Of a DNA stretch of 64,000 nt, positions 1 through 64,000 are shown piece after piece. The position numbers and the translations under genes were made by a program. Position 1 is the stretch's first letter. Every line of letters begins with the position of its first letter. The stretch comes from Caldisericales bacterium (lineage in GTDB: Bacteria; Caldisericota; Caldisericia; JAAYUI01): positions 12,243 through 76,242 of the forward strand of contig JAKIZT010000004.1 in the NCBI GenBank assembly GCA_022707885.1, written 5' to 3'. The notes beneath the pieces are model-generated. The model searched no databases. It had not been told where the DNA came from and saw nothing but the letters and a program-made list of their open reading frames with translations.

Positions 1-360
1 TATGCCAAACTTTGGCAATACATTGACAACCAGGTCGTAGGTTCCTCCATAAAGCGAGTTTTGTGCGATTATCATGTCACCCGCAGAAAGGCAGGACATC
101 AGGCCTACACTTACAGCCGCCATTCCGGACGAGAGCGCAATGGCACTTTCGCAGTCGTCAAGCGAGGCTATCTTCTCTTCAAGCGATTTTCTTGTTGGAT
201 TGGAGATCCTTGAATATATGTAACCATCCCAGCCTTCAAGCGATTTTGCATTGGGTATCACATAGGTTGTGCTTGGCGATATGTCGCCCGTAACAGCCTG
301 GTTGAACCACTCAGGATGTTCGCCAGAATGTATTGCTTTGGTTCCGTAACGTTTCTTCAT
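1..360 (-). CDS. Cys/Met-metabolism PLP-dependent enzyme (cystathionine gamma-synthase / O-acetylhomoserine sulfhydrylase-like), N-terminal part; the gene continues beyond the window start
   Basis: Manual minus-strand translation from ATG at 360..358: MKKRYGTKAIHSGEHPEWFNQAVTGDISPSTTYVIPNAKSLEGWDGYIYSRISNPTRKSLEEKIASLDDCESAIALSSGMAAV. This matches the Y.R..NPT...LE..IA.LE......SSGMAA motif of the trans-sulfuration enzyme family. An AGGAG RBS lies upstream. The ORF track missed it because the in-window part has no stop. Confidence 0.7.
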   Translation of the reverse strand, partial: MKKRYGTKAIHSGEHPEWFNQAVTGDISPSTTYVIPNAKSLEGWDGYIYSRISNPTRKSLEEKIASLDDCESAIALSSGMAAVSVGLMSCLSAGDMIIAQNSLYGGTYDLVVNVLPKFGI

Positions 361-483
361 GCCAAATCTCCTTGCAAGAAAAAGTGAGGACTGCAAAAAA
401 CATAATTACAAGCACGTTTCTTGCCATCAATAAAGACCATCAGAAACCACTTTTTGACTTTGCAAGGAAGATTGTGAACATTT

Positions 484-512
484 TTGCATTAAGTGTCCAC
501 CGTTGTTATAAT
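484..512 (+). promoter_or_regulatory. Putative sigma70 promoter for guaB: TTGCAT, 17 nt spacer, TATAAT
   Basis: TTGCAT at 484-489 and TATAAT at 507-512 with a 17-nt spacer, about 120 nt upstream of the guaB start. Confidence 0.4.
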
Positions 513-606
513 TCTATCACAAAGTTGCAGTAAAAAATGGCAGGGTGCCAAAAAAAATAAATGACCCCAAAACAACAAAACCACACTTGAAACCTTAGAC
601 ACATAA

Positions 607-2886
<2,280 letters not shown>

Positions 2887-2894
<8 letters not shown>

Positions 2895-5565
2895 TTTCTG
2901 CCCGGACAATGGCAGTTCTTGTTGTCTGATCCCATTTAACATCACAATTGATTGCATCTGCAACAAAACGGAGTGGAACAAATGTCCTGCCTGTCCTGAT
3001 TTGGGGCGTTGCATCAAGCTGGTATGGTTGTCCGTTTATATAGGCATTTTTCTTGCCCACCCACATGGTTATTATGTCTTGCCCTCTTAGGAGGTCTATT
3101 CTTTGCTCGGATGCAAGCCATTTGGTCTGGTAGCCCAGTTTTTCAGCAATATATCTCAATGGCACGAGCGTTTTCCCATTGGTTATAAACGGAGATGCTT
3201 CAAGCTCCTCACAATTTCCATTGTTCCAGGCCTTTCTGTCATCAATATGAAATGCCAGCTCTCTGATATCGGTCCTGTTTATTGTTCTTCTAACCCAAAG
3301 CGATCTGCCATAAGAAGAATCCTCGACTTTAAAGAGCACGTCGCTGGAGCGCACATCAAGATCAATATCAACAGAATAGCTGCCCTCGGAGGTCAGCCTT
3401 GGAATATATTTCTTGCTCTGACCTTCCACAACAAGCACCTGGTCCTTGGTTGAACTTCCAGAAACAGTCACAATATTGCCCTTTATGTTTTGCCCATCCG
3501 CAATGCTTGTTTGCAATGAAAAACCGTTCTTGTCAATATTGGTTCTGCAAATGGGCAAATCAGACAACAGGTGGACTGCCAAATCTGGCGATTTGACAGT
3601 GGCCAGCGTCAAAGAGATATTTGATGCTCCCTGCTTCCTTCCCAAAAAACAGAATGAAAAGGCAATCCCTGGGGAGGAGATGCCATACTTTTCAAAACTT
3701 CTGGCAAATGAGAAAATGATTCTGCCTCTTGACTGGATCGAGTTGGGTGCTTCACAACAACGATAATCCATCGTGGCAAATTGCCCTACCTTCATCTTCT
3801 GGAACTGGAGTTTCTCACTGTCATATTCAAGCTGTGCCGACAGAGAATCAACGGGGAGGGATGGAGAAATAAGCAAATCAATCCATAATTCCTGTCCCTG
3901 TTTTGCGTATGTATATTCTGGCAAAAGGACAAGCTCTGTAACAGTTGGTGGCGGTGCTTTGACAACAATCTCGAGTTCTGCCTGGCCCTTGTATTGCTGG
4001 GACTCACCCTTCACGACAACAACCACTTTTTGTGGAACAACAAATTTCTCGACCTGCACAATGACCCTGGCGTCCTGGTTTGGGAGCGGGTCAGGCGGGT
4101 CGAAGGTTATGGTGATGCCATACGTGGTCGTATAGGATAGCTTGAGCGGGTAGATGGCGGGCACTTCTCCAAAAACAAGCTTTGTTTCTGCTTTCCGACC
4201 AGATACCACTGTAACGGACGCCGGAGAGAAAGCCATCTGAATATCTTGCTTTGGAATGACCGGCTCCTGCTTCATGCCAGGGTCGCCAAGCAGGATAAAT
4301 GAATAGACATTTTGAAGGTATTTGTTCTGCCAGCCATTTATTGTCCTGAATTCTTTTGCGAATGACTCAAGACTTTTTGCAAGCGCAAAACCAATGGCAT
4401 CTCCTTCAGCATAATTTTTTGTTATGTAATAAGAGATCGTCTGGTTGCCACCATCAGAGGGCTTGCTCCATCCTGGGGTAAAGTAGTTTATCGCTGTTGC
4501 GCCAACAAAGGCACCAGCACCGGAACGCAAGGAAGCTGAACCCAGAGATGAGGCACCTCCTGCAACATCAGCTGTTGAGCAGGCTGTAGAGATGATGAGT
4601 CTTGACTTGATGATGTTGTTATAGAGCTGGCCATCATCAAGCAGAAGTGGCATCCTAATTTCAGTGGCGCTGTCTGCGTGGCCGTTCCCATTCTGATCGT
4701 TCAGCCAGTATTTTCTGACGATCCTGTTTGCCTCGCCATGAGCCAGCCAGTTGACCATTCCATAGTCATTTTTTGTAAGTTCATTCAACAAATTCGTGCT
4801 GTTGAGGCACATGTCGCCAGGAAGACCGGGTTTCGTGCCGTCACACTCGTAGAGGGTCTTTCTGATGTACCCCATTGGTTTCAGGATGTCGCTCCAGATC
4901 TTCTCTTCCATATCAGCGCCATCGGTGAATTTATTGGTTGGATCACCATCCTCGTTGTCAAAAGAGTAAAGCGCGGCCGCCTGCAGAACACTTTTCCTTG
5001 AGGAAGATGGTGAATCGTAGAGTTTCACCCTGTTCAAATACTTCTCAATGTTAGCCTGGTCGGAAAAGGGTATCCTTCCAACTGCAATTTTAGGGGCAAT
5101 CTGGACCTGGTCATCATCCGGCTCTCCGAGCCTTCCATCATTGTCCCTGTCCCAGTTGGTGTCTGGCTGGGAATAGAAATAGTCGGAATAGACCGGACCA
5201 GGCTCCCCCCAGACAACATTGTCCACGTTTTTTGCCGCATAGAGCCTGGGCATTGGAATGTCATTTGTATCACCAACAAGCAAAAGATACTTGATATTGA
5301 ATCTTTTCTGGTTGTCCCTGATATAATTCTGGAGCTGGAAGTAAGGCGCAATTCCACTGTTCCCTGCGATAATGTCTGTGGAATTGATAATTTTTACTGA
5401 ATACCCCTGTGATTCCCTATGTTTTTGCCACGATTGCAATACGCCTTCAGCGCCAGGGGCTGCAATAACCAAATACCCCCCCTGTTCCGCCGATTGTGCG
5501 AAGCGAGGGTAGGTGAGGGGTGCCAGGAAAACCAGGAGCGAGAGTACCAGAGAGATTTTTCGCAT
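2887..5565 (-). CDS. Secreted caspase-fold cysteine peptidase-like protein (C25/gingipain-like) with two C-terminal copper-amine-oxidase N-domain-like (CuAO-N) repeats
   Basis: 892 aa. Signal peptide MRKISLVLSLLVFLAPLTYPRFAQSA. YLLLVGDTNDIPMP, WLAHGEAN (His) and ISTACSTAD (Cys) resemble C25 motifs. The C-terminus carries two repeats with FVPLRYIAE / FVPLRFVADAINCDVKWDQTTRTAIV signatures. Confidence 0.5.
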
Positions 5566-5652
5566 TCTTGTTTATTTTACATACGTTGCCCCCGCCAGGC
5601 AACTCCAACGGGGGCAAGTTTGGTCAGTTTAAATGTAGTTTATTTTTTGGTC

Positions 5653-8601
5653 TTAGTAGGAGAGTCTTTCGATTCTTACAGTTTTTGTGGCCGAATCAAA
5701 ATTGACTGTACAACCCATGTTCTCGGCCACGAATCTTAATGGTACAAAGGTTGTCCCAGATTTTATTTCCGGTTCGGTATCAAGTTCAATGGCTTTTTGG
5801 TCAACATAGGCCGTCTTTGAGCCAACCCTCATGATTATAAATATTGATGCACCACCCTCATTGAGTGTGATAGTAATACTCTTGTCCTCGGGAAGCCACT
5901 CGACTCTTGCACCAAAAGCTTGTGATATGGCCCTTATCGGAACCATTGTTCTCGAGCTCTTGATGTAGGGGGCAACTGAAAGCGGAGGATTAGAGGTCTG
6001 ACCATCAATGAGCATGGTCGGATTGCCAATCACCATCTCAACAACGGTTTCGTGCCATACCGTGAGAGTAATGGGTTTTTCAGTCGAATTCCCGGCTTTG
6101 TCCATTGCGACAAGCACCAGATTGTTCTGGCCTTTTTTGACCTGGACAGTTGCTTTGAAGATGTCATTCACAACAGTTGCTTCAACTTCCCCAATCCTGA
6201 CTCTGGAGCCAGGTTCGACTCTGCCTTTTATTTCAACCGATTCAACATCAATGAGCTTGTCGAGGTTGTCAAGTATCACCAATGGTGGGATATTGTCCAT
6301 CTCCACCACCACCATTTTTTCCGTCTCGTTTCCGGATGGGTCTTTCGTGGTGATAATTATCTTGTTGACCCCGTTTTGTAACGTGACGGTGGCAAGAAAC
6401 TTGCCTGTTGAGTCCACAACAGCTCTTGTTCCATTAACAAAAACAACGCAATCTGGCTCGGTTGTTCCCATCACATTTACCTTTTCTTCCTTGGTGAGTT
6501 CTGGAAGCGGGTCAATATTGAGTATGGGGGGCTGCTTGTCCTTTGCTATCCTGTAGGTCATGAGGGTGTCCCTGAAACCGTTCTTTGTAGCCTGTACTAC
6601 AATCTCGCCCTCCTGGGTGAAAGTGCACTCAATGGTTGCCTTTCCCTTTGTATTTGTAACAGCTGTGGCGTCAAAACCACAGCCCTTAACGGTGATATTT
6701 ACATTTGGGACAACTTCCTGTGTCCCCGATGTATAGCAAGTCACAAAAGCCTTTATGGTTTTTCCTACCTCGGGTTGGGACTCCCATTCGATGACAATCT
6801 CAAGACCCTTGTAGACATCCAGCCACATGACTTCCTGCAACTCATAATATTGCGGTGAGTTTGGAAGAACTTCAAGCCAGGACCTGTTTTGTGTCTTGTA
6901 TCTCATCTCGACAACTGCTTCACCAGTACCCGTCGGCGTGAAGACCATGGTTGTCTCGACATCATTGTAGCGCTCTTCATATTCTGTACGCCCATAAATC
7001 GCCGCTTCGTGCTGGTTGCCTTTGAAACCCGGTTCACCTTCAACGTGCATCGGCAAATCCCTTTCATCGGCAGGCTGGGTGATAACAACAACATGGTTTT
7101 GGGTGGAGTAAACCAGATCATAATTGTCTTTGTTGAAAAAATATTTAGGAAGGTCTTCTCTTGTTTCTGCAATCAGAAGTTTGAACTTTGGAGGTGCTAT
7201 TTTTGCAAGCGTTTCTGGTATTGCATCAAAATCAAGCCAGTAAACTCCATCGCCCTTGTATCTGGATGTTACGAAACTGGCGGAAGTGTTTGTATTTGGT
7301 GGCTTTCCTGCAGCATCAATATCGGCCCAGTAGTTGTTCCCAACCAGACCGCCTATGAAGCAGGCATCCTCGGCAAAAATGTAGAGGCTCGTCTGGCCGT
7401 TTACATCAAGATTCAGGCTGTCCCTGTAATCAATCACCTTATCATCATTGAGGTTGGCAAAGATCATGCCGTCAAAGTGTTGGCTGTTATAGATGCAACC
7501 AAGCCCCCAACCACCATATTCGGCCGGTGGAAGGTCAAAAAATGGATGAGTAGAGTATTCTCCATTATTGTACCTTACATTGGTAGTGTTGTAGTAAGTA
7601 AGATAGCCAGTCCATATTTTATTGGCAGTATCAAAAACATACTGTGGGCCGAAAGAGAATATTTCCTTGTTTGTCCACTCGAGCCTGCCATCATTGTTGA
7701 GGTCAAGCCCGAGATGCATATCATAGCGACCGCCGTCATCGGAAAGGAAATATGCCTGCCCGCCTGCATAGAAATTGAATCCCTGGGCAAGCGTTGGCTT
7801 GGTTACCCACTTGTAGTTTGCCGGTCTGGTAGTAAACGGTGTAAATCTGGCAGTTTTTTTGATTCCGGTGCAAAGGCTGACTCCCTGTGAAATACCCCTG
7901 ACCACTCTCCCTTCTGCGTCCTGAACAGTCACCCTGATGTTATATATCCTGTTATCACATGCTGTCATTACAAAATCTGGGTCACCAGGGCTTTCAAAAG
8001 CCTTTGATTCCGTATCCTCGGTGTTGGTGATTTTGTAGGTGACCACAGGTGTCTTTACGGCTATTCTTGCTTCCCCTGCAAACCTTCTGTCGGGGGTGAT
8101 GACTTTTATCCTCAATTCACCAACATCATTCGCCACAAAACCCTTGAAGATGTATATTCCTCTGGAAGCCTGTGAAAAATCGATTTCAATAAGGTTTCTA
8201 CCAAAAAGGAGCTTGTTGCAGACATTTGTTCCATCATCATTGTGCAGGTCAGTTCTCGTCCAGTAGTAACTGGGAAGAACTGCATTTCTGCCATAGTAAT
8301 ATGTGTTGTCCGGGTGAGGATCCAGAAATAACTGATTCCACACGACTTTTTGGTCAATAGTGGAACCATCAACTCCTCTCGTCAAGTCAACAGGCTTTCC
8401 GTTCTGGTCTGTAACCATAAGCTGGAAAGGCCTTGCCGGATCAACTAGTTCGGCGGCCATTCCGGCCGTCAGGATGGATGGTGTCGGGGTTATGATGAGG
8501 GAGGACGCTGCCAGTGCCTTGCTACTTTCCTTCGCAAATCCCGGGAATGCCAACATCCCAAGGACCAAGGCTAGCGAAATTATTGTTCTAATGGTTTTCA
8601 T
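5653..8601 (-). CDS. Large secreted surface protein (982 aa) with two C-terminal CuAO-N-like repeats
   Basis: Signal peptide MKTIRTIISLALVLGMLAFPGFA. C-terminal MVPIRAISQAFGARVEW and FVPLRFVAENMGCTVNFDSATKTVRIERL repeats. Long beta-rich central region. Confidence 0.8.
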   Translation of the reverse strand: MKTIRTIISLALVLGMLAFPGFAKESSKALAASSLIITPTPSILTAGMAAELVDPARPFQLMVTDQNGKPVDLTRGVDGSTIDQKVVWNQLFLDPHPDNTYYYGRNAVLPSYYWTRTDLHNDDGTNVCNKLLFGRNLIEIDFSQASRGIYIFKGFVANDVGELRIKVITPDRRFAGEARIAVKTPVVTYKITNTEDTESKAFESPGDPDFVMTACDNRIYNIRVTVQDAEGRVVRGISQGVSLCTGIKKTARFTPFTTRPANYKWVTKPTLAQGFNFYAGGQAYFLSDDGGRYDMHLGLDLNNDGRLEWTNKEIFSFGPQYVFDTANKIWTGYLTYYNTTNVRYNNGEYSTHPFFDLPPAEYGGWGLGCIYNSQHFDGMIFANLNDDKVIDYRDSLNLDVNGQTSLYIFAEDACFIGGLVGNNYWADIDAAGKPPNTNTSASFVTSRYKGDGVYWLDFDAIPETLAKIAPPKFKLLIAETREDLPKYFFNKDNYDLVYSTQNHVVVITQPADERDLPMHVEGEPGFKGNQHEAAIYGRTEYEERYNDVETTMVFTPTGTGEAVVEMRYKTQNRSWLEVLPNSPQYYELQEVMWLDVYKGLEIVIEWESQPEVGKTIKAFVTCYTSGTQEVVPNVNITVKGCGFDATAVTNTKGKATIECTFTQEGEIVVQATKNGFRDTLMTYRIAKDKQPPILNIDPLPELTKEEKVNVMGTTEPDCVVFVNGTRAVVDSTGKFLATVTLQNGVNKIIITTKDPSGNETEKMVVVEMDNIPPLVILDNLDKLIDVESVEIKGRVEPGSRVRIGEVEATVVNDIFKATVQVKKGQNNLVLVAMDKAGNSTEKPITLTVWHETVVEMVIGNPTMLIDGQTSNPPLSVAPYIKSSRTMVPIRAISQAFGARVEWLPEDKSITITLNEGGASIFIIMRVGSKTAYVDQKAIELDTEPEIKSGTTFVPLRFVAENMGCTVNFDSATKTVRIERLSY

Positions 8602-8691
8602 TCAAAACCTCCTGGCTGATTTCAAACTCAATACCGAAAAAGCCCCTTAAAAGTTCAACCCATAGCACATCACTGTTGCCAAAATGATAAT

Positions 8692-9435
8692 TTGGTGCAA
8701 TATTTTTGGTGGAGGTGCAATTTGGACAAGAATACTTGCGAAGATTTTATAAAAGGAACATCGTATTTTTCAGGTGAAAGAGTTGATCCACCAGAACTTC
8801 ATGAAGAGCTCCCGCCATCACCCAACATTATTTCCGAACCGGTTGCATTGCCCAGTTTTGACCAGAACACCAATCTGCTCCAAATTATAAACCGCAGGAG
8901 ATCGAAAAGAAATTTTGAAAACAAACCAATTTCGCTCGTACAGCTATCCAAACTCTGTTGGGGGACACAAGGTGAAACTGGCAGGGTTGGCCAGACCATA
9001 CTGAGATCAGTGGCTTCGGCTGGAAACAGACATCCATTAAACACGTACATTCTAATAAATAGAGTAGAGGAGCTTTTGCCTGGTCTTTATTTTTATAATA
9101 ATAGCAACTCCCTTGGGCCATTGAGGCTTGGTGAACTCGGAGGCGAGCTTGCTGAGGCTTGTCTGGGACAAAAAATGATAGAATCCTGTTCGGCAGTTTT
9201 TATATGGACTGCCGCAACAGCAAGAACAACGTCAGTATACAGAGCAAGGGGTTACAGGTATATCTTTCTCGATGCAGGACACATCGGGGCGCAATTACAG
9301 CTCCTCTGTGTTGATCTTGGACTTGGGTCCTGCAATATAGGTGCTTTCTGGGATGACAAAGTGGCAAAATTCCTTGGGATAGAACATAAACATGAAATCC
9401 CCATATACATAGCTGTTGTTGGATGGCCGAAATAA
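8692..9435 (+). CDS. Nitroreductase-family / SagB-type dehydrogenase domain protein
   Basis: RRRSKRNFENKPISLVQLSKLCWGTQG matches the nitroreductase-family N-terminal motif. Confidence 0.55.
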   Translation: MVQYFWWRCNLDKNTCEDFIKGTSYFSGERVDPPELHEELPPSPNIISEPVALPSFDQNTNLLQIINRRRSKRNFENKPISLVQLSKLCWGTQGETGRVGQTILRSVASAGNRHPLNTYILINRVEELLPGLYFYNNSNSLGPLRLGELGGELAEACLGQKMIESCSAVFIWTAATARTTSVYRARGYRYIFLDAGHIGAQLQLLCVDLGLGSCNIGAFWDDKVAKFLGIEHKHEIPIYIAVVGWPK

Positions 9436-9449
9436 AAAGCTTCTAAACT

Positions 9450-10031
9450 CTAATGTATTCTTGAGACAGCCAGCTTGGTAACGTGTTTCAGGGTTTCCTT
9501 CACGCCAATGCCCTTTGTTGCAACAGCCTCGTAAATCGGGAACCTTCCTTCTGGATTGAGTGACTCTTCGAGCACCTCAAAGGGTATCGCATTTGGAAGG
9601 TCACGCTTGTTATATTGGATAATGAGGGGGACTTTGTCCAGATCAAGGCCATATTCCCTGAGGTTCTCAACCATGTCCTGGAAATTCTCTATATTTGCTT
9701 CGAGTTTGTCCGGATCGGAATCTGCCACAAAGACGATTGCATCAACAGACTTCAGGATTGATTTTCTGGTAAGGCCATAGATTGCCTGGCCAGGGACTGT
9801 GTAAACACCAAGCCTGAGTTTGAAGCCCCTTACGGTCCCAAGATCAAGTGGTAGGTAATCAAAAAACAGGGTTCTCTCAGTGGCTGTTGCAATGGAGGTA
9901 AACTGGCCTTTGACCTCTGAAGGAACCTGGTCGTAAATTACCTGCAGGTTGGTTGTTTTTCCAGACAGAGCCGGGCCATAATAGACAAGTTTTACGTTGA
10001 TTTCTTTTGTTGCAAAATTAACTAGGGCCAT
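9450..10031 (-). CDS. mglA: Ras-like small GTPase MglA
   Basis: 193 aa. The N-terminus MALVNFATKEINVKLVYYGPALSGKTTNLQVIY is nearly identical in pattern to Myxococcus MglA ([23 protein letters not shown]). Confidence 0.85.
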   Translation of the reverse strand: MALVNFATKEINVKLVYYGPALSGKTTNLQVIYDQVPSEVKGQFTSIATATERTLFFDYLPLDLGTVRGFKLRLGVYTVPGQAIYGLTRKSILKSVDAIVFVADSDPDKLEANIENFQDMVENLREYGLDLDKVPLIIQYNKRDLPNAIPFEVLEESLNPEGRFPIYEAVATKGIGVKETLKHVTKLAVSRIH

Positions 10032-10042
10032 TTGTCACCAGC

Positions 10043-10519
10043 TCAAAGGATATTGTCCAGATCGAGATCCTTGTCCAGATCACCGCCACCGAATTCTGTT
10101 GGTATGGCCTGCGACATTCTCTCTATTACTGGTGTGAGCGCTGTTGAAATCTTTTTTGCCCAGAACCTGATGGCGCCTATTGGAGCCCTGTTATCAAAGA
10201 TCATGATGAGCAGGGTTTCCTGGGTAAGTAGTGAGATGTGTATGTTGTTTTCGGAACCCTGGTGGAACGTTATTGTAAATTCATTCTCACCAATTTGTCT
10301 GGCAAGTTCGTTGGTTGCAGCATAAACACCAGCAGATAGTGCAGCAATGGCTGAAGCCGCCTGGCGGGTGGCTGATCCATGCTTTGAGATAAGCTGGCCA
10401 GATTTATCTACAAGAAAAATATGTTTTGCCTGAGAATCTATGAGGGTTTTAGCCAGGTATTCGTCTATTTCCCTCAATTCGTTTTCAGAAATGACAAGGT
10501 TGGTAAGCCTTTCGCCCAT
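10043..10519 (-). CDS. mglB: Roadblock/LC7-domain GTPase-activating protein MglB
   Basis: Matches MglB blocks: IFLVDKSGQLISKHG, ALSAGVYAATNELARQIGENEF..FHQG, LLIMIFDNRAPIGAIRFWAKKIS. The likely start is ATG 10519..10517, preceded by AAGGAG. The ORF track's 10600 start adds an improbable N-terminus. The gene lies 12 nt upstream of mglA. Confidence 0.8.
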   Translation of the reverse strand: MGERLTNLVISENELREIDEYLAKTLIDSQAKHIFLVDKSGQLISKHGSATRQAASAIAALSAGVYAATNELARQIGENEFTITFHQGSENNIHISLLTQETLLIMIFDNRAPIGAIRFWAKKISTALTPVIERMSQAIPTEFGGGDLDKDLDLDNIL

Positions 10520-10670
10520 TGAACATCTCCTTATTTGAACTGGGGTTAACTTACCAAACAATCGTCTTTGTGTCAACGAGAAAGCCATAAAATTCAACAT
10601 TTATAAGAAATAACACCTCCGTTGACTAACAAAGCGATATGGGATAATTTTGCGTTTGGAAAGGGGTAAC

Positions 10671-11285
10671 ATGCCTTCAAAAAAATTTAGTGCTGTTTTT
10701 GCAGCGGTGATTTTGATTCTGACTTTTTCGTTGGGTTGTGGAGGTGGGAGTGGCGGAAACGGAGGAGGAACAGGTGACAAAAAAATCCCTGACCTGAAAT
10801 ACAAGCTACATCCGGTTTCCCTTGGCGATGAAAATACCATATACCAGGTAATGCAAGAAAATAATGCCAAAGCGCTGATCCTGGATTTCTGGGCAGTCTG
10901 GTGTGAGCCATGCAAAGAGGAATTACCATACCTCGAGCTTATCCACAGGGAATACAAAGATAAGGGTGTTGTTGTGCTTGCTGCAACAATTGATCCTTTC
11001 GATGATGAGCAAATGATTAATGAAACACTTGACGGGACAAATGACTCAAAAATAAAAAAGTCATGGAAAAAGCTTGGCGAATTCAAGCTTATTGATGGAA
11101 AGGTCATAACTATGGACATTCCTGTTGATGGGAACAGAGAAATCGCCAATGCGTTGGGTGTAACATCCATCCCAAGAACATTCCTCATCGACAAGGATCA
11201 TAATATAGTTTATCAACACACAGGGTTTGACGAGGGAAAAGTTGAAGAACTGAAGAAAAAACTGGATGAACTGCTTTCCAAATAA
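10671..11285 (+). CDS. TlpA/ResA-like thiol:disulfide oxidoreductase lipoprotein (thioredoxin fold, WCEPC)
   Basis: Lipobox LTFSLGCGG, Gly-rich linker, thioredoxin motif ILDFWAVWCEPCKEELPYL, and the cis-Pro loop TSIPRTF. Confidence 0.8.
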   Translation: MPSKKFSAVFAAVILILTFSLGCGGGSGGNGGGTGDKKIPDLKYKLHPVSLGDENTIYQVMQENNAKALILDFWAVWCEPCKEELPYLELIHREYKDKGVVVLAATIDPFDDEQMINETLDGTNDSKIKKSWKKLGEFKLIDGKVITMDIPVDGNREIANALGVTSIPRTFLIDKDHNIVYQHTGFDEGKVEELKKKLDELLSK

Positions 11286-11389
11286 CTGATCAGGCCAAAT
11301 TAAACCGAGCTTAAATACTTTTGACACGATTTCGTGGTTGACTCGTGTGTAAGTATATGTACAAAGAAGTCATCCTTAAAGGAGGCAAA

Positions 11390-12151
11390 ATGAAGTACAC
11401 AAAAATATTGGTTCTTTTCTTGGCAGTCGTTCTTCTCGGTTCATTAGTCCTGACAGCATGCGGCGGAAGCAACACAAATCCGACAGACAACGGAACGCCG
11501 ACTGATCAGGGAACTACCGACCAGGGAACAACTGATCAAAACAATAATGGACAGACCGACCAGGGCACAGACAAGCCAGCCGGTGAAGAAGACGACATCC
11601 TCGTTGTTCCGGGAATGGAATCCAATGTCAGGCTGAATGCTGGCGACGTTGTTCCAGACCTCAAGTTCAAGCTCCATCCAGTCTCTGCAGGTTCCGAATC
11701 GTCCCTCTACCAGATCATGGAAGAAAACAACGCAAAAGCACTCGTCCTTGATTTCTGGGCAGTCTGGTGCGAACCGTGCAAGGAAGAGCTCCCATATCTT
11801 GAACAGCTCCACAGACAGTATAAAGACAAGGGTCTCGTAGTTCTTGCCGCAACCATTGATCCATTTGAAGATGAAGTTTCAATCATGGAAACACTCGATG
11901 GGACAAACGACAACAAGATCAAGAAGTCATGGAAGAAGCTTGGCGAGTTCGAGCTCATCGATGGACAGGCAATCACAATGAACATCCCGGTTGATGGCGA
12001 CAGGGCAATGTCCAAGGCACTCGGAGTCACCTCAATCCCAAGGACATTCCTCATCGACAAGGACCACAAGCTTGTTTATCAGCACACTGGCTTTGACGAG
12101 GGCAAGGTCAACGAGCTTATCCAGAAGGTCAAGGAAGTGATGGGAGAGTAA
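11390..12151 (+). CDS. TlpA/ResA-like thiol:disulfide oxidoreductase lipoprotein, paralog 2
   Basis: Lipobox LVLTACGGS, a TDQGTTDQGTTDQ low-complexity linker, and a C-terminal 160 aa about 80% identical to the upstream paralog (VLDFWAVWCEPCKEELPYL). The start at 11390 is preceded by AAAGGAGG. Confidence 0.8.
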   Translation: MKYTKILVLFLAVVLLGSLVLTACGGSNTNPTDNGTPTDQGTTDQGTTDQNNNGQTDQGTDKPAGEEDDILVVPGMESNVRLNAGDVVPDLKFKLHPVSAGSESSLYQIMEENNAKALVLDFWAVWCEPCKEELPYLEQLHRQYKDKGLVVLAATIDPFEDEVSIMETLDGTNDNKIKKSWKKLGEFELIDGQAITMNIPVDGDRAMSKALGVTSIPRTFLIDKDHKLVYQHTGFDEGKVNELIQKVKEVMGE

Positions 12152-12166
12152 AACCTCCAAAAAATC

Positions 12167-12199
12167 AAAGCGCTCCTTTTAAAAGGAGCGCTTTTTTTG
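12167..12199 (+). terminator. Rho-independent terminator after tlpA paralog 2; its T-run overlaps a TATAAT -10 element (12200-12205)
   Basis: AAAGCGCTCCTTTT/AAAAGGAGCGCTTT hairpin followed by 7 T residues, then TATAAT. Confidence 0.7.
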
Positions 12200-12226
12200 T
12201 ATAATGGCAAAAAAGGAGGTGTAGGA

Positions 12227-12508
12227 ATGAGCGTAACTCATGTCGCAGGAGAGAACAAAGGGACCATTTTCATTTATGCGCTTAGCACATGTGGTTGGTG
12301 CAAAAAAACCAAGGAATTCCTTAAAGAACTGGGCCTGGAGTATAGTTACGTTGATGTAGACCTCTTGCCAGAAAGTGAAGAAGACAAAACAGTCGAAGAA
12401 ATGAAAACCTGGAATCCGACCTCTTCATTTCCAACAATCGTAATCAACAACAAAAAGGCAGTCATTGGCTTCCAGCCTGACAAAATAAAGGAGCTCCTGG
12501 GAATATGA
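12227..12508 (+). CDS. Glutaredoxin/NrdH-like small thiol-disulfide protein (CGWC)
   Basis: IFIYALSTCGWCKKTKEFLKELGLEY is a glutaredoxin-like fold. A strong RBS AAGGAGGT precedes ATG 12227. The stop overlaps the next gene's start (ATGA). Confidence 0.6.
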   Translation: MSVTHVAGENKGTIFIYALSTCGWCKKTKEFLKELGLEYSYVDVDLLPESEEDKTVEEMKTWNPTSSFPTIVINNKKAVIGFQPDKIKELLGI

Positions 12509-13014
12509 GCCCCGCTCAGGAACAGATTGACCAGCTTTATTCAAAACTGAAAACAGAGGCAGAAGAGGGCGGTTACCACCTGAATCCTGATGCCACGTTC
12601 ACAAAAAATCTCATCAGTGGCCTTTTAACAAATCAAACGAGGTTTGGCTATCAATCCTGCCCATGCAGGCTGGCCACTGGCTCGATCGATGATGATCTGG
12701 ACATTGTATGCCCCTGTGATTACAGGGACCCTGATATTGCAGAGTTTGGCACCTGTTATTGCGCTCTTTATGTAAACGAGGAAATAAGCTCTGGAAAAAA
12801 GCAGGCAAGTTCAATCCCTGAAAGAAGACCAACAAAAGAACAGCGCCAAAAACAAGGAACCCCAAATACTCAGGTTGAAAAAAGGTCAACCTTATTACCA
12901 TATCCAATCTGGCGCTGCAAAGTGTGTGGCTATCTCTGCTCAAGGGAAACACCCCCTGAAAAATGCCCGATCTGCAAAGTAGGAAAAGAAAGGTTTGAAA
13001 AGTACACAATCTAG
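12505..13014 (+). CDS. Ferredoxin:thioredoxin reductase catalytic-subunit-like protein fused to a C-terminal rubredoxin-like zinc/iron ribbon
   Basis: The FTR-catalytic CPC signature is present twice: SCPCRLATG and IVCPCDYRDPDIAEFGTCYCALY. The C-terminus WRCKVCGYLC....CPICKV is rubredoxin-like (CxxC..CxxC). Confidence 0.6.
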   Translation: MSPAQEQIDQLYSKLKTEAEEGGYHLNPDATFTKNLISGLLTNQTRFGYQSCPCRLATGSIDDDLDIVCPCDYRDPDIAEFGTCYCALYVNEEISSGKKQASSIPERRPTKEQRQKQGTPNTQVEKRSTLLPYPIWRCKVCGYLCSRETPPEKCPICKVGKERFEKYTI

Positions 13015-13608
13015 ATGATAAAAAAAAGTGGGGGAATGCGTTTGCGTATTGTTGGTGGCACTCTAAGGGGAAGGGTGATAATGTTGCCACCCGAATTTCA
13101 GGGCAGACCAACAAAAGACATGGTCAGGGAAGCCTTTTTTGACATTATTGGAGATTTTGTTATAAGAGCAAATTTTCTTGATCTATACTCCGGCTCTGGA
13201 GCAACTGGAATCGAAGCTGTATCAAGAGGTGCGCGCCATTCATGGCTTGTCGACAGGGACTTTGTTGCCTGCAAGATCGCCAGAGAAACAGTAAAGACTT
13301 TCAAGGTGGACGAAAGCGTGACCGTTGAAAAGATGGATGCCGGTTCTTTTGTCTCGCAAGCATCGGCAAATAGTCTTTCATTTGACATAATTTTTTGTGA
13401 TCCACCCTATGAGATTACACCGGAGAAGCTATCAAAAAATCTGGAGCAAATGCCTTCAATTCTTGCTCCGGAAGGAATGTTGATCATCGAACACGATGAA
13501 GAAACTGAATATCCGGATGGGCTCCTTGGCCTCTCCAGATTCAAGGAGAAAAAATATGGTGGAACAAAACTCACGTTCTATTCGCGCCCTGTATCCGGGG
13601 ACCTTTGA
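13015..13608 (+). CDS. rsmD: 16S rRNA (guanine966-N2)-methyltransferase
   Basis: RLRIVGGTLRGR, LDLYSGSGATGIEAVSRGA and DPPY motifs. The start may instead be ATG 13036. Confidence 0.85.
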   Translation: MIKKSGGMRLRIVGGTLRGRVIMLPPEFQGRPTKDMVREAFFDIIGDFVIRANFLDLYSGSGATGIEAVSRGARHSWLVDRDFVACKIARETVKTFKVDESVTVEKMDAGSFVSQASANSLSFDIIFCDPPYEITPEKLSKNLEQMPSILAPEGMLIIEHDEETEYPDGLLGLSRFKEKKYGGTKLTFYSRPVSGDL

Positions 13609-14068
13609 CCCACCTACACTGGGCCACATATCACTGATTGAAAGGGCATGTTCCCTGTTTGGGGACGTAACGGTTGCTGTTGCCAAAATATCAGGCAAAG
13701 ATCCCCTCCTCATGTACGAGCAAAGAATAAACTTGCTGAGACAGATTTTCTCCGGAAATCCCAATGTAAAAATCATTGGCTTTACCGGTCTTTTGGTTGA
13801 TTGTGCAAAAAAAACAAATTCAAATGTTATCGTGAGGGGTTTAAGAACGATTTCCGATTTTGATGTCGAGTACAGAATGTCAACCATCAACAACATAGTC
13901 ATGCCTGAACTGGAAACGGTATTTTTGATGTCAGAACCTGAATATAGTTTTATATCCTCAACTTTTGTCAAGCAAATAGCCAGAGAGGGCGGAGATATTT
14001 CAGCATTTGTTCCAGGCGCAGTACTGGAATTGCTAAAGGAGCTGGAGGAAAATGGGCATAATATCTGA
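13556..14068 (+). CDS. coaD: Phosphopantetheine adenylyltransferase
   Basis: ALYPGTFDPPTLGHISLIERA (T/HxGH motif). Overlaps the rsmD 3' end. The start is taken at the internal Met because the longer ORF overlaps rsmD by more than 100 nt. Confidence 0.9.
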   Translation: MVEQNSRSIRALYPGTFDPPTLGHISLIERACSLFGDVTVAVAKISGKDPLLMYEQRINLLRQIFSGNPNVKIIGFTGLLVDCAKKTNSNVIVRGLRTISDFDVEYRMSTINNIVMPELETVFLMSEPEYSFISSTFVKQIAREGGDISAFVPGAVLELLKELEENGHNI

Positions 14069-14513
14069 TCTTGAAAACTTCAGAGAGCTCGTCTTGAATG
14101 GCAAGAAGGCAGCTTTTTCAAAAACCATCCTTATTCCCGAAAAAGAGGCAAGAGAAATTCTTGAAAGAATAATCCAGGATTTTCCTGTAGAATTCGAAGA
14201 AGCCTCGGAAATTGTAAAAAAACGCGCAGACCTGATCAAACAGGCTGAAATAGAGGCTGAATCAATAAAGCTCAATGCCGATGAGAGGGCAAAAATTATA
14301 AAAGAGGCCACTGAAAAAGCCCAGGAAATAATCAACCAGGCAAATTTTGAGGCCTCCAGGATAATCGAGGAAGCAAAAACCGAGTCAAAAAACATGGTTT
14401 GCCAGACCAACGATTTTGTCAGAAAAATCCTGGAACAGACAAAAACATCAATAATAAAATCCCAGGCAATACTTGAAGAATCAATCGAAGGTACAAAGAA
14501 TGCCAATCTATGA
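14052..14513 (+). CDS. Hypothetical coiled-coil protein (Glu/Lys/Ala-rich)
   Basis: 153-aa ORF with a heptad-like EEA/KII repeat pattern. No catalytic motif recognised. Confidence 0.45.
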   Translation: MGIISDLENFRELVLNGKKAAFSKTILIPEKEAREILERIIQDFPVEFEEASEIVKKRADLIKQAEIEAESIKLNADERAKIIKEATEKAQEIINQANFEASRIIEEAKTESKNMVCQTNDFVRKILEQTKTSIIKSQAILEESIEGTKNANL

Positions 14514-14712
14514 GTACAAGTGCCCTTCTTGCGGGCACAAATTTTCAGAGCTTTTATCATATGATGCCAAAAATCCGAAATGTCCCAAGTGTGGATGTGA
14601 AAACACCAAAAAAATGGTGTCTTCATTTTCCTCACCATCTTCTTCAACAAATTCTTCAGGCTCGTCCTGCAATTCATGTAACGGAGGTTCGTGTAGCTCA
14701 TGTCAAAGATAG
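14500..14712 (+). CDS. FmdB-family zinc-ribbon protein
   Basis: MPIYEYKCPSCGHKFSEL...CPKCG is the canonical FmdB CxxC..CxxC N-terminus, followed by a Ser-rich tail. Confidence 0.6.
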   Translation: MPIYEYKCPSCGHKFSELLSYDAKNPKCPKCGCENTKKMVSSFSSPSSSTNSSGSSCNSCNGGSCSSCQR

Positions 14713-15911
14713 ACCCTTGTAGACTCAGAAGAGATTTCACAGTCCTGGACAGGGAAAACCCGCCCATTTACCTCGACAACGCCTGCATGACACTAAAACC
14801 CAAACAGGTTGTCGATGCAATGACCACCTACTATGACGAGTACCCGGTTTGCGAGGGAAGATCGGCCCATGCAATGGCAATGAGGCTCGAGCAGGACATG
14901 CTCGCTTCAAGAAGGGCCATAAAAGATTACATCAAGGCAAACCACGTAAACGAGATTGTGTTCACGAGGAACACCTCCGAATCAATAAGCATAGTTTCGT
15001 ATGGTATAGACTGGAAACCTGGCGATATCGTGCTGGTTTCAGACAAGGAACACAATTCAAACTTTGTCCCATGGTTCAGGCTGAAAGAGTGGGGCGTAAA
15101 AGTTATTGTTGTGCCATCCGGAGATGATGGAAGGTTCTCGGTTGACAACTGGGCAAAGGCAATAAAAGAGTCAAAACCAAGACTCATAAGCTTCTATCAC
15201 ACCTCAAACCTCGATGGCGAAACCTCAAGGGTGGCCGAGGTGTGCAAGCTTGGGAAAGAGGCCGGTGCACTGGTCTGCCTTGATGCAGCACAGGGAGCGG
15301 CACATGTCCCGCTCAATGTTCAGGAAATTGGCTGCGATTTCATGGCCATTTCGATCCACAAGATGTGCGGGCCGACAGGCATGGGCGCACTCTATGGGAA
15401 GCTTGAAGAACTCAGGAAACTTAAACCACTGACAACTGGTGGTGGAACAGTATTTTCTGTGACATACGATGAAGTAAAACTGCTTGATCCTCCAAGAAAA
15501 TTTGAGGCAGGACTGCAAAATTATGCCGGCATTGTGGGTGTAAAACCTGCCATAGATTATATCGAATCAATAGGGCTCTCAAACATACACGAGCACGAAA
15601 TTGAACTAAACCAGCACCTGCAAAACCTTCTTGAGGGTATTCCACAAATAAAGATCCTTGGGCCAAAAGACGCCAAGGACAGAGGCGGAATAACAAGCAT
15701 GACGGTCGAAGGCTACAATGTTCACGATCTTGCCATGATCCTTGACGACAGGGTAGGAATAATGCTTAGGGCAGGTTTCCATTGTGTGCACGGCTGGTTC
15801 AACTCAAGGGGAATCGATGGCACATTGAGGGTCTCAACCTATCTCTACAACACAAAAGAGGAGATGGAGATATTTGCCAGCGCCATCAAAGAGATAATCG
15901 CGGAGGAATAA
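14700..15911 (+). CDS. Cysteine desulfurase (class-V aminotransferase, SufS/CsdA-like)
   Basis: 403 aa. The PLP-lysine region ISIHKMCGPTGMGALYG and overall SufS-like length. Confidence 0.85.
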   Translation: MSKIDPCRLRRDFTVLDRENPPIYLDNACMTLKPKQVVDAMTTYYDEYPVCEGRSAHAMAMRLEQDMLASRRAIKDYIKANHVNEIVFTRNTSESISIVSYGIDWKPGDIVLVSDKEHNSNFVPWFRLKEWGVKVIVVPSGDDGRFSVDNWAKAIKESKPRLISFYHTSNLDGETSRVAEVCKLGKEAGALVCLDAAQGAAHVPLNVQEIGCDFMAISIHKMCGPTGMGALYGKLEELRKLKPLTTGGGTVFSVTYDEVKLLDPPRKFEAGLQNYAGIVGVKPAIDYIESIGLSNIHEHEIELNQHLQNLLEGIPQIKILGPKDAKDRGGITSMTVEGYNVHDLAMILDDRVGIMLRAGFHCVHGWFNSRGIDGTLRVSTYLYNTKEEMEIFASAIKEIIAEE

Positions 15912-18900
15912 TGAAAAGATTTGCATCGTTGACACTTGCCATAATAATGCTTGCGACCCTGCTGCCGCTTGCAGGCCAGGTGCAGGCATCGGACTACTCC
16001 TTTGCAGGGCTGATAGAGAAAATAACATCAGAAGCCCCCATGAAATATATTGAAAAACTCTCTTCGAAGGAATTCAGGGGCAGGATGGTTGGCGATCCTG
16101 GAGAGAAGATAACAACGGATTATATCGCCTCATTATACAAATCATTCGGCCTAAAACCGGCAGGCGACGATGGTACATATTTTCAAAACCTCACCACATC
16201 AGTTTTTCTTCCAAAATCACCTGTGGACTTCAGAATGGTTACAGAAGATGGGGGAACAGAGAAACAGTTTGTCTACAAAAAAGACTACAATTTCCTCCAG
16301 GTGACTGGATCAGGCAAGGCAAATGCAGAGGCCATCTTTGCAGGTTTTGGAATATCAACCCAAAAATACAATTACGACGACTACAAGGGAATTGATGTCA
16401 AGGGGAAGATTGTTGCCGTAATAAGGCACGCCCCGGACTACCTCAGGGAGCTGGCTGGTCAAGAAGCAGATTCCCTTATGGCGTTCCAGTACAAGGTAGA
16501 CAATGCAATAGCCCACGGGGCATCTGCCGTTATTGTATTTGAAAACCCAATGCTCCCGCCTGAAAACAGAAGAAACATGAACGATAAGATTGTCAGTGCA
16601 TACCCTTCTTCCATCCCATGTTTTTTTGTCTCTGTGGAATGCTCGAACCAGGTACTCTCAAAATCAGGCCTGACTTCCGAACAGCTATTCAAAAAAATCA
16701 ATGATTCCAAATCTCCTAGTTCTTTCCCGATCAAAAACACAAGGCTCCAGGTTGAAGTTAACGCAGAATTCAATCCTGCATACAAAACCTCCAATGTCGT
16801 CGGCTATATTCCGGCCTCGGACCCGTTTGGTGCGAATGAAACGGTTCTCATAACAGCACATTACGACCACCTCGGTGTGGATGTTGACGGTACCCTTTAT
16901 CCAGGTGCATGCGACAATGCCTCTGGTGTTGCATCAATGCTTGAAATTGCGAGGGCTTTCACGGACAGTGGCCTCAAGCCAAAAATAAACATCTGTTTTG
17001 CAGCGCTTACCGGTGAAGAGCTTGGCCTTGTCGGGGCAAGCTATATGGCCAACAATCCGCCTTTCCCGCTTGACGGAATGACAGTGCTCAACCTTGACAT
17101 GGTCTGCGGGGAACCAAACAGGATCAACCTCTCCATGGATGCCAATTTCACTGATCTTTTTGACAAACTGAAATTTTCCGGGTTAAAGGTCGGCGCCAAT
17201 GTGGGACAGGGGAGACCTGCAAACAACAATGATTCTGCGGCATTTTACGCAAAGGGTGTTCCATCTGTTTTCATATTTGGTGGAAGGGGCATGATGTGGC
17301 ACGATCCGGAAGACACCATAGAACACGTCAATCCAGACGGCCTCCAGCTTTGCACAAGGTTTGCAGCCCTGACAGCGTGTCTCTACGCTGAACCGTTCTT
17401 CCTTGCCCTTGACAACCAGACATTTGAATCTCCAGCGCCTGACTATGTTGTATCAGGCTACACCGGGAGAGGGGCAAGGGTCACTATCGGTGGCAGGCAG
17501 ACAATAGCCTCCGAAACTGGCAAATTCTCCATTCCGGTAACACTTGGCGAAGGCAAGAATGATTTGAAGGTTACGGCCACAAAACCATCGTCCGGTGAGA
17601 AGATCGAAAAAACAATCACTGTTTCGTATATTCTCCAGGCAAAAGCTGAACTTTCCACATCAATGCTGAACTTCGGTTTTGTGACCCAGAGATCAGAACC
17701 AAAAACGATCACATTCACAGTCACAAACACGGGCAAAGGTCCCCTTTCCGGAACATTGAAACCATGCTCTGACTGGCTTGAAATAAAACCGGCCAAACTC
17801 AATCCCGACAAAACCACCGTTGAGGCCACATTGTTACCAAAATGGCTCACCCCAAAAGGTTTCCATGTATGCATGATCCAGATTGAAACATCGGGTGGAA
17901 TGGTTTTTCTGCCTGTAACTGCAGTCACAGGCGAGGAGCCAACTGTAGAGCTTGTCATGACGCCAGGGTCAAAAAGGGTAAAAATCCAGGGCGATGACGT
18001 ACCAGTGAGCCAGGGGTTTGAGGTCGTGTCAAATGCCAACTGCTACCCATCATCTGTCCTTTCGATGTCATTCGGGATGCTTGTAAAAAAAGATGCTGAC
18101 GGGATAAAACTCACCTTCAATGACGAGCAGTACAGGTTGTGGACAGGTTCGGCAGTCGGATTGAAGGGCAACGTGCCGTTTACACTCAAAAAAGAAGTCT
18201 ATGAGAACAAAGATGAGGTAATGCTTCCCGAGAGCCTTCTTGAGATCATGGGCATGGGAATCGAGAAAAAAGAGGGCGGTCAGATTGTAATCACCTATGA
18301 CATATCAAAGGTTGCCCCATTTTCTGCCGAGATTTTCCCGCCGGATTTCATTGAGCTCGAACAAGACACAAAATATTCCAAAGATTTTTCATGGATGACA
18401 CGGCAATATTTCAAGTTCACACCAAACAGGAGTGGACTTTTAAGCTACACTATTCCGGAATGGCTGTACCTGGGTAATTACTACTCTAAGAATTATCCTG
18501 TTGAAAGCGGCAAAACAATTGAAATATGGCCATTTCCCAATAATGCACTCATAAACCAGCTCAAGCCAAAATCTGGAAAAATTGAGTTCTTCATAAACGG
18601 GCATCCCGTCGGGTCAGTTGAAGTGAAACTCAAATACGCAAATACAAAAAGGATAATCTCGATTATAATCGGATCAAAAACCGCCACCATTGATGGAGAG
18701 GAAAAAGAAGTCTCCCCGCCAGCCTTTATAGAAAATGGAACGACTTATGTTCCATACAGATTTATCGGAGAACCTTTCGGCGCAAAGGTGGAATGGGTTC
18801 AACAAACCAGGAGTGTCCGTGCAACAATAGGCACAACCACAATCGAGCTCACCATCAATTCCAAAAAGGCAATCATCAACGGTGTCCCGACAACACTCCA

Positions 18901-21900
18901 GAGCCCGGCAATAATAAAAGATGGAAGAACATTCGTCCCGATAAGATTTATTGGCGAGGCCTTTGGCGCCGATGTGAACTGGGACCAGAAAACAAAAACA
19001 GTCCTTGTAACACTGGATCTTGCAAAAGACAAACCGCTTATGGATGTAGATAAAAACAACATTGATATTCAGTGGCACGATGCAACACCAAACGCAATCC
19101 CGCCAAAAACAACAGTGACAATAGTAAACAAGGGCGGCGGAAAGATAATTTTCAAGGAACCCATTGATACCACAAGCACCATGAAAACAACACACGTTTC
19201 TGTCTCAAAAGAAAAAGTGATCCTTACCCCAATATTTGGAAGCGATCTACCTGTTGAAACAAGTGACACAGCAGTAGTTGTAACTTACAATGGAATTGTA
19301 GGATTAAATCTCAATGTTGGCATCTATCCAAAAGATTCGGTCCTCTTCTCATCAAAAGGAAACTTTTACAAAATCAACGGCTTTGAACAACAGGACCAGC
19401 CAAAGGTGCTCGATGGACTGGTCTCAACATCTATCCTCAAATTCATTTCCTCCTGTGGTGGATCAAGCATTTTTGATCCAACAAGCGGCAACCTTGCAGT
19501 AATTATGAGGGGTAAAACACTTGAGCTTGGCACAAAAACAGGTGACTTCTTCCTTGATGGCACCAAAATGCCATGGAAGTTCAGATATGAGGTAAAAGGC
19601 GAGGATGTTATCTTGCCTTGGGCTTGCCTTTCGCTTGCATTTGGCCTGGAAATAAATGAAAACTACGAGAGCGTCAGGGTCTGGCTCAAGAAAGAACCCC
19701 AGCCCCTTCTTTCACTCGACTGGCCAAGCATTGACCTTGTGAAGATGAACGACAAAAAGGTGGCAAAACCATTTGAGGCAAAGTTGTATCCAATAAGAGA
19801 GGGCGGTAAGTACAGTCTTCTCCAGGACCAGTCACCATACAAGCTTTTCTTCTTCTATTCCAACAACCAGGCATGTGCCAGAATGATACCATCCATTGAG
19901 AGCACCTTCAGAAGGTACAAGGACAAAGGTTTGTCCTGCTATCTTGTGTCAAACTCGATACCAACAGATTCTACAACAGAACAGTTTTTTGCAGGAAACA
20001 GGGACATAATGGAGGGACTCGATGCACTTTCAATAATTGGACTCACCCTGCCAATCATGTTTAATGAAAACGGCGAGATTTGTGAGGATTTCCCTGGCGA
20101 GTCAATTCCAAGACTATATATTATTAATTCCAAAGATGAGCTTGTCTTTGCCCTTCCTGATGTTAACCAGTCCCAGCTTATCTATCTTGAACAGGCTACA
20201 GCTTCTATTTTTGACAACCAGGGTGCCATCCCCCCGGATGTCCTGACAGTGAATGTCTCAAATAAAGGTGGCTCTGCTGGCCAGGGTTCAATAACATCGG
20301 ACTCACCACTGGTCAATGTTCTGACTGGCACTTTCAGGAGCTCACCTGCGCAGGTTTCATTGAGCTTTGATCCGTCAAAAGTGGAACTCAGGAACACGCC
20401 AAATTACACAACCGCAACAGCGACCCTGCTGGGGACAAGCAACCAGGTCGAGATTCCGGTCAGGTGCTGGAATGTTCCGCCTTTCACTGCTTTCTCAAGC
20501 TGGTATGGCGGTTCAAAAACAATAAGGATAAACGGCTCGAATATCAGCATACCTGTCGCTGCCACTGCAGGTGATGACCCGGTTGGACCAATAGGGTTGG
20601 TTGCAAAATCCATAGGCGCAGAAGTGAGAATCCTCTCCAACCAGACGGTCAGGTTTATTGCCGGGCAGAATGAAGCGACAATGTATATTGGGCAAAACTT
20701 CGCCGAATCTGGCGGATCAAAATTCGAGTTTGGCGGTAAATTCTCGATAGAATCAGGAGAAATATATGGCCCTGTAAAATTTCTGTCACAATTTGCAGGG
20801 GCAACCCTCCAGAGTTTTGACGGAACAATAGTTTTATGGGCACCAACAATAAAGGGAAGGGCAACAACCCCACTCCTCTCGGTTGATAAATCCAGTCTGA
20901 TGTTCAATTCATACATCCCGCCAGCAGGTGGTTTCAGGGCAGCACCGGATTTTGAACTCCCAAGCTACCCATACTCCTCGGGGACAAAAACAAAACTCTC
21001 CGAGCTCCTCAAAAAACCGGAAGTACAGGTTGTCATCATTGATTTCTGGGCAACATGGTGCCCACCATGCAAGTCCTCCATGCCCCACTTGGAGAAACTC
21101 TGGAGAAACTACAAAAACAAAGGTCTTGTTGTGCTTGGCGTCATAACCGACCAGGATGAAAAGACAGATGAAGACATTGAGGAAACTCTTACTGAGGATC
21201 CAAGAATCAAGGGTGGCTTAAAATCGCTTGGCCTGGACAAAATAACTTATCCGATGTGCTATGACATCAGGCCAGAACTCAAAACATTCCGCCTTTACGA
21301 AGGAAAAGCAATTCCAAGGCTTGTCGTCATTACAAAAGACATGAAGTGGGCATACACAAATGTGGGCTTCTGGGACCAGGGCGTAAGGAACCTTGAGTTC
21401 AAGGTAAGAAGACTTCTTGGAATTGAAGAAAGTGCAAAAATACCATCCCTCAGCCTTTCAAACATTGGCGTTGGAGAGCTCTCCGGAACAATAACAAGCT
21501 CTCTCCCGTACATAACACCAAAAAATACAAATTTCTCCACCACTGACTCCACTTCAATCGAATTTTCAATCAACACATGGACTGCACCGGTTTACCCAGA
21601 GACAGGGACAATAACCATAGAATCCAATGGTGGGAAATTTGTTTGCGATATTCAATACGATCCAGTTTTTGAAAACAAACCGCTGGAGCTAAAAATTAAC
21701 ACCACTGACAGCTCTCTTACGTTCAACAACCTGAAAACCAAGGTTTCTGTGCCCACAAAAACCTTTGGTGATAAATATCTGGTCGCGATCAATTCACTGC
21801 TCCCGGCACTTGGCGGATCAGCTTCGGTGCTTCCAGACAGAAAAAGGGCACTGGGTCAGTTCGAAACATGGCAGATAAGCGTCGAGCACAACAAAACGGC

Positions 21901-22057
21901 CATATCTGCAGGGCCATTCACTCTGAATGCACAGGCCCCGACAATCATTGAGGGTAGCAACATCTTTGTGGACTTTGAAACACTCTGCGACATAATCGGA
22001 GCAGAAGCATCTTTTGAAAACGAAAACAAAACACTGGTATTGAGGTATGAGATATGA
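15911..22057 (+). CDS. Giant secreted multidomain surface protein: N-terminal M28 Zn-aminopeptidase (with PA domain), Ig-like repeats, CuAO-N stalk repeats, two thioredoxin-like domains (one single-Cys, one canonical WCPPC) and a C-terminal CuAO-N-like domain
   Basis: Likely start MKRFASLTLAIIMLATLLPLAGQVQA (signal peptide) at 15911, overlapping the sufS stop. M28 motifs: ITAHYDHLGVD, ACDNASGVASMLEIARAF, TGEELGLVGASYMA. CuAO-N repeats: YVPYRFIGEPFGAKVEW and FVPIRFIGEAFGADVNWDQKTKTVLVTL. Canonical thioredoxin: VVIIDFWATWCPPCK...IPRLVVI. Degenerate thioredoxin: FFFYSNNQACARM...IPRLYII. Confidence 0.8.
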   Translation: MKRFASLTLAIIMLATLLPLAGQVQASDYSFAGLIEKITSEAPMKYIEKLSSKEFRGRMVGDPGEKITTDYIASLYKSFGLKPAGDDGTYFQNLTTSVFLPKSPVDFRMVTEDGGTEKQFVYKKDYNFLQVTGSGKANAEAIFAGFGISTQKYNYDDYKGIDVKGKIVAVIRHAPDYLRELAGQEADSLMAFQYKVDNAIAHGASAVIVFENPMLPPENRRNMNDKIVSAYPSSIPCFFVSVECSNQVLSKSGLTSEQLFKKINDSKSPSSFPIKNTRLQVEVNAEFNPAYKTSNVVGYIPASDPFGANETVLITAHYDHLGVDVDGTLYPGACDNASGVASMLEIARAFTDSGLKPKINICFAALTGEELGLVGASYMANNPPFPLDGMTVLNLDMVCGEPNRINLSMDANFTDLFDKLKFSGLKVGANVGQGRPANNNDSAAFYAKGVPSVFIFGGRGMMWHDPEDTIEHVNPDGLQLCTRFAALTACLYAEPFFLALDNQTFESPAPDYVVSGYTGRGARVTIGGRQTIASETGKFSIPVTLGEGKNDLKVTATKPSSGEKIEKTITVSYILQAKAELSTSMLNFGFVTQRSEPKTITFTVTNTGKGPLSGTLKPCSDWLEIKPAKLNPDKTTVEATLLPKWLTPKGFHVCMIQIETSGGMVFLPVTAVTGEEPTVELVMTPGSKRVKIQGDDVPVSQGFEVVSNANCYPSSVLSMSFGMLVKKDADGIKLTFNDEQYRLWTGSAVGLKGNVPFTLKKEVYENKDEVMLPESLLEIMGMGIEKKEGGQIVITYDISKVAPFSAEIFPPDFIELEQDTKYSKDFSWMTRQYFKFTPNRSGLLSYTIPEWLYLGNYYSKNYPVESGKTIEIWPFPNNALINQLKPKSGKIEFFINGHPVGSVEVKLKYANTKRIISIIIGSKTATIDGEEKEVSPPAFIENGTTYVPYRFIGEPFGAKVEWVQQTRSVRATIGTTTIELTINSKKAIINGVPTTLQSPAIIKDGRTFVPIRFIGEAFGADVNWDQKTKTVLVTLDLAKDKPLMDVDKNNIDIQWHDATPNAIPPKTTVTIVNKGGGKIIFKEPIDTTSTMKTTHVSVSKEKVILTPIFGSDLPVETSDTAVVVTYNGIVGLNLNVGIYPKDSVLFSSKGNFYKINGFEQQDQPKVLDGLVSTSILKFISSCGGSSIFDPTSGNLAVIMRGKTLELGTKTGDFFLDGTKMPWKFRYEVKGEDVILPWACLSLAFGLEINENYESVRVWLKKEPQPLLSLDWPSIDLVKMNDKKVAKPFEAKLYPIREGGKYSLLQDQSPYKLFFFYSNNQACARMIPSIESTFRRYKDKGLSCYLVSNSIPTDSTTEQFFAGNRDIMEGLDALSIIGLTLPIMFNENGEICEDFPGESIPRLYIINSKDELVFALPDVNQSQLIYLEQATASIFDNQGAIPPDVLTVNVSNKGGSAGQGSITSDSPLVNVLTGTFRSSPAQVSLSFDPSKVELRNTPNYTTATATLLGTSNQVEIPVRCWNVPPFTAFSSWYGGSKTIRINGSNISIPVAATAGDDPVGPIGLVAKSIGAEVRILSNQTVRFIAGQNEATMYIGQNFAESGGSKFEFGGKFSIESGEIYGPVKFLSQFAGATLQSFDGTIVLWAPTIKGRATTPLLSVDKSSLMFNSYIPPAGGFRAAPDFELPSYPYSSGTKTKLSELLKKPEVQVVIIDFWATWCPPCKSSMPHLEKLWRNYKNKGLVVLGVITDQDEKTDEDIEETLTEDPRIKGGLKSLGLDKITYPMCYDIRPELKTFRLYEGKAIPRLVVITKDMKWAYTNVGFWDQGVRNLEFKVRRLLGIEESAKIPSLSLSNIGVGELSGTITSSLPYITPKNTNFSTTDSTSIEFSINTWTAPVYPETGTITIESNGGKFVCDIQYDPVFENKPLELKINTTDSSLTFNNLKTKVSVPTKTFGDKYLVAINSLLPALGGSASVLPDRKRALGQFETWQISVEHNKTAISAGPFTLNAQAPTIIEGSNIFVDFETLCDIIGAEASFENENKTLVLRYEI

Positions 22058-22260
22058 GCGAAATGACGGATGAAGCAGAATTTGTAATGGATATCCTTAA
22101 AGGTAAGGGCAAAATGACCACCACCCAGATTGAGGAGGCCATCAAGGCCCAGGGGATCGCATGCAGAGATGCAGCATCAAGATTCCTGCCCGGACTCAAA
22201 GCCCAGGGTTTTATAAAAGGTGAATTCAAAAACAAAACGTGGGTGTGGTGGGTTGATTGA
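22054..22260 (+). CDS. Small hypothetical protein (68 aa) translationally coupled between the giant protein and uvrC
   Basis: 4-nt overlaps with both neighbours. No recognisable motif. Confidence 0.35.
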   Translation: MSEMTDEAEFVMDILKGKGKMTTTQIEEAIKAQGIACRDAASRFLPGLKAQGFIKGEFKNKTWVWWVD

Positions 22261-23897
22261 TGACAGAGCTTGAAGAGAAGGTAAAAAACCTTCCGCTCAA
22301 GCCTGGTGTTTATCTCTTTAAGGACTCCACCGGGAAGGTCATATACGTCGGAAAGGCAAAATGCCTTCGCGACAGAGTTTCATCATATCTGGACAAGTCA
22401 CAGTTGCTGCCAAAAGTGGCAGCAATGATGGACCACGCCTGTGATCTGGACTTTATAGTAACCTACTCGGCACACGAAGCCCTTGTATTAGAAAACAATC
22501 TGATAAAGGAATACCAGCCCCATTACAACATCAAACTGCGTGACGACAAAGAATACAGCTTCATCTTTGTTTCAAAAGAACCATTCCCGAGACTGGGCAG
22601 AACAAGAAGAACGGACAACCCAAATTTCCATTACTTTGGCCCCTATACCAGATCCGAATCTCTCACGACAAACATCAGGACCATAAGGCAATTTTTTCCT
22701 GTCAGGACGTGCAAGCTCGAACTCCCAGAGAAAAAATGTAGACCTTGCCTTGATTATCATATTGGATTGTGCCTTGCGCCATGCGCCAATCTAGCAAATC
22801 AGGAAGAATACCAGTCAATGGTTGCTGACTTGCTCTTATTGTTGTCTGGTAAATACAAAAAACTGGAAGAAACACTCCACAAGAAGATGGCTGAGGCATC
22901 TACATCCTTAAGATTCGAAGAGGCCGCCAGATTGAGGGAAAGCATCAAAAATCTTTCTTCGATAGTATCCAGGCAAAGGGTCATCAGCGCAGAACCGTCT
23001 GACAGGGACGCCTTTGCCGTTTTCAATAATGAAAACAGGGCCTGCGTCGAATACATGAAAGTAAGAGGAGGCAGACTCATTCTGGACATGCAGATGTTCG
23101 CAGGTTCAGAGGACGAAGCGACCCCTTCAGAATTTCTTGGTGCAGTGATGCAACAGGTATACGGTAGTCAGGACAACATCGATTTACCATCAGAGATCCT
23201 TGTAAATGTAAAACCGGAGGGTGAAAAAGAACTCTTTGAATTTATTAACCAGGGCAGGGAGCTCCTCAAACAGATAAAAATTGTCCAGCCAAAAAGAGGC
23301 GACAAGGTGCAATTGCTGAAAATGGCAGAAACAAACGCAAAACACCATCTTTCAGAGCACATGAGAAGGGAAACCCTCACGCTTGGCAAAAATGCCATAA
23401 TCCAGCTCCAGGAAGCACTTGAACTCAAGAAAACGCCATTCCTTATCGAGGGTTATGATATAGCAAACATACAGGGGAAAGGCGCAGTCGGATCACAGGT
23501 CAGCTTCAGAGATGGCCGGCCAAACAAAAAAGGCTACAGGATTTATAAAATCAAAACAAAAGACACTCCTGATGATTATGCAATGATGAGGGAAACACTG
23601 GAACGAAGAAAAACACATTGGGACGATGAGGAGTTTGCCCAAAAACCAGACCTCCTTCTCATTGATGGAGGAATGGGCCAGCTAAATGTTGCCCTCGATG
23701 TATTCAAGGGGATCGATGTAGAAATAGCTTCTCTTGCCAAGGAAGAGGAGCTCGTAATGCGAAAGGGAATGGAACCGATAAGGTTGCCTGAAACCAGCCC
23801 CGCACTGAGACTGCTTCAGCAAATCAGGGATGAATCCCACAGATTTGCTGGAAAACACTTCAGGACACAACACAAAAAACTGTCGGGACTTGATTAA
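22257..23897 (+). CDS. uvrC: Excinuclease ABC subunit C (lacks the C-terminal HhH domain)
   Basis: GIY-YIG N-terminus LKPGVYLFKDSTGKVIYVGKAKCLRDR, the UvrBC-interaction region, and the RNase-H-like endonuclease motif LRLLQQIRDESHRFA. The protein ends right after this motif, at 546 aa. Confidence 0.88.
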   Translation: MMTELEEKVKNLPLKPGVYLFKDSTGKVIYVGKAKCLRDRVSSYLDKSQLLPKVAAMMDHACDLDFIVTYSAHEALVLENNLIKEYQPHYNIKLRDDKEYSFIFVSKEPFPRLGRTRRTDNPNFHYFGPYTRSESLTTNIRTIRQFFPVRTCKLELPEKKCRPCLDYHIGLCLAPCANLANQEEYQSMVADLLLLLSGKYKKLEETLHKKMAEASTSLRFEEAARLRESIKNLSSIVSRQRVISAEPSDRDAFAVFNNENRACVEYMKVRGGRLILDMQMFAGSEDEATPSEFLGAVMQQVYGSQDNIDLPSEILVNVKPEGEKELFEFINQGRELLKQIKIVQPKRGDKVQLLKMAETNAKHHLSEHMRRETLTLGKNAIIQLQEALELKKTPFLIEGYDIANIQGKGAVGSQVSFRDGRPNKKGYRIYKIKTKDTPDDYAMMRETLERRKTHWDDEEFAQKPDLLLIDGGMGQLNVALDVFKGIDVEIASLAKEEELVMRKGMEPIRLPETSPALRLLQQIRDESHRFAGKHFRTQHKKLSGLD

Positions 23898-23924
23898 AGA
23901 CCAAAAGGGAATAACTTTAACACC

Positions 23925-24611
23925 ATGAAAAAAGGTTTGTTCATTTCAACCGCAATCGTCTTCACACTGTTTCTTGTTGGATGTGGTGGGCCAGATTTGA
24001 TGATAATGGTGCCCAACCTCACAAACATGAGGTTCCAAACCGCAGAGAAGGTTGCCCAAAAAAGGGACCTGAAACTAATTATCGAAAAATATGAAGCCTC
24101 GGAGTTTGTTCCGGAGGGGAGCATCATATCCCAGGATCCATCTGAAGGTGCTTACATAAAAACCGCCAGGAGCGTCTTTGTTGTTGTCTCGAGTGGGAAA
24201 AGGAAAATGAAGGTACCAAACCTCATCGGGATGAGATATGGTGATGCACAGGATTCCCTGCTCAAGATGGGACTTGCAATAGGTGGAATAGAAGAGGAAT
24301 CTTCGAATGCCAGTGATGTTGGCTATGTCGTCAGGCAGTTTCCAGCACCTGATAGCGAAGTTGATAGAAACACGCCAATAACACTGACTGTATCTGTTGG
24401 GCAGCTAACAACTGTCCCCAATGTTTTGGGTCTTCCAGTCGATCAGGCTTCCGAAACTCTCCAACAGGCAGGTTTTGAGGTAAACCTCATTGCTGTACAA
24501 AAAAACCTTGCTCCATACGCTGACGCAAATATTGTTTTGAGAACCGACCCCGAACCAAACAGGGAATGCGATACCAAAAACAAGGTTGATATTTATTTCA
24601 GGCAACCATGA
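23925..24611 (+). CDS. Lipoprotein with three tandem PASTA domains
   Basis: Lipobox LFLVGCGG and three repeats of about 65 aa each beginning VPNL/VPNV (PASTA-like). Confidence 0.65.
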   Translation: MKKGLFISTAIVFTLFLVGCGGPDLMIMVPNLTNMRFQTAEKVAQKRDLKLIIEKYEASEFVPEGSIISQDPSEGAYIKTARSVFVVVSSGKRKMKVPNLIGMRYGDAQDSLLKMGLAIGGIEEESSNASDVGYVVRQFPAPDSEVDRNTPITLTVSVGQLTTVPNVLGLPVDQASETLQQAGFEVNLIAVQKNLAPYADANIVLRTDPEPNRECDTKNKVDIYFRQP

Positions 24612-25252
24612 CAAAGCTGGCCCCGTCACTTCTTGCAGCCAACCCCCTCAATCTTGAAGAGGGCATCAGAAACATAAACGAGTTTGCAGACATCCTTCAC
24701 CTTGATGTTATGGATGGCCATTTTGTCCCAAACCTTGCCCTGGGGATTCTAACATGCGAATCTGCATGCAAAACTTCACTAGTTCCTGCATATGCACACT
24801 TGATGGTTAGCAACCCCGGCGAATATATAGAAAAATTTGGGAACATGGGCGCAAAAGCATTTGTATGGCATGTGGAACCTGATCTGGACCACATGAAAAT
24901 AATAAGCCTCGTCAAATCTTCGGGAATGAAACCGGGTCTGGCCATAAAGCCTGACACCGATTGCGATGTTCTTAAACCGTTCATTGATCATATAAACATC
25001 GTAACAATAATGGGCGTTTACCCTGGATTTTCAGGTCAAAAATTCATTCCATCAACAATAGACAGAGTTGCGATGGCAAGAGGGTTTTCAGGAAGAATTG
25101 AAATAGAGGTTGATGGCGGTGTTGGACTGGAAAACGCACCGGCACTTGTAGAGAATGGCGCTGATATTCTCGTTTCAGGATCAAGCTTTTTTAACTCAAA
25201 AGATAAAAAGGCCTTCTCCGACAAGATAAGGTCCTTAAGGAGGAAACCATGA
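24608..25252 (+). CDS. rpe: Ribulose-phosphate 3-epimerase
   Basis: HLDVMDGHFVPNL, MVSNP, and the GFSGQKF and DGGV motifs. Confidence 0.9.
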   Translation: MTKLAPSLLAANPLNLEEGIRNINEFADILHLDVMDGHFVPNLALGILTCESACKTSLVPAYAHLMVSNPGEYIEKFGNMGAKAFVWHVEPDLDHMKIISLVKSSGMKPGLAIKPDTDCDVLKPFIDHINIVTIMGVYPGFSGQKFIPSTIDRVAMARGFSGRIEIEVDGGVGLENAPALVENGADILVSGSSFFNSKDKKAFSDKIRSLRRKP

Positions 25253-26283
25253 CAAAAAAACTCGTCCCCATAACACTGGCCCTAGTTTTGGCCATAACTT
25301 TCTTTGCTTCTTGCGGAGGTGGGTCATCAAAACTATCAGGCACCGTAAGGGACACAATCAGCTTGGCAAAGATTGCAAATGCAAGCATCGTCATTGATTC
25401 GAAAACAATCGTGACGGATGGTGACGGGAGATTTGTTGTAGAAGGGCTCTCCGAAGGGAAGTTTGATATTACAATCTCTTCAGATGGGTATTCAAAAACA
25501 ACTTACCCAGAGTTCGAAATCAAGGATGGGGACAATTTCCTCGAGGCAACGCTCTCAAAAACAGATGATTCCAAAACAGGAGAGATCACAAAAGCTCCAT
25601 TAAAGCCACAGACAACCCCACCACCTGCCCCAGGAAAACCTGTGGGAAACAGGCCAAACATAAATATTTATATGGATTTTACAAATTGCGTGGTCAAAAC
25701 AATAAAGGGTGACAAACAATTCCCAGGTTCAACACTTGAAACGACATTCAATGGAGGCTCGGTAAGGAATATCATAAGAAGCCAAAATCCTCAGGTACCA
25801 CAAACTGAAATAATATTCACCCCAACAATAACGTACAATAAGGTCCCAGGCCAGGGTTGGATGGGCGTTAAGATTCCTAAAGGTCAGGCCCCCATGGAAT
25901 CTTCAAAAAACCAACTTCAACTCTACATGAAGGCCATAAAAGAAGTTCTATCTGACAGAAACTCGACATTCAATGCTCTCGGAAAAGGATCATTTGCTGG
26001 CCAGGAAGTCGAAAAGTACTACATAGCAGGATACGGTAAAGATGTGATGGACCAGGTTGACGGGGAAATTCTCGTGCTTTCAAAGGGACCAAATAACGGT
26101 ATGATGGTTTCCTTTAATGGAAAATTGACCGTTGGTGGTGAAGGTGACAGCTATACTATTGAAATAACCGATATCGGTTCTGCACCAAAAATTCAGATAC
26201 CCCAAAACGCCAAGATAATGGACCCATCATCTTCTACTCAACTAAAACCATCACAGCCAATATCAAAACCCAAAAATCCCTGA
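25249..26283 (+). CDS. Lipoprotein with N-terminal carboxypeptidase-regulatory-like domain
   Basis: Lipobox FFASCGGG, followed by GTVRD...ANASIVID...TDGDGRF (CarbopepD_reg-like beta-sandwich). Confidence 0.55.
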   Translation: MTKKLVPITLALVLAITFFASCGGGSSKLSGTVRDTISLAKIANASIVIDSKTIVTDGDGRFVVEGLSEGKFDITISSDGYSKTTYPEFEIKDGDNFLEATLSKTDDSKTGEITKAPLKPQTTPPPAPGKPVGNRPNINIYMDFTNCVVKTIKGDKQFPGSTLETTFNGGSVRNIIRSQNPQVPQTEIIFTPTITYNKVPGQGWMGVKIPKGQAPMESSKNQLQLYMKAIKEVLSDRNSTFNALGKGSFAGQEVEKYYIAGYGKDVMDQVDGEILVLSKGPNNGMMVSFNGKLTVGGEGDSYTIEITDIGSAPKIQIPQNAKIMDPSSSTQLKPSQPISKPKNP

Positions 26284-26315
26284 TAAAAAACCATCTTCTA
26301 AGAGACAACAAAAAA

Positions 26316-26340
26316 GGCCAGATTTCATATCTGGTCTTTT
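26316..26340. terminator. Hairpin between convergent genes (GGCCAGAT-TTCAT-ATCTGGTC followed by T-run)
   Basis: Imperfect 8-bp stem flanked by an A-run and a T-run. Could terminate both convergent transcripts. Confidence 0.45.
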
Positions 26341-26358
26341 AAAATTCTACTCCCGAAC

Positions 26359-27702
26359 TCAGTTCCTTCTTTTAAAGGGTGCATAAAGTACAAGTTCCAT
26401 AAGATCCTGATTGTCCGGGTCTTCTTTGTCAAAAATGAGCTCCTGGATCCATGGAGCTTCCCTGCAATCAATCTTCCTTTTGTCAAAGCCTCTGAAAAGC
26501 CTCTTGTAGTTTTCAGAAATGTCCTCAAGTCTGCTTGACAAAATAAGGTAGTCACCACCCTCAACTTCCTTTATGCCAACACCACTGGAAGGCTCGACAT
26601 CATCTGGTACAGTGACCCAATGCTCAAATCCATAAAATGATCTGTCAGGTTCCGGACACGGATTGTCAAAACCAAAAATTTTTGTTCCTGGCAAATCAAG
26701 AATCCCATTTTTAGTTACCCATTCCTTCATTATCTTCCAGGAGTCGTTTTCTGGTGAAGCACTCAGGGCACGGCAATGCGCTACCCTCATTTTATCAAGT
26801 TTTATTTCCTTTATTTCCTTTTCCATGGGTTTTTCCTTGACCTTGATCGGCATGTAAAGGTCGATTTCGAGTGTCTCGTTGTCCCATCTGTCCGGAGGCG
26901 TCAAATGCTCCTCAAGACACTGGTGCGTTCCATATTCATACTTGCTCAGCGAAAGCCATGTTGAAAAATGTTTCCAGTCTTTCTCAATGTTGGGGAGTGT
27001 TGTACCCATAACAGCATAATGACCTCCCATGAGGTGTTTGAATTTTATTTCATCAGTCCCTGTAACATCTTTCTCCACAGTGATGCAAACTTCATAGCCA
27101 TATTCATCTTTCCCTGATTGTGGTGAGGGATTGTTGAATCCAAAAAGCCTGTATGGACAATCAAAAAGACCATTGGTTGCCGCCCAGTCTAGAAGCTTGT
27201 TCCAGGCATCCTTCTCCGGTGTTTTGCCAATCGCATTGCAATAGGCAACCCTAATTGGAGGAAGCCATTTCAGAACTTTAACTTTAGGGTCTCCCTGCAT
27301 GCTATTTGCCGAATCATCATAATATTTTTCAATCAGGTCCACTTTGTTGTACTCCTTTATCTTTGGTTTGTTCTGCCTGAATGTGCCTGGTGTGACACCA
27401 AATTCAGACTTGAAGGCCCTTGTGAAGGCTTCTTGCGAGTCATATTCGCAATCAAGGGCAAGCTCGATGATGCTTTCATGTCCGGCTCTCAGCTTTTTTG
27501 CTGCTTCAGTCATTCTTCTTGTTCTCACATAAGCCATAAGAGACCTTCCCACAAGCATATGGAACATTCTGTAGCAATGAACAGTGGAGATGCCTGACTG
27601 GCTGCAGGCCGTGTCCGGATTTATCCGCACTGTGAGGTTTTCCTCAATGTAATCGATTACTTTCTGGATTCGTTCAAAGCTGTTCATCATCGTCACCGTC
27701 AC
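26359..27702 (-). CDS. AraC-family transcriptional regulator with two tandem GyrI-like effector-binding domains
   Basis: N-terminal HTH_AraC (IIELALDCEYDSQEAFTRAFKSEFGVTPGTFR) followed by two GyrI-like repeats of about 150 aa. Confidence 0.75.
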   Translation of the reverse strand: MTVTMMNSFERIQKVIDYIEENLTVRINPDTACSQSGISTVHCYRMFHMLVGRSLMAYVRTRRMTEAAKKLRAGHESIIELALDCEYDSQEAFTRAFKSEFGVTPGTFRQNKPKIKEYNKVDLIEKYYDDSANSMQGDPKVKVLKWLPPIRVAYCNAIGKTPEKDAWNKLLDWAATNGLFDCPYRLFGFNNPSPQSGKDEYGYEVCITVEKDVTGTDEIKFKHLMGGHYAVMGTTLPNIEKDWKHFSTWLSLSKYEYGTHQCLEEHLTPPDRWDNETLEIDLYMPIKVKEKPMEKEIKEIKLDKMRVAHCRALSASPENDSWKIMKEWVTKNGILDLPGTKIFGFDNPCPEPDRSFYGFEHWVTVPDDVEPSSGVGIKEVEGGDYLILSSRLEDISENYKRLFRGFDKRKIDCREAPWIQELIFDKEDPDNQDLMELVLYAPFKRRN

Positions 27703-27875
27703 CCATTATTCACACTATCCGTTCTCTTGTCTTGATTATTTCTATCACCGGTTTAACAAAAAATGCAATATTCAATTTATGCAAATGGTGGAAAGAAATT
27801 TGTATCTGGTTAGAACTTATTCTTGGGATTAAATATAAAAAAACTAACTATCAATTTTTATCTGGTGGATTTTTA

Positions 27876-27951
27876 TGGTGGAGATGAGGTGATTCGAACA
27901 CCCGACCCTCGCGTTGCAAACGCGATGCTCTGCCAGCTGAGCTACATCCCC
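27876..27951 (-). tRNA. tRNA-Ala (anticodon UGC)
   Basis: Reverse complement: GGGGATGTAGCTCAGCTGGCAGAGCATCGCGTTTGCAACGCGAGGGTCGGGTGTTCGAATCACCTCATCTCCACCA. Cloverleaf folds. G3:U70 Ala identity pair. Anticodon loop TTTGCAA. CCA encoded. Confidence 0.85.
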
Positions 27952-27968
27952 ACTTGCAAAGAGCTGCA

Positions 27969-28045
27969 TGGTGGGCCTCAGTGGACTCGAACCACTGACC
28001 TCGTCCTTATCAGGGACGCGCTCTAACCAACTGAGCTAGAGGCCC
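27969..28045 (-). tRNA. tRNA-Ile (anticodon GAU)
   Basis: Reverse complement: GGGCCTCTAGCTCAGTTGGTTAGAGCGCGTCCCTGATAAGGACGAGGTCAGTGGTTCGAGTCCACTGAGGCCCACCA. Anticodon loop CTGATAA. CCA encoded. Confidence 0.85.
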
Positions 28046-28114
28046 AACAATTCGGTTAGTATAATGTCACCAAATACCATGTCAAGGGTGGAAAACCAGT
28101 AGAACTATTGTTCC

Positions 28115-28142
28115 TTGACTTTCGTTTGGGCACTGTTATAAA
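28115..28142 (+). promoter_or_regulatory. Putative promoter for tRNA-Ala(GGC): TTGACT, 16 nt spacer, TATAAA
   Basis: TTGACT at 28115-28120 and TATAAA at 28137-28142, 11 nt before the mature tRNA 5' end. Confidence 0.4.
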
Positions 28143-28153
28143 TATCCAATCGT

Positions 28154-28229
28154 GGGCCTGTGGCGCAGCTGGAAGCGCGTCTGCATGGCATGCAGAAGGT
28201 CAGGAGTTCGAATCTCCTCAGGTCCACCA
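28154..28229 (+). tRNA. tRNA-Ala (anticodon GGC)
   Basis: GGGCCTGTGGCGCAGCTGGAAGCGCGTCTGCATGGCATGCAGAAGGTCAGGAGTTCGAATCTCCTCAGGTCCACCA. G3:U70 pair. Anticodon loop ATGGCAT. CCA encoded. Confidence 0.85.
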
Positions 28230-28289
28230 GTTAAAAGACGCCAAAAAGCCTCCGCAAGGAGGCTTTAATTGCATAAGGAGGCGCCAGCA

Positions 28290-30734
28290 ATGGGAAACTT
28301 TGATTTCAAGGCGATCGAATCCAAATGGCAGAAATACTGGGACGGCAACAAGATTTACAGGACCACAAATGATCCTGGAAAGAAAAAATTATACTGCCTT
28401 GATTTCTTTCCATATCCATCAGGAAGCGGCCTTTCTGTAGGGCACTGTAGAAATTACATTCCATCAGATGTTTACTCCAGGTATTTCAGGATGGTTGGTT
28501 ACAACGTGCTACATCCAATGGGCTGGGACTCGTTTGGGCTCCCTGCGGAAAACTATGCCATACAGATGGGTATCCATCCTGAAGCAACAACTGCAAAAAA
28601 CACCGCCAATTACAAAAGGCAAATGACCCTCATTGGCACCAGCTATGACTGGGAGAGGGAAATTAATTCTTCAGATCCAGATTACTACAAGTGGACACAA
28701 TGGTTCTTCCTGCTCCTTTTTGAGAGGGGACTTGCATACCAGAATTACGGCGCCCAGTGGTGGTGCCCGGAATGCAAGACCGTTCTTGCAAACGAGCAAG
28801 CCGAAGGCGGCGTTTGCTGGAGATGTGGTTCGCAGGTGGAGCGAAAAGACCTCAAGCAATGGTTTTTCAAGATAACCGATTATGCAGAAAGGCTTGAAAA
28901 GGACCTCGAAACAATAGACTGGCCAGAGCCAATCAAAATCATGCAGAGAAACTGGATTGGCAGGTCTGAAGGCGCAAAAATAATATTCAAATCAGAGAAT
29001 GGGCACGACATCGTTGTTTTTACAACGCGCCCGGACACCCTTTTTGGATGCACATACATGGTTCTTGCGCCAGAGCACGAGCTTGTGCCGGAACTGACAA
29101 CTCCTGAACAGAAAAACGCCATCGAAGCCTACATAAAAGAGGCAAGAAGGGCCTCTGACATAGACAGGCTCTCCACTGACAAGGAAAAAACCGGAGTTTT
29201 CACTGGCTCATATGCAATAAATCCGGCAAACGGGAAAAAGGTGCCGATATGGATTGGCGATTATGTTCTGGCAAGCTATGGAACAGGCGCAATCATGTGT
29301 GTACCCGCCCATGACGAAAGAGATTTCGCTTTTGCAAAGAAGTTTGGTCTTCCAGTGGTCCAGGTAATCTCAAAAGATGGCGGGCTGATGAATCTTGAAA
29401 ACGCCTACACCGAATCAGGAACAATGGTCAATTCAGGGCAGTACGACGGCATGGATTCGGAGAAGTTCAAAAAGGTAATAGTCGAAGAGCTCGGGAAAAA
29501 AGGCATTGCAACCCCAACTGTAAACTACAAACTGAGAGATTGGCTGATCAGCAGACAAAGATACTGGGGAGCACCAATACCTGTCGTTCATTGCGAAAAA
29601 TGTGGCACAGTAGCTGTCCCAAAAGACCAGCTGCCAGTAAAACTCCCACATATAGACAAATTCGAGCCATCAACAGACGGGAAGTCCCCGCTGGCAAAAA
29701 TACCGGAATTTGTAAACACAACATGCCCCAAATGCGGCGGGCCAGCACAGAGGGAAACCGACACAATGGATGGTTTTGCATGTTCCTCCTGGTATTTTCT
29801 GAGATTCCCCAATCCCCACGAAAACGACAGGCCGTTTGATCCCGAGATGATCAAATACTGGCTTCCTGTTGATGTTTATGTTGGTGGCGCCGAACACGCC
29901 GTTATGCACCTTATCTATGCAAGGTTCTGGACAAAAGTAATGCACGATGCAGGACTTATATCGTTTATCGAGCCGTTCCAGAAGCTGATGAACCAGGGCA
30001 TGTTGCTTGGTGGCGACCACCAGAAGATGAGCAAGTCAAAAGGCAATGTCGTAACACCAGACTCAATGGTTGAAAAATATGGCGCGGATGCATTGAGAGG
30101 ATATATCCTCTTCATGGGCCCATTTGAAGGGGAAGTCATCTGGGAAGAGTCCGGTTGTGCAGGTGTCTACAGGTTCCTTGGAAGGGTCTTCGACAACTTC
30201 ACATCCTGGAAGTATGGAAACGCAAGCGCCAGCGAACAAATCGCAAAAGAGCTGATAAGAATAAAGCACAAGCTCATTTTAAAGGTGACATCGGACATTG
30301 AAAGGTTCCACTTCAACACTGCGATATCTTCATTTATGGAAACCTTCAATTCAATTTATGATCTTGCCAAAACACCAGGAACAACAGAAACAAAAGAATT
30401 CAGAGACTTCATTGAAAACTACATCGTACTACTTGCGCCATTTTGTCCATACATCACGGAAGAAATTTGGAAACTGTTGGGAAACAAGGCATCTGTCCAT
30501 CAGCAGTCATGGCCAATAGGCGATGAAACTCTTACAAAAGAAGACACCGTCAATGTTCCAATACAGATCAACGGAAAGCTCCGTCACGTAATCCAGGTAC
30601 AGATTGGAACAAGCGAAGAGGAAATCCAGAAAATTGCACTCTCCGAGGAGCAGGTCAAGAAATTCACCGATGGTCACGAGATATTGAAAGTAATGGTGCC
30701 AAAAGGAAAACTGGTCAGTATAGTAATAAAGTAA
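28290..30734 (+). CDS. leuS: Leucyl-tRNA synthetase
   Basis: HMGH-type motif PYPSGSGLSVGHCRNY, the KMSKS motif, and the CP1 editing domain. The likely start MGNFDF at 28290 is preceded by AAGGAGG. Confidence 0.95.
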   Translation: MGNFDFKAIESKWQKYWDGNKIYRTTNDPGKKKLYCLDFFPYPSGSGLSVGHCRNYIPSDVYSRYFRMVGYNVLHPMGWDSFGLPAENYAIQMGIHPEATTAKNTANYKRQMTLIGTSYDWEREINSSDPDYYKWTQWFFLLLFERGLAYQNYGAQWWCPECKTVLANEQAEGGVCWRCGSQVERKDLKQWFFKITDYAERLEKDLETIDWPEPIKIMQRNWIGRSEGAKIIFKSENGHDIVVFTTRPDTLFGCTYMVLAPEHELVPELTTPEQKNAIEAYIKEARRASDIDRLSTDKEKTGVFTGSYAINPANGKKVPIWIGDYVLASYGTGAIMCVPAHDERDFAFAKKFGLPVVQVISKDGGLMNLENAYTESGTMVNSGQYDGMDSEKFKKVIVEELGKKGIATPTVNYKLRDWLISRQRYWGAPIPVVHCEKCGTVAVPKDQLPVKLPHIDKFEPSTDGKSPLAKIPEFVNTTCPKCGGPAQRETDTMDGFACSSWYFLRFPNPHENDRPFDPEMIKYWLPVDVYVGGAEHAVMHLIYARFWTKVMHDAGLISFIEPFQKLMNQGMLLGGDHQKMSKSKGNVVTPDSMVEKYGADALRGYILFMGPFEGEVIWEESGCAGVYRFLGRVFDNFTSWKYGNASASEQIAKELIRIKHKLILKVTSDIERFHFNTAISSFMETFNSIYDLAKTPGTTETKEFRDFIENYIVLLAPFCPYITEEIWKLLGNKASVHQQSWPIGDETLTKEDTVNVPIQINGKLRHVIQVQIGTSEEEIQKIALSEEQVKKFTDGHEILKVMVPKGKLVSIVIK

Positions 30735-30749
30735 CCACAAAGAATAAAA

Positions 30750-30776
30750 AGCCCTGCTTGTTGCAGGGCTTTTTTA
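30750..30776 (+). terminator. Rho-independent terminator after leuS
   Basis: GCCCTGC-TTGTT-GCAGGGC followed by TTTTTT. Confidence 0.8.
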
Positions 30777-30829
30777 ATAGTATTGCATTATATGGGTTCT
30801 TTTAGCTAAAATGCATCTGGAGGTGTCTC

Positions 30830-32260
30830 TTGATGAAACGAAGTGTGGCTGTTGGAATCGCGATCTTCATATCATTTTTTGCCGTCAGTGCGTTTGCCTT
30901 GCCATCAAATACTCTCAAATTCACACTCGGCGAGAAATCAGTATCAGTTGGTGAAGAATCTGCTGAAATGAATGTGCCCCTCTTTAAAATCGGCGATGAG
31001 CATTTTGTTTCAATGGAATTTTTGGCCAAACACCTCAAGGGTGCGTCAGTCCTGCTGGATGGCAACAAAGTGTCTTTCTCCATTGAGGGAGCTACTGAGA
31101 ATCCAGGAACAGGCAATGGGAGCGGCGGCGAAGACGGGGAAGAACTGCTTGATATAATGACCAGTCTCCACGAAAAAATAAACAAGCACAGAGCAGAGAT
31201 TGGAGCTCCTCCACTCGAAATTAGCATGCCGGCAACATTCGCAGCACAGGACCACACGACAGACATGTGCATAAGGGGATTTTTTGACCACACTAACCCA
31301 GATGGCCTGAAACCTGGTGACAGGCTCAGCAACTACGGGGTAAAGTGGTCAAAATACGGCGAAAACATACAAAAGTTGACCATGATTGATGATATCGCAA
31401 GCAAAATCGATGAGAATTTCCAGAATTCGCCAGATCACAAAAAGAACAGACTGGACAAAGACTTTACCCATATAGGAATTGGTCTGTATAAATGTGGGAA
31501 TGAAATGTTCGTTACAGAGCTGTTTTTTACACCAAGAGAACAAACAAAACCAGCTGACAAGGGCGAGTTGAAATTTTTTGATGCAACCTACTGGGAAACC
31601 AGTGAAAGTGGAGATTCCAGTAAAATAGTGGTCTGCTTCAAAAATACAGGGAAAACAAACCTTACCAATATCACAATCATGTTCAATGTGCTAGATTCAA
31701 AAGAAGAAGTTATTGCAACAAAAATATTGAGCTTTTATGGAATACTCGAACAAGGGCAGTATTTTACAGACTCCTTCACAACAGAAGGCGGGATTGCAAT
31801 CCCAAATGACGCAAAGATTTCGTATGAAATAGAGTTTGAGGAAACAGGCGAGTCAAACCCAAGGGTGGAGCTCAAGGAGACCGGAATAGAAAAGGGTAAA
31901 GATTTCGTGGCTGCAAAAGGGAAAATAACAAACAAATCATCTGAAAAATCTTTTGTATTCATTATTCCGACCTTCTTTAGCGAGGAGGGCAATAACCTCA
32001 GGATAGCTGATTATGGAATATGCGAAATCGAATCATTCGAACCAGGCAAAACATACGACTACACCGCCTTGTCAGAGGGTACACCCGATTTTGTGTCCAA
32101 ACATGTCTCCAAAACAGATTATTCCTATTGGTTCATCCCGCGTGAAAATCTGCCCATGGCATGTAATATGGAAAAAGTTAATGGATGGAAGATGCCGTAT
32201 TACAAACTCTTTAAAAACGGGCTGAGAACTGCATATCTCAAGAGCAGCCCAATCAGATAA
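30830..32260 (+). CDS. Secreted protein with N-terminal CuAO-N-like domain fused to a CAP (SCP/PR-1/YkwD-like) domain and a C-terminal beta-rich region
   Basis: Signal peptide. MNVPLFKIGDEHFVSMEFLAKHLKGASVLLDGNKVSF (CuAO-N-like). CAP motifs GFFDHTNPDG, GENI, HKKNRLDKDFTHIGIG. Confidence 0.65.
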   Translation: MMKRSVAVGIAIFISFFAVSAFALPSNTLKFTLGEKSVSVGEESAEMNVPLFKIGDEHFVSMEFLAKHLKGASVLLDGNKVSFSIEGATENPGTGNGSGGEDGEELLDIMTSLHEKINKHRAEIGAPPLEISMPATFAAQDHTTDMCIRGFFDHTNPDGLKPGDRLSNYGVKWSKYGENIQKLTMIDDIASKIDENFQNSPDHKKNRLDKDFTHIGIGLYKCGNEMFVTELFFTPREQTKPADKGELKFFDATYWETSESGDSSKIVVCFKNTGKTNLTNITIMFNVLDSKEEVIATKILSFYGILEQGQYFTDSFTTEGGIAIPNDAKISYEIEFEETGESNPRVELKETGIEKGKDFVAAKGKITNKSSEKSFVFIIPTFFSEEGNNLRIADYGICEIESFEPGKTYDYTALSEGTPDFVSKHVSKTDYSYWFIPRENLPMACNMEKVNGWKMPYYKLFKNGLRTAYLKSSPIR

Positions 32261-32280
32261 ATTTATCTGTTTAAATAACA

Positions 32281-32312
32281 AAAAAGCCTGACCAATTGGT
32301 CAGGCTTTTTTG
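32281..32312. terminator. Bidirectional rho-independent terminator between convergent genes
   Basis: AAAAAAGCCTGACC-AATT-GGTCAGGCTTTTTT: perfect 8-bp stem with an A-run on one side and a T-run on the other. Confidence 0.8.
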
Positions 32313-32334
32313 TTATTGCAGATCCAGTTCAAGA

Positions 32335-33381
32335 TCAACCACTGTGCCTGAAATGACAGATCTCGCCATCTTTTAATATATATTCCTTGCCTTCAAGCCT
32401 GAGCTTGGCATTCGCCTTTGCCTTCTGGAGGGAATTGTCCGAGGCCAGCAAATCCTCATAGGTGCAACATTCGGCCCTGATAAATCCCTTTGCTATGTCA
32501 CTGTGGACCTTGCCGGCAGCCGTAACAGCATTGTCGCCCTTTCTTATAGTCCAGGCCCTGCATTCATCTTCACCAACCGTGAAGAATGTCTGATAGCCAA
32601 GCAGATCATAGACTTCCTGTATAACCCTGTCCGAGGCTGTAGATTCGAGTCCATATTCCTGCATGAAACTCTCTCTGTCCTCGTCGGGCAAAGTGGCTAT
32701 TTCTGCCTCTATCAGAGCACACACGGCAATGTATGGTGTTTTGATTGAATCCAGATAATCGGCAGCCTTTTTTGCCTCACCCTTTAGCTCACCCTTTATG
32801 TCATTCTCTGAAACATTGAGCGCAACAAATGTTGGATATTTTGTAAAGAGCTGAACCCCGGAAAGCGATGCCAGTTCTTTTTCACTGAGCTCGATGTTTC
32901 TGAGCATCTTCATCTGTTCAAGTTCACCAGCCAGTTTTCTTAGCAACTCCATGGATGGGCCCGAATATTTTGGGTCAATCTTTATCTTGTTTTCCCTGGC
33001 AAGGATTCCCTCTATCACCTCAAGATCTGACAAAAGAAGCATCTCCATTATGTCCTGGAGCTCTTTTGCCCCACCATCCCTGTAGCAGGCCGAAACAACC
33101 AGAATGGCATCAACGGTCTTTATGAAGCCAAGGAAGGATGGCGCAGAACCCCTCTTTGCCGACATGCTCTGTGGTGGCGGTGCATCGATAAAGTTTACTG
33201 TGGCGTTGATTTTTTTCTTTGGCTTGAAAACATCGGTCAGATGGTCAAGTCTTGGATCAGGTACTTTGACAACCGCCCTCTTGCCGACCTCATTGCCAGG
33301 CTCAACACCTGTGATTGCTGTAAAAAGGGTGCTTTTCCCAGACTGCGGGGCACCAATTATTCCAATTTCCATTTGAATCAA
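32335..33381 (-). CDS. ychF: Ribosome-binding ATPase YchF-like (Obg-family P-loop plus TGS domain)
   Basis: GIIGAPQSGKSTLFTAITG P-loop, PDPRLDHLTDVFKPKK (YchF-specific), and the C-terminal TGS region GKEYILKDGEICHFRH. Confidence 0.7.
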   Translation of the reverse strand: MIQMEIGIIGAPQSGKSTLFTAITGVEPGNEVGKRAVVKVPDPRLDHLTDVFKPKKKINATVNFIDAPPPQSMSAKRGSAPSFLGFIKTVDAILVVSACYRDGGAKELQDIMEMLLLSDLEVIEGILARENKIKIDPKYSGPSMELLRKLAGELEQMKMLRNIELSEKELASLSGVQLFTKYPTFVALNVSENDIKGELKGEAKKAADYLDSIKTPYIAVCALIEAEIATLPDEDRESFMQEYGLESTASDRVIQEVYDLLGYQTFFTVGEDECRAWTIRKGDNAVTAAGKVHSDIAKGFIRAECCTYEDLLASDNSLQKAKANAKLRLEGKEYILKDGEICHFRHSG

Positions 33382-33406
33382 ACCTCCATTCTTGTGGAGA
33401 AACAGA

Positions 33407-34330
33407 TCACTTTGAGTTTAAATCCTGCATGCCGCCAGTCAAGCGCAATCTTTCAAGGGTCTCAAGAAATATCGGCGGAGGCTTTGCCTCCAGCTCGTAG
33501 TGCACCCCTTTGAAATCAAATCCCAGTTTGCCGCAGTGAAGAAGCTGGCCCTTTAGGTCAAATCTGGAGTCCTCCCCACCATAGACCTGATCCCCCAGAA
33601 TGGGGTGACCAATATATGAAAGATGCACCCTTATCTGGTGAGTCCTTCCTGAAACGGGCTTGACTTCAGCATAAGTGTACCCATCAAGTCTTTCCAGTTC
33701 AGTAACCTTGGATATTGCTTCCCTTCCATCCGGTGAAACACACATCTTCCACCTGTGGGTAAAATCTCTTGCTATCGGTGCATTTATAACAGTTCGTTCC
33801 GATTTCAGATGGCCCTTGCATATACAGTAGTATCTCTTGTCCATCCTGTGCTCTGCAAAAAGCTTCGCAAACGTTTTCATTGCATAGTCGGTCTTCACAA
33901 CAATGATCAGTCCCGAAGTGTCCCTGTCCAGCCTGTGAACAATTCCGGGACGCTGCTCTCCAACCATGCCCGATAGCTTGCCTTTGCAGTAATAGAGCAT
34001 AGCATTGACGAGTGTTCCGGTGATTGTTGCGCCAGCCGGGTGGGTAAGCATTCCCTGTGGTTTGACTGCAACCAAAAAATCGTCCTCCTCATGGACAATC
34101 TCGACAGGAATGTTCTCTGGCTCGAGCTCATAGGGTTCAGGCGTTGGGAGCTCGATGTCTATCTGCTCCCCTGGCTTCAGGTTGTATGAAGGTTTGGCCT
34201 CATCACCATCAACAGTGACGAGACCATCCTTGATCATTTTTGCAATTTGGGTCCTGGAAAGAAACGGCAGTTTTGAGACAAGAAACACGTCAAGGCGCTG
34301 GCGCTCCTCCAGATTGTATTCAAGATTCAC
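33407..34330 (-). CDS. rluD: RluA-family 23S rRNA pseudouridine synthase (RluD-like) with N-terminal S4 domain
   Basis: S4 domain RLDVFLVSKL. Catalytic HRLDRDTSGLIIVVKT. Confidence 0.85.
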   Translation of the reverse strand: MNLEYNLEERQRLDVFLVSKLPFLSRTQIAKMIKDGLVTVDGDEAKPSYNLKPGEQIDIELPTPEPYELEPENIPVEIVHEEDDFLVAVKPQGMLTHPAGATITGTLVNAMLYYCKGKLSGMVGEQRPGIVHRLDRDTSGLIIVVKTDYAMKTFAKLFAEHRMDKRYYCICKGHLKSERTVINAPIARDFTHRWKMCVSPDGREAISKVTELERLDGYTYAEVKPVSGRTHQIRVHLSYIGHPILGDQVYGGEDSRFDLKGQLLHCGKLGFDFKGVHYELEAKPPPIFLETLERLRLTGGMQDLNSK

Positions 34331-34642
34331 TTACAAAAGCTGGCCTTTCGCCCATTCAAGATAGGGCAAATTTACTTCAGAAGGCCCAAAGGTTATTATG
34401 GCCGGTAACTCATAAGGATGATTTTCTTCAACAAATTTTTTCAACTCTTCGACTTTCTGCTCTATTGTCTTGAAGATGACCACGCGCTCGGAATCATGTA
34501 CCAGCTCGCCCTTCCATTCATAGATCGAATCCGACTGGAAGATGTTTGCGCACACGGCCAGTTTTTTTGAAACAGCATTTTTTGCTGCCTGTTCTGCTTG
34601 TGATTTTGTAGGATAGGGACAGTAAACCAGAAACAGGCTCAT
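34331..34642 (-). CDS. cutA: Divalent-cation tolerance protein CutA
   Basis: LVYCPYPTKSQAEQAAKNAVSKKLAVCANI...YEWKGEL is the canonical CutA1 pattern. Start taken at MSLFLV. Confidence 0.7.
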   Translation of the reverse strand: MSLFLVYCPYPTKSQAEQAAKNAVSKKLAVCANIFQSDSIYEWKGELVHDSERVVIFKTIEQKVEELKKFVEENHPYELPAIITFGPSEVNLPYLEWAKGQLL

Positions 34643-36336
34643 GGTGCCGGGTTCGGGTAGGTTATCACAACCATCCTTGCTTCCTGAATCCACTCCACCT
34701 TTGAGCCAAGCTGTTCGGTAACCAATCTTACTGGAACCATCGTGCTTCCCTTGACGATCATTGGCTCCTGGTCAAGCTCGATTTGCTGGCCATTCCTCTT
34801 GGCGGTCTTTTTGCCAATGAAAAGCTCTATGTAAACATCGTTCAATTTGTATGTAACCGTTTCAACTGCCTTGTCCTTCGGGGACCAGTCGACTGTTGCG
34901 CCAAGATGTTCACCAATGAACCTGAAAGGAACCATCGTTCTACCAGTTTTTGAGACAATAAATGGTGGTGTTATATCGACCGGCCACTCAAGACCGTTCA
35001 CAAAAGCCTTCTTTGACCCGACAGTCATCGAAATGACAATCTTGTTTGCCTTGCAATCAACAATGTAGGGGCCGAATTTTTCCTCCTGGCCAAGCTCATT
35101 TTCAACAACAATGTAATATTCGACTTTCTGGCCTGGGGAAAGGTCGATCGGTATCTCAAAATTTCCGTTCTGGTCTGCTTCACCCTTGCTTTCACCCTCA
35201 AGCCCCGATGGAATAAGTTTCCACTTCACGATGACTTTTGAACCAGGGCGGGTTTTTCCTTTGACGATGTGCTTCGAGCCAATAACCTGGACGGGTTGAC
35301 CCTGTGCAGGCCAGCCAGGCAACGTGACCTGTATCTTGCCCGGCCTTGCCTGGACCTGATGGGAACAGGCTACAATTTTGTCAGCATTTCCGATCGAGCA
35401 AATTTTGTATGTGTAGAGTTTGCCGTTGGTTACCGAGGAATCTTCAAAAAACAACGTATCAGTATCTAGAGCAAAATCATGGATTGTTTTAGATTTTTCG
35501 TTTTCAGACTCCCTAAACACCCTGTAACCTGCAATGCCTTCCATTTTTTTGGGTTTGTCCCAGGTGATCTTTATCTTCTCGTCACCCACTATTGCCTTCA
35601 CGTTTGTTGGTGCTTCGTAAGGCTGGAGCCACCCTGTCCCCATGCAATCATAGAGAGCATTTGCAAACAATCTTGAAACTTCAATATTTTCAACAGCCTG
35701 GCCATTCTGGCCTAGGGCTATATAACAGGCCTTTGACTGGGTTATGTTTCTTTTGAAAACCACAGGTACGCCAGAGTTTGTTACAGCAATTGATTTTGTG
35801 CCCGGGTAGAGGGCAGATTTTCTGATTTCACCAAGCGTCACGTCAAAAGATTGGGCAACATCGGAAACTATCGGATCGGTTATGTCTATGACCCTGATCG
35901 TTGTTCTTCCGGCTTTTTCAACATCCATTAGCTGGGCACCGGCAAGTTTCTGAAGGATTGGATTGTTTGAGTCAGGATGGATGACGTCTCCTGAGATGAT
36001 AAGGCCAGAGATACCAAACTTGCACCTGTCTTCAATGAGTGTTTCCACGTCTTCAGGTACATCCAGAACTTGCCCGGCTTTTGTGCATCCAAGCAGGCAA
36101 ATGACGTTGTAGCCATTATATTGAAGTGGCTCCCTGAGCGATGCCGGGGTCACAACGCTAAGATAGGAGGCTATGTTCGGAAAATGCCTTTCAATCTCAG
36201 TCTGGAGCCTTATCCCAAGGTCAGGTGGATTGCTCCATACAAGGATGTCCAGGTATGGCTTCCACTCACCATCGGCAAAAACAACTCCAGAGAAGAGGGT
36301 TACGACGCACAAAAGAAGCAACAAGGCTTTTTTCAC
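34639..36336 (-). CDS. Secreted surface protein with FN3-like domain and two C-terminal CuAO-N-like repeats
   Basis: Signal peptide MKKALLLLLCVVTLFSGVVFA. MVPFRFIGEHLGATVDWSPKDKAV and MVPVRLVTEQLGSKVEW repeats. Confidence 0.75.
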   Translation of the reverse strand: MKKALLLLLCVVTLFSGVVFADGEWKPYLDILVWSNPPDLGIRLQTEIERHFPNIASYLSVVTPASLREPLQYNGYNVICLLGCTKAGQVLDVPEDVETLIEDRCKFGISGLIISGDVIHPDSNNPILQKLAGAQLMDVEKAGRTTIRVIDITDPIVSDVAQSFDVTLGEIRKSALYPGTKSIAVTNSGVPVVFKRNITQSKACYIALGQNGQAVENIEVSRLFANALYDCMGTGWLQPYEAPTNVKAIVGDEKIKITWDKPKKMEGIAGYRVFRESENEKSKTIHDFALDTDTLFFEDSSVTNGKLYTYKICSIGNADKIVACSHQVQARPGKIQVTLPGWPAQGQPVQVIGSKHIVKGKTRPGSKVIVKWKLIPSGLEGESKGEADQNGNFEIPIDLSPGQKVEYYIVVENELGQEEKFGPYIVDCKANKIVISMTVGSKKAFVNGLEWPVDITPPFIVSKTGRTMVPFRFIGEHLGATVDWSPKDKAVETVTYKLNDVYIELFIGKKTAKRNGQQIELDQEPMIVKGSTMVPVRLVTEQLGSKVEWIQEARMVVITYPNPAP

Positions 36337-36433
36337 GTTTCCTCCTTACAGTTACTTACTATACGAGATGGGGGAACAGCAGGTTCACAAATTTAGCCCC
36401 ATACATGCAAGGCTAAGCAAAATGCTGTCTTTG

Positions 36434-38584
36434 TCAAGCTCCCTTGGTCTTTATTGGGGCATAGCGAAGGTTCAGGAGTTTCCTGCCAACAGAGAGAAAA
36501 TCAACTTCAGCATTGTCTCCTGACACATTCAACACAGTCCCGTCACCCCATGCCTGATGGACGACAACCTCACCAGTAGAAACTTTGACTGGTTCTTTTT
36601 TGGGTGTGATGATTACTTGTGCGGATTTTTTTACAAAACTTCTCTGTTGCTCTCTTGCTGTCTGGGTCTGTTTTTTGATGCCCTCGTAGACAATCTCCGG
36701 GCAGGCTATTTCCTTCAGGAACCTGGACTCCTCGCAAAGCCTTGTTCCACCCCAAAGCTGCCTGTTTATAACCCTGGTCAAAAAAAGCGCTTCCTTGGCC
36801 CTTGTCATACCGACATAGGCCAACCTTCGCTCTTCCTCTATCGATTCCTGGTCATCGAGACTCTTCAGATGAGGGAAAGTGCCCTCTTCAAGTCCACACA
36901 GGAAAACGACTGGAAATTCAAGACCCTTTGCCTGGTGAACTGTTGTCATGATGACCCTCTGTTCACCTTCCTCCACATTGTCCATGTCGCTCATTAAAGC
37001 AACGGTGCCCAAAAAAGCTTCAAGGCTGGAATCTTCCGATGCCTTGCCAAATTCATACGAAAGGTTGAGAAATTCCTCGACGTTCTCTGCTCTGGCCTGG
37101 GAATCCTCGGTGCCTTCGTTTTTGAGGGTTTCAATGATGTTTATTCCATCAATAAGGTATCTTATAACCTCATGTGCCGGGTTCAGATTGGCCATTTCAC
37201 GGAGTTCCCTGACAAGCCTAAGGAAATTTGATGCAGAGCCACCTACATGGCCTGTCACCTCGCCCTGATCCATCATTGCTGCAAGTGCATCTTCCATTGT
37301 TGTTTTTAGCGATTTTGCAGAAAGCTCGATCCTCGTTATAAGGGCCGGGCCAATGCCCCTCCTGGGATTTTGTATGGCCCTTTTAAAAGATTGGGAATCT
37401 GAAGGATTGAGGACGATCTTGAGATACGAAAGGAGGTCTTTTATTTCCTTTCGCTGATAAAACCTGATTCCACCCACCAGATGATACGGGATTCCGTTTG
37501 CCATAAAAACTTCTTCAAAAGACCTGCTTTGGGCGTTCGTTCTGTAAAGAACTGCAAAATCGGAATATGGTCTTCCCTTGGAATTCAGCTCCCTGATCTT
37601 CTCGACAACATAGACAGACTCATCAGAAGGCTCTATCCCTGTAAAAATAATGACTGGATCACCATTGCCAATTGAGGCTTTTATCTCTTTCGGGTGTCTT
37701 TTCTGATTGGCCGACACAAGCTGTGAAGCAGTGCCAAGAATATTTTGTGTTGACCTGTAATTCAGCTCCAGATTGATTATTTTTGCACCAGGGAAGTCAT
37801 CGGCAAACTGGAGCATTATGTAAGGGGTCGCCCCCCTGAAAGCGTAGATTGACTGGTCATCGTCACCAACAATCATAATGTTGCCGCGCCTTGCAAAGAG
37901 CTTTACAAGTTTGTGCTGGGCAGCATTTATGTCCTGGTATTCATCAACAAGCACATAAACAAAAGTGTCATAGTAGCGTTTTGCGATCTCTGTGTAGTCA
38001 GTCAGAAGGTCAATCGTTTTCAGGATGAGGTCGTCAAAATCAAATGAATTCATCTCGGACAGCCTGTCCTGATACATCTTGTAAATCTGGCCTATTGTCC
38101 TGGTTTTCGGCAGCATCGCAGACGCCTGGTAGGAAGAAGGATCAACAAGGCTGTTTTTTGCGGCAGAAATGGCAGACTTGACAACATAGGGGCTGATCTG
38201 CTTCACATCAACAGACAGGTCTCTCATGATGCCCTTGATCAGGTCAAGCGAATCTTCCTCGTCAACAACGGTAAATCTTGGATCAATGCCGATGTGGTGA
38301 GCTTCTTTGCGCAGTATCCTCAGGCATACAGAGTGAAAGGTGCCTATCCAGAGGCCTTTAAGTTGCTGGCCAAGCATCTCCTCGACCCTTGACTTCATCT
38401 CTCCTGCCGCCTTGTTTGTGAAAGTGCAGGCAAGAATTGAAGATGGGGCAACACCAAGATCTTTTATGAGGTGTGCTATTCTGTTGGTGATTACTCTTGT
38501 TTTTCCAGACCCGGCACACGCAAAAACAGCAATTGCACCCTCAGTTGTATTGACAGCCTCAAGCTGCCTCTCATTGAGTTTCAT
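36434..38584 (-). CDS. pcrA: ATP-dependent DNA helicase PcrA/UvrD
   Basis: Helicase motif I AGSGKTRVITNRIAHL and SF1 motifs through VI. 716 aa. Confidence 0.9.
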   Translation of the reverse strand: MKLNERQLEAVNTTEGAIAVFACAGSGKTRVITNRIAHLIKDLGVAPSSILACTFTNKAAGEMKSRVEEMLGQQLKGLWIGTFHSVCLRILRKEAHHIGIDPRFTVVDEEDSLDLIKGIMRDLSVDVKQISPYVVKSAISAAKNSLVDPSSYQASAMLPKTRTIGQIYKMYQDRLSEMNSFDFDDLILKTIDLLTDYTEIAKRYYDTFVYVLVDEYQDINAAQHKLVKLFARRGNIMIVGDDDQSIYAFRGATPYIMLQFADDFPGAKIINLELNYRSTQNILGTASQLVSANQKRHPKEIKASIGNGDPVIIFTGIEPSDESVYVVEKIRELNSKGRPYSDFAVLYRTNAQSRSFEEVFMANGIPYHLVGGIRFYQRKEIKDLLSYLKIVLNPSDSQSFKRAIQNPRRGIGPALITRIELSAKSLKTTMEDALAAMMDQGEVTGHVGGSASNFLRLVRELREMANLNPAHEVIRYLIDGINIIETLKNEGTEDSQARAENVEEFLNLSYEFGKASEDSSLEAFLGTVALMSDMDNVEEGEQRVIMTTVHQAKGLEFPVVFLCGLEEGTFPHLKSLDDQESIEEERRLAYVGMTRAKEALFLTRVINRQLWGGTRLCEESRFLKEIACPEIVYEGIKKQTQTAREQQRSFVKKSAQVIITPKKEPVKVSTGEVVVHQAWGDGTVLNVSGDNAEVDFLSVGRKLLNLRYAPIKTKGA

Positions 38585-38599
38585 TGGATTTGACCCGGC

Positions 38600-39988
38600 C
38601 TAGAAGATCCGCTGGTCCTTGAACCTTACTGACTGCCTGAGCTTTCTTATTGCCTTGGCCTCAATCTGGCGGATCCTTTCCCTAGTGACCTTGAATATCT
38701 GGCCAACCTCCTCCAGAGTGTGGGGGTACTCGCTGTCCAGACCAAAACGGAGCTTTATTATTTCCCTCTCCCTTGGCGAAAGTATCGACAGGATGCTGTG
38801 CATCTGTTCCTTGAAATACTTGTTTACTATCTGCTCTTCAGGAGAGGAAACTTTTTTGTCTTCGACAAAATCGCCAAGCCTGTTGTCCTTTTCCTCGCCA
38901 ATCGGCGTTTCAAGCGAAAGCGGTTCCTGGCTTATTTTAAAGTATTCCCTTATTTTTCTTGGGGTGGTGCCCATTTTTTCTGCAAGTTCGCGATAGGTTG
39001 GTTCCCTGCCGAGGTCCTGATAAAGCTCCCTTGATACCTTGGTCAGCTTGTTGATGGATTCCACCATGTGGACCGGCACCCTGATGACCCTTGACTGATC
39101 GGCAAGTGCCCTTGTTATTGCCTGTCTTATCCACCAGGAAGCATAGGTCGAGAATCTGAAACCCTTTCTATAGTCAAATTTTTCTACGGCCCTTATGAGG
39201 CCAATATTCCCTTCCTGGACTAAATCAAGAAATGAGAGGCAGTGGCCTGTATATTTCTTGGCAATAGAAACAACGAGCCTTAGGTTTGCCTCAATGAGCT
39301 TCTTTTTTGCGTCCTGGTTGCCTATTTCCACCCTTTTGGCAAGCGCTATTTCACCCTGTAACGTAAGGAGTGGTATCTTGCCAATCTCCCTGAGGTACAT
39401 CCTGATCGGATCGGAGACTTCACCCTCTTCCGAAATCTTTATGTCAGAACTACCTTCTTCTGCAGCGTCGGGGTGTACTTCTCCAAGCTTGTCTTCATCG
39501 CCAAACCTTATTCCAAGCTCGGTGAATATGTTGTAAACCTCGTCTATCTGGTCGGCCGTAAGGTTCATCTGGCCCATCAGGTCCATTATTTCCTGGTAGC
39601 TGACAACACTGGCATCCTTGTGGGCTCTTATCAAATCAACCAATTCCGGCATTTCGATGAGTTCTGTCCTTATCGAAGTGTCATTTGACCTGATATATAA
39701 TTTTTTCTTCAGGTGTTCAAGAAATGCTGTATCTGACGACTTTTGTGCGGCAGGCTGCTCTTGTGCAGATTTAACTGATTTTACCTTTTTTGGAGGGGTG
39801 TTGTTTTTAGGTTCTGCCTTCGGTTGTTCCTTGACCTTTTTGGTCTTCTCCGGTGCAGCTTGTTTGGCAACGGCTTTTTCTTTTTCTACAGTTTTTGCCC
39901 CAGCCTTTGCCTTTTGGGTTTTTGGCTGCGTGGTGGCCTTTTTCTCGGTCTTGCCAGTGGCCTCAACCTTGTCGTTCTTTTTTGTCAT
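38600..39988 (-). CDS. rpoD: RNA polymerase sigma factor RpoD (sigma-70) with a Lys-rich N-terminal extension
   Basis: Regions 1.2-4.2 are conserved ([31 protein letters not shown], region 4 HTH). The N-terminal roughly 100 aa are K/A/E/T-rich low complexity. Start taken at MTKKN to avoid a 100-nt overlap with dnaG. Confidence 0.88.
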
Positions 39989-41657
39989 TTTGTTCCTCTT
40001 GAACCTTGTGTCGCACCTTCTGTAACCTTGCCAGCTCGGCAAGGTCATCCAGAGAAACACTGTCTGCTTTTTCCTTTCTTATCATTCTCTGTTTTTTTGC
40101 AGCCACGTCCCTCTTTACATCAATAATCAACCCCTGGATGTCCTGTTCTTCATCCATAATGGCAAATCTGGAAAAAATGGAGGATAATTCTTCATTGTTT
40201 TCCAATACGTATGACCAAGCAATTTTACCAAAAGTTACCTTATTTTCCAATATCAAACAAAACGCTTTTTTACAAGAATCATCAATAAAGTAATCAGCAA
40301 AAAGGCAAGGCAATAACAAGTTTCTTGCCTGTTCATCAGAAAGGAGCGCTCTTATTATCCTGTTTTCATACAACAATCTCGAGGCTAAAATGTTTAACTT
40401 TTTGTTCTTGTTATTTTCGGTATTTATTATAGGGAGTTCTTGCCTAGTTAATCCAACTCTTTCCAATACATGATATTGATACTTCATTTTTAACATTGGA
40501 TCAGATATAGACTCAAGGATTTCAGTAGCTTGTTTTACGATCCTTTTACTAACGTTAGGTGAAGTTGGGTCATCTTCCTGAGATTCGAGGTAGGCAATTG
40601 CAAAATCAACAGGGTCTTTTGCTTCGGCCAGTGCGGCATTGACAGCATCAGGTCCGATTCTTGCAAGATCATCCGGATCTTTGCCAACTGACTGCCTCAC
40701 GATTTTGAATACAAGTCCTGCCTGGAAGCAAATCCTGATTGCCGAGAAAGCTGCTTTTTCCCCCGCAGAGTCACCATCAAAAAAAAGAAATACATCAGCG
40801 CCCAGTTTTCTCAACATGAAGGCCTGGTCAACCGTGAACGCTGTCCCCAATGACGCAACGGTCTCTGGAAAACCCACCTTGTGCATCGAGATCGCATCCA
40901 TGTAGCCTTCAACTACAATGGCCCTACCAAGTTTTGCAATGTGCGACCTTGCAACATTCAGCGCAAAAAGGTTTTTCCCTTTTTCAAATATTGGCGTTGC
41001 CGGTGAATTCAGATATTTTGGTTCAGAGTTATCAAGCACCCTGCCGCCAAAAGCAATGAATCTACCCCTGTTGTCCACTATCGGGAAGGTCACTCTTGCC
41101 CTCATGTATGAATGCAACTCTTCCCTTGAAAGAACGCCAAGCACTTTTGCTCTCTCAACATCAAAACTTTTTGATTGCAGATATTTGGGGAGGAGCTTTC
41201 CGTCGGTTGGCGCAAAACCTATCTGGAACCTTGATATGATATCCTGGTCCAAACCTCTTCTCTGCAGGTAATCCTGGGGGAGAGGGCTATGTTTTAGATT
41301 TTCCCTGAAAAATTCCTGGGTGGCAGACATCAGTTCATAATCTGGTGAGCGGTCCGGGCCTTTTTTGAACTCGGGAACGTCTATCCCTGCTTCAGTGGCC
41401 AGCTTGTCCAGTGCCTCCCTGAATTCCAGCCCTTCAATCTTGGAGACAAAGGTGACGATGTTGCCACCGGTCCGGCACCCAAAACAATAGAACATCTGCT
41501 TGTCCGGGGAGACCGTAAAACTCGGCGTGCGCTCCGCATGAAAAGGACAAAGGCCGAGAAAATTTCTCCCGGCCTTTTTAAGCTTCACATAGCGCCCGAC
41601 AACACTGACAATGTCGAGTTTGTTTGATATCTCCTCGACCAGCCGATCGAGGTCCAT
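39963..41657 (-). CDS. dnaG: DNA primase
   Basis: Zinc ribbon [25 protein letters not shown] and the TOPRIM domain EGYMD...DGDSAG. Confidence 0.9.
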
Positions 41658-41661
41658 ATTC

Positions 41662-44304
41662 TTACTTGCTCCTCTTCTCCCTGATCACGGCCTGGGCCGC
41701 TGCAAGGCGCGCTATCGGCACCCTGTAGGGCGAGCAGGAGACATAATCTAGTCCGACTGTGTGACAGAATTCCACTGAAGACGGCTCACCGCCATGCTCT
41801 CCACATATTCCGCAATGGAGACCCGGTCTGGTCTTGCGGCCCTTTTCAACTGCCATTCTGACAAGCTGGCCAACGCCGCGCTGGTCAAGGACCTGGAATG
41901 GGTCTTTCTCAAGAATACCCTTGTCGATGTAATCCCTGATAAATTTGCCAACGTCGTCCCTCGAGAAGCCGAAGGTCATCTGGGTGAGATCATTTGTTCC
42001 AAAGCTGAAGAATTCTGCTTCCTTGGCGACATCATCAGCAGTGAGGGCACCCCTTGGTACCTCTATCATTGTGCCAACCTGGAAATCGACCCTGCAACCC
42101 ATTGCCTTGAAGACTTCTTCAGCCGCTTCAAGGACAAGCTTTTTCTGGTTTGCAAGCTCGTTTACATCGCCAACAAGCGGGATCATGATTTCAGGATAGA
42201 CTTCGACATTTTGTTGTTTGAGCTGGCATGCGGCCTCAAGAATTGCCCTTGCCTGCATTATGGTGATTTCCGGATAAACTATCCCAAGCCTGCAACCCCT
42301 GTGGCCAAGCATCGGGTTTACTTCGTGGAGGGACTCAATCTTGTTGCGGAGCTTCTCTTCCGAAATACCCATATCAGCTGCAAGTTCTTTTATCTCTTCA
42401 TCCTGGTGAGGAAGGAACTCGTGAAGTGGCGGATCAAGTGTTCTGATGGTTACATGGTGGCCCCTCATTGCCTCAAGGATGCCAACAAAATCTTCTCTCT
42501 GGAACGGAAGGAGTTTTTCGAGTGCTTTTTTGCGACCACCAAGGTCATCAGCAAGGATCATCTCCCTCATCGCCTTGATGCGGTCTGGAGCAAAGAACAT
42601 ATGCTCTGTTCTGCAAAGTCCGATGCCATGGGCGCCGAAGTTTCTTGCTACCTTTGCATCGAACGGGGTATCAGCATTGGTGCGGACTTCCAGCCTGCGA
42701 GTCTTGTCTGCCCATTCCATAAACTGGGTAAAATCGCTTGTAAATTCAGGATCCTTGGTCTCGAGTTTTTCGCCATAGACTTCGCCGGTGCTTCCATCCA
42801 GCGTTATCCAGTCGCCTTCTTTGTATTTTTTGCCACCAACTTCAAAGAATTTGCCTTCCGCGCTGACAGTTATTGCACCACAACCAACGACACAGCATTT
42901 GCCCATTCCTCTGCCGACAACTGCTGCGTGCGATGTCATTCCACCAGTTGCAGTGAGGATGCCCTGGCTTTTTGCCATGCCCATTACGTCTTCAGGTGAG
43001 GTTTCAGCCCTGACCAGAATGACCTTCTTTTTCTGCTCGGACCACTCTATTGCGTCCTCTGCAGTAAAGACGGCCTGTCCAACCGCAGCACCTGGGGATG
43101 CCGGGAGGCCCTTTGCGATGGCTTTTGCCAACGCCTTGGATTTCGGATCGAGTCTCTTGTGAAGGAGCTGGTCAAGCTCTTGCGGGTTGACCCTCATGAG
43201 TGCTTCTTCCTTGTCAACTATTCCCTCCGAAACGAGATCAACCGCTATCTTGACGGCGGCCTGGGCGGCCCTTTTTCCATTACGGGTTTGAAGGAGATAA
43301 AGTTTTCCTCTTTCAATTGTGAACTCTACGTCCTGCATGTCCTTATAGTTTTTCTCGAGTCTCTCGAATGCCTCTGTGAGCTGCTTGTAGCATATTGGCA
43401 TTTCCTGCTCGAGCTTTGCTATTGGTGACGGGGTGCGTATACCTGCAACAACATCTTCTCCCTGGGCGTTTGTGAGGTACTCCCCAAAATAATGCCTGTC
43501 TCCTATTGACGGGTTTCTTGTAAAGCAGACGCCAGTGCCCGAATCATCGCCCATGTTTCCAAAGACCATGGTCTGGACATTGACGGCAGTCCCTCTGAGG
43601 CCCCTGATGTCATAAAGCTGTCTGTAGGCGTGAGCCCTTGGATTGTTCCATGACTTGAAAACTGCAATGATTGCAGCAAAAAGCTGCTCGTTCGGATCTT
43701 GCGGGAATGGCTTTCCTGTTGCCTTGAGGACAACCTGCTTGTAGCCTTCGATAACTTTTTTGAGGTCGTCCGCTTTTAGGTCCTGGTCAGTCTTTGCACC
43801 AGAAGATTCTTTAACATGGTCGAGGACTTCTTCAAAATCGTCATGGTTGATTCCGAGAACAACGTTTCCAAACATCTGCATGAGCCTGCGGTAGCAGTCA
43901 AAAGCAAACCTTTCATTGTTTGTGAGTTTTGCAAATCCTGCGGCAGTCTCATCATTGAGTCCAAGGTTCAGGATGGTGTCCATCATTCCAGGCATTGAGA
44001 CGGCAGCACCGGAACGGACCGAAACCAGAAGAGGATTTCCTGGATTGCCAAACTTTTTGCCGGTTTTTGATTCGACACCCTTTATGTGTTCGAGGATATC
44101 TTTCTTGAAATCCTCAGGGAGCTTTTCCTGCCATGGTCCATAATAGTATTCACAGCCAAATGTAACAATTGTGAAGCCTGGGGGTACGGGCATCCCAATT
44201 GATGTCATTTTGGCCAGTCCGGCGCCTTTTCCTCCAAGGACTGCCTTCTGGTCTTTTTCAGGTACTGCGATTGCATCTTCAAAGTGATAAATTAGCCTCT
44301 CCAT
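41662..44304 (-). CDS. ppdK: Pyruvate, phosphate dikinase
   Basis: 880 aa. Phospho-His domain GGMTSHAAVVGRGMGKCCVVGC, the PEP-utilising TIM barrel, and the N-terminal ATP-grasp. Confidence 0.95.
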   Translation of the reverse strand: MERLIYHFEDAIAVPEKDQKAVLGGKGAGLAKMTSIGMPVPPGFTIVTFGCEYYYGPWQEKLPEDFKKDILEHIKGVESKTGKKFGNPGNPLLVSVRSGAAVSMPGMMDTILNLGLNDETAAGFAKLTNNERFAFDCYRRLMQMFGNVVLGINHDDFEEVLDHVKESSGAKTDQDLKADDLKKVIEGYKQVVLKATGKPFPQDPNEQLFAAIIAVFKSWNNPRAHAYRQLYDIRGLRGTAVNVQTMVFGNMGDDSGTGVCFTRNPSIGDRHYFGEYLTNAQGEDVVAGIRTPSPIAKLEQEMPICYKQLTEAFERLEKNYKDMQDVEFTIERGKLYLLQTRNGKRAAQAAVKIAVDLVSEGIVDKEEALMRVNPQELDQLLHKRLDPKSKALAKAIAKGLPASPGAAVGQAVFTAEDAIEWSEQKKKVILVRAETSPEDVMGMAKSQGILTATGGMTSHAAVVGRGMGKCCVVGCGAITVSAEGKFFEVGGKKYKEGDWITLDGSTGEVYGEKLETKDPEFTSDFTQFMEWADKTRRLEVRTNADTPFDAKVARNFGAHGIGLCRTEHMFFAPDRIKAMREMILADDLGGRKKALEKLLPFQREDFVGILEAMRGHHVTIRTLDPPLHEFLPHQDEEIKELAADMGISEEKLRNKIESLHEVNPMLGHRGCRLGIVYPEITIMQARAILEAACQLKQQNVEVYPEIMIPLVGDVNELANQKKLVLEAAEEVFKAMGCRVDFQVGTMIEVPRGALTADDVAKEAEFFSFGTNDLTQMTFGFSRDDVGKFIRDYIDKGILEKDPFQVLDQRGVGQLVRMAVEKGRKTRPGLHCGICGEHGGEPSSVEFCHTVGLDYVSCSPYRVPIARLAAAQAVIREKRSK

Positions 44305-44386
44305 TGCACTCTCCAGTCGTATTTTTTAACCCTCTGATTTTCCAACAGAAAGTGATTTATGTCAACAAAGCCAAATCCTTTCTTTA

Positions 44387-44416
44387 TTGACATTATGGTC
44401 ACTGGATGGTTAGAAT
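44387..44416 (+). promoter_or_regulatory. Putative promoter for rpmH: TTGACA, 18 nt spacer, TAGAAT
   Basis: TTGACA at 44387-44392 and TAGAAT at 44411-44416, about 30 nt upstream of the rpmH ATG (RBS GGAGGT). Confidence 0.4.
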
Positions 44417-44445
44417 CTAACGACATTGTATTGGAGGTATTTATT

Positions 44446-44583
44446 ATGCGCACACATATGAGACCACACAATCGCAAGCGTCTTCGCGTCTCTGGCTTTA
44501 GAACTAGGATGAGAACGAGGGGTGGAAGGGCTGTTTTGGCTCGCAGGAGAGCCAGAGGTCGTTGGAGAATTGCCATTTCATGA
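44446..44583 (+). CDS. rpmH: 50S ribosomal protein L34
   Basis: MRTHMRPHNRKRLRVSGFRTRMRTRGGRAVLARRRARGRWRIAIS matches the L34 consensus (..KRT.QP...KR...GFR.RM.T..GR.VL..RR.KGR..L). The ORF track start (44359) is an upstream in-frame artefact. A GGAGGT RBS precedes 44446. Confidence 0.85.
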   Translation: MRTHMRPHNRKRLRVSGFRTRMRTRGGRAVLARRRARGRWRIAIS

Positions 44584-45029
44584 AACTCCCCGATCGCTTA
44601 ACGGCGGGGCAGATCCACAATCTTTTTAAATCAGGTTCATCAGTGCACTCAAAGGCCCTCAGGATAGTCTATCTGGAGGGCCTTGAATCTGGTGGCGCAG
44701 TATCTTACATCTCACCAAAAAGTCTTGGAAAAGCACACACAAGAAACAGGGCAAGGAGACTTCTACGGGAGGCTTTTGTATTATCTGAAATATGTGTCGA
44801 CAAAAACATTGGCATAGCAATAATTGCAAGGACGTCAGTGCTGGGGATGAACCCAACTCAACTATCTTCCGAAATATCAAAGCTGATATCGCAGATGCAT
44901 TCAAAGAAGCATTATCAGCCCCATTTCTCTTCCTCATATCAGTCTACCGAACGCTCATCTCGCCAATCATCCCTTCACGCTGCATCTATACCCCGACATG
45001 CTCAAGATATGCCTATGACGCAATTTTAA
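44580..45029 (+). CDS. rnpA: Ribonuclease P protein component (3' end uncertain)
   Basis: The ATG overlaps the rpmH stop (ATGA). RNR motif HTRNRARRLLREAF. The ORF runs to 150 aa with a low-complexity tail that overlaps yidD. Confidence 0.65.
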   Translation: MKLPDRLTAGQIHNLFKSGSSVHSKALRIVYLEGLESGGAVSYISPKSLGKAHTRNRARRLLREAFVLSEICVDKNIGIAIIARTSVLGMNPTQLSSEISKLISQMHSKKHYQPHFSSSYQSTERSSRQSSLHAASIPRHAQDMPMTQF

Positions 45030-45121
45030 AATATGGGCCAATAAAGGGTGGCTTCCTCGCAATCAAAAGAATCCTAAGGTGCAGGCCAGGAATGCCAGGC
45101 GGATATGATCCGGTTCCCTGA
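44894..45121 (+). CDS. yidD: Membrane protein insertion efficiency factor YidD (start codon unresolved)
   Basis: FLISVYRTLISPIIPSRCIYTPTCSRYAYDAILKYGPIKGGFLAIKRILRCRPGMPGGYDPVP is the canonical YidD signature. There is no in-frame ATG/GTG/TTG near the conserved N-terminus. Confidence 0.55.
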   Translation, partial: DAFKEALSAPFLFLISVYRTLISPIIPSRCIYTPTCSRYAYDAILKYGPIKGGFLAIKRILRCRPGMPGGYDPVP

Positions 45122-45133
45122 AAAGGAGTATCA

Positions 45134-46660
45134 ATGAAAAAAATAGCAGCAATATTGGCGATAACAGTTCTGACCATCTGGCCGATCGCCGGTTTGGTAT
45201 CAGGAGCTCAACTCTCAGTCAAATTCAGCACTTCTGTTGAGGTACTGGCAGGGAACAGCAGTATTGTTCCAGTGGAAGTAACAAACACCGGCAGCGAACC
45301 AATCGAAAACGCATTTGTTACAATATCTTCTTTTGATGGCAAACCGCTAGGTCTGGAATCAGGTGCCAGGTTAGTACAGGGTTCGCAGGAGAAAATAGGT
45401 ATCCAGAGGATTGATGCAGGCAGCACCGAGAAAATAAAATTCCAGGTTGAATTTTTGTCGTCCTTAAAATCTGGCGCCAAAAAAATTGTCTTCTCTCTCG
45501 AATCAAATGGTCAAACAGCCACTGGCGAATCAGAAATCAATGTTATTGAAAACCCCAACCAGCCAAGCGCCAAAAAAATCATTGTAAGTTCAGACGCCGA
45601 GAGCTATCCAAACAGCAATTTCACTTATACGGTCAAGGTTGAAAACCCAAAAAGTGATAGTGATGGCGTAATGGACATGGTTGATCTGAAGGTTGAGCTC
45701 CTGTCAATAAATGGAAAACAGCTTAAGGAATTCACAGCGGAAGAAGCCAAAAAAGACAGCTTTTTCAGGCCAATTTTCAAAAGCTCGCTTGTGGTTTCAC
45801 CAGACAACCCGGAAAGAAAGCTCGCTCCTGGTGATTCTTTCGAAGCAAAGTTTATGCTCGCAACAGGACCAGACATTGAGCTTGGTTCATACAAGGCAAA
45901 AATAAAGATAACCTGGCAACCGGCAGACACAAAACTGCCGATGCAAACAAATGAGATTGAAGGTAACATAGAAGTCAAGCAGGTCACCTGGTACACATTT
46001 GCAGTCAGGTGGGTCATTGATGGCCTTGCAAAAACGGTTGGGTTTGGCAATTACGCAATCACAATAATCATCTTCGCGCTGCTTGTTAAACTGTGCTTCT
46101 GGCCACTCTCAAACGCACAGTTTAAAAACATGGAAAAGATGGCCAAGATACAACCACTCCTGAATGCACTCAAGCAGAAGTATCCAAGAAAAGAAGACGC
46201 GCAAAAACTCCAGGAAGAGACAATGGCCATCTACAAGGAAAACAATGTCAATTTCCTTTCTGGATGTCTCCCACTCCTAATCCAGCTTCCAATCGTAATG
46301 GCACTTTATTCTGGAATAAGCGGATTTGCCCCGCTCAACTATGCCAACTTTATCTGGCTCCCTTCACTTGGTCTTGCAGATCCATTCTACATCATGCCAA
46401 TCCTTCTTGCGGCTTCCACATGGCTCCAGCAAAAAGTTTCTACAATGCCAGGACAGGATCAGCAGAGTGCATCATTCCAGATTATGTTCCCAGCAATGAT
46501 GTTCCTCTTCGGCATCAATTTCCCTTCAGGCATTTCTCTTTACTGGTTCATGTTCAACCTTGCTTCTATAATCCATCAAATGGTCTACAATAAAGGAGCC
46601 TTTGGAAAATTCATTCCAACAGGAATCATTAAACCAGTTTCAAAGGGAATAAAGAAATGA
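45134..46660 (+). CDS. yidC: YidC/Oxa1-family membrane protein insertase with an unusually large (about 290 aa) N-terminal extracytoplasmic beta-rich domain
   Basis: C-terminal 60-kDa inner-membrane-protein core: WPLSNAQFKNMEKMAKIQP, NFLSGCLPLLIQLPIVMALY, and 5 TM helices. N-terminal signal/TM followed by Ig-like beta-rich sequence. Confidence 0.85.
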   Translation: MKKIAAILAITVLTIWPIAGLVSGAQLSVKFSTSVEVLAGNSSIVPVEVTNTGSEPIENAFVTISSFDGKPLGLESGARLVQGSQEKIGIQRIDAGSTEKIKFQVEFLSSLKSGAKKIVFSLESNGQTATGESEINVIENPNQPSAKKIIVSSDAESYPNSNFTYTVKVENPKSDSDGVMDMVDLKVELLSINGKQLKEFTAEEAKKDSFFRPIFKSSLVVSPDNPERKLAPGDSFEAKFMLATGPDIELGSYKAKIKITWQPADTKLPMQTNEIEGNIEVKQVTWYTFAVRWVIDGLAKTVGFGNYAITIIIFALLVKLCFWPLSNAQFKNMEKMAKIQPLLNALKQKYPRKEDAQKLQEETMAIYKENNVNFLSGCLPLLIQLPIVMALYSGISGFAPLNYANFIWLPSLGLADPFYIMPILLAASTWLQQKVSTMPGQDQQSASFQIMFPAMMFLFGINFPSGISLYWFMFNLASIIHQMVYNKGAFGKFIPTGIIKPVSKGIKK

Positions 46661-47148
46661 GCAATGGCAATAACCAGAAAAACACAAAGATGCAGGAAGT
46701 CCAAGTAAAAGACTTCCTTATGGAATTCATCCCCGAGCTCTTCAAAAATATGGGGGAAGATGTACATGTCAGGGTATCAAAAGAAATAGATACCATGTTC
46801 GTTTCCGTCGAGCTGGACGACCCTGCAGTGTACATCGGAAAATCCGGGGAGTGCCTCGCTTCCCTCCAGTTCATCATAAACATGATCCTTCAGCGCAAGG
46901 AGTGGAATGCAGTTAGAATAACCCTTGATATTGGCGGATACAAAAGACGCCAGATTGACATACTGAAGAACATAGCCCAAAACGCAGCTCTCAAAGTCAG
47001 GCGTTTCGGAAGACCGGTAGAACTTCAGCCAATGTCAGCGTTTGCAAGGCGCATCATCCACACAACCCTAAAGGACAATCCCTCGGTGTTCACACACTCG
47101 ATAGATGAAGAGCCGAGACGAAGGGTTGTGGTCGACCTAAGGAAGTAA
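46657..47148 (+). CDS. jag: Jag/KhpB-like RNA-binding protein (KH plus R3H domains)
   Basis: R3H motif RRIIHTTL, and the canonical position between yidC and mnmE. Confidence 0.75.
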   Translation: MSNGNNQKNTKMQEVQVKDFLMEFIPELFKNMGEDVHVRVSKEIDTMFVSVELDDPAVYIGKSGECLASLQFIINMILQRKEWNAVRITLDIGGYKRRQIDILKNIAQNAALKVRRFGRPVELQPMSAFARRIIHTTLKDNPSVFTHSIDEEPRRRVVVDLRK

Positions 47149-48354
47149 TTGGAAACAATATTTGCCCAGGCAACTGCTCCGGTACCACAAGCAGTCGGAA
47201 TAATAAGGATCTCCGGAGACAATGCTTTTGCTATAGCAGAAAAGATCATTCCCGCTGGACTCCCTGACGCCGGCAAGTTCGGCTTCAGGGATGTCGCTAG
47301 CGAAGACGGTGAGAAATTTGATTCTGGGGTTGTGCTGGTATTTAAATCACCCAATTCATTCACCGGTGAGGATGTCGTGGAAATACAAGTTCACGGCAGC
47401 CAGGCAGTTATCAATAAAATCCTTTTCATGCTTGGCAAATTGGGTGCAAGACAAGCCAAACCTGGTGAATTCTCAATGAGGGCCTTTATGAATGGAAAGG
47501 CTGGCCTTGCCGATCTTGAGCTTGCCAATGCCCTCACCAGCTCCACGGATGCCTCAAAAGGACTCCGGCCTCAGCTCGAAGAAATAAGGAACGACCTTCT
47601 CTTTATCATCTCATCTCTGGAAGCCTCCATCAGTTTTCCAAACGATGTCGGCGACGAAGATTCCATAAAAAAACAAACTACAAATCTTTTATTCAAGATA
47701 AAATCCCTGCTTGGCTCATGTTCAAAACCCGGTTTGCCAAGAGTTGTCCTCGCAGGGCCTCAAAATGCAGGCAAATCAACACTTTTTAATTTTATCCTTG
47801 GTTTTGAAAGAACAGTTACATCAGACATTGCAGGCACAACAAGAGATTGGGTGCCACAGACAACAAAGATTGCCGGCAGAACAGTTGAGCTTGTGGACGG
47901 ACCAGGCCTGGACGCTTCTCCAGATACTGGGCAGTCATCTTTCAGGAAATTATTTGATTCGGCCGACTGCATCGTCTGGCTCGATCCTGCCGCAGTGAAG
48001 CCAGAATTTGCTGATGGAAGATTTTTGATGGTGCAGTCACAATCTGATAAGGAAGGGTTTCCAGCCCAGCAAGGCTGGCTCCGTGTGTCAGGCAAATATG
48101 GTTTAGGGACAGACGAACTTTATAAAAAGATACTGCAAGTACTCGGTCAAAAGCCCTTTGCTGCAACAGAAAGGCAGATATCGCTTCTTGCTTCCCTTGA
48201 GAATTCAGTTACATCAGCGCTTGAATGCCAGACCGATGATGCGATGGCCTTTGAGCTCTCATCAGTTTTTCAGATGGTGTCCGAGCTTGACGGCATCGGG
48301 GCATCACAGGAAGTCCTTGAATCAATTTTTTCCAGTTTTTGTATCGGAAAATGA
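47149..48354 (+). CDS. mnmE: tRNA modification GTPase MnmE
   Basis: N-terminal THF-binding region GIIRISG, G-domain GPQNAGKSTLFN, and the C-terminal CIGK tetrapeptide. Confidence 0.85.
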   Translation: METIFAQATAPVPQAVGIIRISGDNAFAIAEKIIPAGLPDAGKFGFRDVASEDGEKFDSGVVLVFKSPNSFTGEDVVEIQVHGSQAVINKILFMLGKLGARQAKPGEFSMRAFMNGKAGLADLELANALTSSTDASKGLRPQLEEIRNDLLFIISSLEASISFPNDVGDEDSIKKQTTNLLFKIKSLLGSCSKPGLPRVVLAGPQNAGKSTLFNFILGFERTVTSDIAGTTRDWVPQTTKIAGRTVELVDGPGLDASPDTGQSSFRKLFDSADCIVWLDPAAVKPEFADGRFLMVQSQSDKEGFPAQQGWLRVSGKYGLGTDELYKKILQVLGQKPFAATERQISLLASLENSVTSALECQTDDAMAFELSSVFQMVSELDGIGASQEVLESIFSSFCIGK

Positions 48355-49347
48355 CCGGCTCGCATAAAAACCATTAGGGAGCTTTATTACAAATCCCTTT
48401 ATATCAAGAACTGTGATTATCCCAAGCAATGCCTCTGCATTGAGGCCAGTTTTGTCACATATTTCATCGATCCTGCACGGTACCATGCAAGCCAGCAGAA
48501 CAGCCTTTTCTGTTTCGCTTAAAGATTCATCAGCATATAAGGTTGTCTTTCCGTACAAAGACAGTACATCTGAAGGTGAATCCACAAGCAAGGCGCCATC
48601 TTTGATGAGCCTGTTGCAACCCTCAAAATTCTGCATGCCAGGAAGCCCGGGGCAGGCCAGCACATACCTGCCCAAATCCAGTGCATCTTTAGCTGTTATC
48701 AGTGCACCAGATGATTTCGGGGCCTCAACAACAAGACAAGCTTTTGAAAGAGCGGCGATTATTCTGTTTCGCCATGGGAAAGTCCATCTGTCACCTGGAA
48801 AATTGGGTGGAAACTCCGAAACAATGGCGCCTTTTACTGAAATCCTCTTTTTGAGCTCCCTTTGAGTCGCGCTTTTGGCCTGGTTTATCCCACAACCAAG
48901 AACAGCAATTGTTGGTTTATCAGCATCAAGGGCACCCCAATGTGAAGCTGAATCGATCCCGTCTGCCATTCCGGAGACCACAACAATCCCTGTTTTTGAA
49001 AACTCAAAAGCCATGTTCCTGGCAATCCCTGTTCCATGTGGCGAGGCCTTTCTTGTCCCCACCATCGCAACAAGGTCCAGGGTTTCAGGGAGCCCACCAA
49101 AAACAAAGAGTGCCGCTGGTGGGCACTCTAGGTCAAAAAGTTTTTTTGGGTATTTCTCGTCATCCTGGCAAACAAATTCGATGCCTGATGACTCGATTTC
49201 AGAAAGACCGGTATTTATGGCTGTCTCGATCTCATGCTTGCCAAAGTCTTTCAGTATTTCCTCAGGTCCCCTCTCTTTCAACTTCCCCAGGGCCTGCGGC
49301 TTCAAGGCAAGCAAATAAGAGACGGCCAGCCAGTAGTTCCGGTCCAC
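48322..49347 (-). CDS. dprA: DNA-processing protein DprA (Smf)
   Basis: Rossmann-like DprA core GTRKASPHGTGIARNMAFEFSKTGIVVVSGMADGIDSASHWGAL...VVEAPKSSGALITAKDALDLGRYVLACPG. Confidence 0.85.
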   Translation of the reverse strand: MDRNYWLAVSYLLALKPQALGKLKERGPEEILKDFGKHEIETAINTGLSEIESSGIEFVCQDDEKYPKKLFDLECPPAALFVFGGLPETLDLVAMVGTRKASPHGTGIARNMAFEFSKTGIVVVSGMADGIDSASHWGALDADKPTIAVLGCGINQAKSATQRELKKRISVKGAIVSEFPPNFPGDRWTFPWRNRIIAALSKACLVVEAPKSSGALITAKDALDLGRYVLACPGLPGMQNFEGCNRLIKDGALLVDSPSDVLSLYGKTTLYADESLSETEKAVLLACMVPCRIDEICDKTGLNAEALLGIITVLDIKGFVIKLPNGFYASRSFSDTKTGKN

Positions 49348-49626
49348 TTAAAGTTTTTTCTGATAGTTGTATGCTAGAACGGCAAGGCCAGTGAACAGCA
49401 ACATGGTGCCAAAGAGCGCCACAACCCATTGCTGGAGGCCATTATATTTCAGGAGTGGCTTGAGACTTGATGCAAGCCCTACTTTGTCTATTCTTGCGGC
49501 ACTCTGCATGCCATCAACCAGCTCGAGCGTCATTATCGCAAGAAAACAGCCAAGTGCAATAAGAACAAGCAGCACCATTACTGCGGTTATTTTCTCTTGC
49601 TTCATTTTTTCTCCTTTGAGAGCCAC
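49348..49626 (-). CDS. Small membrane protein (2 TM), last gene of the Rieske/cyt b/Flx-like operon
   Basis: 92 aa with two hydrophobic helices. Immediately follows the next small ORF and abuts dprA. Confidence 0.4.
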   Translation of the reverse strand: MALKGEKMKQEKITAVMVLLVLIALGCFLAIMTLELVDGMQSAARIDKVGLASSLKPLLKYNGLQQWVVALFGTMLLFTGLAVLAYNYQKKL

Positions 49627-49859
49627 TTGTCAAACAGCTTTACTCTTTTGACTACCTTTCCCCTGTTGTCTTCTGAAGCGTACATTCCAAAAACCAGAAG
49701 AAACATCATGGCCAAAAAGATGAGACCAAAAGCAACAAGCTGGACAAAACCGAATGGACCCAGTTCTCCCAGTACCTTTGCTGTCTGGACGAGCTGTGCA
49801 AGCGAAAGCACTCCAACCAGCAAGGCAAGGATAAAAATCAGGGTCCATTCATTTTTCAC
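49602..49859 (-). CDS. Small membrane protein (2 TM) in the Rieske/cyt b/Flx-like operon
   Basis: 85 aa with two hydrophobic helices and a basic C-terminus. Overlaps the cytochrome b gene by 4 nt. Confidence 0.4.
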   Translation of the reverse strand: MKNEWTLIFILALLVGVLSLAQLVQTAKVLGELGPFGFVQLVAFGLIFLAMMFLLVFGMYASEDNRGKVVKRVKLFDKWLSKEKK

Positions 49860-51328
49860 AGACTTTTTACTCCAAGCGCAAGGGCCTTTTCAGCTCTTTT
49901 TTTTAAGACCCTTCTCCTCCATATATATTCAAGGAAGAAGGCAAGAGCGAACACAAAACCATTGAAAAGGAGTATGGTGTATATGTATATGTTCCTGTCG
50001 GCATCCTTGAATGGTATCCAGTAAGACACCAGAGAGCCTATGAGGAAGAAGGTGAGGCCACCAATTGCAAGTGTTGTATAGGCTGGCCTTCCAGAGGCAT
50101 TTCGTTGCTCCCTCCTGTCAATCCAAGGAAGAGCAACAAGGAACACAATAAATAACACCGTCAGTAATGGCCCGATGGCACCAGGCAAGAACTTGAGATA
50201 GAAGTAGACAAACAGGAAGTACCAGTCTGGCAAGATGTGGTCAGGCGTCTTGACTGTGTTTGGTGGTGGCTCGCTGATTGCAGGCAAATACAATATTGCA
50301 CCAATTATAACAATCGCCAGTATCGCAAACATGACCCAGTTGAGTTTCGGGCGTTTCTTCCTCGACCTGATAAAATATAACTCGGCCGCGAGGAACATGG
50401 CGATCGGCAACAGGTAGTGCAATATATTGAATCTCAGGATTGTTGTCTGGCCAACCTGATGGGCGCCGAGGCCAATAAATTTGAGCGCAGCACCCAAACC
50501 CAAAGGACCAATTCCGGGCAAAAGATCAACTGTGTCAAGCATCTGCGTTCCAACCGTTGTTGCCCAGTAAGATCTCTGGTCAAACGGGAGAAGGTAACCG
50601 GTTACGCCAGAGAATGTTGAAATACAGACAACCAGTGTTGCAATTATCCAGGTCAATTCTCCGGGTTTTTTGAATTCTCCATTGAAATACATCCTGAGCC
50701 AGCGAAGCATGAGCAATGCTATGAAGCAATAAGCACCATACCTGTGTATTCCCCTTATCGTTCTGGTTACTGGGTTGCCCGAGATGTCCGCAACAGATAT
50801 GTACGCTTTTGATACGATGACTCCAAGGTCAGCAACAATTTCCTCCGGGGTTTTGCCTTCCATGGCCAGTATGTCCTTGCGCTGGCTGGTTATCGTTGCC
50901 CACTTGGTATCAACAAGAGCTTTTTCTTCATCTGTAGTAAGGGCAGCTTTTTCTTCATCACGCTGTGTTATTTCTTCCTGCGTGAGGAGCTCGTCCTCTG
51001 TCATCTCGCCAGCATCGATTTTTACTCTGAATTCCTCTGCTTCCTTCATTGCCCCTTCAATGGTAAGGCCATGTCCATACATGACTTTTGAAGGATCAAC
51101 TTTCTCAACAGGCGAGGTATCCGGAACATAATAGAATGTGAGCACGATGCCAACAACCACCTGAAGGATGAGGAGGATGTAGAGCATACCACCAATCCAG
51201 TAAAACGGATTTGATTTTTTCTTTTTTGGTGTTTCTTCATCAAAGATATTGACCTTGAGGCCTCTTATCTTCCACCATCTCATCCATGATTTTGTCAAGC
51301 CGTCAAGCCAGTTTGCAAATTTGTCCAT
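49856..51328 (-). CDS. Cytochrome b (full length, b6 plus subunit-IV regions) with a roughly 110-aa acidic insertion after helix A and apparently only one His-His heme-ligand pair
   Basis: Cyt b helix A NPFYWIGGMLYILLILQVVVGIVLTFYYVP. Helix B RGIHRYGAYCFIALLMLRWLRMYF has His at the first ligand position but Arg at +14. Helix D ILHYLLPIAMFLAAELYF has His at the first position but Tyr at +14. C-terminal PDWYFLFVYFYLKFLP (the PEWY-like motif). Insertion sequence EEFRVKIDAGEMTEDELLTQEEITQRDEEKAALTTDEEKAL. Confidence 0.7.
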   Translation of the reverse strand: MDKFANWLDGLTKSWMRWWKIRGLKVNIFDEETPKKKKSNPFYWIGGMLYILLILQVVVGIVLTFYYVPDTSPVEKVDPSKVMYGHGLTIEGAMKEAEEFRVKIDAGEMTEDELLTQEEITQRDEEKAALTTDEEKALVDTKWATITSQRKDILAMEGKTPEEIVADLGVIVSKAYISVADISGNPVTRTIRGIHRYGAYCFIALLMLRWLRMYFNGEFKKPGELTWIIATLVVCISTFSGVTGYLLPFDQRSYWATTVGTQMLDTVDLLPGIGPLGLGAALKFIGLGAHQVGQTTILRFNILHYLLPIAMFLAAELYFIRSRKKRPKLNWVMFAILAIVIIGAILYLPAISEPPPNTVKTPDHILPDWYFLFVYFYLKFLPGAIGPLLTVLFIVFLVALPWIDRREQRNASGRPAYTTLAIGGLTFFLIGSLVSYWIPFKDADRNIYIYTILLFNGFVFALAFFLEYIWRRRVLKKRAEKALALGVKSL

Positions 51329-51337
51329 TCTGGCCTC

Positions 51338-52186
51338 CTAAAAAGCCGCCGGCATTGCGGCGATCTGGGCTGATGTGAACACCGGGCCGTCCTGGCAGAC
51401 GTAGTTGTGTCCAACATTGCATCTTCCACATTTTCCGCAACCGCAGTTCATTCTGGCCTCAAGAGAAGCAAAAATCTTGTCTTTCGGGAACCCTATCTTG
51501 TCCAGACCAATGAGGGTGAACTTGATCATCACTGGCGGACCTGATATGACAATTGCAGTGTTTTTGAAGCCTGGGTCAATTTCAAACAGCAACCTCGACC
51601 TGTTTTTGAAGTTTGGATCATAATACTGTCCGACAACACCAACATCTTCTTTCCATGTGCTGTCACCCTTGTCGCATGATCTCTTTACCTCAACGTCTTT
51701 TACTTTTGCCCACTCGAAAATCTTGTTTTTGAAGACTTGGTCGGCAGGTGTTTTCGCACCATAGAGTATTTCTATCTTGCCGTAATCAGATCTCTTGTCG
51801 AGGGAATAGGTGAGCATGTTGCTTATGGCCGAGAAACCCACACCTCCGGCCATATAACTTATGTTCATGCCTTTGAGCGCATCCTTCGGGAAGCCGTTTC
51901 CATAGGGCCCCCTCAAAGTGACCCTGTCTCCAACCTTCATCCCATGGAGCTTCTCAGTCACCGCGCCAACTTTCATGATGGTCAGCTCAAGGTGTTCCCT
52001 CTTTGTTGGGGTGTTGCCAATGGATATCGAGCAGTCGCCAACACCAGGAACTCCAATTATGCAGAACTGGCCAGGATTATAGTCAAAATTCCCGCCATCC
52101 CTTTTGATGTAGAAAGTTTTGATATTTGGCGTTTCCTGTTCGATTTTTTCAATTGTGGCCATCTCTGGCAGATACGGGTTCGTCAC
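51338..52186 (-). CDS. FAD/NAD(P)-binding oxidoreductase with C-terminal [2Fe-2S] cluster (sulfhydrogenase gamma HydG / FlxA / AsrB-like)
   Basis: The probable GTG start (52186..52184; RBS GGGAGGT) gives MTNPYLPEMATIEKIEQETPNIKTFYIK. FNR-like FAD and NAD folds. C-terminal CGCGKCGRCNVGHNYVCQDGPVF (2Fe-2S). GTGA overlap with the upstream gene. Confidence 0.7.
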   Translation of the reverse strand: MTNPYLPEMATIEKIEQETPNIKTFYIKRDGGNFDYNPGQFCIIGVPGVGDCSISIGNTPTKREHLELTIMKVGAVTEKLHGMKVGDRVTLRGPYGNGFPKDALKGMNISYMAGGVGFSAISNMLTYSLDKRSDYGKIEILYGAKTPADQVFKNKIFEWAKVKDVEVKRSCDKGDSTWKEDVGVVGQYYDPNFKNRSRLLFEIDPGFKNTAIVISGPPVMIKFTLIGLDKIGFPKDKIFASLEARMNCGCGKCGRCNVGHNYVCQDGPVFTSAQIAAMPAAF

Positions 52187-53214
52187 AGCGCACCTCCCAG
52201 GGTCTTTAGTGTTTCTGAAAGCGAGATCCCTGACGGACAAAGATCAGAACACCTTCCGCATCCAGTGCAGGCAATCTCTCCATAGAGTGTCATGTGGTAT
52301 TGGTACTTGTCGAGAATTTTGTTTCTATAACGTGCGGCAACATCGGGTCTTGGGTTGTGGCCAGATGCCTCAAGCGAATAGACTGTGAAATGGCAGGAAT
52401 CCCAGCACTTGTCCCTGTCGCAGGAGACAGCACCAGTTTTGCGGTCTCTCATTTCAAAACAATGGCAAGTTGGGCAGAAGAACGTGCACACACCACAGGA
52501 GATGCAACCCTGACTCACTTTCTGCCAGATCGGGGACTCATAGAGTTTCATGTACTGGCCAGCTTTTGAAGTGTCCAGTTTGAAAATCATCATCGACTCA
52601 CAGGCCTTTTTGACTTTTTCCTGGGCTGCCTTGGCATCCCCGCCATCTTCGAACATGGATTTATTGGCCTCTATGAAAGCTTTTCCTTTTTCAGTCGAAA
52701 CAACAAGCTGGTATGAGTCACCTTCCGGAACCAGGAGAATGTCAGAGCCAGCTTCAGAAGCCGGGTGAATTCCAAGAGACGAGCAGGCGCATGTTGAGAG
52801 CGGTTTTTCGCAGGCAATTGCAATGATTAGCGTTTTGTCTCTCTTTTCTTTCCAGTATGGGTCCTCAAATGGTTGTTTGCCACCATCCTTGCGGTCTCTT
52901 GCAAGGAAGAAATTGTCCAGTACCTGGATGCCCCTGGCATCACATGGCCTGACCCCAAAAAGGATGGCCGGTTTTGAGGCATCTGCCTGATGAACCTTGT
53001 CGCTTTCTACTTTATATATCAATTCAGTTTGTGGAAAAACCGCTTCTTTGGCTGGTGTTGCAGTCCTTACAGTTTTGAGGTCAATAGATTTTATATCCTC
53101 AACCTTTTTGAAATTTGTGACTGCACCATTCTTTTGCGGGGCATAAACAACATGGGTTTTTCTTGATTCATCAATCAGGGAGAGCATTTTTTCTTTTTTG
53201 ATTTTCATGTTCAC
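52183..53214 (-). CDS. Fe-S subunit of the sulfhydrogenase-beta / AsrA / FlxB family
   Basis: GVRPCDARG N-terminal motif, CISCGVCTFFCPTCHCFEMRD and CTGCGRCSDLCPSG 4Fe-4S motifs. 343 aa. Start overlaps the upstream stop. Confidence 0.7.
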   Translation of the reverse strand: MNMKIKKEKMLSLIDESRKTHVVYAPQKNGAVTNFKKVEDIKSIDLKTVRTATPAKEAVFPQTELIYKVESDKVHQADASKPAILFGVRPCDARGIQVLDNFFLARDRKDGGKQPFEDPYWKEKRDKTLIIAIACEKPLSTCACSSLGIHPASEAGSDILLVPEGDSYQLVVSTEKGKAFIEANKSMFEDGGDAKAAQEKVKKACESMMIFKLDTSKAGQYMKLYESPIWQKVSQGCISCGVCTFFCPTCHCFEMRDRKTGAVSCDRDKCWDSCHFTVYSLEASGHNPRPDVAARYRNKILDKYQYHMTLYGEIACTGCGRCSDLCPSGISLSETLKTLGGAL

Positions 53215-54200
53215 CTCCCCAACACTTCTTCAACTTTATACAGGGCCAGTGGCGTTTTTGCCTTGTCACTGGTGCCTGGTTCAAAGTCCCAGGTTGTTTT
53301 TGTCATATAGCCAAGCTGCTCTGTTATGAGATTGAGCGGGATGCTTTCCGGGCAAGCCCTTGCACATTCACCACAATTTGTGCATCTGTCGGAGAGGTGG
53401 AAGTAGTGGATAAAGTGGTATGTCAGGATCGAGGCAAGGGAAGTTCCCTTTTGAAGATAGGGCTCAGGGAGCTTCGGATAGTCCATGATGCAGTTTGTGT
53501 TGCAGTAGCAACCCGGGCAGGCATCTCTGCAAGCAAAACACATTGTGCACCTTGAAAGCTGGGAGATAATGTATGCCCTGCGCTCCTCGAAAGGCTTCTG
53601 CAGGTATGACTCCATCCACTTTTCCCAGTTTTTGGTAGGTTTTTTCGGCATGTCATCAGGAAGTAACTCGTCAACCTCGAGTGCTGATGTATACGGGCAG
53701 CGTAAGCACCTTGGATCGTAATAATCCGATTTTACCAGATCAGCTTTCTTGCCGTCGAGCATTTCTACATGCAGTGTTGTTCCATCATCAGTGATATTTT
53801 TGATGTCAGAATCAAGACCCGACCTGACAAGATCAATGTCGATAGTGCCAGGGCACTTTACACCAATAACCCAGAGATTGTCCCTGTCAACTTTATTTTC
53901 TGCTACGTTGGCAAGAAGGTTTCTGGAATCACAGCCTTTGACCATGACACCAAACTTCTGCCCCTTCTTTAGTTCAGGTATATAAAATGTTTTTCCACCA
54001 AGGAGTCTTGAAAGGTTCTCTCTTGAAAAGGAATTGAAAACCAGGAGATCTACCTCTTCTGGGGTAGTGGCAACAAATGCCCTGGTTTTTCCAGGCATGT
54101 CAGCGACTTCCCTCCAGCCAAGGAAACCGGCAATTTTTCCTGATTTTATGGCTTCTTTTACGATTTTCCTGAAGTAGGCGAGGGTTTTTTCTGTCATCAT
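53211..54200 (-). CDS. Second HydB/FlxC-like Fe-S subunit (paralogous architecture)
   Basis: GVMVKGCDSRNL (cf. GVRPCDA), CTMCFACRDACPGCYCNTNC (cf. CPTCHCF) and CTNCGECARACPES motifs. 4-nt overlaps with both neighbours. Confidence 0.6.
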   Translation of the reverse strand: MMTEKTLAYFRKIVKEAIKSGKIAGFLGWREVADMPGKTRAFVATTPEEVDLLVFNSFSRENLSRLLGGKTFYIPELKKGQKFGVMVKGCDSRNLLANVAENKVDRDNLWVIGVKCPGTIDIDLVRSGLDSDIKNITDDGTTLHVEMLDGKKADLVKSDYYDPRCLRCPYTSALEVDELLPDDMPKKPTKNWEKWMESYLQKPFEERRAYIISQLSRCTMCFACRDACPGCYCNTNCIMDYPKLPEPYLQKGTSLASILTYHFIHYFHLSDRCTNCGECARACPESIPLNLITEQLGYMTKTTWDFEPGTSDKAKTPLALYKVEEVLGR

Positions 54201-54604
54201 GCTTCCACCCCCATACTATCAAGTTTGCGCTTCATTGCAGAAATCTCTCTTGTCAAAACACCATAATCGAGGGGATCTTTCTGGACGTAGGAGAGCCTTT
54301 CTGGGTCAACACCAAGCGCTTCTGCAACCGACTGTGCTGCAAAAACCCTGCGTTTTGCAAACATGTTTCCATCAAAATTGTGGCAATCGTTGAGAGGACA
54401 ACCATAGATGATGATTGCTCCAACACCCTCCACCAAAGCCTTAAAGGCAACAACAGGATTGAGCCTACCTGTGCAAGAAAGCTTTACAAAGCCAACTTCA
54501 GGAAACTTGTCTTTGTGGTTTTCAAGGTCTTTGCCCTTCAGGGCTGATTCACAATGGAAAACGATTATTTTTCTTTTGATCGGGAGATCTTCTATTGAAG
54601 GCAT
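54197..54604 (-). CDS. Methyl-viologen-reducing hydrogenase delta subunit-like protein (MvhD/FlxD family, [2Fe-2S])
   Basis: 135 aa. KIIVFHCES...KLSCTGRLNP...IIIYGCPLNDCHNFDGNMFAKRRV matches the MvhD/FlpD pattern (C..C...C.P..DCH...GN). Confidence 0.75.
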   Translation of the reverse strand: MPSIEDLPIKRKIIVFHCESALKGKDLENHKDKFPEVGFVKLSCTGRLNPVVAFKALVEGVGAIIIYGCPLNDCHNFDGNMFAKRRVFAAQSVAEALGVDPERLSYVQKDPLDYGVLTREISAMKRKLDSMGVEA

Positions 54605-55656
54605 AAGCCCTTTACCTCCTCGAGTATGACTTTGTTCTCAAAACCTTCCAGGTCAATGACCTGCGGCAGACAGCCAGCAACACAGATTCCACAAGCCTGG
54701 CATTTTTTTCTTACAACAAAAGCAACGTCTTTTGTCTTGTTTCTGGATATATTGAATTTCTTTTGTGTTATCGCGTTCTTCGGGCAAAGTGTAATGCAGG
54801 TGAAACACCCGGAACAACGGACAGGGTCAACAACGGCGGCTGTTTTAATCTTCCTGCCAAAAAATGGCAGTGCAATCAGAACTGCGATGAGGAACCCCCA
54901 GGCACTTGCCGCAATGGTGGGACTGCCAAGTCGTATTGTGAATAGTCCTATCCAGTCGAAAACATATTTTCCAGCCTTGAGATCTGTTTTGCCAGCGATT
55001 GGGAACAGGCCGACAATCACGGCAAGAACTCCAAGGAAAATTAATGAGAGGGCAAACGTTGGGATAACTGGCGGTCTGGAAATCCTGGCAAAATGCCATA
55101 CAAGAAGAGCGAAGACGAGGATTGGAGCTCCAATATGGAACGCCCTGTAAATAACAAGCAGGGCAACCTCCGTTATCTGGCCTCTTCCAAAGAATTTGAG
55201 TATTTCAGACGCCCTTCCATCCATCGGGAGGATGTAGCCTGTTATGGTTATGAGTACTGTGAACACCAGCAGTGCGACACCGACAAACCACCCCACAGAC
55301 CTGGTGCTTGTGTGTCTTTGGGCAAAAAGCTTCCTGAGCATGTGCGCTGCTGCAAAAAGAATCATTGCATCAGCGGCATACCTGTGAAGCGTCCTTATGA
55401 AAAGGCCATAAGGTATTTTGTCCGACATGATGTACATGATTGATTTTTGGGCCTGGTCCAGAGATGGCATATAGAAAAAGCTCAGGACAAAACCTGTCAG
55501 TATCTGGATGAACAACAAAAGGAAGGTTATCGAGCCAAGACTATTGAGAATATTGACCGATTCAAAACCCGCCTTCAGGACATCAAAGATTCCCAATGTC
55601 CCGTTTATGAGAAAATTCAACGGCTTAAAAGGACTATAGGATTTGCTTGGGCTCAT
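54592..55656 (-). CDS. Cytochrome b6-like membrane protein fused to a C-terminal 2x[4Fe-4S] ferredoxin domain
   Basis: Helix A FIQILTGFVLSFFYMPS. Helix B TLHRYAADAMILFAAAHMLRKLF (His, His +14). Helix D AFHIGAPILVFALLVWHF (His, His +14). C-terminal CSGCFTCITLCP ... CQACGICVAGCLP. Start taken at MSPSK (ATGA overlap with the Rieske stop). Confidence 0.7.
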   Translation of the reverse strand: MSPSKSYSPFKPLNFLINGTLGIFDVLKAGFESVNILNSLGSITFLLLFIQILTGFVLSFFYMPSLDQAQKSIMYIMSDKIPYGLFIRTLHRYAADAMILFAAAHMLRKLFAQRHTSTRSVGWFVGVALLVFTVLITITGYILPMDGRASEILKFFGRGQITEVALLVIYRAFHIGAPILVFALLVWHFARISRPPVIPTFALSLIFLGVLAVIVGLFPIAGKTDLKAGKYVFDWIGLFTIRLGSPTIAASAWGFLIAVLIALPFFGRKIKTAAVVDPVRCSGCFTCITLCPKNAITQKKFNISRNKTKDVAFVVRKKCQACGICVAGCLPQVIDLEGFENKVILEEVKGLCLQ

Positions 55657-55658
55657 AG

Positions 55659-56216
55659 TCACACCTTTTCCACTGTTATTGCACCAGAACCTTGATCCCA
55701 TTCCACTTTCCATGGTTTAAGGGCTGATGGAGGCGGGCCTGCAATGACATTTGCAGTTACCGGGTCAAAGAAACCGTCATGACAACGACAGTGCCAGTTG
55801 TTCGAAACCGAATCCCAGTAAATGACACATGCAAGATGGGTGCATTTTGCATCCCAGGCGTGGAGTTTGCCTTCCTTGTCCTTGATCAATACTCCTGGGT
55901 TGCTGATTTTTACTGGTTTGGTTGGAATCGAAGTGTCGACAGTAACAATTTCAAATGAATAGCCAAGCATTTCTTTCATCGAGTTGTAATTAGCTTCAAC
56001 ATCCGTAAAGCTTGTCCCACCACCAGCAAGCATTGGCTCTCTCATGCTCGAGAGAACAACTCTCGCAACAGATGGTGGTGGAATTGCCAGACCAAGTTTG
56101 CCAAAAGGCTTCAACAACCTTAGCACTGGTGAAATCGCCCCTGCGAGCAAGCCCAGGAGCGGCAAGCCTAGAAGGACCTTGAGCAATTCTCGTCTTGTAA
56201 CCTCTTTTTGACTCAC
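55659..56216 (-). CDS. Rieske [2Fe-2S] protein with twin-arginine (Tat) signal
   Basis: Box I CTHLAC and box II CRCHDG. TRRELLKVLLGLPLLGLLAGA Tat signal. The likely GTG start at 56216 (RBS GGAGGA 4 nt upstream) places the RR near the N-terminus. The ORF track ATG 56243 has no RBS. Confidence 0.8.
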   Translation of the reverse strand: MSQKEVTRRELLKVLLGLPLLGLLAGAISPVLRLLKPFGKLGLAIPPPSVARVVLSSMREPMLAGGGTSFTDVEANYNSMKEMLGYSFEIVTVDTSIPTKPVKISNPGVLIKDKEGKLHAWDAKCTHLACVIYWDSVSNNWHCRCHDGFFDPVTANVIAGPPPSALKPWKVEWDQGSGAITVEKV

Positions 56217-56530
56217 GCTGTCCTCCGAATTGAGAATTTGCATGGACTCAAAGTTAATACGACAATTTGTTTAAGTCAAATTAGAGTTTATTTAATGATG
56301 CATTCAAAACAACACTGGTTTTTTGATGACTTCATAATTAAAGGTTAAAAAGTTCGGTTAAGAGATGTTTTTTACAATAATTTGTCAATAACAAAGAAAA
56401 CCAATTTCCAATACAATTTCTTAAACTACCCTAAAATATGAAAAGAAAACCATGTTTTTATGCAAAGAATGAAATCTTGTTAAATACCACATTTAATTGT
56501 GGGTATGAGAAATGATTTCAGATTTGAGAA

Positions 56531-56575
56531 AAACAAAAAACCGGGGACTAAAAAAAGTCCCCGGTTTTTTGTTCC
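56531..56575. terminator. Bidirectional rho-independent terminator downstream of groEL
   Basis: AAAAAACCGGGGACT-AAAAAAA-GTCCCCGGTTTTTT: perfect 9-bp GC-rich stem flanked by an A-run and a T-run. Confidence 0.85.
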
Positions 56576-56588
56576 AAACTTGTCAGAA

Positions 56589-58220
<1,632 letters not shown>

Positions 58221-58223
58221 TTA

Positions 58224-58511
58224 TTATTCTACTACCGCGAGAAGGTCTCTCTCGGAAAGAATTACCAGGTTGTCACCCTCGATTTTGATGTCTGTTCCAC
58301 CATACTTTGCATAAATAATCTTCTGGCCAACCTTAATGTCCATTGGAACCCTTACACCATTGTCCAGGATCTTTCCTGGTCCAACAGCAATAACTTCTCC
58401 TCTTACTGGTTTTTCTTTGGCGGTGTCCGGGATGTAAAGCCCGCCTTTTTTAGTTTCCTCTTCATCAAGAGGTTTAATGATAACTCTGTCTCCAAGCGGT
58501 CTTAGATTCAT
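58224..58511 (-). CDS. groES: Co-chaperonin GroES
   Basis: MNLRPLGDRVIIKP...GLYIPDTAKEKP. 95 aa. RBS GGAGGA. Confidence 0.95.
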   Translation of the reverse strand: MNLRPLGDRVIIKPLDEEETKKGGLYIPDTAKEKPVRGEVIAVGPGKILDNGVRVPMDIKVGQKIIYAKYGGTDIKIEGDNLVILSERDLLAVVE

Positions 58512-58524
58512 GCTATCCTCCTTG

Positions 58525-58551
58525 CATATTTTTTAGCAGTCTTATGATGTA
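58525..58551 (-). promoter_or_regulatory. CIRCE-like inverted repeat (HrcA operator) upstream of groES
   Basis: TTAGCAGT-N11-ACTGCTAA: perfect 8-bp arms (cf. CIRCE TTAGCACTC-N9-GAGTGCTAA), 14 nt upstream of the groES start, between the promoter and the RBS. Confidence 0.7.
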
Positions 58552-58561
58552 ACTGCTAACC

Positions 58562-58590
58562 AAGGACATCTTATATCAATGTCCCAAAGT
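58562..58590 (-). promoter_or_regulatory. sigma70-type groESL promoter (TTGACA, 17 nt spacer, TATAAG) on the minus strand
   Basis: Minus-strand reading: TTGACAaaactttgggacattgaTATAAG. -35 at 58590..58585, -10 at 58567..58562. Confidence 0.6.
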
Positions 58591-58752
58591 TTTGTCAAGT
58601 GCCAAAGATTTCGTTTTCACTTAATCTAAACAACATGCAAATGGCATTGGCTAAGACTTCAATCACGATATTAATTGGCACTCAGAGTACATATTTGCAA
58701 ACCTCATCGTTTCTTGACCTAAGCAAAAGCAGAACTACAATTATTTTTTGCG

Positions 58753-59637
58753 ATGAGCTACAATTTTAGACATGAGATAAAACGATATACTTGGATTGCG
58801 GCGGGAGTAATAATCGAGTCGCTTTCCTATGCTTTGTTCCTCGTACCAAACAAAATAGCACCTGGTGGAATGACGGCCGTTGCCATCATTGTCAATTCTT
58901 TGACCAATGGTTTTTTGCCAGTAGGCTTCTCATACTTCTTGCTCAATCTGCCGTGGCTTGGTCTGGCATGGAAAAAAATGGGCCACAAATACATCACCAG
59001 AACCCTTGTGATATCTTTCATTTCGTTTATTTTTACTGACTTGTTTATATTTTTTATCAATAAATATCTTCCTGCGAAGCTTACATCCGATATGCTTCTT
59101 GCTTCAGTTTTCGGCGGAATTCTCAATGGATTGGGGATAGGTCTGACATTCAAAAACAGGGCAAGCGCAGGCGGAACCGATCTTATATCGCAAGTAATTC
59201 ACTACTACACCAAATTTCCTTTCGGTCAGACTGTCTTGATCGTTGATTCGGTGGTAATAATAGGGCTCGCATTTTATTTCCAGAACGCAAACCTGTTCAT
59301 ATATGCCATGGTTGCCCTTGTCATAAGCAGCTTCGTAATAGATGCCGTTCAAGAAGGCATTTCTTTTACAAAATGCATGAGTATTATTACAACAGAAACG
59401 GAACAAATAAGAGAAAATTTGATATTGCGCTTGGGTAGGGGATTTACAATAATAGACGTCAAGGGTGGATTCACTGGAGATGACAAAAAAATGCTGGTAA
59501 TGGCCGTTCACAGGTCACAACTTGCGGAGGCCAAAAAAATCATTCTCGAAACCGATCCAAAATCCTTTATTATGGTCGGCCCTTTAAATGAAGTCTTGGG
59601 TGAGGGATTCAAAAACCCGAAAATGGAGGAGTGGTAA
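58753..59637 (+). CDS. YitT-family membrane protein (DUF161 plus DUF2179)
   Basis: About 5 TM helices, then a C-terminal soluble DUF2179-like domain (TIIDVKGGFTGDDKKML). Confidence 0.7.
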   Translation: MSYNFRHEIKRYTWIAAGVIIESLSYALFLVPNKIAPGGMTAVAIIVNSLTNGFLPVGFSYFLLNLPWLGLAWKKMGHKYITRTLVISFISFIFTDLFIFFINKYLPAKLTSDMLLASVFGGILNGLGIGLTFKNRASAGGTDLISQVIHYYTKFPFGQTVLIVDSVVIIGLAFYFQNANLFIYAMVALVISSFVIDAVQEGISFTKCMSIITTETEQIRENLILRLGRGFTIIDVKGGFTGDDKKMLVMAVHRSQLAEAKKIILETDPKSFIMVGPLNEVLGEGFKNPKMEEW

Positions 59638-60306
59638 ATGCTCGATGTGATGTCGGTCACAAAGTCATACCCGGGTAAAATGGCACTTTCCAATGTATCT
59701 TTCGAACTAAAAAAGGGTGAATTTGCTTTTCTCATGGGTTCATCTGGTTCTGGTAAAAGCACGCTTCTCAAACTCATCTACGCCGCAGAGCAGCCAACTT
59801 CAGGCAGAATCTTTCTAGAAAACAAAGACGTATCAAAACTTTCACCATACAGAACTGCACTCCTGCGCAGAAGGATTGGCATAGTCTTCCAGGACTTCAA
59901 GCTCATCTCCACAAAAACAGTTTGGGAAAATGTTGCATTTGCCATGGAAGTGCAAGGAGCAGCCAGCAGGAACATAAAACACAAGGTCGCCGAAGTCCTT
60001 GGATTCGTTGGTTTAAACCTGCGTTCAAGGGATTTTCCAAACATGCTTTCAGGCGGAGAGCAGCAAAGAATAGCTATTGCAAGAGCGCTAGTCAATGATC
60101 CTCCATTGCTCCTGGCAGATGAGCCAACTGGAAACCTCGACTACGAGAACTCACTTTCTGTGCTTGATCTCCTTCTCAAAATCAACACAAGGGGAACTTC
60201 CATCCTCATAGCTACTCACGATAAAAATATGGTGGAGAGCACAAAAAAGAGGATCATAAAGCTGGACCATGGGCAGAAAGTGAGCGACGCAAATGTTCTT
60301 TCGTGA
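59638..60306 (+). CDS. ftsE: Cell-division ATP-binding protein FtsE
   Basis: Walker A GSSGSGKSTLLKLI. Signature LSGGEQQRIAIARALVNDPPLLLADEPTGNLD. Closely parallels E. coli FtsE. Confidence 0.9.
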   Translation: MLDVMSVTKSYPGKMALSNVSFELKKGEFAFLMGSSGSGKSTLLKLIYAAEQPTSGRIFLENKDVSKLSPYRTALLRRRIGIVFQDFKLISTKTVWENVAFAMEVQGAASRNIKHKVAEVLGFVGLNLRSRDFPNMLSGGEQQRIAIARALVNDPPLLLADEPTGNLDYENSLSVLDLLLKINTRGTSILIATHDKNMVESTKKRIIKLDHGQKVSDANVLS

Positions 60307-61177
60307 GCTGGCCTGGGCGTTCAAATCAATCTTCAGATCTAAAGCAAGATCAACAGCTGCAATAGCTGTCACCGCAGTCACTATTTTTCTTATGAGTACG
60401 ACCCTTCTTCTTGGAATAGCCGGGGCAAATTTTGGCAGAACTGCACGCGAAAGGTTTACACTCCCTGTTTATCTAAGCCCGAATGCGGATTCCAACATCG
60501 CACAAAATATGTCCGAGCAGATAAAACTCTTGCCAAACGTGAAAAACGTAAAAATACTCACTCCTGATGACCTGCTGGAAAAAGAGGGCGAGTCACTCCA
60601 TCTTTCACCAGAGCAGATAATCCAATCCATTTCATACAATCCTCTTCCATACAGCCTTGTTGTGGTTCCAGAAAATCCACAAAACATCGACACTCTGGCA
60701 ACAAGGATCAAACAGTTCACAATGGTTGAGGACGTTGATTACGAATCAGATGTCATAAACAAGTTTGTCAACCTTTTCGATCTGTTCATCTGGATAGCCC
60801 TTGGCCTGGCAGTGCTTTCCATTCTTGTTTCAAGTATTGTCATTGGATCAACCATATCACTTTCAATTGCATCCAGGATTGAGGAAATTGAAGTGATGAG
60901 CTTTGTTGGCGCTTCTCCTGGCACAATCCTTGGCCCTTTCATCATAGAAGGTGTTTTCTACGGGTTGATTGGCGGTGGAATCTCGGCAGCCGGAATATAT
61001 TTCGGCTGGAAATATCTCCAGACAATTTTTCAAACAAACCTTCCCTGGTTTAATCTGTCAATCGGGCAAACAATTTTTTACTCAATAGTGGCCGGAACTG
61101 TTGTTTTTGGCTTTTTGACCGGCCTTATCACAAGCTGGCTTTCTTCCAGAAACACGCTCAGGAGGATAAGAGCTTGA
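60293..61177 (+). CDS. ftsX: Cell-division permease FtsX
   Basis: N-terminal TM, extracytoplasmic domain, and three C-terminal TM helices. Overlaps ftsE. Confidence 0.85.
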   Translation: MFFRELAWAFKSIFRSKARSTAAIAVTAVTIFLMSTTLLLGIAGANFGRTARERFTLPVYLSPNADSNIAQNMSEQIKLLPNVKNVKILTPDDLLEKEGESLHLSPEQIIQSISYNPLPYSLVVVPENPQNIDTLATRIKQFTMVEDVDYESDVINKFVNLFDLFIWIALGLAVLSILVSSIVIGSTISLSIASRIEEIEVMSFVGASPGTILGPFIIEGVFYGLIGGGISAAGIYFGWKYLQTIFQTNLPWFNLSIGQTIFYSIVAGTVVFGFLTGLITSWLSSRNTLRRIRA

Positions 61178-62334
61178 AAAAAATTATTCCTGCGCTTCTA
61201 GCATGTCTGATTGCCTTTTCGAGTACTCCACTTGTAAAAGCTGGGAATCTCCAGGATGAGCTCAGGAGTATCAATAACCGCATCATCACAAACAAGAGAA
61301 AGCTCTCGGAAACAAAGAAATATCAGGATGTGCTCAGTGTCAAAGAGAAATCAAAACTCGATGAACAAACAAAGGTGAAAAGTCTCCTTGATGAGTATGA
61401 AACAAAAACTGCCAGTACCCAACAAGAGATAGTCGAAACCGTAAAAAGGATTGAAGAAGCAAGAAAAAATATGGAAACCAAAGGGAGGGAACTGGATAAA
61501 AAGCGTGATGAAGTCGGAAAATTGCTGACTTTTGTCCACAAGTTCTCCCAAAATAGATTTATAGACTACGTTTTTTCTGCCGAAAGTTTCTCCGAACTGA
61601 CCGGAAGGGCCAGATTTACCAACAAAATTCTCAATGGTACTGTGAAAGCGATAATGGATCTTCACCTCGAATCGCTAAGAATAGAAACCGCGAGACAAAA
61701 CCTCGAAAAAGACAAGCAAAAACTTGCAGAGTTAAAAACCGAATACAAAACCCAGGTTGAAAGATATGGAAGTCTCAAAAAAAAGAATGATCAGGTTTTA
61801 AACGATATCAAAAACCAGAAACAGTGGACAAAAGATGAACTGATAAGGATACAACGGCAACTTGATAACGATCAGGCCCAAGTAAAAATCATCCTCAAAA
61901 AAATTGCTGAAGAGGAAGAAAGACGAAAAAGGGCGGCCTACAAAGGTGCTTACATGTGGCCGATACCGGTAAACGGTCCCATTGGTCATTTCGGTATGAG
62001 AAAGCACCCAATCTTTGGCGATGTAAGGATGCACACTGGAATTGATATTGATGCAAAGATGGGTGCGCCAATTATGGCTGCTGGAGATGGCTTTGTTGGA
62101 TTTGTTGGTCAGCTTGGTGGGTATGGTAACCTTGTTATTCTAAGCCATGGAAACGGCATAACGACATTTTACGCCCACATGTCAAGGTTCGGGTGCTCAA
62201 AGGGACAACAGGTCAAAAAAGGCCAGGTTATTGGATATATCGGTTCCACAGGCTGGAGCACCGGCCCACACCTTCATTTTGAATATAGGGTCAATGATAA
62301 ACCCATGAATCCTTTGAATTACTTGCCAAGGTGA
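61174..62334 (+). CDS. Coiled-coil M23 peptidase (EnvC-like murein hydrolase activator/peptidase)
   Basis: Signal peptide, long coiled coil, and a C-terminal M23 domain HTGIDIDAKMGAPIMAAGDGFV...HLHFE. Confidence 0.8.
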   Translation: MKKIIPALLACLIAFSSTPLVKAGNLQDELRSINNRIITNKRKLSETKKYQDVLSVKEKSKLDEQTKVKSLLDEYETKTASTQQEIVETVKRIEEARKNMETKGRELDKKRDEVGKLLTFVHKFSQNRFIDYVFSAESFSELTGRARFTNKILNGTVKAIMDLHLESLRIETARQNLEKDKQKLAELKTEYKTQVERYGSLKKKNDQVLNDIKNQKQWTKDELIRIQRQLDNDQAQVKIILKKIAEEEERRKRAAYKGAYMWPIPVNGPIGHFGMRKHPIFGDVRMHTGIDIDAKMGAPIMAAGDGFVGFVGQLGGYGNLVILSHGNGITTFYAHMSRFGCSKGQQVKKGQVIGYIGSTGWSTGPHLHFEYRVNDKPMNPLNYLPR

Positions 62335-62335
62335 G

Positions 62336-63508
62336 ATGATGAGAGAAAACAGATATACATTTTGGGTAACAATCTCGACATTCCTGATAATCGTTTTTGG
62401 TCTGGGAATATTTTGTGGAGTACTTGTAGGTTCCAGGGCGGCAAGATCAACACAGACAAAAATTGATATAAACAACATGCCCTTGCTCAGCAAAACTGTC
62501 CAGGTTGTCATGGACAATTACTACAGGGCAGATCTGGTAACAGAGGAAAACCTTGCAAAAGCAATGCTTTTTGGCCTTGACCCATACTCCACGTTTTTTA
62601 ACAAGGACGAATATAAACTTTTTCAGGATTCAACGGTTGGCAATTATGTTGGAATTGGTGTGACAATAGGCAATGACCAGTCAAAAAGACATGTCATAGT
62701 CCTTCAGGTCTTCGACAAATCCCCTGCCCTTAGGGCTGGTGTCGAAGAAGGCTGGGAGATAGTAAAAATAAACGGCTCAAAACTGAAAAGTACCGATATT
62801 GATTACGTCTCAAGCCTGTTGAAAGGCAAGGAAAATACAAGCATAAACCTAACTTTCCAGCACGATGGCCTGTTTGTTGATAAAACAATCGTCAGAGAAC
62901 AGATAACGATCAATACTGTTTCCTCAAAAAACATAGATAAATACACATACACAAGGCTCAGCAACTTCATGCCACAAAGCTTTGAGGAAATGAAAAATGT
63001 CATAAACAATTTTGAGCTTTCAGGTTCTAAGGGTCTGATACTTGATTTGCGCAGAAACCCTGGAGGTTTTGTAAAATCGTGCATTGACATATCAAACCTC
63101 TTCCTGGAGCCAGGAACACTCGCATTTACCAAAGACCAGGCGGGAAGAACGGAGGAAATCAAAACGAGTGGCATCAGATTCGAGAAACCACTTGTTGTGC
63201 TTGTTGATCATTTTACGGCATCAGCCTCTGAAGTTCTTACCGGAGCGCTTCAAGACAGAGGTGTTGCAACAGTCGTAGGCACAAGGACTTTTGGAAAAGG
63301 GCTCATACAAAACATCATACCAGTTCCCCCATTTGGGGTCATAAAACTGACGATACAAAGCTATCTGACCCCAAACAGGAACGAGGTTGATGTTGTCGGA
63401 ATCAAGCCCGATGTAGAGGTTTCGGAAGGTGTTGACAACTTCTATCCACTTGATCCAAAGGAAGACCCCTTTATCCAAAAAGCTATCGAAATCCTCAAGG
63501 AGAAGTAA
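62336..63508 (+). CDS. ctpA: Carboxyl-terminal processing protease (S41) with PDZ domain
   Basis: GIGVTIG (PDZ). GLILDLRRNPGG, with catalytic Ser/Lys in ASASEV...TFGKG. Confidence 0.85.
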   Translation: MMRENRYTFWVTISTFLIIVFGLGIFCGVLVGSRAARSTQTKIDINNMPLLSKTVQVVMDNYYRADLVTEENLAKAMLFGLDPYSTFFNKDEYKLFQDSTVGNYVGIGVTIGNDQSKRHVIVLQVFDKSPALRAGVEEGWEIVKINGSKLKSTDIDYVSSLLKGKENTSINLTFQHDGLFVDKTIVREQITINTVSSKNIDKYTYTRLSNFMPQSFEEMKNVINNFELSGSKGLILDLRRNPGGFVKSCIDISNLFLEPGTLAFTKDQAGRTEEIKTSGIRFEKPLVVLVDHFTASASEVLTGALQDRGVATVVGTRTFGKGLIQNIIPVPPFGVIKLTIQSYLTPNRNEVDVVGIKPDVEVSEGVDNFYPLDPKEDPFIQKAIEILKEK

Positions 63509-63511
63509 AAC

Positions 63512-64000
63512 ATGAACTGGCACAGTATTCCACTGGACGAAACCCTAAAGACAATCAATGCAACTCTTCAAGGTCTCAGCTCAAAGGACTCAAAAAACAG
63601 GCTTGAAAAGTATGGCCCCAATGAAATATCTGCAAAAGAACGTTCATCAATTCTCCAGATGGTCATTGAGCAATTCGTGTCGCCGCTCATCCTGATTCTT
63701 TTGGCTGCATGTATTTTTTCAATCATCCAGGGCGAGTGGGTCGATGCCATAGCAATCATAACTGTTCTGGTGGCAAATGCGACCCTTGGAATAATCCAGC
63801 AATACAAATCCGAAGGTGCACTGGAAGCACTCAAAAAAATGTCCGCTCCAAAAGCCCACGTTTTCAGAGACGGCTCAATCCATGAGATACCATCATCTGA
63901 GGTAGTCCCCGGCGATCTCGTGATACTTTCAGCAGGAGATCTCGTTCCCGCCGATCTAAGACTTGTTGAAACTATCAACCTCGCATGTAATGAAGCGATC
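63512..64000 (+). CDS. P-type cation-transporting ATPase (P2-type, Ca2+/Mg2+-like), N-terminal fragment; the gene continues beyond the window end
   Basis: Cation_ATPase_N (LKTINATLQGLSSKDSKNRLEKYGPNEI), TM1-2, and the actuator-domain start (VFRDGSIHEIPSSEVVPGDLV). Not in the ORF track because there is no stop within the window. Confidence 0.8.
   Translation, partial: MNWHSIPLDETLKTINATLQGLSSKDSKNRLEKYGPNEISAKERSSILQMVIEQFVSPLILILLAACIFSIIQGEWVDAIAIITVLVANATLGIIQQYKSEGALEALKKMSAPKAHVFRDGSIHEIPSSEVVPGDLVILSAGDLVPADLRLVETINLACNEAI

Follow-up and report, generated by a model that had tools for sequence, protein, structure and literature searches.

A 2048-Residue Caldisericia Protein Joining an M28/PA Peptidase, Ig-Like and Stalk Modules, and Two Thioredoxin-Fold Domains

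Introduction

The best solved relatives of the peptidase considered here (residues 28–500) are Bacillus subtilis YwaD (6hc6), the Aneurinibacillus AM-1 aminopeptidase (2ek8), and the Vibrio/Aeromonas leucyl aminopeptidase (1amp). All three are secreted exopeptidases of 290–455 amino acids without stalk, Ig-like, or thioredoxin domains. They share the HxD, DNxSG, EE, D, and H motifs with the present protein, and YwaD and AM-1 also share its PA domain.

Thioredoxin-fold proteins of the ResA type are extracytoplasmic. ResA, DsbE (CcmG), TlpA, and StoA, together with the surface lipoproteins Etrx1/2 and SdbA, have an N-terminal hairpin, a central insertion, a WCxxC motif, and a cis-Pro. StoA also has CPPC. 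These proteins are membrane- or lipid-anchored single domains of 140–190 amino acids, with defined clients and a CcdA/DsbD donor. The TlpA/ResA-like proteins of known function (ResA, TlpA, CcmG, Etrx) usually reduce specific envelope clients, not bulk substrates.

Protein disulfide isomerase (PDI; a-b-b'-a') carries catalytic thioredoxin domains and a conserved redox-dead paralog on one chain. The Cu_amine_oxidN1 domain (PF07833) is described as typical of cell-wall hydrolases and is regarded as wall-associated in Firmicutes, where an exported enzyme has at least one copy, often C-terminal. Wall binding by PF07833 is a prediction. Keratin is cross-linked by disulfides, and synergy between M28 exopeptidases and disulfide reductases has been reported on it. 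Keratinolytic sets (S8, M28, and M3 peptidases with a disulfide reductase or sulfite) consist of separate proteins in aerobic fungi and bacteria.

The giant protein described here is encoded in a 64-kb stretch of Caldisericales DNA (the window, to which all positions refer). Every part of it belongs to a known family, and the combination is rare. Its identity to YwaD, AM-1, and 1amp is low, and the match is confined to the catalytic core. Its intact thioredoxin domain has the ResA-type fold with the hairpin, the insertion, WCxxC, and the cis-Pro, and is predicted to be extracytoplasmic from the Sec-type signal peptide; unlike ResA-type proteins, it is embedded in a 2048-residue chain with no donor or client nearby. 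As in PDI, a catalytic and a redox-dead thioredoxin domain lie on one chain; apart from the common fold, the sequences are unrelated, the domains of the giant are of the ResA/TlpA subclass, and an Ig-stalk module lies between them. Each of the five PF07833 copies in the giant has an Ig-like partner domain, and the enzymes carried are M28 and thioredoxin rather than a peptidoglycan hydrolase. The proteins P0201 (two TlpA-like domains, TPR, and Trypsin_2) and P0122–P0126 (three to six tandem TlpA-like domains) are also large, exported, and multidomain, but they lack stalk and Ig-like modules, have no degenerate paralog noted, and are unrelated outside the thioredoxin domain; the P0201 peptidase is of the serine class. 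The keratinolytic sets would share the logic of M28 plus disulfide breaking, whereas the giant has both predicted activities fused, in an anaerobe.

Results

The Gene and Its Integrity

The gene occupies positions 15911..22057 of the forward strand and encodes 2048 amino acids plus a stop. The assignment is based on the ORF list, the translation, the start context, and 14 full-length homologs. It is a single ORF. Its ATG at 15911 and the TAA that ends the upstream gene overlap as TAATG, and its stop is at 22055–22057. The domain order is signal peptide, M28/PA, Big-like domain, and five Ig-plus-stalk modules, with thioredoxin-fold domain T1 after module 3 and T2 after module 4. An earlier note on this DNA had described a multi-domain protein of about 2050 residues, which agrees with the ORF, and its M28 and thioredoxin calls are backed by Pfam.

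The same note had named an assembly error as a risk. A fusion of separate peptidase, stalk, and thioredoxin genes by assembly or annotation would fit one homolog (P0015), which is split into a 1629-residue ORF and a 305-residue AhpC-TSA ORF. This split is itself the artifact, because the PASTA and rpe genes beside it in that MAG are also fragmented. The 14 full-length homologs (2028–2066 amino acids, 41–95% identity) come from independent assemblies and have the same domains, domain order, and gene context, without a stop or frame change; the giant is therefore not an assembly chimera. GC content is 0.42–0.49 along the gene with no step change. That the fusion is artifactual is regarded as next to impossible.

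The Peptidase Half

The M28 aminopeptidase spans 15992..17410 (forward strand; residues 28–500) and has a PA domain inserted at about residues 131–290. When the whole protein is scanned with Pfam, Peptidase_M28 (PF04389; MEROPS M28) matches residues 295–486 at 121.2 bits (cut-off 21.3) over profile positions 1–190 of 193, and PA matches residues 155–242 at 29.8 bits (cut-off 23.9). Both scores support the N-terminal Zn-peptidase with PA domain proposed earlier. The zinc ligands H317, D335 (bridging), E370, D396, and H464 and the catalytic Glu, E369, are invariant in an alignment of 16 sequences, and in a residue-by-residue alignment they line up with the motifs of YwaD 6hc6. The N-terminus thus reads as an M28/PA zinc aminopeptidase with every catalytic residue in place and is predicted to be active. 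Keratinase KP1 (M28) is also among its solved relatives.

A Big-like beta-sandwich follows the peptidase at 17411..17644 (forward strand; residues 501–578). Scanned alone, it scores 27.1 bits for Glucodextran_B, whose cut-off is 27. A 665-residue short form from a related lineage (L004) has this domain too; the BLASTP alignment of the two proteins extends to residue 581 of the giant and so takes in this domain.

Ig-Like and Stalk Modules

After the Big-like domain, the giant is a chain of five modules, each with a HYDIN/ASH-type Ig-like domain (I) and a Cu_amine_oxidN1 stalk (S), all on the forward strand. Together these make up about 60% of its length. Module 1 (17645..18310) has I1 (residues 579–690) and the stalk-like S1 (691–800) and is assigned from weak Pfam matches and hhalign. 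Module 2 (18311..19030), assigned by Pfam and hhalign, has I2 (801–915) and the canonical Cu_amine_oxidN1 domain S2 (916–1040). Module 3 (19031..19696) has I3 (1041–1165) and S3 (1166–1262), from weak Pfam matches and hhalign. Module 4 (20186..20875) has I4 (1426–1535) and S4 (1536–1655), from Pfam, hhalign, and AlphaFold2. Module 5 (21431..22054), assigned by hhalign, has I5 (1841–1925) and the C-terminal stalk S5 (1926–2048), a putative envelope anchor.

On the whole protein, Cu_amine_oxidN1 scores 199.8 bits in five stretches. Scanned singly, S2 (179 bits) and S4 (34.4) lie above the Pfam cut-off of 24.2 bits, and S1 (14.3), S3 (14.0), and S5 (21.8) lie below it. In all-against-all hhalign comparisons, S2 is linked to S1 at 96.4%, to S4 at 96.7%, and to S5 at 95.6%, whereas the one link of S3 is to S1 (80.9%). 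The two internal CuAO-N repeats of the earlier note are in fact the two halves of one Pfam domain (residues 927–1032), and there are five stalk domains overall. Its C-terminal CuAO-N-like region corresponds to S5, which falls short of the cut-off yet is tied by hhalign to the canonical S2.

The Ig-like domains are linked by hhalign through I1, to I5 at 96.9%, to I4 at 87.6%, and to I2 at 85.6%. The link to I3, at just 34.5%, is the weakest assignment in the module set. Scanned alone, I1 gives weak matches to BACON_2 (22.7), DUF1573, and a HYDIN-type Ig domain, and its cysteine pair C619/C654 is invariant. The most variable domain is I2, with a mean pairwise identity of 0.26 and many indels. 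The many Ig-like repeats proposed earlier are present as five related beta-sandwich domains plus the Big-like domain, but their Pfam matches are sub-threshold.

AlphaFold2 models I4 with seven strands and S4 as a beta/alpha unit that repeats. The six C-terminal domains all fold confidently (pLDDT 85) with a pTM of 0.50, which in the model fits beads on a string. Because the relative arrangement of the domains is of low confidence, the model supports no claim of a channeling geometry.

Thioredoxin-Fold Domains

T2 spans 20876..21430 (forward strand; residues 1656–1840) and is assigned by Pfam, invariant motifs, a PDB profile search, and Foldseek. It contains WCPPC at residues 1716–1720 (nucleotides 21056–21070; cysteines C1717 and C1720) and the cis-Pro motif IPRL at residues 1801–1804 (P1802). 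The WCPPC and IPR residues are invariant in all 15 sequences. Redoxin (56.7 bits, above cut-off), Thioredoxin_8, and Thioredoxin match the giant at residues 1677–1822, and the canonical TlpA-like domain placed at nucleotides 20930–21420 by the earlier note is borne out by Pfam and by its motif positions. The PDB profile search finds DsbE 3gl3 (E 6e-16) and also ResA, and Foldseek superposes T2 on 3gl3 with a TM of 0.84; the best solved relatives are DsbE, ResA, StoA, Etrx2, and SdbA. Assignment to a specific ResA, StoA, or TlpA equivalog was rejected because the scores are far below the NCBIfam cut-offs (54.4 against 170, 40.2 against 210, and 33.3 against 230, respectively). T2 is best described as a TlpA/ResA/DsbE-like domain with intact active-site motifs, for which oxidoreductase activity is predicted. 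Mean pairwise identity is highest in the enzyme domains (M28 0.56, T2 0.59) and is 0.26–0.46 in the I domains.

T1 spans 19697..20185 (forward strand; residues 1263–1425) and has a ResA/TlpA-like thioredoxin fold without CxxC. It is assigned by Pfam, hhalign, AlphaFold2, Foldseek, and the family alignment. AhpC-TSA matches the whole giant above cut-off, at 78.4 bits in two stretches, and T1 scanned alone at 24.2 bits (E 3.5e-5), slightly below the cut-off of 26. T1 aligns to T2 by hhalign at 98.4% (E 6e-15, 130 columns). Its AlphaFold2 model (pLDDT 87.9, pTM 0.85) matches ResA, DsbE, and StoA with a Foldseek probability of 1.00 and TM values of 0.65–0.74. These three methods confirm the earlier call of a thioredoxin fold with a degenerate CxxC (NNQAC) at about nucleotides 19700–20160.

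The sequence N1319-Q-A-C1322 occupies the place of C-P-P-C in T2. At the CxxC-aligned positions the window protein has N..C and most homologs have x..S; where helix 1 begins, T1 has neither a CxxC nor the nucleophilic Cys of that motif. C1391, which lies in the loop before the cis-Pro, and P1400-R1401 are invariant. Mean pairwise identity of T1 is 0.49, against 0.46–0.48 for the M28 N-lobe and PA, and exceeds that of most stalk and Ig domains. T1 is conserved like the rest of the protein and is therefore under selection. Sequence and model together indicate that T1 is a redox-dead thioredoxin fold and an internal paralog of T2.

Export and Envelope Tethering

A Sec-type signal peptide is predicted at 15911..15991 (forward strand; residues 1–27), composed of MKR, a hydrophobic core, and VQA/SD with a putative cleavage site at the slash. 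The hydrophobic segment starts at residue 3, there is no lipobox Cys, and the same pattern is present in the family consensus. Beyond this signal peptide, no transmembrane segment or lipobox is seen in the giant. The signal peptide and the modules, of a predicted wall-binding type, suggest a surface location. Cu_amine_oxidN1 also ends three other exported proteins of the window (a C25 peptidase, a Glucodextran_B protein, and a 565-residue protein), and these modules appear to be the common exoenzyme tether of Caldisericota. Caldisericum exile is without BamA and its envelope has been judged Gram-positive-type; an unusual outer envelope-like layer has been described for the genus.

Gene Neighborhood

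Upstream is a SufS-family-like class-V aminotransferase, cysteine desulfurase-like, at 14700..15911 (forward strand; Aminotran_5 351 bits), whose stop overlaps the start of the giant. A gene of this kind is at the same position in four related loci (L001, L083, L084, and L085). Coupling to a cysteine desulfurase, as proposed earlier, holds for the overlap; the enzyme name is less firm, as the sufS score of 376 bits is below the NCBIfam cut-off of 475. Downstream is a conserved 68-residue ORF at 22054..22260 (forward strand; from the ORF list), which overlaps both the stop of the giant (ATGA) and the start of uvrC. Counterparts of 69–85% identity are at the same position in L001, L084, and L085, and family and PDB searches with the ORF gave no match. 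The giant is thus coupled to uvrC indirectly, through this ORF, which lies between the two genes and is absent from the note.

The cluster, conserved across the family, consists of grx, an FTR-like gene, rsmD, coaD, the sufS-like gene, the giant, the 68-residue ORF, uvrC, PASTA, and rpe. In all lineages examined the giant is single-copy within this core-gene cluster of overlapping reading frames. A stand-alone TlpA-like lipoprotein is encoded at 11345..12151 (forward strand; lipobox LTAC, active site WCEPC, Redoxin 68.5 bits). It is a paralog of T2 (hhalign 99.9%, 37% identity over 158 columns). No CcdA/DsbD-like gene was found in the window or in five homologous loci, including L001 and L083–L085.

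Homologs and Origin

The giant was found only in Caldisericia, and NCBI labels its homologs "stalk domain-containing protein". When 1.84 billion representative proteins were searched exhaustively, the C-terminal architecture was present in just four 50%-identity clusters, in keeping with the earlier description of the fusion as unusual. Thioredoxin domains are absent from the other M28 giants among the homology-search matches listed. The short form of L004, a related Caldisericia lineage, lies at the same locus and is an M28-PA-Big-dockerin enzyme without a thioredoxin domain. Because of it, the giant looks like an elaborated exopeptidase, an M28-PA exoenzyme of 665 residues to which stalk modules and TlpA-like domain copies were added. 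A dockerin is a typical feature of exoenzymes that are tethered.

Discussion

The giant may be an envelope-tethered exoenzyme that both reduces disulfides and trims extracellular peptides from their N-termini; we lean to this reading tentatively. After Sec export, the stalk domains would keep the protein on the cell envelope. T2 would open disulfide bonds in extracellular peptides and proteins (a "reductive exopeptidase"), and M28 would then remove residues from the N-termini so exposed, as food for an anaerobe that ferments peptides. T1 could be a non-catalytic substrate-binding or spacer domain, by analogy with the b' domain of PDI. A membrane conduit of the CcdA/DsbD type, or the chemistry of sulfidic surroundings, might return T2 to its reduced state. 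Against this stand the lack of a CcdA/DsbD-like gene in the loci searched and a cluster that looks housekeeping rather than like a nutrient-acquisition locus. Known TlpA/ResA-like proteins are usually client-specific, disulfides outside the cell may be in short supply where the habitat is reducing and anaerobic, and the domain arrangement is modeled with low confidence. A stricter version, in which T2 reduction is mechanistically coupled to M28 trimming, T1 holds the substrate, and the conserved translational coupling to the SufS-like gene marks a dedicated harvest of cysteine and sulfur from extracellular cystine peptides by these sulfur-metabolizing anaerobes, is distinctly improbable.

Among solved structures, the nearest relatives of T2 are client-specific reductants, and the giant could instead be a factor for envelope biogenesis or maintenance in which T2 reduces specific clients, M28 matures or trims the same clients, and the stalks keep both enzyme domains at a set height in the wall. 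The client work might be the assembly of metal or heme centers, or the repair of oxidized surface proteins. The single-copy position in the core-gene cluster agrees with this, as do the TlpA-like lipoprotein, grx, and an FTR-rubredoxin fusion just upstream in the window, and the Rieske and cytochrome b genes that lie close by, in L001 as well as in the window. However, the upstream redox genes are not kept beside the giant in L001, there is no adjacent client, Msr, Sco, or cytochrome c maturation gene, and the short-form ortholog with its dockerin and no thioredoxin domain points to an exoenzyme origin. Such a factor is considered rather unlikely. Also weighed was a redox-gated peptidase, in which T2, perhaps with C1391 of T1, senses extracellular redox state or oxygen and switches M28 or chain conformation rather than acting on substrates. 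The pairing of a catalytic with a degenerate thioredoxin domain in a single polypeptide, the invariance of C1391, and a strictly anaerobic lifestyle, as judged from habitats and the cultured relative of the class, would suit it. But T2 is more than 1100 residues and eight folded domains away from M28, no inter-domain contact is predicted confidently by AlphaFold2, and there is no conserved Cys in or near the M28 active site, so that a gate of this kind is hard to credit. A mainly structural envelope or sheath protein, with the enzyme domains as vestigial passengers, would account for the share of length taken by the I and S modules, the outer layer of Caldisericum, and the NCBI name. This is very improbable, as the M28 ligands and the WCPPC and cis-Pro motifs are all invariant and the enzyme domains are the most conserved.

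If the exoenzyme reading is true, the giant is a natural single-chain disulfide reductase and exopeptidase on a modular stalk, a task for which keratin degraders use separate enzymes, and a possible template for engineered enzymes that digest cross-linked proteins. If it serves ordinary envelope maintenance instead, it is a lineage-specific domain architecture of modest general interest. The protein offers a first handle on exoenzyme organization at the unusual, BamA-less envelope of Caldisericota, a poorly known phylum, and the conserved but dead T1 is a small natural experiment in redox-domain repurposing.

A fibrillar adhesin-like protein was also considered and rejected: the stalk is repetitive, but there is no adhesive Pfam domain, C-terminal transmembrane segment, or sorting motif, and the terminal domain is an enzyme. 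The fusion of TlpA-like domains with a peptidase is not unique in principle, as P0201 joins two such domains to a trypsin-like peptidase.

Reading Frame and Domain Organization

The giant protein, 2048 aa in length, is encoded by one unbroken reading frame at nucleotides 15911..22057 (+). Its start codon, ATG at 15911, shares a base with the stop codon TAA of the preceding gene (TAATG). The N-terminus, MKRFASLTLAIIMLATLLPLAGQVQA|SD, is a typical Sec signal without a lipobox cysteine. With a signal peptide present and a membrane anchor absent, the protein is predicted from its sequence to be exported.

When the whole protein was searched against Pfam, matches were obtained to PA (aa 155-242, 29.8 bits), Peptidase_M28 (aa 295-486, 121 bits), Cu_amine_oxidN1 (five stretches, 199.8 bits), and AhpC-TSA (two stretches, 78.4 bits). 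Redoxin, Thioredoxin_8, and Thioredoxin all match at aa 1677-1822. The M28 peptidase, Cu_amine_oxidN1 repeats, and two thioredoxin folds listed in the earlier note were all found where it had placed them. The domain plan was drawn from Pfam searches of sub-segments and from a family alignment of 16 sequences, which was divided into 16 segments whose profiles were compared all against all. It consists of (left to right) the signal peptide (aa 1-27), the M28 domain with the PA domain inserted (aa 28-500), a Big-like sandwich (aa 501-578), and five modules, each composed of an Ig-like domain (I) and a Cu_amine_oxidN1 (PF07833) stalk domain (S). Modules I1-S1 (aa 579-800), I2-S2 (aa 801-1040), and I3-S3 (aa 1041-1262) are followed by the first thioredoxin-fold domain, T1 (aa 1263-1425), then by I4-S4 (aa 1426-1655), the second thioredoxin-fold domain, T2 (aa 1656-1840), and I5-S5 (aa 1841-2048).

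The M28 residues H317, D335, E369, E370, D396, and H464 are invariant in the family alignment and align with the motifs for metal binding and catalysis in YwaD, an aminopeptidase of B. subtilis. Structures have also been solved for other relatives, namely the leucyl aminopeptidase of Vibrio, AM-1 aminopeptidase, SGAP, and KP1, an M28 keratinase.

Homologues and Distribution

When 5.8 billion proteins were searched through a word index, 14 homologues of full length (2028-2066 aa) were recovered, with 41-95% identity, 99-100% query coverage, and an identical Pfam set. Where a name is given, it is "stalk domain-containing protein [Caldisericia bacterium]" or "thiol-disulfide isomerase". The earlier note had raised an assembly error joining separate genes; this was answered in the negative by the same domains in all 14 homologues, and a chimera is ruled out by conservation across assemblies. 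The sole short match (P0015, 1629 aa) is a split gene in a fragmented region of the MAG GCA_041391325.1 (locus L083, 8001..14236), where the gene is broken into 1629 and 305 aa plus fragments and the adjacent genes, PASTA and rpe, are likewise in fragments or truncated. The split likely arose from frameshift-type assembly errors, and the public annotation of this assembly is unreliable at the giant locus.

An exhaustive HMMER search with aa 1263-2048 against 1.84 billion representatives recovered the whole C-terminal architecture in just four clusters and the P0015 fragment. The remaining matches cover the T2 portion alone; those inspected are tandem TlpA-like proteins, one of them a TlpA-TPR-trypsin fusion. 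Together with the full-length homologues, this indicates that the join is real, limited to the lineage, and rare. Joining a TlpA-like domain to a peptidase is, as a principle, not unique to it. The TlpA-TPR-trypsin protein, P0201, comes from an unrelated lineage, is 1112 aa long with a pair of TlpA-like domains, TPR repeats, and a trypsin-like (Trypsin_2) peptidase, and is an independent thioredoxin-peptidase fusion. Each part of the giant belongs to a known family (M28, PA, PF07833, and the ResA/TlpA-like thioredoxin fold), and their combination is an uncharacterised architecture restricted to this lineage. Literature searches found no description of the protein or its architecture.

Short Form

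A scan of a genome collection with generic stalk and M28 motif patterns, which is not a family census, returned mostly unrelated M28 enzymes, with at least three Caldisericota loci among the matches listed, and exposed a short form. In loci L004 and L005, from another Caldisericia lineage, a 665-aa M28-PA-Big-dockerin protein (12102..14099 and 9267..11267, respectively) is encoded in the slot behind rsmD, coaD, and a small ORF. It ends in a type I dockerin, is followed by a GerMN ("Germane") protein, and shares 31% identity with aa 2-581 of the giant. On the basis of this syntenic short form, the giant looks like an elaborated exopeptidase in which the dockerin was swapped for Ig-stalk modules and TlpA-like domains were gained. 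Because the dockerin occurs in Caldisericota, a cohesin-bearing scaffold is expected in that genome. L004 also contains a 201-aa TlpA-like gene just upstream of rsmD, a counterpart of the TlpA-like lipoprotein in the window.

Thioredoxin-Fold Domains

The WCPPC motif and the I-P-R cis-proline loop of T2 are kept in 15 of 15 sequences. In the PDB, the T2 profile matches ResA and DsbE (3gl3, E 6e-16), and the T2 model superposes on 3gl3 with a TM of 0.84. In NCBIfam, this C-terminal redox domain matches ResA, StoA, and TlpA best, with every score far under the family cut-off. Since T2 falls under these equivalog thresholds and T1 fails the CxxC test, neither was assigned to those enzymes.

Scanned alone, T1 gives only 24.2 bits to AhpC-TSA in Pfam, and its profile has marginal matches to PDB sequences (E 0.07-0.3), all TlpA-like. 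The fold was therefore established by other means. Profile-profile alignment of T1 with T2 (hhalign) gave a 98.4% probability over 130 columns. The AlphaFold2 model is confident (pLDDT 87.9, pTM 0.85) and was grouped by Foldseek with ResA, DsbE, and StoA (probability 1.00, TM 0.65-0.74). T1 and T2 are the products of an internal duplication.

The CxxC position of T1 reads N-Q-A-C in the window protein. Its Cys (aa 1322), which occupies the former resolving-Cys position, is found in the window lineage and is replaced by Ser in most homologues, so T1 is redox-dead. T1 retains the cis-Pro-Arg motif, as well as Cys1391 (nucleotides 20081..20083), a single invariant cysteine nine residues ahead of the cis-Pro. 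Its mean pairwise identity is 0.49, compared with 0.26-0.46 in the I domains; T1 is under selection despite the lost CxxC. Assignment as a peroxiredoxin was rejected, as the peroxidatic position has no conserved Cys or Thr.

Stalk and Ig-like Modules

Cu_amine_oxidN1 scores differ among the S domains, with 179 bits for S2, 34.4 for S4, 21.8 for S5, 14.3 for S1, and 14.0 for S3 (Pfam). Their hhalign probabilities are 96.7% (S2 and S4), 96.4% (S1 and S2), 95.6% (S2 and S5), and 80.9% (S1 and S3). What had been read as two internal CuAO-N repeats are instead the two halves of S2.

The I domains each form a sandwich of seven strands and are related to one another. I1 aligns with I5 at 96.9%, I4 at 87.6%, and I2 at 85.6%, but with I3 at just 34.5%. 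Their Pfam matches to BACON_2, DUF1573, and the HYDIN-type Ig domain are all sub-threshold. A Foldseek match to hydin-like ciliary central-pair proteins, for which the aligned domains were not given in the output, is consistent with the weak HYDIN-type match. AlphaFold2 folded each of the six C-terminal domains confidently (pLDDT 85.3) and left their mutual arrangement unfixed (pTM 0.50). This result fits a beads-on-a-string stalk.

Gene Neighborhood

The order rsmD, coaD, small ORF(s), SufS-like aminotransferase, giant, ~70-aa ORF, uvrC, PASTA lipoprotein, rpe, and CarboxypepD_reg lipoprotein is shared by the window and loci 42-52% identical (L001/L002, L084, and L085). The junctions flanking the giant overlap or have a 1-2-nucleotide gap in every locus compared. 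The earlier note placed a cysteine desulfurase upstream and uvrC downstream. The upstream gene is SufS-family-like but under the NCBIfam cut-off, and uvrC does lie downstream, yet an intervening 68-aa ORF had been missed. This ORF (22054..22260, +) overlaps both the giant stop (ATGA) and the TTG start of uvrC. The small protein it encodes lacks annotation and is strongly conserved, with 69-85% identity at the equivalent position in L001, L084, and L085, far above that of the giant. Pfam, NCBIfam, and the PDB gave no match to it.

Upstream, 12197..13014 (+) contains a glutaredoxin-like gene (CGWC) and, sharing 4 nucleotides with it, an FTR-catalytic-subunit/rubredoxin-like fusion. This pair, also present upstream of rsmD in L084 and L085, is probably a cytoplasmic ferredoxin-dependent disulfide-reductase system. 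A TlpA-like lipoprotein (11345..12151, +) contains a lipobox (LTAC), a low-complexity T/D/Q/G-rich linker, and WCEPC. It is 37% identical to T2 (hhalign 99.9%); it is not put forward as the closest relative of T2, since 35-47% identity across the entire domain is reached by stand-alone proteins elsewhere. A strong bidirectional terminator, a perfect hairpin of 12 bp, lies 3' of its gene (12167-12194), and was the only convincing structure in a promoter and terminator scan whose counts were not above those of shuffled sequence. A search for a CcdA/DsbD-like protein, which used Pfam and the number of transmembrane segments for the window and the Pfam lists of four homologous loci, found none.

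Location and Proposed Function

Three other exported proteins in the window have Cu_amine_oxidN1 at the end: an 892-aa gingipain-like Peptidase_C25 (2887..5565, -), a 982-aa Glucodextran_B protein (5653..8601, -), and a 565-aa protein (34639..36336, -). The stalk domain seems to be the organism's general C-terminal tag on exoproteins. Descriptions of PF07833 call it typical of cell-wall hydrolases and predict that the module binds the wall. Caldisericum exile is without BamA, and its envelope was judged to be of Gram-positive type below an outer-membrane-like layer. Taken together, these make it plausible that the giant is tethered to the envelope through its S domains.

The reading given most weight, at somewhat short of an even chance, is that of an envelope-tethered exoenzyme. 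T2 would reduce disulfides in extracellular peptides, the M28 domain would trim the peptides, and T1 would serve as a non-catalytic binding or spacer domain. This reading draws on catalytic residues that are complete in both enzyme domains, on descent from an exoenzyme, on the co-occurring stalk-tagged peptidases, and on keratin breakdown, in which M28 exopeptidases and disulfide reductases act in synergy. It is weakened by the electron donor not having been found, by the housekeeping-type operon, and by the known TlpA/ResA proteins, which are client-specific. The main rival, an envelope-maintenance reductase and maturation factor, is rather unlikely. A redox-gated peptidase is improbable, a mainly structural protein slightly more so, and an artefact receives almost no weight.

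Other Observations

At 49856..56243 (-), the window has a cluster of genes for a Rieske protein, a fusion of cytochrome b with 4Fe-4S, and another cytochrome b-like protein. This cluster is a bc-like complex, unusual in a fermentative or sulfur-reducing anaerobe. Directly upstream of rsmD, L001 contains a similar cluster of Rieske, cytochrome b, FlpD, Fer4, and NAD-binding proteins.

Follow-up and report, generated by a model that had tools for sequence, protein, structure and literature searches.

Can the low-potential branch of a Rieske/cytochrome b complex leave through iron-sulphur proteins towards an NAD(P)-binding flavoprotein, and not through the Qi site? This question is raised by a locus of a Caldisericales bacterium (assembly GCA_022707885.1), which was analysed within a window of 64,000 nt (contig JAKIZT010000004.1, positions 12,243 to 76,242 of the forward strand), whose numbering is used throughout. 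The habitat of the source bacterium (Caldisericota) is anaerobic digesters. Nine tightly packed ORFs, all present and all on the minus strand, occupy positions 49348-56243, with intergenic distances, in operon order, of +2, -13, -4, +2, -4, +9, -4 and -4 nt, and the gene calls of six public contigs carrying an identical locus agree with all nine. The nine-gene operon reported in a preliminary description is thereby confirmed, with spacings close to those given there, and the families assigned in it were verified by Pfam and NCBIfam (Rieske, Cytochrome_B twice, Cytochrom_B_C, a Fer4 dicluster, FlpD, Fer4_22 and FAD_binding_6/NAD_binding_1/DHODB_Fe-S_bind), protein 4 being the exception. Its interpretation as a Rieske/cytochrome b complex coupled to an Flx-like module is supported, while assembly into one complex, direction of flow, bifurcation and involvement of ferredoxin are inferences. 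The loss of heme bH ligands in gene 7, the HdrA-derived ferredoxin domain of gene 2 and the FlxC/FdhB-like character of protein 4 were not part of that description. In the upstream intergenic region (56244-56588, minus strand), a clear hairpin with a T-run marks the 3' side of groEL (about 56525-56572), followed by an AT-rich leader of ~280 nt with promoter-like hexamers in front of the Rieske gene; nonetheless, a promoter and terminator scan of this region gave no excess over the shuffle expectation, and no Rfam family was found in it. At the other end, dprA abuts the last operon gene.

Genes 3 to 6 are, as far as domains and gene order can tell, an FlxD-C-B-A module. Gene 3 (54197-54604) encodes an MvhD/FlxD-like [2Fe-2S] connector with Cys18, 44, 69 and 74 (Pfam FlpD, E 1e-20; NCBIfam models of the HdrA2 C-terminus and VhuD), 35-37% identical to FlpD of hdr-flx clusters. 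The product of gene 5 (52183-53208; 18 Cys, Fer4_22) is an FlxB/HydB-like Fe-S protein that matches NCBIfam ShyB/HydB/AsrA models and the beta subunit of Pyrococcus furiosus sulfhydrogenase I (PDB 9nez_B, E 9e-47), with 31-37% identity to proteins in the FlxB position, and that of gene 6 (51338-52186) is an FlxA/HydG-like protein with FAD, NAD(P) and [2Fe-2S] domains (Pfam FAD_binding_6, NAD_binding_1 and DHODB_Fe-S_bind) that matches the gamma subunit of the same enzyme (PDB 9nez_C, E 1e-48) and shares 39-40% identity with proteins in the FlxA position. The family checks by profile and structure-sequence searches thus bear out the Flx-like label, as does synteny. Two HydB/AsrA-like proteins had been proposed, which holds for protein 5 only: protein 4 (53211-54200; 15 Cys), kin of the FdhB/FrhB family, is rather FlxC/FdhB-like, since its match is FdhB (PDB 7bkb_E, E 3e-19) and its homologues in hdr-flx clusters (P0165, P0172 and P0164; 29-30% full-length identity) lie between flpD and the HydB-like gene, so that the HydB/AsrA-like assignment was rejected. 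Its closest homologues outside Caldisericota are found in clusters of the order hdrBC-hdrA-flpD-[protein 4 homologue]-[HydB-like]-[HydG-like], and genes 3 to 6 as a whole keep the D-C-B-A order of hdrCBA-flxDCBA clusters at 29-40% full-length identity. Could the HydB/HydG-like pair instead be a sulphur or sulphite reductase-type module (sulfhydrogenase beta-gamma or AsrAB-like), making the operon a quinol-linked reductase of sulphur compounds? Sulphur respiration is known in Caldisericum exile, there is sub-threshold NCBIfam similarity to ShyB/HydB/AsrA and HydG/AsrB, and P. furiosus sulfhydrogenase I beta-gamma is the closest solved structure. Nevertheless, this seems very improbable, considering that all NCBIfam scores fall far under the equivalog cut-offs, that genes for hydrogenase alpha/delta subunits and for a siroheme AsrC are missing both from the operon and from the Pfam-annotated part of the window (about 15-64 kb), that by synteny the Flx modules of Hdr clusters are the closest relatives, and that C. 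exile is not among the best 80 genome loci.

The link between this module and the membrane is suggested by gene 2 (54592-55656), a cytochrome b fused to a 2x[4Fe-4S] ferredoxin domain. Its cytochrome b part (residues 1-266; 54859-55656), recognised by profile match, alignment and an AF2 model (pLDDT 79, pTM 0.76) that superposes on bc1 cytochrome b over ~280 columns in Foldseek, crosses the membrane with six helices (A-F) and retains every one of the four heme-ligating histidines (H91, H105, H174 and H188), which, together with eight cysteines, are invariant in an alignment of 22 diverse homologues; the CxGG cysteine is absent, and 'FDWI' aligns at the PEWY position. The C-terminal domain (residues 267-354; 54592-54858) is predicted to be cytoplasmic, carries a K/R-rich tail, matches residues 551-649 of PDB 5odc_A (E 1.3e-8) and is 31-35% identical to the C-termini of HdrA proteins encoded beside flxD. 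These similarities identify it as a homologue of the ferredoxin domain at the HdrA C-terminus, and since hdrA lies directly upstream of flpD/flxD in hdr-flx clusters, a cytochrome b would here take the usual place of the HdrA flavoprotein. Furthermore, Proteobacteria, Gemmatimonadota, Myxococcota and members of other phyla encode cytochrome b, Fer4 and FlpD fused in one polypeptide, which indirectly supports a putative physical coupling through MvhD; the AF2 model of such a fusion is compact (pLDDT 86.7, pTM 0.85).

The second cytochrome b, encoded by gene 7 (49856-51328), is of a different kind. Aligned to Chlamydomonas reinhardtii cytochrome b6, it is an eight-helix protein with N and C domains that retains the heme bL ligands (H195 and H304) and the Qo motif PDWY (50219-50230), besides an acidic periplasmic insert of variable length (residues about 64-185; 50774-51139). 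The heme bH ligand positions, in turn, are held not by His but by Arg209 (50702-50704) and Tyr318 (50375-50377). All operon-linked relatives of gene 7 share the replacement of His by Arg in helix B and by Tyr or Phe in helix D while keeping P/SDWY, a signature conserved in 20 Caldisericia sequences, in the divergent locus L016, in L009 from outside the phylum and in ~20 representative clusters. The 31 other cytochrome b matches compared with these sequences kept four His, save one that has Asp in helix D. Among 1.84e9 representatives searched in addition, Arg in helix B (Lys in one) is the mark of this small clade of ~20 clusters. A reading of both genes 2 and 7 found the canonical Qi residues and the heme cn cysteine in neither. 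Next to gene 7 lie the genes of two small membrane proteins of 85 aa, each with two TM helices by topology prediction (49602-49859, without Cys or His, and 49348-49605), and cbb3-linked relatives have one or two small membrane ORFs at the same position. The Qo site would be completed by the product of gene 1 (55659-56243), a Rieske [2Fe-2S] protein of 194 aa (Pfam Rieske, E 8e-9; NCBIfam b6f/bc1 Rieske models) whose best PDB matches are b6f Rieske proteins; an alternative GTG start at 56216, where the preliminary description ended the operon, would give 185 aa. It shows a Tat motif (TRRELLK), a single N-terminal TM helix, a domain placed in the periplasm by topology prediction and the cluster boxes CTHLAC and CRCHDGFF.

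Based on these features, we tentatively favour, though with slightly less than even confidence, a single membrane complex of the nine products in which the low-potential branch exits via Fe-S clusters to the NAD(P)-binding flavoprotein and not via Qi. Gene 7 (PDWY) together with the Rieske protein would form the Qo site at which menaquinol is oxidised. The first electron would pass to the Rieske cluster and on to a periplasmic acceptor not encoded in the operon, and the second to heme bL of gene 7, its single heme. For want of a heme bH in gene 7, this second electron is proposed to cross to heme bL' of the gene 2 cytochrome b, in the manner of the bL-bL bridge between the halves of a bc1 dimer, and then to bH', from where it could follow the HdrA-type 2x[4Fe-4S] domain, the [2Fe-2S] cluster of MvhD/FlxD, the Fe-S clusters of FlxC/FlxB and the [2Fe-2S]/FAD of FlxA to NAD(P)+. 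The net result would be a quinone-based electron bifurcation yielding NAD(P)H, reversible in principle. That the products assemble jointly, that the two cytochromes b pair as a heterodimer, which quinone is the substrate and which way the electrons run are all inferred. No prior description of this respiratory design was found in the literature, in keeping with its having been called undescribed. Alternatively, two separate enzymes might merely be co-transcribed, with the quinone pool as their sole contact: Rieske, gene 7 and the small proteins would make up a bc-like quinol oxidase, and cyt b-Fer4, MvhD and FlxCBA an NAD(P)H:quinone oxidoreductase independent of it. The presence of cyt b-Fer4-FlpD without Rieske or gene 7 homologues in >70 loci of other phyla points to a possible autonomous unit, and the sixth helix and the conserved xDW at the PEWY position of gene 2 might form a quinone site of its own. 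Yet without bH ligands or a Qi path in gene 7, the bL electron would be stranded with no partner; moreover, wherever enough downstream sequence is readable, cyt b-Fer4 and FlpD genes come after the bH-less cytochrome b gene, which fits the idea that a Qo-bearing cytochrome b lacking bH and Qi cannot turn over alone, and the genes are interleaved, the Rieske gene being first and that of its cytochrome b seventh. Two independent enzymes are therefore regarded as improbable.

Is the arrangement more than an accident of one genome? In the Caldisericota species-representative genomes with a contig spanning the operon (L011-L013 and L016), the gene order is identical, even in L016, a divergent clade whose cyt b-Fer4 protein is only 39% identical, and two incomplete contigs (L014 and L015) contain the first two operon genes. 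This conservation argues against a chance juxtaposition, and modules that were always unlinked within the lineage, which would have refuted the coupling, are not what is seen: they are linked in every Caldisericota locus spanning the region. Outside the phylum, six other metagenomic contigs (one of which, L117, ends after the cytochrome b gene) carry the core genes (Rieske, bH-less cytochrome b, small proteins, cyt b-Fer4 and FlpD) beside genes of cytochrome c and/or cbb3 oxidase, neighbours that provide an obvious high-potential branch there, and related cytochrome b clusters have members named Holophagaceae and Armatimonadota. The cbb3-linked clusters (L009, L096, L097, L098 and L105) share with the Caldisericota operon five or six core genes, the helix B His to Arg change, S/PDWY and one or two small membrane proteins, but they stand beside genes of a cbb3 oxidase and of (di)heme cytochromes c and do without FlxCBA, the reverse of the situation in Caldisericota, which alone among the loci compared add FlxCBA and lack cytochrome c at the core set. 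We know of no description of these cbb3-linked clusters either.

No cytochrome c (CxxCH) is encoded in the whole 64-kb window, which extends the absence of cytochrome c or c1 already noticed beside the nine genes, and no high-potential Rieske acceptor (cytochrome c, oxidase or periplasmic reductase) occurs in the operon or window, so the periplasmic partner is inferred only. In bc1, the Ser and Tyr of Rieske box II raise the potential; CRCHDGFF has neither, and this speaks against a Rieske protein as strongly oxidising as NAD(P)+ reduction would demand. Electrons that move from p-side to n-side would also run counter to the membrane potential, and the missing acceptor and the anaerobic-digester habitat likewise speak against quinol to NAD(P)+ wiring. 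The same chain might run backwards, from NAD(P)H through FlxA, FlxB/C, MvhD, Fer4, bH', bL' and bL to the Qo quinone and the Rieske protein. It would then work as an NAD(P)H dehydrogenase that feeds the quinone pool and/or exports electrons to a periplasmic or extracellular acceptor or, if tightly coupled, as a confurcating enzyme by which NAD(P)H and a weak periplasmic donor reduce quinone. Flow from n-side to p-side is favoured by the membrane potential, the low-potential-looking box II is a better fit, and a fermentative digester organism needs sinks for NAD(P)H more than sources. FlxABCD, moreover, has been reported to be a module with NADH dehydrogenase function (Ramos et al., cited in PMC7382037). 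A further hint comes from Proteobacteria, where cyt b-Fer4-FlpD genes without Rieske stand beside genes of a heme-copper oxidase and of a cyt b-[2Fe2S]-FAD-NAD(P) fusion, the latter most plausibly moving NAD(P)H electrons outward, an arrangement sensible only from NAD(P)H through cytochrome b to the oxidase. Nonetheless, p-side quinone reduction by cytoplasmic electrons dissipates proton-motive force and would be wasteful in a plain NAD(P)H:quinone reductase, the retained Qo motif, Rieske protein and heme bL are hallmarks of bifurcating quinol oxidation, and a periplasmic partner, not found either, is required all the same. Reverse flow is thus considered rather less likely than quinol-driven NAD(P)+ reduction.

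With respect to known systems, the cytoplasmic half resembles that of the FlxABCD-HdrABC NADH dehydrogenase/heterodisulfide reductase of anaerobes (Ramos et al. 2015; 'Flox-Hdr' in PMC7382037). The D-C-B-A order, the families and the HdrA C-terminal ferredoxin domain are shared, whereas the operon lacks the flavoprotein core of HdrA as well as HdrB/C (CCG domains); with a membrane cytochrome b in the place of HdrA, any bifurcation would be quinone-based at Qo and not flavin-based at HdrA. The membrane half has in common with bc1/b6f complexes the Tat-anchored Rieske protein with its CxHxxC...CxCH boxes, the PDWY motif, the heme bL ligands and the cytochrome b fold (gene 2 by Foldseek to bc1, gene 7 by sequence to b6 and bc1), but it has no c1/f subunit, and its two cytochromes b are non-identical, the Qo-bearing one being deprived of bH ligands. 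For the bL-bL step that the proposed wiring requires there is a precedent in engineered heterodimeric bc1, where electrons reportedly cross between bL hemes as in a 'bus bar', although those are artificial mutants of a homodimer and the operon would represent a natural division of labour between two genes. The nearest counterparts are the Rieske/cytochrome b complexes with an NAD(P) oxidoreductase subunit of the anammox bacterium Kuenenia stuttgartiensis (Kuste4569-4574 and Kustd1480-1485; Kartal et al. 2013; Hauser et al. 2025, PMC12954380), also encoded with a cytoplasmic FAD/NAD(P)/Fe-S module and proposed to yield NAD(P)H by quinol bifurcation, biochemically unproven in both cases. Their b6-type cytochrome b has the ordinary four His and heme cn and is accompanied by a 5-helix subunit IV and hexa/octaheme cytochromes c, with a proposed exit through an extra heme b at the homodimer interface. 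The Caldisericota operon encodes instead a dissimilar pair of cytochromes b, the one bH-less and the other with an HdrA-type ferredoxin, an MvhD connector, a four-subunit Flx module and no cytochrome c. It seems, then, akin to these proposed NAD(P)-linked complexes, built around an unusual pair of cytochromes b.

The nine genes are tightly packed on the minus strand, and the open reading frames (ORFs) of the preliminary description could be confirmed at 49348-56243, matching the gene calls on public contigs; each of the domains named there was also recovered with Pfam and NCBIfam. In operon order, the genes encode a Rieske protein (gene 1), a cytochrome b-ferredoxin fusion (cyt b-Fer4, gene 2), an MvhD/FlpD protein (gene 3), FlxC-, FlxB/HydB- and FlxA/HydG-like proteins (genes 4 to 6), an eight-helix cytochrome b (gene 7) and two small membrane proteins (genes 8 and 9), with intergenic spacings of +2, -13, -4, +2, -4, +9, -4 and -4 nt. 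The absence of a cytochrome c encoded with them, also noticed before, holds, since a genuine CxxCH protein is missing from the operon and from the whole window. On the 5' side, groEL is followed by a hairpin with a T-run (a terminator spotted by eye) and by an AT-rich gap of ~280 nt, and dprA abuts the last operon gene on the downstream side. The surrounding genes are housekeeping (groES/EL, dprA, mnmE, jag, yidC, rnpA, rpmH, PPDK, dnaG, rpoD and uvrD), and no other respiratory genes were found in the wider neighbourhood, i.e., the annotated part of the window (~15-64 kb). A promoter and terminator scan of 48200-56800 was uninformative, with counts within the shuffle expectation, and Rfam revealed no leader RNA over the whole window, its sole matches being three tRNA genes at 27879-28226 (two minus, one plus). 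The window also harbours a very large ORF of ~2050-2090 aa at 15782-22057 (plus strand, gene call in L091) with PA, peptidase M28, Cu_amine_oxidN1 and several thioredoxin/AhpC-like domains. The source organism belongs to Caldisericia, phylum Caldisericota, and the identical locus is present on the MAG GCA_035352135.1 and on several large JGI and ENA metagenome contigs.

The cytochrome b encoded by gene 7 has eight helices, comprising the N and C domains, keeps the ligands of heme bL and contains PDWY, the kind of motif expected at a Qo site and one that is kept in all relatives. Four heme-ligand histidines would also be expected of a Qo-bearing cytochrome b, and they are found only in gene 2: in gene 7, Arg209 and Tyr318 stand in the alignment at His100 and His202 of C. 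reinhardtii cytochrome b6, both of which are bH ligands. The resulting H-R-H-Y/F signature is shared by 20/20 Caldisericia homologues (59-99% identity), by the divergent Caldisericota locus L016 and by L009, from another organism, and 31 other cytochrome b matches keep the four His, except one with an Asp in helix D. A profile search against 1.84 billion representatives gave 3182 cytochrome b relatives, only 20 of them at E <= 1e-30; among the 150 matches listed, 115 have four His and the Arg (or Lys) signature is limited to the top ~19 and three lower matches. When metagenomes were scanned with a profile of the bH-less cytochrome b, using generic patterns, mostly ordinary Rieske/cytochrome b loci were retrieved, and the bH-less type appeared only in L098, L105 and L117. 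Gene 7 also contains an acidic insert (residues ~64-185, window 50774-51139) between helix A and the ab helix, predicted to be periplasmic and with no cofactor motif in it. Across Caldisericia its length varies from 100 to ~300 residues (proteins of 458-694 aa), the L016 and L009 types do not have it, and 12 sequences all keep His86 and Met94 at its start. On the JGI contig Ga0116249_10000460 (L004:13277-14748), the orthologue is called as two ORFs of 297 and 180 aa, probably because of a frameshift or misassembly and not of a natural b6/subunit IV split.

Gene 2, in turn, encodes six helices followed by a ferredoxin domain, and its four heme-ligand His and eight cluster Cys are unchanged across 22 homologues with identities as low as 25%. 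Its AF2 model (pLDDT 79, pTM 0.76) superposes on bc1 cytochrome b over ~280 columns according to Foldseek, and topology analysis predicts a cytoplasmic Fer4 tail. Residues 267-354 match the C-terminal ferredoxin domain of HdrA (PDB 5odc_A residues 551-649, E 1.3e-8), and the domain is 31-35% identical to the C-terminal 75-80 residues of HdrA from two hdr-flx clusters (L093 and L094), where hdrA lies directly upstream of flxD. By gene order, a cytochrome b has thus replaced the flavoprotein core of HdrA, retaining the piece that adjoins MvhD/FlxD. As far as can be read from the sequence, with no ligand-bound structure at hand, neither cytochrome b of the operon has the cysteine of the heme cn motif CxGG (WIGG / SLGS instead), and the bH His of the gene 2 family is followed by HxxRISRP, without the bc1 His at +5. 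The alignment of the cyt b-Fer4 family further reveals that helices five and six are kept, with a near-invariant xDW[IFL] exactly at the PEWY position (gene 2, window 54859-55656), which may be a remnant or an altered form of a p-side quinone site.

The Rieske protein carries what is expected of the bc1/b6f superfamily, i.e., the cluster boxes CTHLAC...CRCHDG, including the disulfide cysteines, and an N-terminal anchor formed by a Tat motif (TRRELLK) and one transmembrane helix. Its box II reads CRCHDGFF, and CxCHDGxF is found in 3/3 Caldisericota Rieske sequences examined, from which the Ser and Tyr of the bc1 box II are missing. These two residues raise the potential of the cluster in bc1.

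Regarding genes 3-6, proteins 5 and 6 have their best similarity to the beta (9nez_B, E 9e-47) and gamma (9nez_C, E 1e-48) subunits of the P. furiosus sulfhydrogenase I, so that a sulfur or sulfite reductase role of this HydBG-like pair had to be considered. Such a role is unlikely, given that the scores against the NCBIfam sulfhydrogenase and Asr models (172-222 bits) stay far below the cut-offs (289-750) and that no catalytic partner, neither the [NiFe] alpha/delta subunits of a sulfhydrogenase (HydABDG) nor the siroheme protein AsrC of AsrABC, is encoded in the operon or the annotated window (~15-64 kb). The preliminary description had taken proteins 4 and 5 for two HydB/AsrA-like Fe-S proteins; this stands for protein 5, but protein 4 is not HydB-like. 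Among solved structures it comes closest to FdhB from the supercomplexes of formate dehydrogenase and Hdr (7bkb_E, E 3e-19), and its homologues occupy the FlxC position. The nearest of these outside Caldisericota (~30% identity) lie in three hdr-flx clusters (L093-L095) with the order hdrBC-like(CCG), hdrA, flpD, the protein 4 homologue, a Fer4_22 protein and a protein with NAD_binding_1 and DHODB_Fe-S_bind. That layout is the hdrCBA-flxDCBA arrangement, and genes 3-6 share its D-C-B-A order. Identity to the hdr-flx proteins is 35-37% for MvhD/FlxD (not a full-length match) and, over the full length, 29-30% for protein 4/FlxC, 31-37% for protein 5/FlxB and 39-40% for protein 6/FlxA. Each part of the module has the features expected of it: protein 6, as FlxA, contains FAD_binding_6, NAD_binding_1 and DHODB_Fe-S_bind (the C-terminal [2Fe-2S]); two Fe-S proteins (5 and 4) are encoded between the flxA-like and flxD-like genes, as FlxB and FlxC; and the MvhD-like [2Fe-2S] protein matches Pfam FlpD (E 1e-20) with four conserved Cys, as FlxD. 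What is missing is the linkage to HdrABC, as no hdrA core, hdrB or hdrC is found in the operon or the annotated window (~15-64 kb). The operon holds a genuine FlxDCBA module without HdrABC, and activity data for NADH oxidation are lacking.

The association between these parts extends beyond Caldisericota to different degrees. Wherever a bH-less cytochrome b locus could be read far enough downstream (L009, L096, L097, L098, L105 and the Caldisericota loci), the Rieske gene always precedes it, and after it come one or two ORFs for small membrane proteins, cyt b-Fer4 and FlpD. A single polypeptide of ~520 aa (P0019-P0034) comprises cytochrome b, the ferredoxin domain and FlpD/MvhD in many other phyla; at least 481 relatives are present among GTDB species representatives, and the AF2 model of one such fusion is compact and confident (pLDDT 86.7, pTM 0.85). 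Only Caldisericota carry the complete set of nine genes, or of eight in L016: the operon is whole in four species-level genomes (L011-L013 and L016, the latter a second clade with 39% identity and the order kept), and two truncated contigs (L014 and L015) show its first two genes. Metagenomic contigs of other organisms contain only the core (Rieske, bH-less cytochrome b, small proteins, cyt b-Fer4 and FlpD), adjoining genes for a cbb3 oxidase (CcoN/CcoO/FixS) and mono- or diheme cytochromes c. At these cbb3-linked loci (L009:3019-10548, L096:4592-12433, L097:5278-13597, L098 and L105), the cytochrome b motif is SDWY and no Flx genes are present; related bH-less cytochrome b clusters include members named by NCBI as Holophagaceae (Acidobacteriota) and Armatimonadota. 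The presence of cbb3 and cytochrome c beside the core implies a complete high-potential branch there (Rieske, cytochrome c, cbb3, O2), and the low-potential branch ends at MvhD. In Caldisericota, by contrast, neither a cytochrome c nor an oxidase is encoded nearby, and FlxC, FlxB and FlxA are added after MvhD. That the two cytochromes b assemble into one complex is inferred; the alternative that they belong to separate enzymes is weaker.

How these parts might work together can be outlined starting from the two cytochromes b. The bc1 dimers pass electrons between their two bL hemes, and a Qo-bearing cytochrome b with only bL has no electron outlet unless a partner accepts, which together make a heterodimer of proteins 7 and 2 the simplest wiring. 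The best-supported reading is a quinol:NAD(P)+ route, in which the gene 7 cytochrome b, at its Qo site, and the Rieske protein would jointly oxidise quinol; the Rieske cluster would pass one electron to a periplasmic acceptor yet to be identified, and the other would follow bL, the hemes of gene 2 (bL' and bH'), 2x[4Fe-4S], the MvhD [2Fe-2S], the FlxC/FlxB clusters and the FlxA [2Fe-2S]/FAD, down to NAD(P)+. In its most complete form, which can only be put forward tentatively and with somewhat more doubt than belief, this would be a natural heterodimeric cytochrome b core: a Qo-only single-heme subunit passing electrons over the dimer interface, from bL to bL', to a Qi-less two-heme subunit, and from there to an HdrA-derived ferredoxin plus MvhD and to a Flx flavoprotein, so that Qo bifurcation would directly yield NAD(P)H, or another low-potential reductant in the cbb3-linked relatives, with no Q cycle. 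Such a complex would be an evolutionary and mechanistic hybrid of the quinone-based Rieske/cytochrome b and the flavin-based Hdr/Flx bifurcation.

The wiring outlined here seems well supported; the direction of the electron flow, however, does not. Net NAD(P)+ reduction is opposed by the absence of an acceptor for the Rieske protein in the operon and the window, by the anaerobic habitat, by a box II without the potential-raising Ser and Tyr of bc1, and by the movement of electrons from the p-side to the n-side, against the membrane potential. The main rival leaves the wiring unchanged and runs it from NAD(P)H outward, which fits the proteobacterial relatives, where cyt b-Fer4-FlpD is found beside heme-copper oxidase genes and fusions of cytochrome b with [2Fe-2S], FAD and NAD(P) modules.

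Several observations concern these fusion loci themselves. The cyt b (six transmembrane helices, four His)-2x[4Fe-4S]-FlpD/MvhD fusions (L007:9001-10557 and L017-L090) often have an extra domain or ORF of ~170 aa, and their public annotation is only "hydrogenase iron-sulfur subunit". Nearly all inspected loci outside Caldisericota adjoin one or two genes of the heme-copper-oxidase family (COX1), accompanied in L007 by a COX2-like gene, SCO1/SenC, UbiA and CtaA, and in L010 by SCO1/SenC and an Rrf2 regulator, a layout reminiscent of the sNOR (norSY-senC) gene clusters in ammonia oxidisers (PMC3772326). The same clusters encode a second fusion of ~640 aa, made of cytochrome b, [2Fe-2S] (Fer2), FAD_binding_6 and NAD_binding_1 (L007:12503-14434; also L018, L020, L026, L029, L054, L080 and others), which is an FNR-like NAD(P)H module joined directly to a bc-type cytochrome b. 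Two further loci (L170:502-5419 and L108:2-4565) combine cytochrome b6, subunit IV (PEWY), Rieske, a 639-aa NarI/HdrE-like-Fer4-CCG (HdrD-like) fusion and a 356-363-aa FrhB/FdhB-like Fe-S protein, and are a different route linking a Rieske/cytochrome b core to Hdr-type modules.

To our knowledge, Qo bifurcation by a Rieske/cytochrome b complex making NAD(P)H has so far been raised only for anammox bacteria, resting there on models. The quinol:NAD(P)+ route would make the operon a second and independent case, structurally more explicit: its Qo cytochrome b has lost heme bH, the partner cytochrome b carries an HdrA-derived ferredoxin domain, and an NAD(P) site terminates the FlxDCBA chain, which is complete. 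If true, nature would make use of the inter-monomer bL-bL transfer so far known from engineered bc1, the quinone-based and the flavin-based types of bifurcation would be linked via shared parts, a function could be assigned to many cyt b-Fer4-MvhD genes whose annotation stops at "hydrogenase iron-sulfur subunit" or "cytochrome b N-terminal domain protein", and the energy-metabolism reconstruction of Caldisericota in anaerobic digesters would change. For a cytoplasmic redox chain fed by quinone-based bifurcation, the operon provides an architecture that is concrete and can be tested.

The literature search revealed no account of the operon or its cbb3-linked relatives, nor of any pairing between a bH-less cytochrome b and a cyt b-ferredoxin fusion; the frequent vicinity of cytochrome b and oxidoreductase genes is stated by Dibrova et al. 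2017 only in general terms. Among the closest known systems are two anammox Rieske/cytochrome b complexes, for which quinol bifurcation to NAD(P)H has been proposed, not proven (PMC12954380). They combine a b6-type, four-His cytochrome b carrying heme cn with a 5-helix subunit IV and a multiheme cytochrome c, a composition from which the operon differs: unlike both the canonical and the anammox forms, it lacks a four-His Qo-bearing cytochrome b, a c-type cytochrome and a recognisable Qi site or heme cn, the last two by sequence reading. What it does have in common with the anammox type is that it encodes a cytoplasmic FAD/NAD(P)/Fe-S oxidoreductase (protein 6 and the Fe-S proteins), a likeness of composition for which no homology to the Kuenenia proteins is claimed. 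By inference, without biochemical data on function, the system works like an NAD(P)-linked Rieske/cytochrome b complex, in which the anammox logic would be realised with different parts.

Follow-up and report, generated by a model that had tools for sequence, protein, structure and literature searches.

A cytochrome b–ferredoxin fusion as a possible half of an asymmetric Rieske/cytochrome b complex in Caldisericia

The operon and its cytochrome b–ferredoxin gene

The stretch of DNA analysed here (the window, 64,000 nucleotides) contains on its minus strand a nine-gene operon encoding, in this order, a Rieske protein, a cytochrome b with a C-terminal ferredoxin domain (cyt b-Fd), an MvhD protein, FdhB-like, HydB-like and HydG-like proteins, a second cytochrome b (long cyt b) and two small membrane proteins (Table 1). 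Gene overlaps in the operon range from 4 to 58 nt, indicating translational coupling. The synteny is kept in 10 Caldisericia species and in divergent lineages, and the hosts of the Caldisericia operon were from anaerobic digesters. No cytochrome c domains or heme c motifs could be found in the operon, and promoter and terminator scans and Rfam searches around it gave nothing useful.

Table 1. Positions of the operon genes and their parts within the window
Feature	Position	Strand	Remarks
Rieske [2Fe-2S] protein	55659..56243	-	194 aa; Pfam Rieske 35.7 bits
cyt b-Fd, fused gene	54592..55656	-	354 aa; ATG at 55656
Cytochrome b part of cyt b-Fd, residues 1-270	54847..55656	-	TM helices A-F, four heme-ligand His
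2x[4Fe-4S] ferredoxin domain of cyt b-Fd, residues 275-354	54592..54834	-	cluster ligands C281/284/287/291 and C319/322/325/329
MvhD/FlpD-type [2Fe-2S] protein	54197..54604	-	135 aa; Cys 18/44/69/74; Pfam FlpD 74.5 bits
FdhB-like FeS protein, FlxC-like position	53211..54200	-	329 aa; 15 Cys; Pfam Fer4 families
HydB/ShyB/AsrA-like polyferredoxin, FlxB-like position	52183..53214	-	343 aa; Pfam Fer4_22 96.8 bits
HydG/AsrB-like FAD/NAD(P) protein with C-terminal [2Fe-2S] motif, FlxA-like position	51338..52240	-	300 aa
Second full-length cytochrome b (long cyt b)	49856..51328	-	490 aa; b6 and subunit IV parts fused
Acidic insertion, P-side A-B loop of long cyt b	50774..51121	-	~115 aa, no Cys
Small two-helix membrane protein 1	49602..49859	-	85 aa; conserved C-terminal motif EDNRGKVVKRVKLFDKWLSKEKK
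Small two-helix membrane protein 2	49348..49626	-	92 aa from GTG or 85 aa from internal ATG

The ATG of cyt b-Fd is preceded by an AAAGGTG Shine-Dalgarno sequence and by the Rieske stop codon, 2 nt upstream; a longer reading frame to 55713 is unlikely because it would overlap with the Rieske gene. Pfam matches cover both parts of the protein, with Cytochrome_B at residues 33-146 (88.5 bits, cut-off 27.2) and Fer4_9 and Fer4_7 at residues 280-330, the latter two marginally over cut-off. The sequence-only reading had taken this gene for a membrane cytochrome b and a dicluster ferredoxin domain in one chain, and the fusion is confirmed by the wider family, in which all 12 ligands are present in 140 of the 149 distant representatives and the four His in at least 148 of them. 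The four His and eight Cys are also invariant among 32 homologs with identity down to 26%, and conservation of 12 ligands to this extent is far beyond chance. The four-His pattern holds exactly as it had been read, with H91/H105 in helix B and H174/H188 in helix D, both as H+14. The first of the two claimed cysteine motifs also holds (C281-x2-C-x2-C-x3-C291-P), whereas the second (C319-x2-C-x2-C-x3-C329) is followed by L-P and not directly by P. A frameshift or sequencing error separating the two domains, which that reading had named as a possible refutation, is excluded, since 10 Caldisericia genomes, counted at species level, share the fused architecture, with identities of 59-100%. These residues show cyt b-Fd to be a carrier of two b hemes, held by the four invariant His, and of two [4Fe-4S] clusters, held by the eight invariant Cys.

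An AF2 model of cyt b-Fd (pLDDT 80.4, pTM 0.76) was matched by Foldseek to helices A-F of solved cytochromes b over ~285 aligned columns with probability 1.0; it reached TM ~0.5 to bc1 cytochrome b, and b6 chains aligned over ~200 columns. Calling the protein "b6-like" is appropriate for the heme-binding core only. It is not cytochrome b6 proper (PetB), as helices E-F are fused on, the match to PRK03735 reaches only 90.6 bits against a cut-off of 325, and the heme cn cysteine is missing, with Ser in its place (LNSLGS vs FYCIGG). Its cd loop is also short, with 28 residues where most of the family has 46, and FDWI stands at the place of the PEWY motif, so that cyt b-Fd lacks a complete Qo site if this is taken as a full cd loop together with a PEWY-type motif. 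The Qo region of the Caldisericia protein is thus truncated. The predicted position of the ferredoxin domain on the cytoplasmic side is supported: by homology to solved cytochromes b the chain starts on the N side and crosses the membrane six times, which leaves the C-terminal domain in the cytoplasm. The absence of an export signal and the cytoplasmic types of the partner proteins also fit this placement. The positive-inside count over the loops gave K+R values of 9 vs 9, a tie that carries no information on topology.

The length of the ferredoxin domain was given as 74 aa, the tabulated extent being residues 275-354. Among solved structures it comes closest to the ferredoxin domain at the C-terminus of HdrA (5odc_A 551-649, E 1.3e-8), and the HdrA2 profile continues colinearly from this domain (positions 571-638) to MvhD (649-773), the product of the next gene. 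The MvhD gene overlaps that of cyt b-Fd by 13 nt, its product matches 5odc_D (E 8.5e-13), and in dozens of relatives cytochrome b, ferredoxin and MvhD lie on a single chain as Rosetta-stone fusions. Cytochromes b fused to ferredoxin, MvhD or flavoreductase modules form at least 874 clusters (50% identity) at E<=1e-30. Most members of this family, with triple and longer fusions, have a full-length cd loop and an xDWF motif and are without a Rieske gene, and proteobacterial relatives contain cytochrome b modules fused to NAD(P)H-type flavoreductases beside heme-copper oxidases. The proteobacterial forms also have a C-terminal domain of ~170 residues without assigned identity, which occurs as an independent reading frame too. 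No functional characterisation of the family was found in the literature. Searches for Caldisericota together with cytochrome b or Rieske found nothing relevant, and those combining Rieske, cytochrome b and MvhD or sulfhydrogenase returned unrelated co-mentions only. Thermotoga NSR, considered as a related system, belongs to a different enzyme family. We found no prior description of the operon architecture itself, the bare fusion of cytochrome b, FeS domain and MvhD having been noted briefly in 2014.

The second cytochrome b, the Rieske protein and the cytoplasmic redox proteins

Long cyt b retains the P-side (outer) heme ligands (H195/H304), the full cd loop and a PDWY Qo motif, while both N-side (inner) heme His are replaced, by R209 and Y318. 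H-R-H-Y/F ligands are combined with PDWY in the window, in loci L004 and L011-L018 and in each of the 22 database homologs that lie closest; in locus L006 this ligand pattern goes with SDWY instead of PDWY, so that the N-side ligands are lost in every lineage examined. Among the more distant database matches, 99 of 101 were HHHH and one was gapped at the first position, and two added reference cytochromes b were HHHH as well. Every H-R-H-Y/F cytochrome b whose context was read has cyt b-Fd as its neighbour. With only ~28% identity over helices A-C, the two cytochromes b are old paralogs rather than products of a recent duplication, and natural tandem fusions of two cytochromes b were not found among the family members with two matched stretches or with missing ferredoxin matches. 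The acidic A-B loop insertion is variable and extends to ~300 aa in other Caldisericia. Homologs of small membrane protein 1 follow long cyt b in loci L019, L004, L020, L021 and L006. The sequence-only reading had included neither a second cytochrome b lacking N-side ligands nor the two small subunits.

The Rieske gene lies beside cyt b-Fd in all Caldisericia loci. Its product combines a twin-arginine motif (TRRELLK) with an N-terminal anchor helix and has box I as C134-T-H136-L-A-C139 and box II as C152-R-C154-H155-D-G157-F-F159; in NCBIfam it comes closest to the Rieske subunits of b6f and bc1, under their cut-offs. In Rieske proteins of high potential, a Ser and a Tyr raise the potential; Gly157 and Phe159 are found at these positions in the Caldisericia protein, which is therefore probably of low-potential type. 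Genes for an electron acceptor of the Rieske protein (cytochrome c or cupredoxin) were found neither in the operon nor in the rest of the window, where quinone or heme genes were not found either and only housekeeping and surface proteins are encoded.

The remaining cytoplasmic products have solved counterparts, so that each step of a cytoplasmic wire can be matched to a known structure (9nez_B for HydB, 9nez_C for HydG, 7bkb_E for FdhB and 5odc_D for MvhD). The C-terminal half of the FdhB-like protein resembles the FeS part of the beta subunit of F420-type formate dehydrogenase (7bkb_E, E 3e-19; also 9t1s_M and 8rvu_E). The FdhB subunit accompanies MvhD in solved Fdh-Hdr complexes. The HydB-like protein matches the beta subunit of Sulfhydrogenase I (E 6.4e-47) and the NCBIfam families ShyB (1.3e-57), HydB (1.3e-50) and AsrA (7.7e-46), none of which reaches its equivalog cut-off; its alignment with the FdhB-like protein is restricted to cluster motifs, and the two are not close paralogs. 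The HydG-like protein, whose true start may be a later ATG than the one listed, contains FAD_binding_6, NAD_binding_1 and DHODB_Fe-S_bind domains and matches the Sulfhydrogenase I gamma subunit (E 1.3e-48). Proteins of the FAD/NAD(P) type, two FeS types and the MvhD type are thus encoded together, as in FlxABCD, judged by domain and family matches.

A proposed b/b' complex and competing explanations

The findings suggest a respiratory complex remodelled so that electrons move between quinol in the membrane and NAD(P)H in the cytoplasm, in place of a normal Q cycle. On balance, we lean towards an asymmetric Rieske/cytochrome b complex in Caldisericia, of which cyt b-Fd forms one half and in which a Qo site would be linked to NAD(P)(H) without a Q cycle. 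The two different cytochromes b would pair through the normal dimer interface, which is inferred from their complementary losses and gene linkage only. Quinol would be handled at the sole good Qo site, formed by long cyt b and the Rieske protein, and the low-potential electron, with no heme bN or Qi site available in long cyt b, would have to reach cyt b-Fd over the bP-bP' bridge and move on to bN'. Electron transfer between hemes bL is catalytically competent in engineered cross-inactivated bc1 (PMC7908018, PMC4152375). The electron may leave the membrane from bN' through the fused 2x[4Fe-4S] domain to the [2Fe-2S] cluster of MvhD, and may then pass through the FdhB-like and HydB-like FeS proteins to the HydG-like FAD/NAD(P) protein. 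The idea of a wire from the N-side heme to MvhD and the HydB-like protein, put forward from the sequence alone, gains support from the cytochrome b fold of the model, the triple fusions, the likeness to HdrA, the synteny and the gene overlaps, but it remains inferred, and the distance from heme to cluster is unmeasured. NAD(P) as the cytoplasmic substrate is inferred on domain homology only.

As for direction, we hold only weakly, a little short of an even call, that the complex would perform a quinol-based bifurcation, with one electron passing by way of the Rieske protein to an outer acceptor that is not identified and the other to NAD(P)+. The opposite, NAD(P)H-oxidising direction was rated nearly as likely. 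A high-potential oxidant is not obvious in anaerobic digesters, which speaks against bifurcation, and with a probably low-potential Rieske protein there would be little to drive the reduction of NAD(P)+ against the membrane potential. The cd loop, moreover, is full-length in cyt b-Fd of the L006 type, so that the loss of Qo features is not universal in partnered forms. The full proposal is more tentative still: a natural obligate heterodimer of a b that keeps Qo but has given up heme bN and the Qi site and a b' with both hemes, a degraded Qo and an FeS exit, in which the bP-bP' bridge is the sole route for the low-potential electron, the Q cycle is abolished and bifurcation is coupled to NAD(P)+ through an MvhD/Flx-like wire, is possible, and we would sooner doubt it than assert it.

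The same wiring could also run in reverse, with NAD(P)H oxidised and electrons moving outward from the FeS proteins through bN', bP' and bP to Qo, as an electron sink for a fermenter. Such a flow could end in menaquinone reduction at Qo, or a bound quinone could hand the electrons on to the Rieske protein and thence to an acceptor outside. This reading fits a Rieske box II that lacks the Ser/Tyr hydrogen-bond donors and is thus of low-potential type, as well as the PDWY motif, which accompanies menaquinone and low-potential Rieske proteins; the membrane potential would favour outward electron movement, the proteobacterial flavoreductase fusions near heme-copper oxidases suggest a cytoplasm-to-membrane direction in the wider family, and NADH disposal matters in anaerobic digesters. 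Nevertheless, an N-side Qi site would suffice for NAD(P)H:quinone reduction, so that the loss of bN from the Qo-bearing subunit in every lineage would be left without a reason, and to our knowledge the characterised Rieske/cytochrome b complexes all normally oxidise quinol. In locus L006, moreover, the set of Rieske, H-R-H-Y cytochrome b, cyt b-Fd and MvhD genes directly follows those for a cbb3 oxidase and cytochrome c, a context that implies quinol oxidation there. We regard reversed flow as less likely than not, while keeping it in view.

Much less support remains for cyt b-Fd as a self-contained anchor in the manner of NarI, HdrE or QmoC, which would form its own homodimer with the MvhD, FeS and flavoprotein module and leave the Rieske protein and long cyt b as a separate enzyme. 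Most family members without a Rieske protein keep the full cd loop and xDWF and could bind quinone themselves, and according to Kao and Hunte the PDWF-FeS clusters contain no Rieske protein. In the window, however, the cd loop, from which the Qo pocket is built, has lost 18 residues in cyt b-Fd, a homodimer of long cyt b would be a dead end since its P-side hemes have no exit, the H-R-H-Y cytochrome b was never found without cyt b-Fd in the contexts read, and the nine genes overlap tightly, all of which renders the anchor improbable.

More improbable again is a quinol-dependent sulfur reductase, in which the HydB/HydG-like pair would reduce a sulfur compound such as polysulfide, elemental sulfur or, via an AsrC-like partner encoded elsewhere, sulfite. 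Caldisericum exile, a cultured relative, respires sulfur compounds. The best family matches of the pair are the sulfhydrogenase beta and gamma subunits and AsrA/AsrB, and the Pyrococcus sulfhydrogenase is reported to act as a sulfur reductase (Ma et al. 1993). But the family scores all fall under the equivalog cut-offs, a siroheme AsrC-type gene is absent from the operon and the window, the HydG-like protein has a recognisable NAD-binding domain, and low-potential sulfur couples would need no Rieske-based bifurcation. An assembly or frameshift artefact joining two genes, for which nothing was found in favour, is already refuted and retains practically no weight, as the architecture is identical in independent assemblies from many samples (59-100% identity) and is the same in most of the 874 database clusters (E<=1e-30).

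Comparison with known systems

The asymmetric complex proposed here, with two cytochromes b and an FeS exit, shares features with several known systems. The NarI, HdrE, DsrM and QmoC anchors likewise use two stacked b hemes to connect a quinone site across the membrane with FeS subunits in the cytoplasm; QmoC is itself an FeS-cytochrome b fusion, and QmoB has an MvhD-like domain. These anchors, however, have a fold unrelated to that of cytochrome b/b6 and work without a Rieske protein.

The closest described relative of cyt b-Fd is found in the "PDWF-FeS clade" of Kao and Hunte (2014, Genome Biol Evol, PMC4122944), in which cytochrome b is followed by a C-terminal 4Fe-4S part and an MvhD domain, and these authors pointed out that whole cytochrome b subunits can belong to other bioenergetic complexes. 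The clade shares with the window protein a cytochrome b with a C-terminal 4Fe-4S dicluster domain and is homologous to it (E 1e-20 to 1e-27). It differs in having MvhD fused, PDWF as its motif and no Rieske gene in the cluster, whereas the window has a separate overlapping MvhD gene, FDWI, a short cd loop, an adjacent Rieske gene and a second cytochrome b without N-side ligands. Since that survey dropped cytochromes b missing any of the four His, the H-R-H-Y partner could not be seen in it, and large surveys that filter out cytochromes b short of a heme ligand would miss the partner subunit.

On the cytoplasmic side, FlxABCD-HdrABC (Ramos et al. 2015) and HdrA2, an HdrA-MvhD fusion, resemble the Caldisericia proteins in leading from FAD/NAD(P), two FeS and MvhD-type proteins to an HdrA-like dicluster ferredoxin. 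In Caldisericia, by contrast, the HdrA flavin domain and HdrBC are lacking, membrane cytochrome b replaces the bifurcating flavoprotein, and the gene order is D-C-B-A; no hdrABC genes were found in the operon or among the window reading frames scanned.

The anammox complexes R/b-2 and R/b-3 (Kustd1480-85 and Kuste4569-74; Kartal et al. 2013; Hauser et al. 2025, PMC12954380), whose subunits include NAD(P) oxidoreductases, are also encoded by operons that unite a Rieske protein, a b6-type cytochrome b and an NAD(P) reductase with FeS and FAD on the cytoplasmic side. They have been proposed to bifurcate quinol electrons, with an FeS wire leading from the N-side hemes to NAD(P)H formation. They are modelled as homodimers that keep hemes bN and cN and have a predicted extra heme b; their reductase is GltD/NfnB-like, multiheme c subunits are present, and the Rieske proteins, with Ser (and Tyr) near the cluster, are of high potential (+303 and +335 mV). 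Caldisericia would instead use two different cytochromes b, the Qo-bearing one without bN, with no c hemes and a Rieske protein of low-potential type, and its wire would consist of the fused ferredoxin, MvhD and the FdhB-like, HydB-like and HydG-like proteins. The anammox authors named the N-side leak as the biggest problem for NAD(P)H production, and the removal of heme bN would solve it, avoiding the leak structurally, if our inference holds. If true, the Caldisericia operon could represent a compact, c-cytochrome-free case of anammox-type quinol bifurcation feeding NAD(P)H.

Reviews describe Rieske/cytochrome b complexes as homodimers and the purpose of the bridge between hemes bL as "unclear but intriguing". 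In cross-inactivated or fused bc1 heterodimers engineered in the Osyczka and Daldal laboratories (PMC4330944, PMC4152375), this bridge supports catalysis and growth, one monomer providing Qo and the other the N-side exit, much as is proposed here for b and b'. Those are laboratory constructs with a Qi exit, whereas the Caldisericia arrangement would be natural, fixed in two paralogous genes and provided with an FeS-wire exit. An obligatory bL-bL bridge has so far been engineered only, and Caldisericia, if the inference holds, would offer a natural version of it, reached through complementary losses in two paralogous cytochromes b.

The cytochrome b–ferredoxin fusion and its operon

The cytochrome b fused to a C-terminal 2x[4Fe-4S] ferredoxin domain (cyt b-Fd) comprises 354 aa and lies, on the minus strand, exactly where the sequence-only reading had put it; its ATG is 2 nt past the stop codon of the Rieske gene and is preceded by AAAGGTG. 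Pfam Cytochrome_B matched residues 33-146 (88.5 bits, cut-off 27.2), and the dicluster families Fer4_9 and Fer4_7 matched residues 280-330, narrowly over threshold. Six hydrophobic helices are N-terminal to the FeS domain, and the heme-ligand pairs H91/H105 and H174/H188, each with a spacing of 14 residues, bear out the four-His b6 pattern already described. Two CxxCxxCxxxCP motifs had also been claimed, which holds for the first (C281-x2-C-x2-C-x3-C-P) but not strictly for the second, which reads C-L-P (C319-x2-C-x2-C-x3-C-L-P).

An annotated protein in Caldisericia MAGs is 100% identical to cyt b-Fd, 13 homologs (59-76% identity) have equal length and architecture, and distant homologs (26-36% identity) retain both parts, with the four His and eight Cys invariant in a 32-sequence alignment. 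A family profile search of 1.84 billion representatives retrieved 874 clusters at E<=1e-30, and most of the best 150 aligned over both the cytochrome b and ferredoxin parts; without the window's own cluster, 140 of these 149 representatives contained all 12 ligands. The fused gene is carried by 10 species-level Caldisericia/Caldisericales genomes, several of whose isolate names suggest sludge digesters or an anaerobic membrane bioreactor. This architecture, conserved across homologs and genomes, excludes a frameshift or an assembly artefact, either of which would have undone the fusion.

The AlphaFold2 model built with the family alignment (pLDDT 80.4, pTM 0.76) was aligned by Foldseek to long cytochromes b of bc1 complexes over ~285 columns (probability 1.0, TM ~0.5) and to b6 over ~200 columns, and the alignment to the long forms identifies the six helices as A-F. 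Solved cytochromes b have their N-terminus, and likewise the end of helix F, on the N (cytoplasmic) side; by this homology the ferredoxin domain is cytoplasmic, while counting K+R on the loops, a crude measure, favoured no side. Only ~12 residues (GRKIKTAAVVDPVR) link helix F to this domain. Among solved structures, the domain is closest to the C-terminal ferredoxin domain of HdrA (5odc_A residues 551-649, E 1.3e-8). On the NCBIfam HdrA2 profile it matched positions 571-638, and the next gene product (MvhD/FlpD) positions 649-773, so that the pair is colinear with the C-terminal end of proteins that fuse HdrA and MvhD. Wagner et al. in 2017 reportedly ascribed the MvhD-proximal HdrA [4Fe-4S] cluster to the C-terminal domain. 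HdrA-MvhD fusion proteins are on record (PMC5296606, PMC12054007), and a crystal structure has the MvhD [2Fe-2S] cluster at electron-transfer distance from an HdrA [4Fe-4S] cluster (PMC5861303). MvhD shares a chain with cyt b-Fd in many relatives; among the same 149 representatives, 41 have 420-600 aa, and 92 have at least 600 aa with an extra unknown region of ~170 residues. The fusion is thus confirmed, and its interpretation as a wire from heme bH on the N-side to the downstream MvhD and HydB-like proteins is supported by these fusions and the HdrA2 colinearity, the heme-to-cluster distance being no part of the evidence.

The operon genes overlap at most junctions, with gaps never exceeding 9 nt, and their order is kept in every Caldisericia locus and also in divergent lineages with ~33% identity. 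Every link in the cytoplasmic chain has a counterpart in a solved complex (HydG-HydB, FdhB-MvhD and MvhD-HdrA). The two small two-helix ORFs fall below usual gene-calling attention; since the pair is conserved 3' of the long cytochrome b in five related loci (L019, L004, L020, L021 and L006), they probably belong, judging by sequence, to the complex as additional subunits. Directly after the operon, the divergent Caldisericia lineage encodes a surface protein. Elsewhere in the window, several large proteins terminate in Cu_amine_oxidN1 domains, two of them also carrying a C25 peptidase domain and a glucodextranase B domain, respectively; the Cu_amine_oxidN1 domain looks to be used repeatedly in this organism for anchoring at the cell surface.

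Coordinates of the operon genes and of further features in the window and in loci of relatives
Feature	Sequence	Position	Strand	Remark
Rieske protein	window	56243-55659	-	
cyt b-Fd	window	55656-54592	-	
MvhD	window	54604-54197	-	
FeS protein	window	54200-53211	-	329 aa; C-terminal half similar to FdhB of F420-type formate dehydrogenase (7bkb_E, E 3e-19)
HydB/ShyB/AsrA-like polyferredoxin	window	53214-52183	-	9nez_B, E 6e-47
HydG/AsrB-like FAD/NAD(P) protein	window	52240-51338	-	[2Fe-2S] motif; 9nez_C, E 1e-48
Second, full-length cytochrome b	window	51328-49856	-	
P-side A-B loop insertion of the second cytochrome b	window	50774-51121	-	~115 aa, acidic, Cys-free
Small two-helix membrane protein	window	49859-49602	-	
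Small two-helix membrane protein	window	49626-49348	-	
ORF, 2091 aa	window	15782-22057	+	M28 peptidase, PA domain, three Cu_amine_oxidN1, thioredoxin-like AhpC/Redoxin domain
Secreted-type Redoxin protein	window	10650-11285		
Secreted-type Redoxin protein	window	11345-12151		
Protein ending in Cu_amine_oxidN1	window	2887-5565	-	
Protein ending in Cu_amine_oxidN1	window	5653-8601	-	
Protein ending in Cu_amine_oxidN1	window	34639-36336	-	
Surface protein, ~900 aa	L004	10194-12905		PQQ_2 beta-propeller repeats, Cu_amine_oxidN1 domain
Surface protein, ~900 aa	L020	10596-13310		as in L004
Surface protein, ~900 aa	L021	9613-12336		as in L004
Oxidase-to-MvhD gene string	L006	2019-9548		
Triple-fusion locus	L001	8001-13434		annotated Steroidobacteraceae
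Triple-fusion locus	L007	4677-16790		
Triple-fusion locus	L008	4793-10027		
ORF after triple fusion	L001	9579-10100		167-173 aa across the three loci
ORF after triple fusion	L007	9805-10308		
ORF after triple fusion	L008	9506-10027		

The second cytochrome b and a proposed heterodimer

The long cytochrome b retains H195 in helix B and H304 in helix D, in each helix the first His of the pair and a ligand of the P-side heme, together with a full cd loop and the Qo motif PDWY. The second-His positions are occupied by Arg209 (helix B) and Tyr318 (helix D), and no further His occurs in either helix. H-R-H-Y/F with PDWY was found in all Caldisericia orthologs, the L004 lineage and, among database sequences, the 22 closest homologs (E<=1e-51); L006, a locus of another organism, encodes a cytochrome b with this ligand pattern but with SDWY. 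More distant hits (n=101) were canonical HHHH in 99 cases, and in one the first position fell in an alignment gap. In sequence, cyt b-Fd is the mirror image of this protein, all four His being kept and the cd segment short (28 residues vs 46 in most of the family, with FDWI in place of PEWY). Neither protein contains a heme cn-binding Cys, and every HRHY-type cytochrome b whose context was read adjoins a cyt b-Fd gene. The long cytochrome b has 665-709 aa in other Caldisericia, with a much longer and variable A-B loop insertion.

In a homodimer of the long cytochrome b, the P-side hemes would be left without an exit; the pattern is read most simply as a b/b' heterodimer with cyt b-Fd, which is inferred rather than shown, without a multimer model or coordinates. 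The low-potential electron would leave the single competent Qo site, cross from bP to bP' (primes denoting the hemes of cyt b-Fd), and pass via bN' to the fused ferredoxin domain, from which it could reach MvhD, the FeS proteins and finally FAD/NAD(P). In engineered cross-inactivated bc1 complexes, transfer between the bL hemes of two monomers is competent for catalysis, and its natural role has been called unclear (PMC7908018, PMC4152375, PMC4330944). Such an asymmetric two-cytochrome-b design is what a specialist would find surprising.

Direction of electron flow and related loci

The direction of flow is not settled. Quinol oxidation with bifurcation to NAD(P)+, to which we give slightly below an even chance, has precedent in anammox complexes, and without heme bN there would be no N-side quinone-reduction leak, which the anammox authors regarded as the largest problem for quinol bifurcation to NAD(P)H. 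The set of Rieske protein, HRHY-type cytochrome b, cyt b-Fd and MvhD in L006, following cbb3 oxidase and cytochrome c genes, also agrees with this direction. However, neither the operon nor the rest of the 64-kb window encodes an acceptor for the Rieske protein, several isolate names point to hosts from anaerobic digesters, Rieske box II (C-R-C-H-D-G-F-F) has Gly and Phe at the potential-raising Ser and Tyr positions, and PDWY is associated with low-potential, menaquinone-type systems. The acidic insertion of the long cytochrome b could be a docking surface for the missing Rieske partner. The opposite direction, NAD(P)H oxidation, remains a serious, if somewhat less probable, possibility. Cytoplasmic substrates other than NAD(P)(H), for example sulfur compounds via the sulfhydrogenase-like pair, are unlikely.

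The L006 string runs from the cbb3-type oxidase and cytochromes c to MvhD, includes the two small ORFs and has no HydB/HydG-like genes; here the asymmetric complex takes an aerobic or microaerobic form, with its cytoplasmic acceptor unidentified. In three non-Caldisericia loci (L001, L007 and L008), a cyt b-Fd-MvhD triple fusion stands amid heme-copper oxidase genes, and this oxidase-linked system looks uncharacterised. L001 and L007 contain COX1, a second COX1-like gene (469-498 aa), SCO1 and UbiA, with CtaG too in L007, and a further cytochrome b whose fusion partner is a Fer2-FAD-NAD (643 aa) or a flavodoxin-FAD-NAD (827 aa) module; of this set, L008 contains COX1 and SCO1 alone, both on the opposite strand. 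The conserved ORF after these fusions has an N-terminal helix, a conserved Cys pair and no Pfam match. Family forms of ~690 aa carry a C-terminal extra past the FlpD domain, which may be this ORF fused on, the sizes being similar and no direct comparison having been made. Family member P0150 (676 aa) has a SCO1/SenC (copper chaperone, thioredoxin-like) domain N-terminal to cyt b-Fd, which fits the oxidase-linked context of proteobacterial forms.

Comparison with known systems

The bare cyt b-FeS fusion is already on record, since Kao and Hunte in 2014 mentioned a "PDWF-FeS clade" in three sentences, covering Magnetospirillum and Turneriella cytochromes b with 4Fe-4S and MvhD domains and an Alicycliphilus cytochrome b fused to a ferredoxin/flavin reductase, in gene clusters without a Rieske protein (PMC4122944). 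Their pipeline dropped any cytochrome b without one of the four His, by which an HRHY partner would have been hidden, and they noted a Pyrobaculum cytochrome b without one bH ligand (PMC4122944). No functional study of the fusion was found in the literature, nor any paper on the Caldisericia operon, the HRHY-type cytochrome b or its pairing with cyt b-Fd; subscription journals were not covered, and a prior mention is possible. The FAD/NAD(P), FeS and MvhD set of the operon resembles FlxABCD of sulfate reducers, from which the operon differs in being without HdrABC. The system is best classed with known kinds, namely Rieske/cyt b complexes, cyt b-FeS fusions and NAD(P)-linked R/b complexes.
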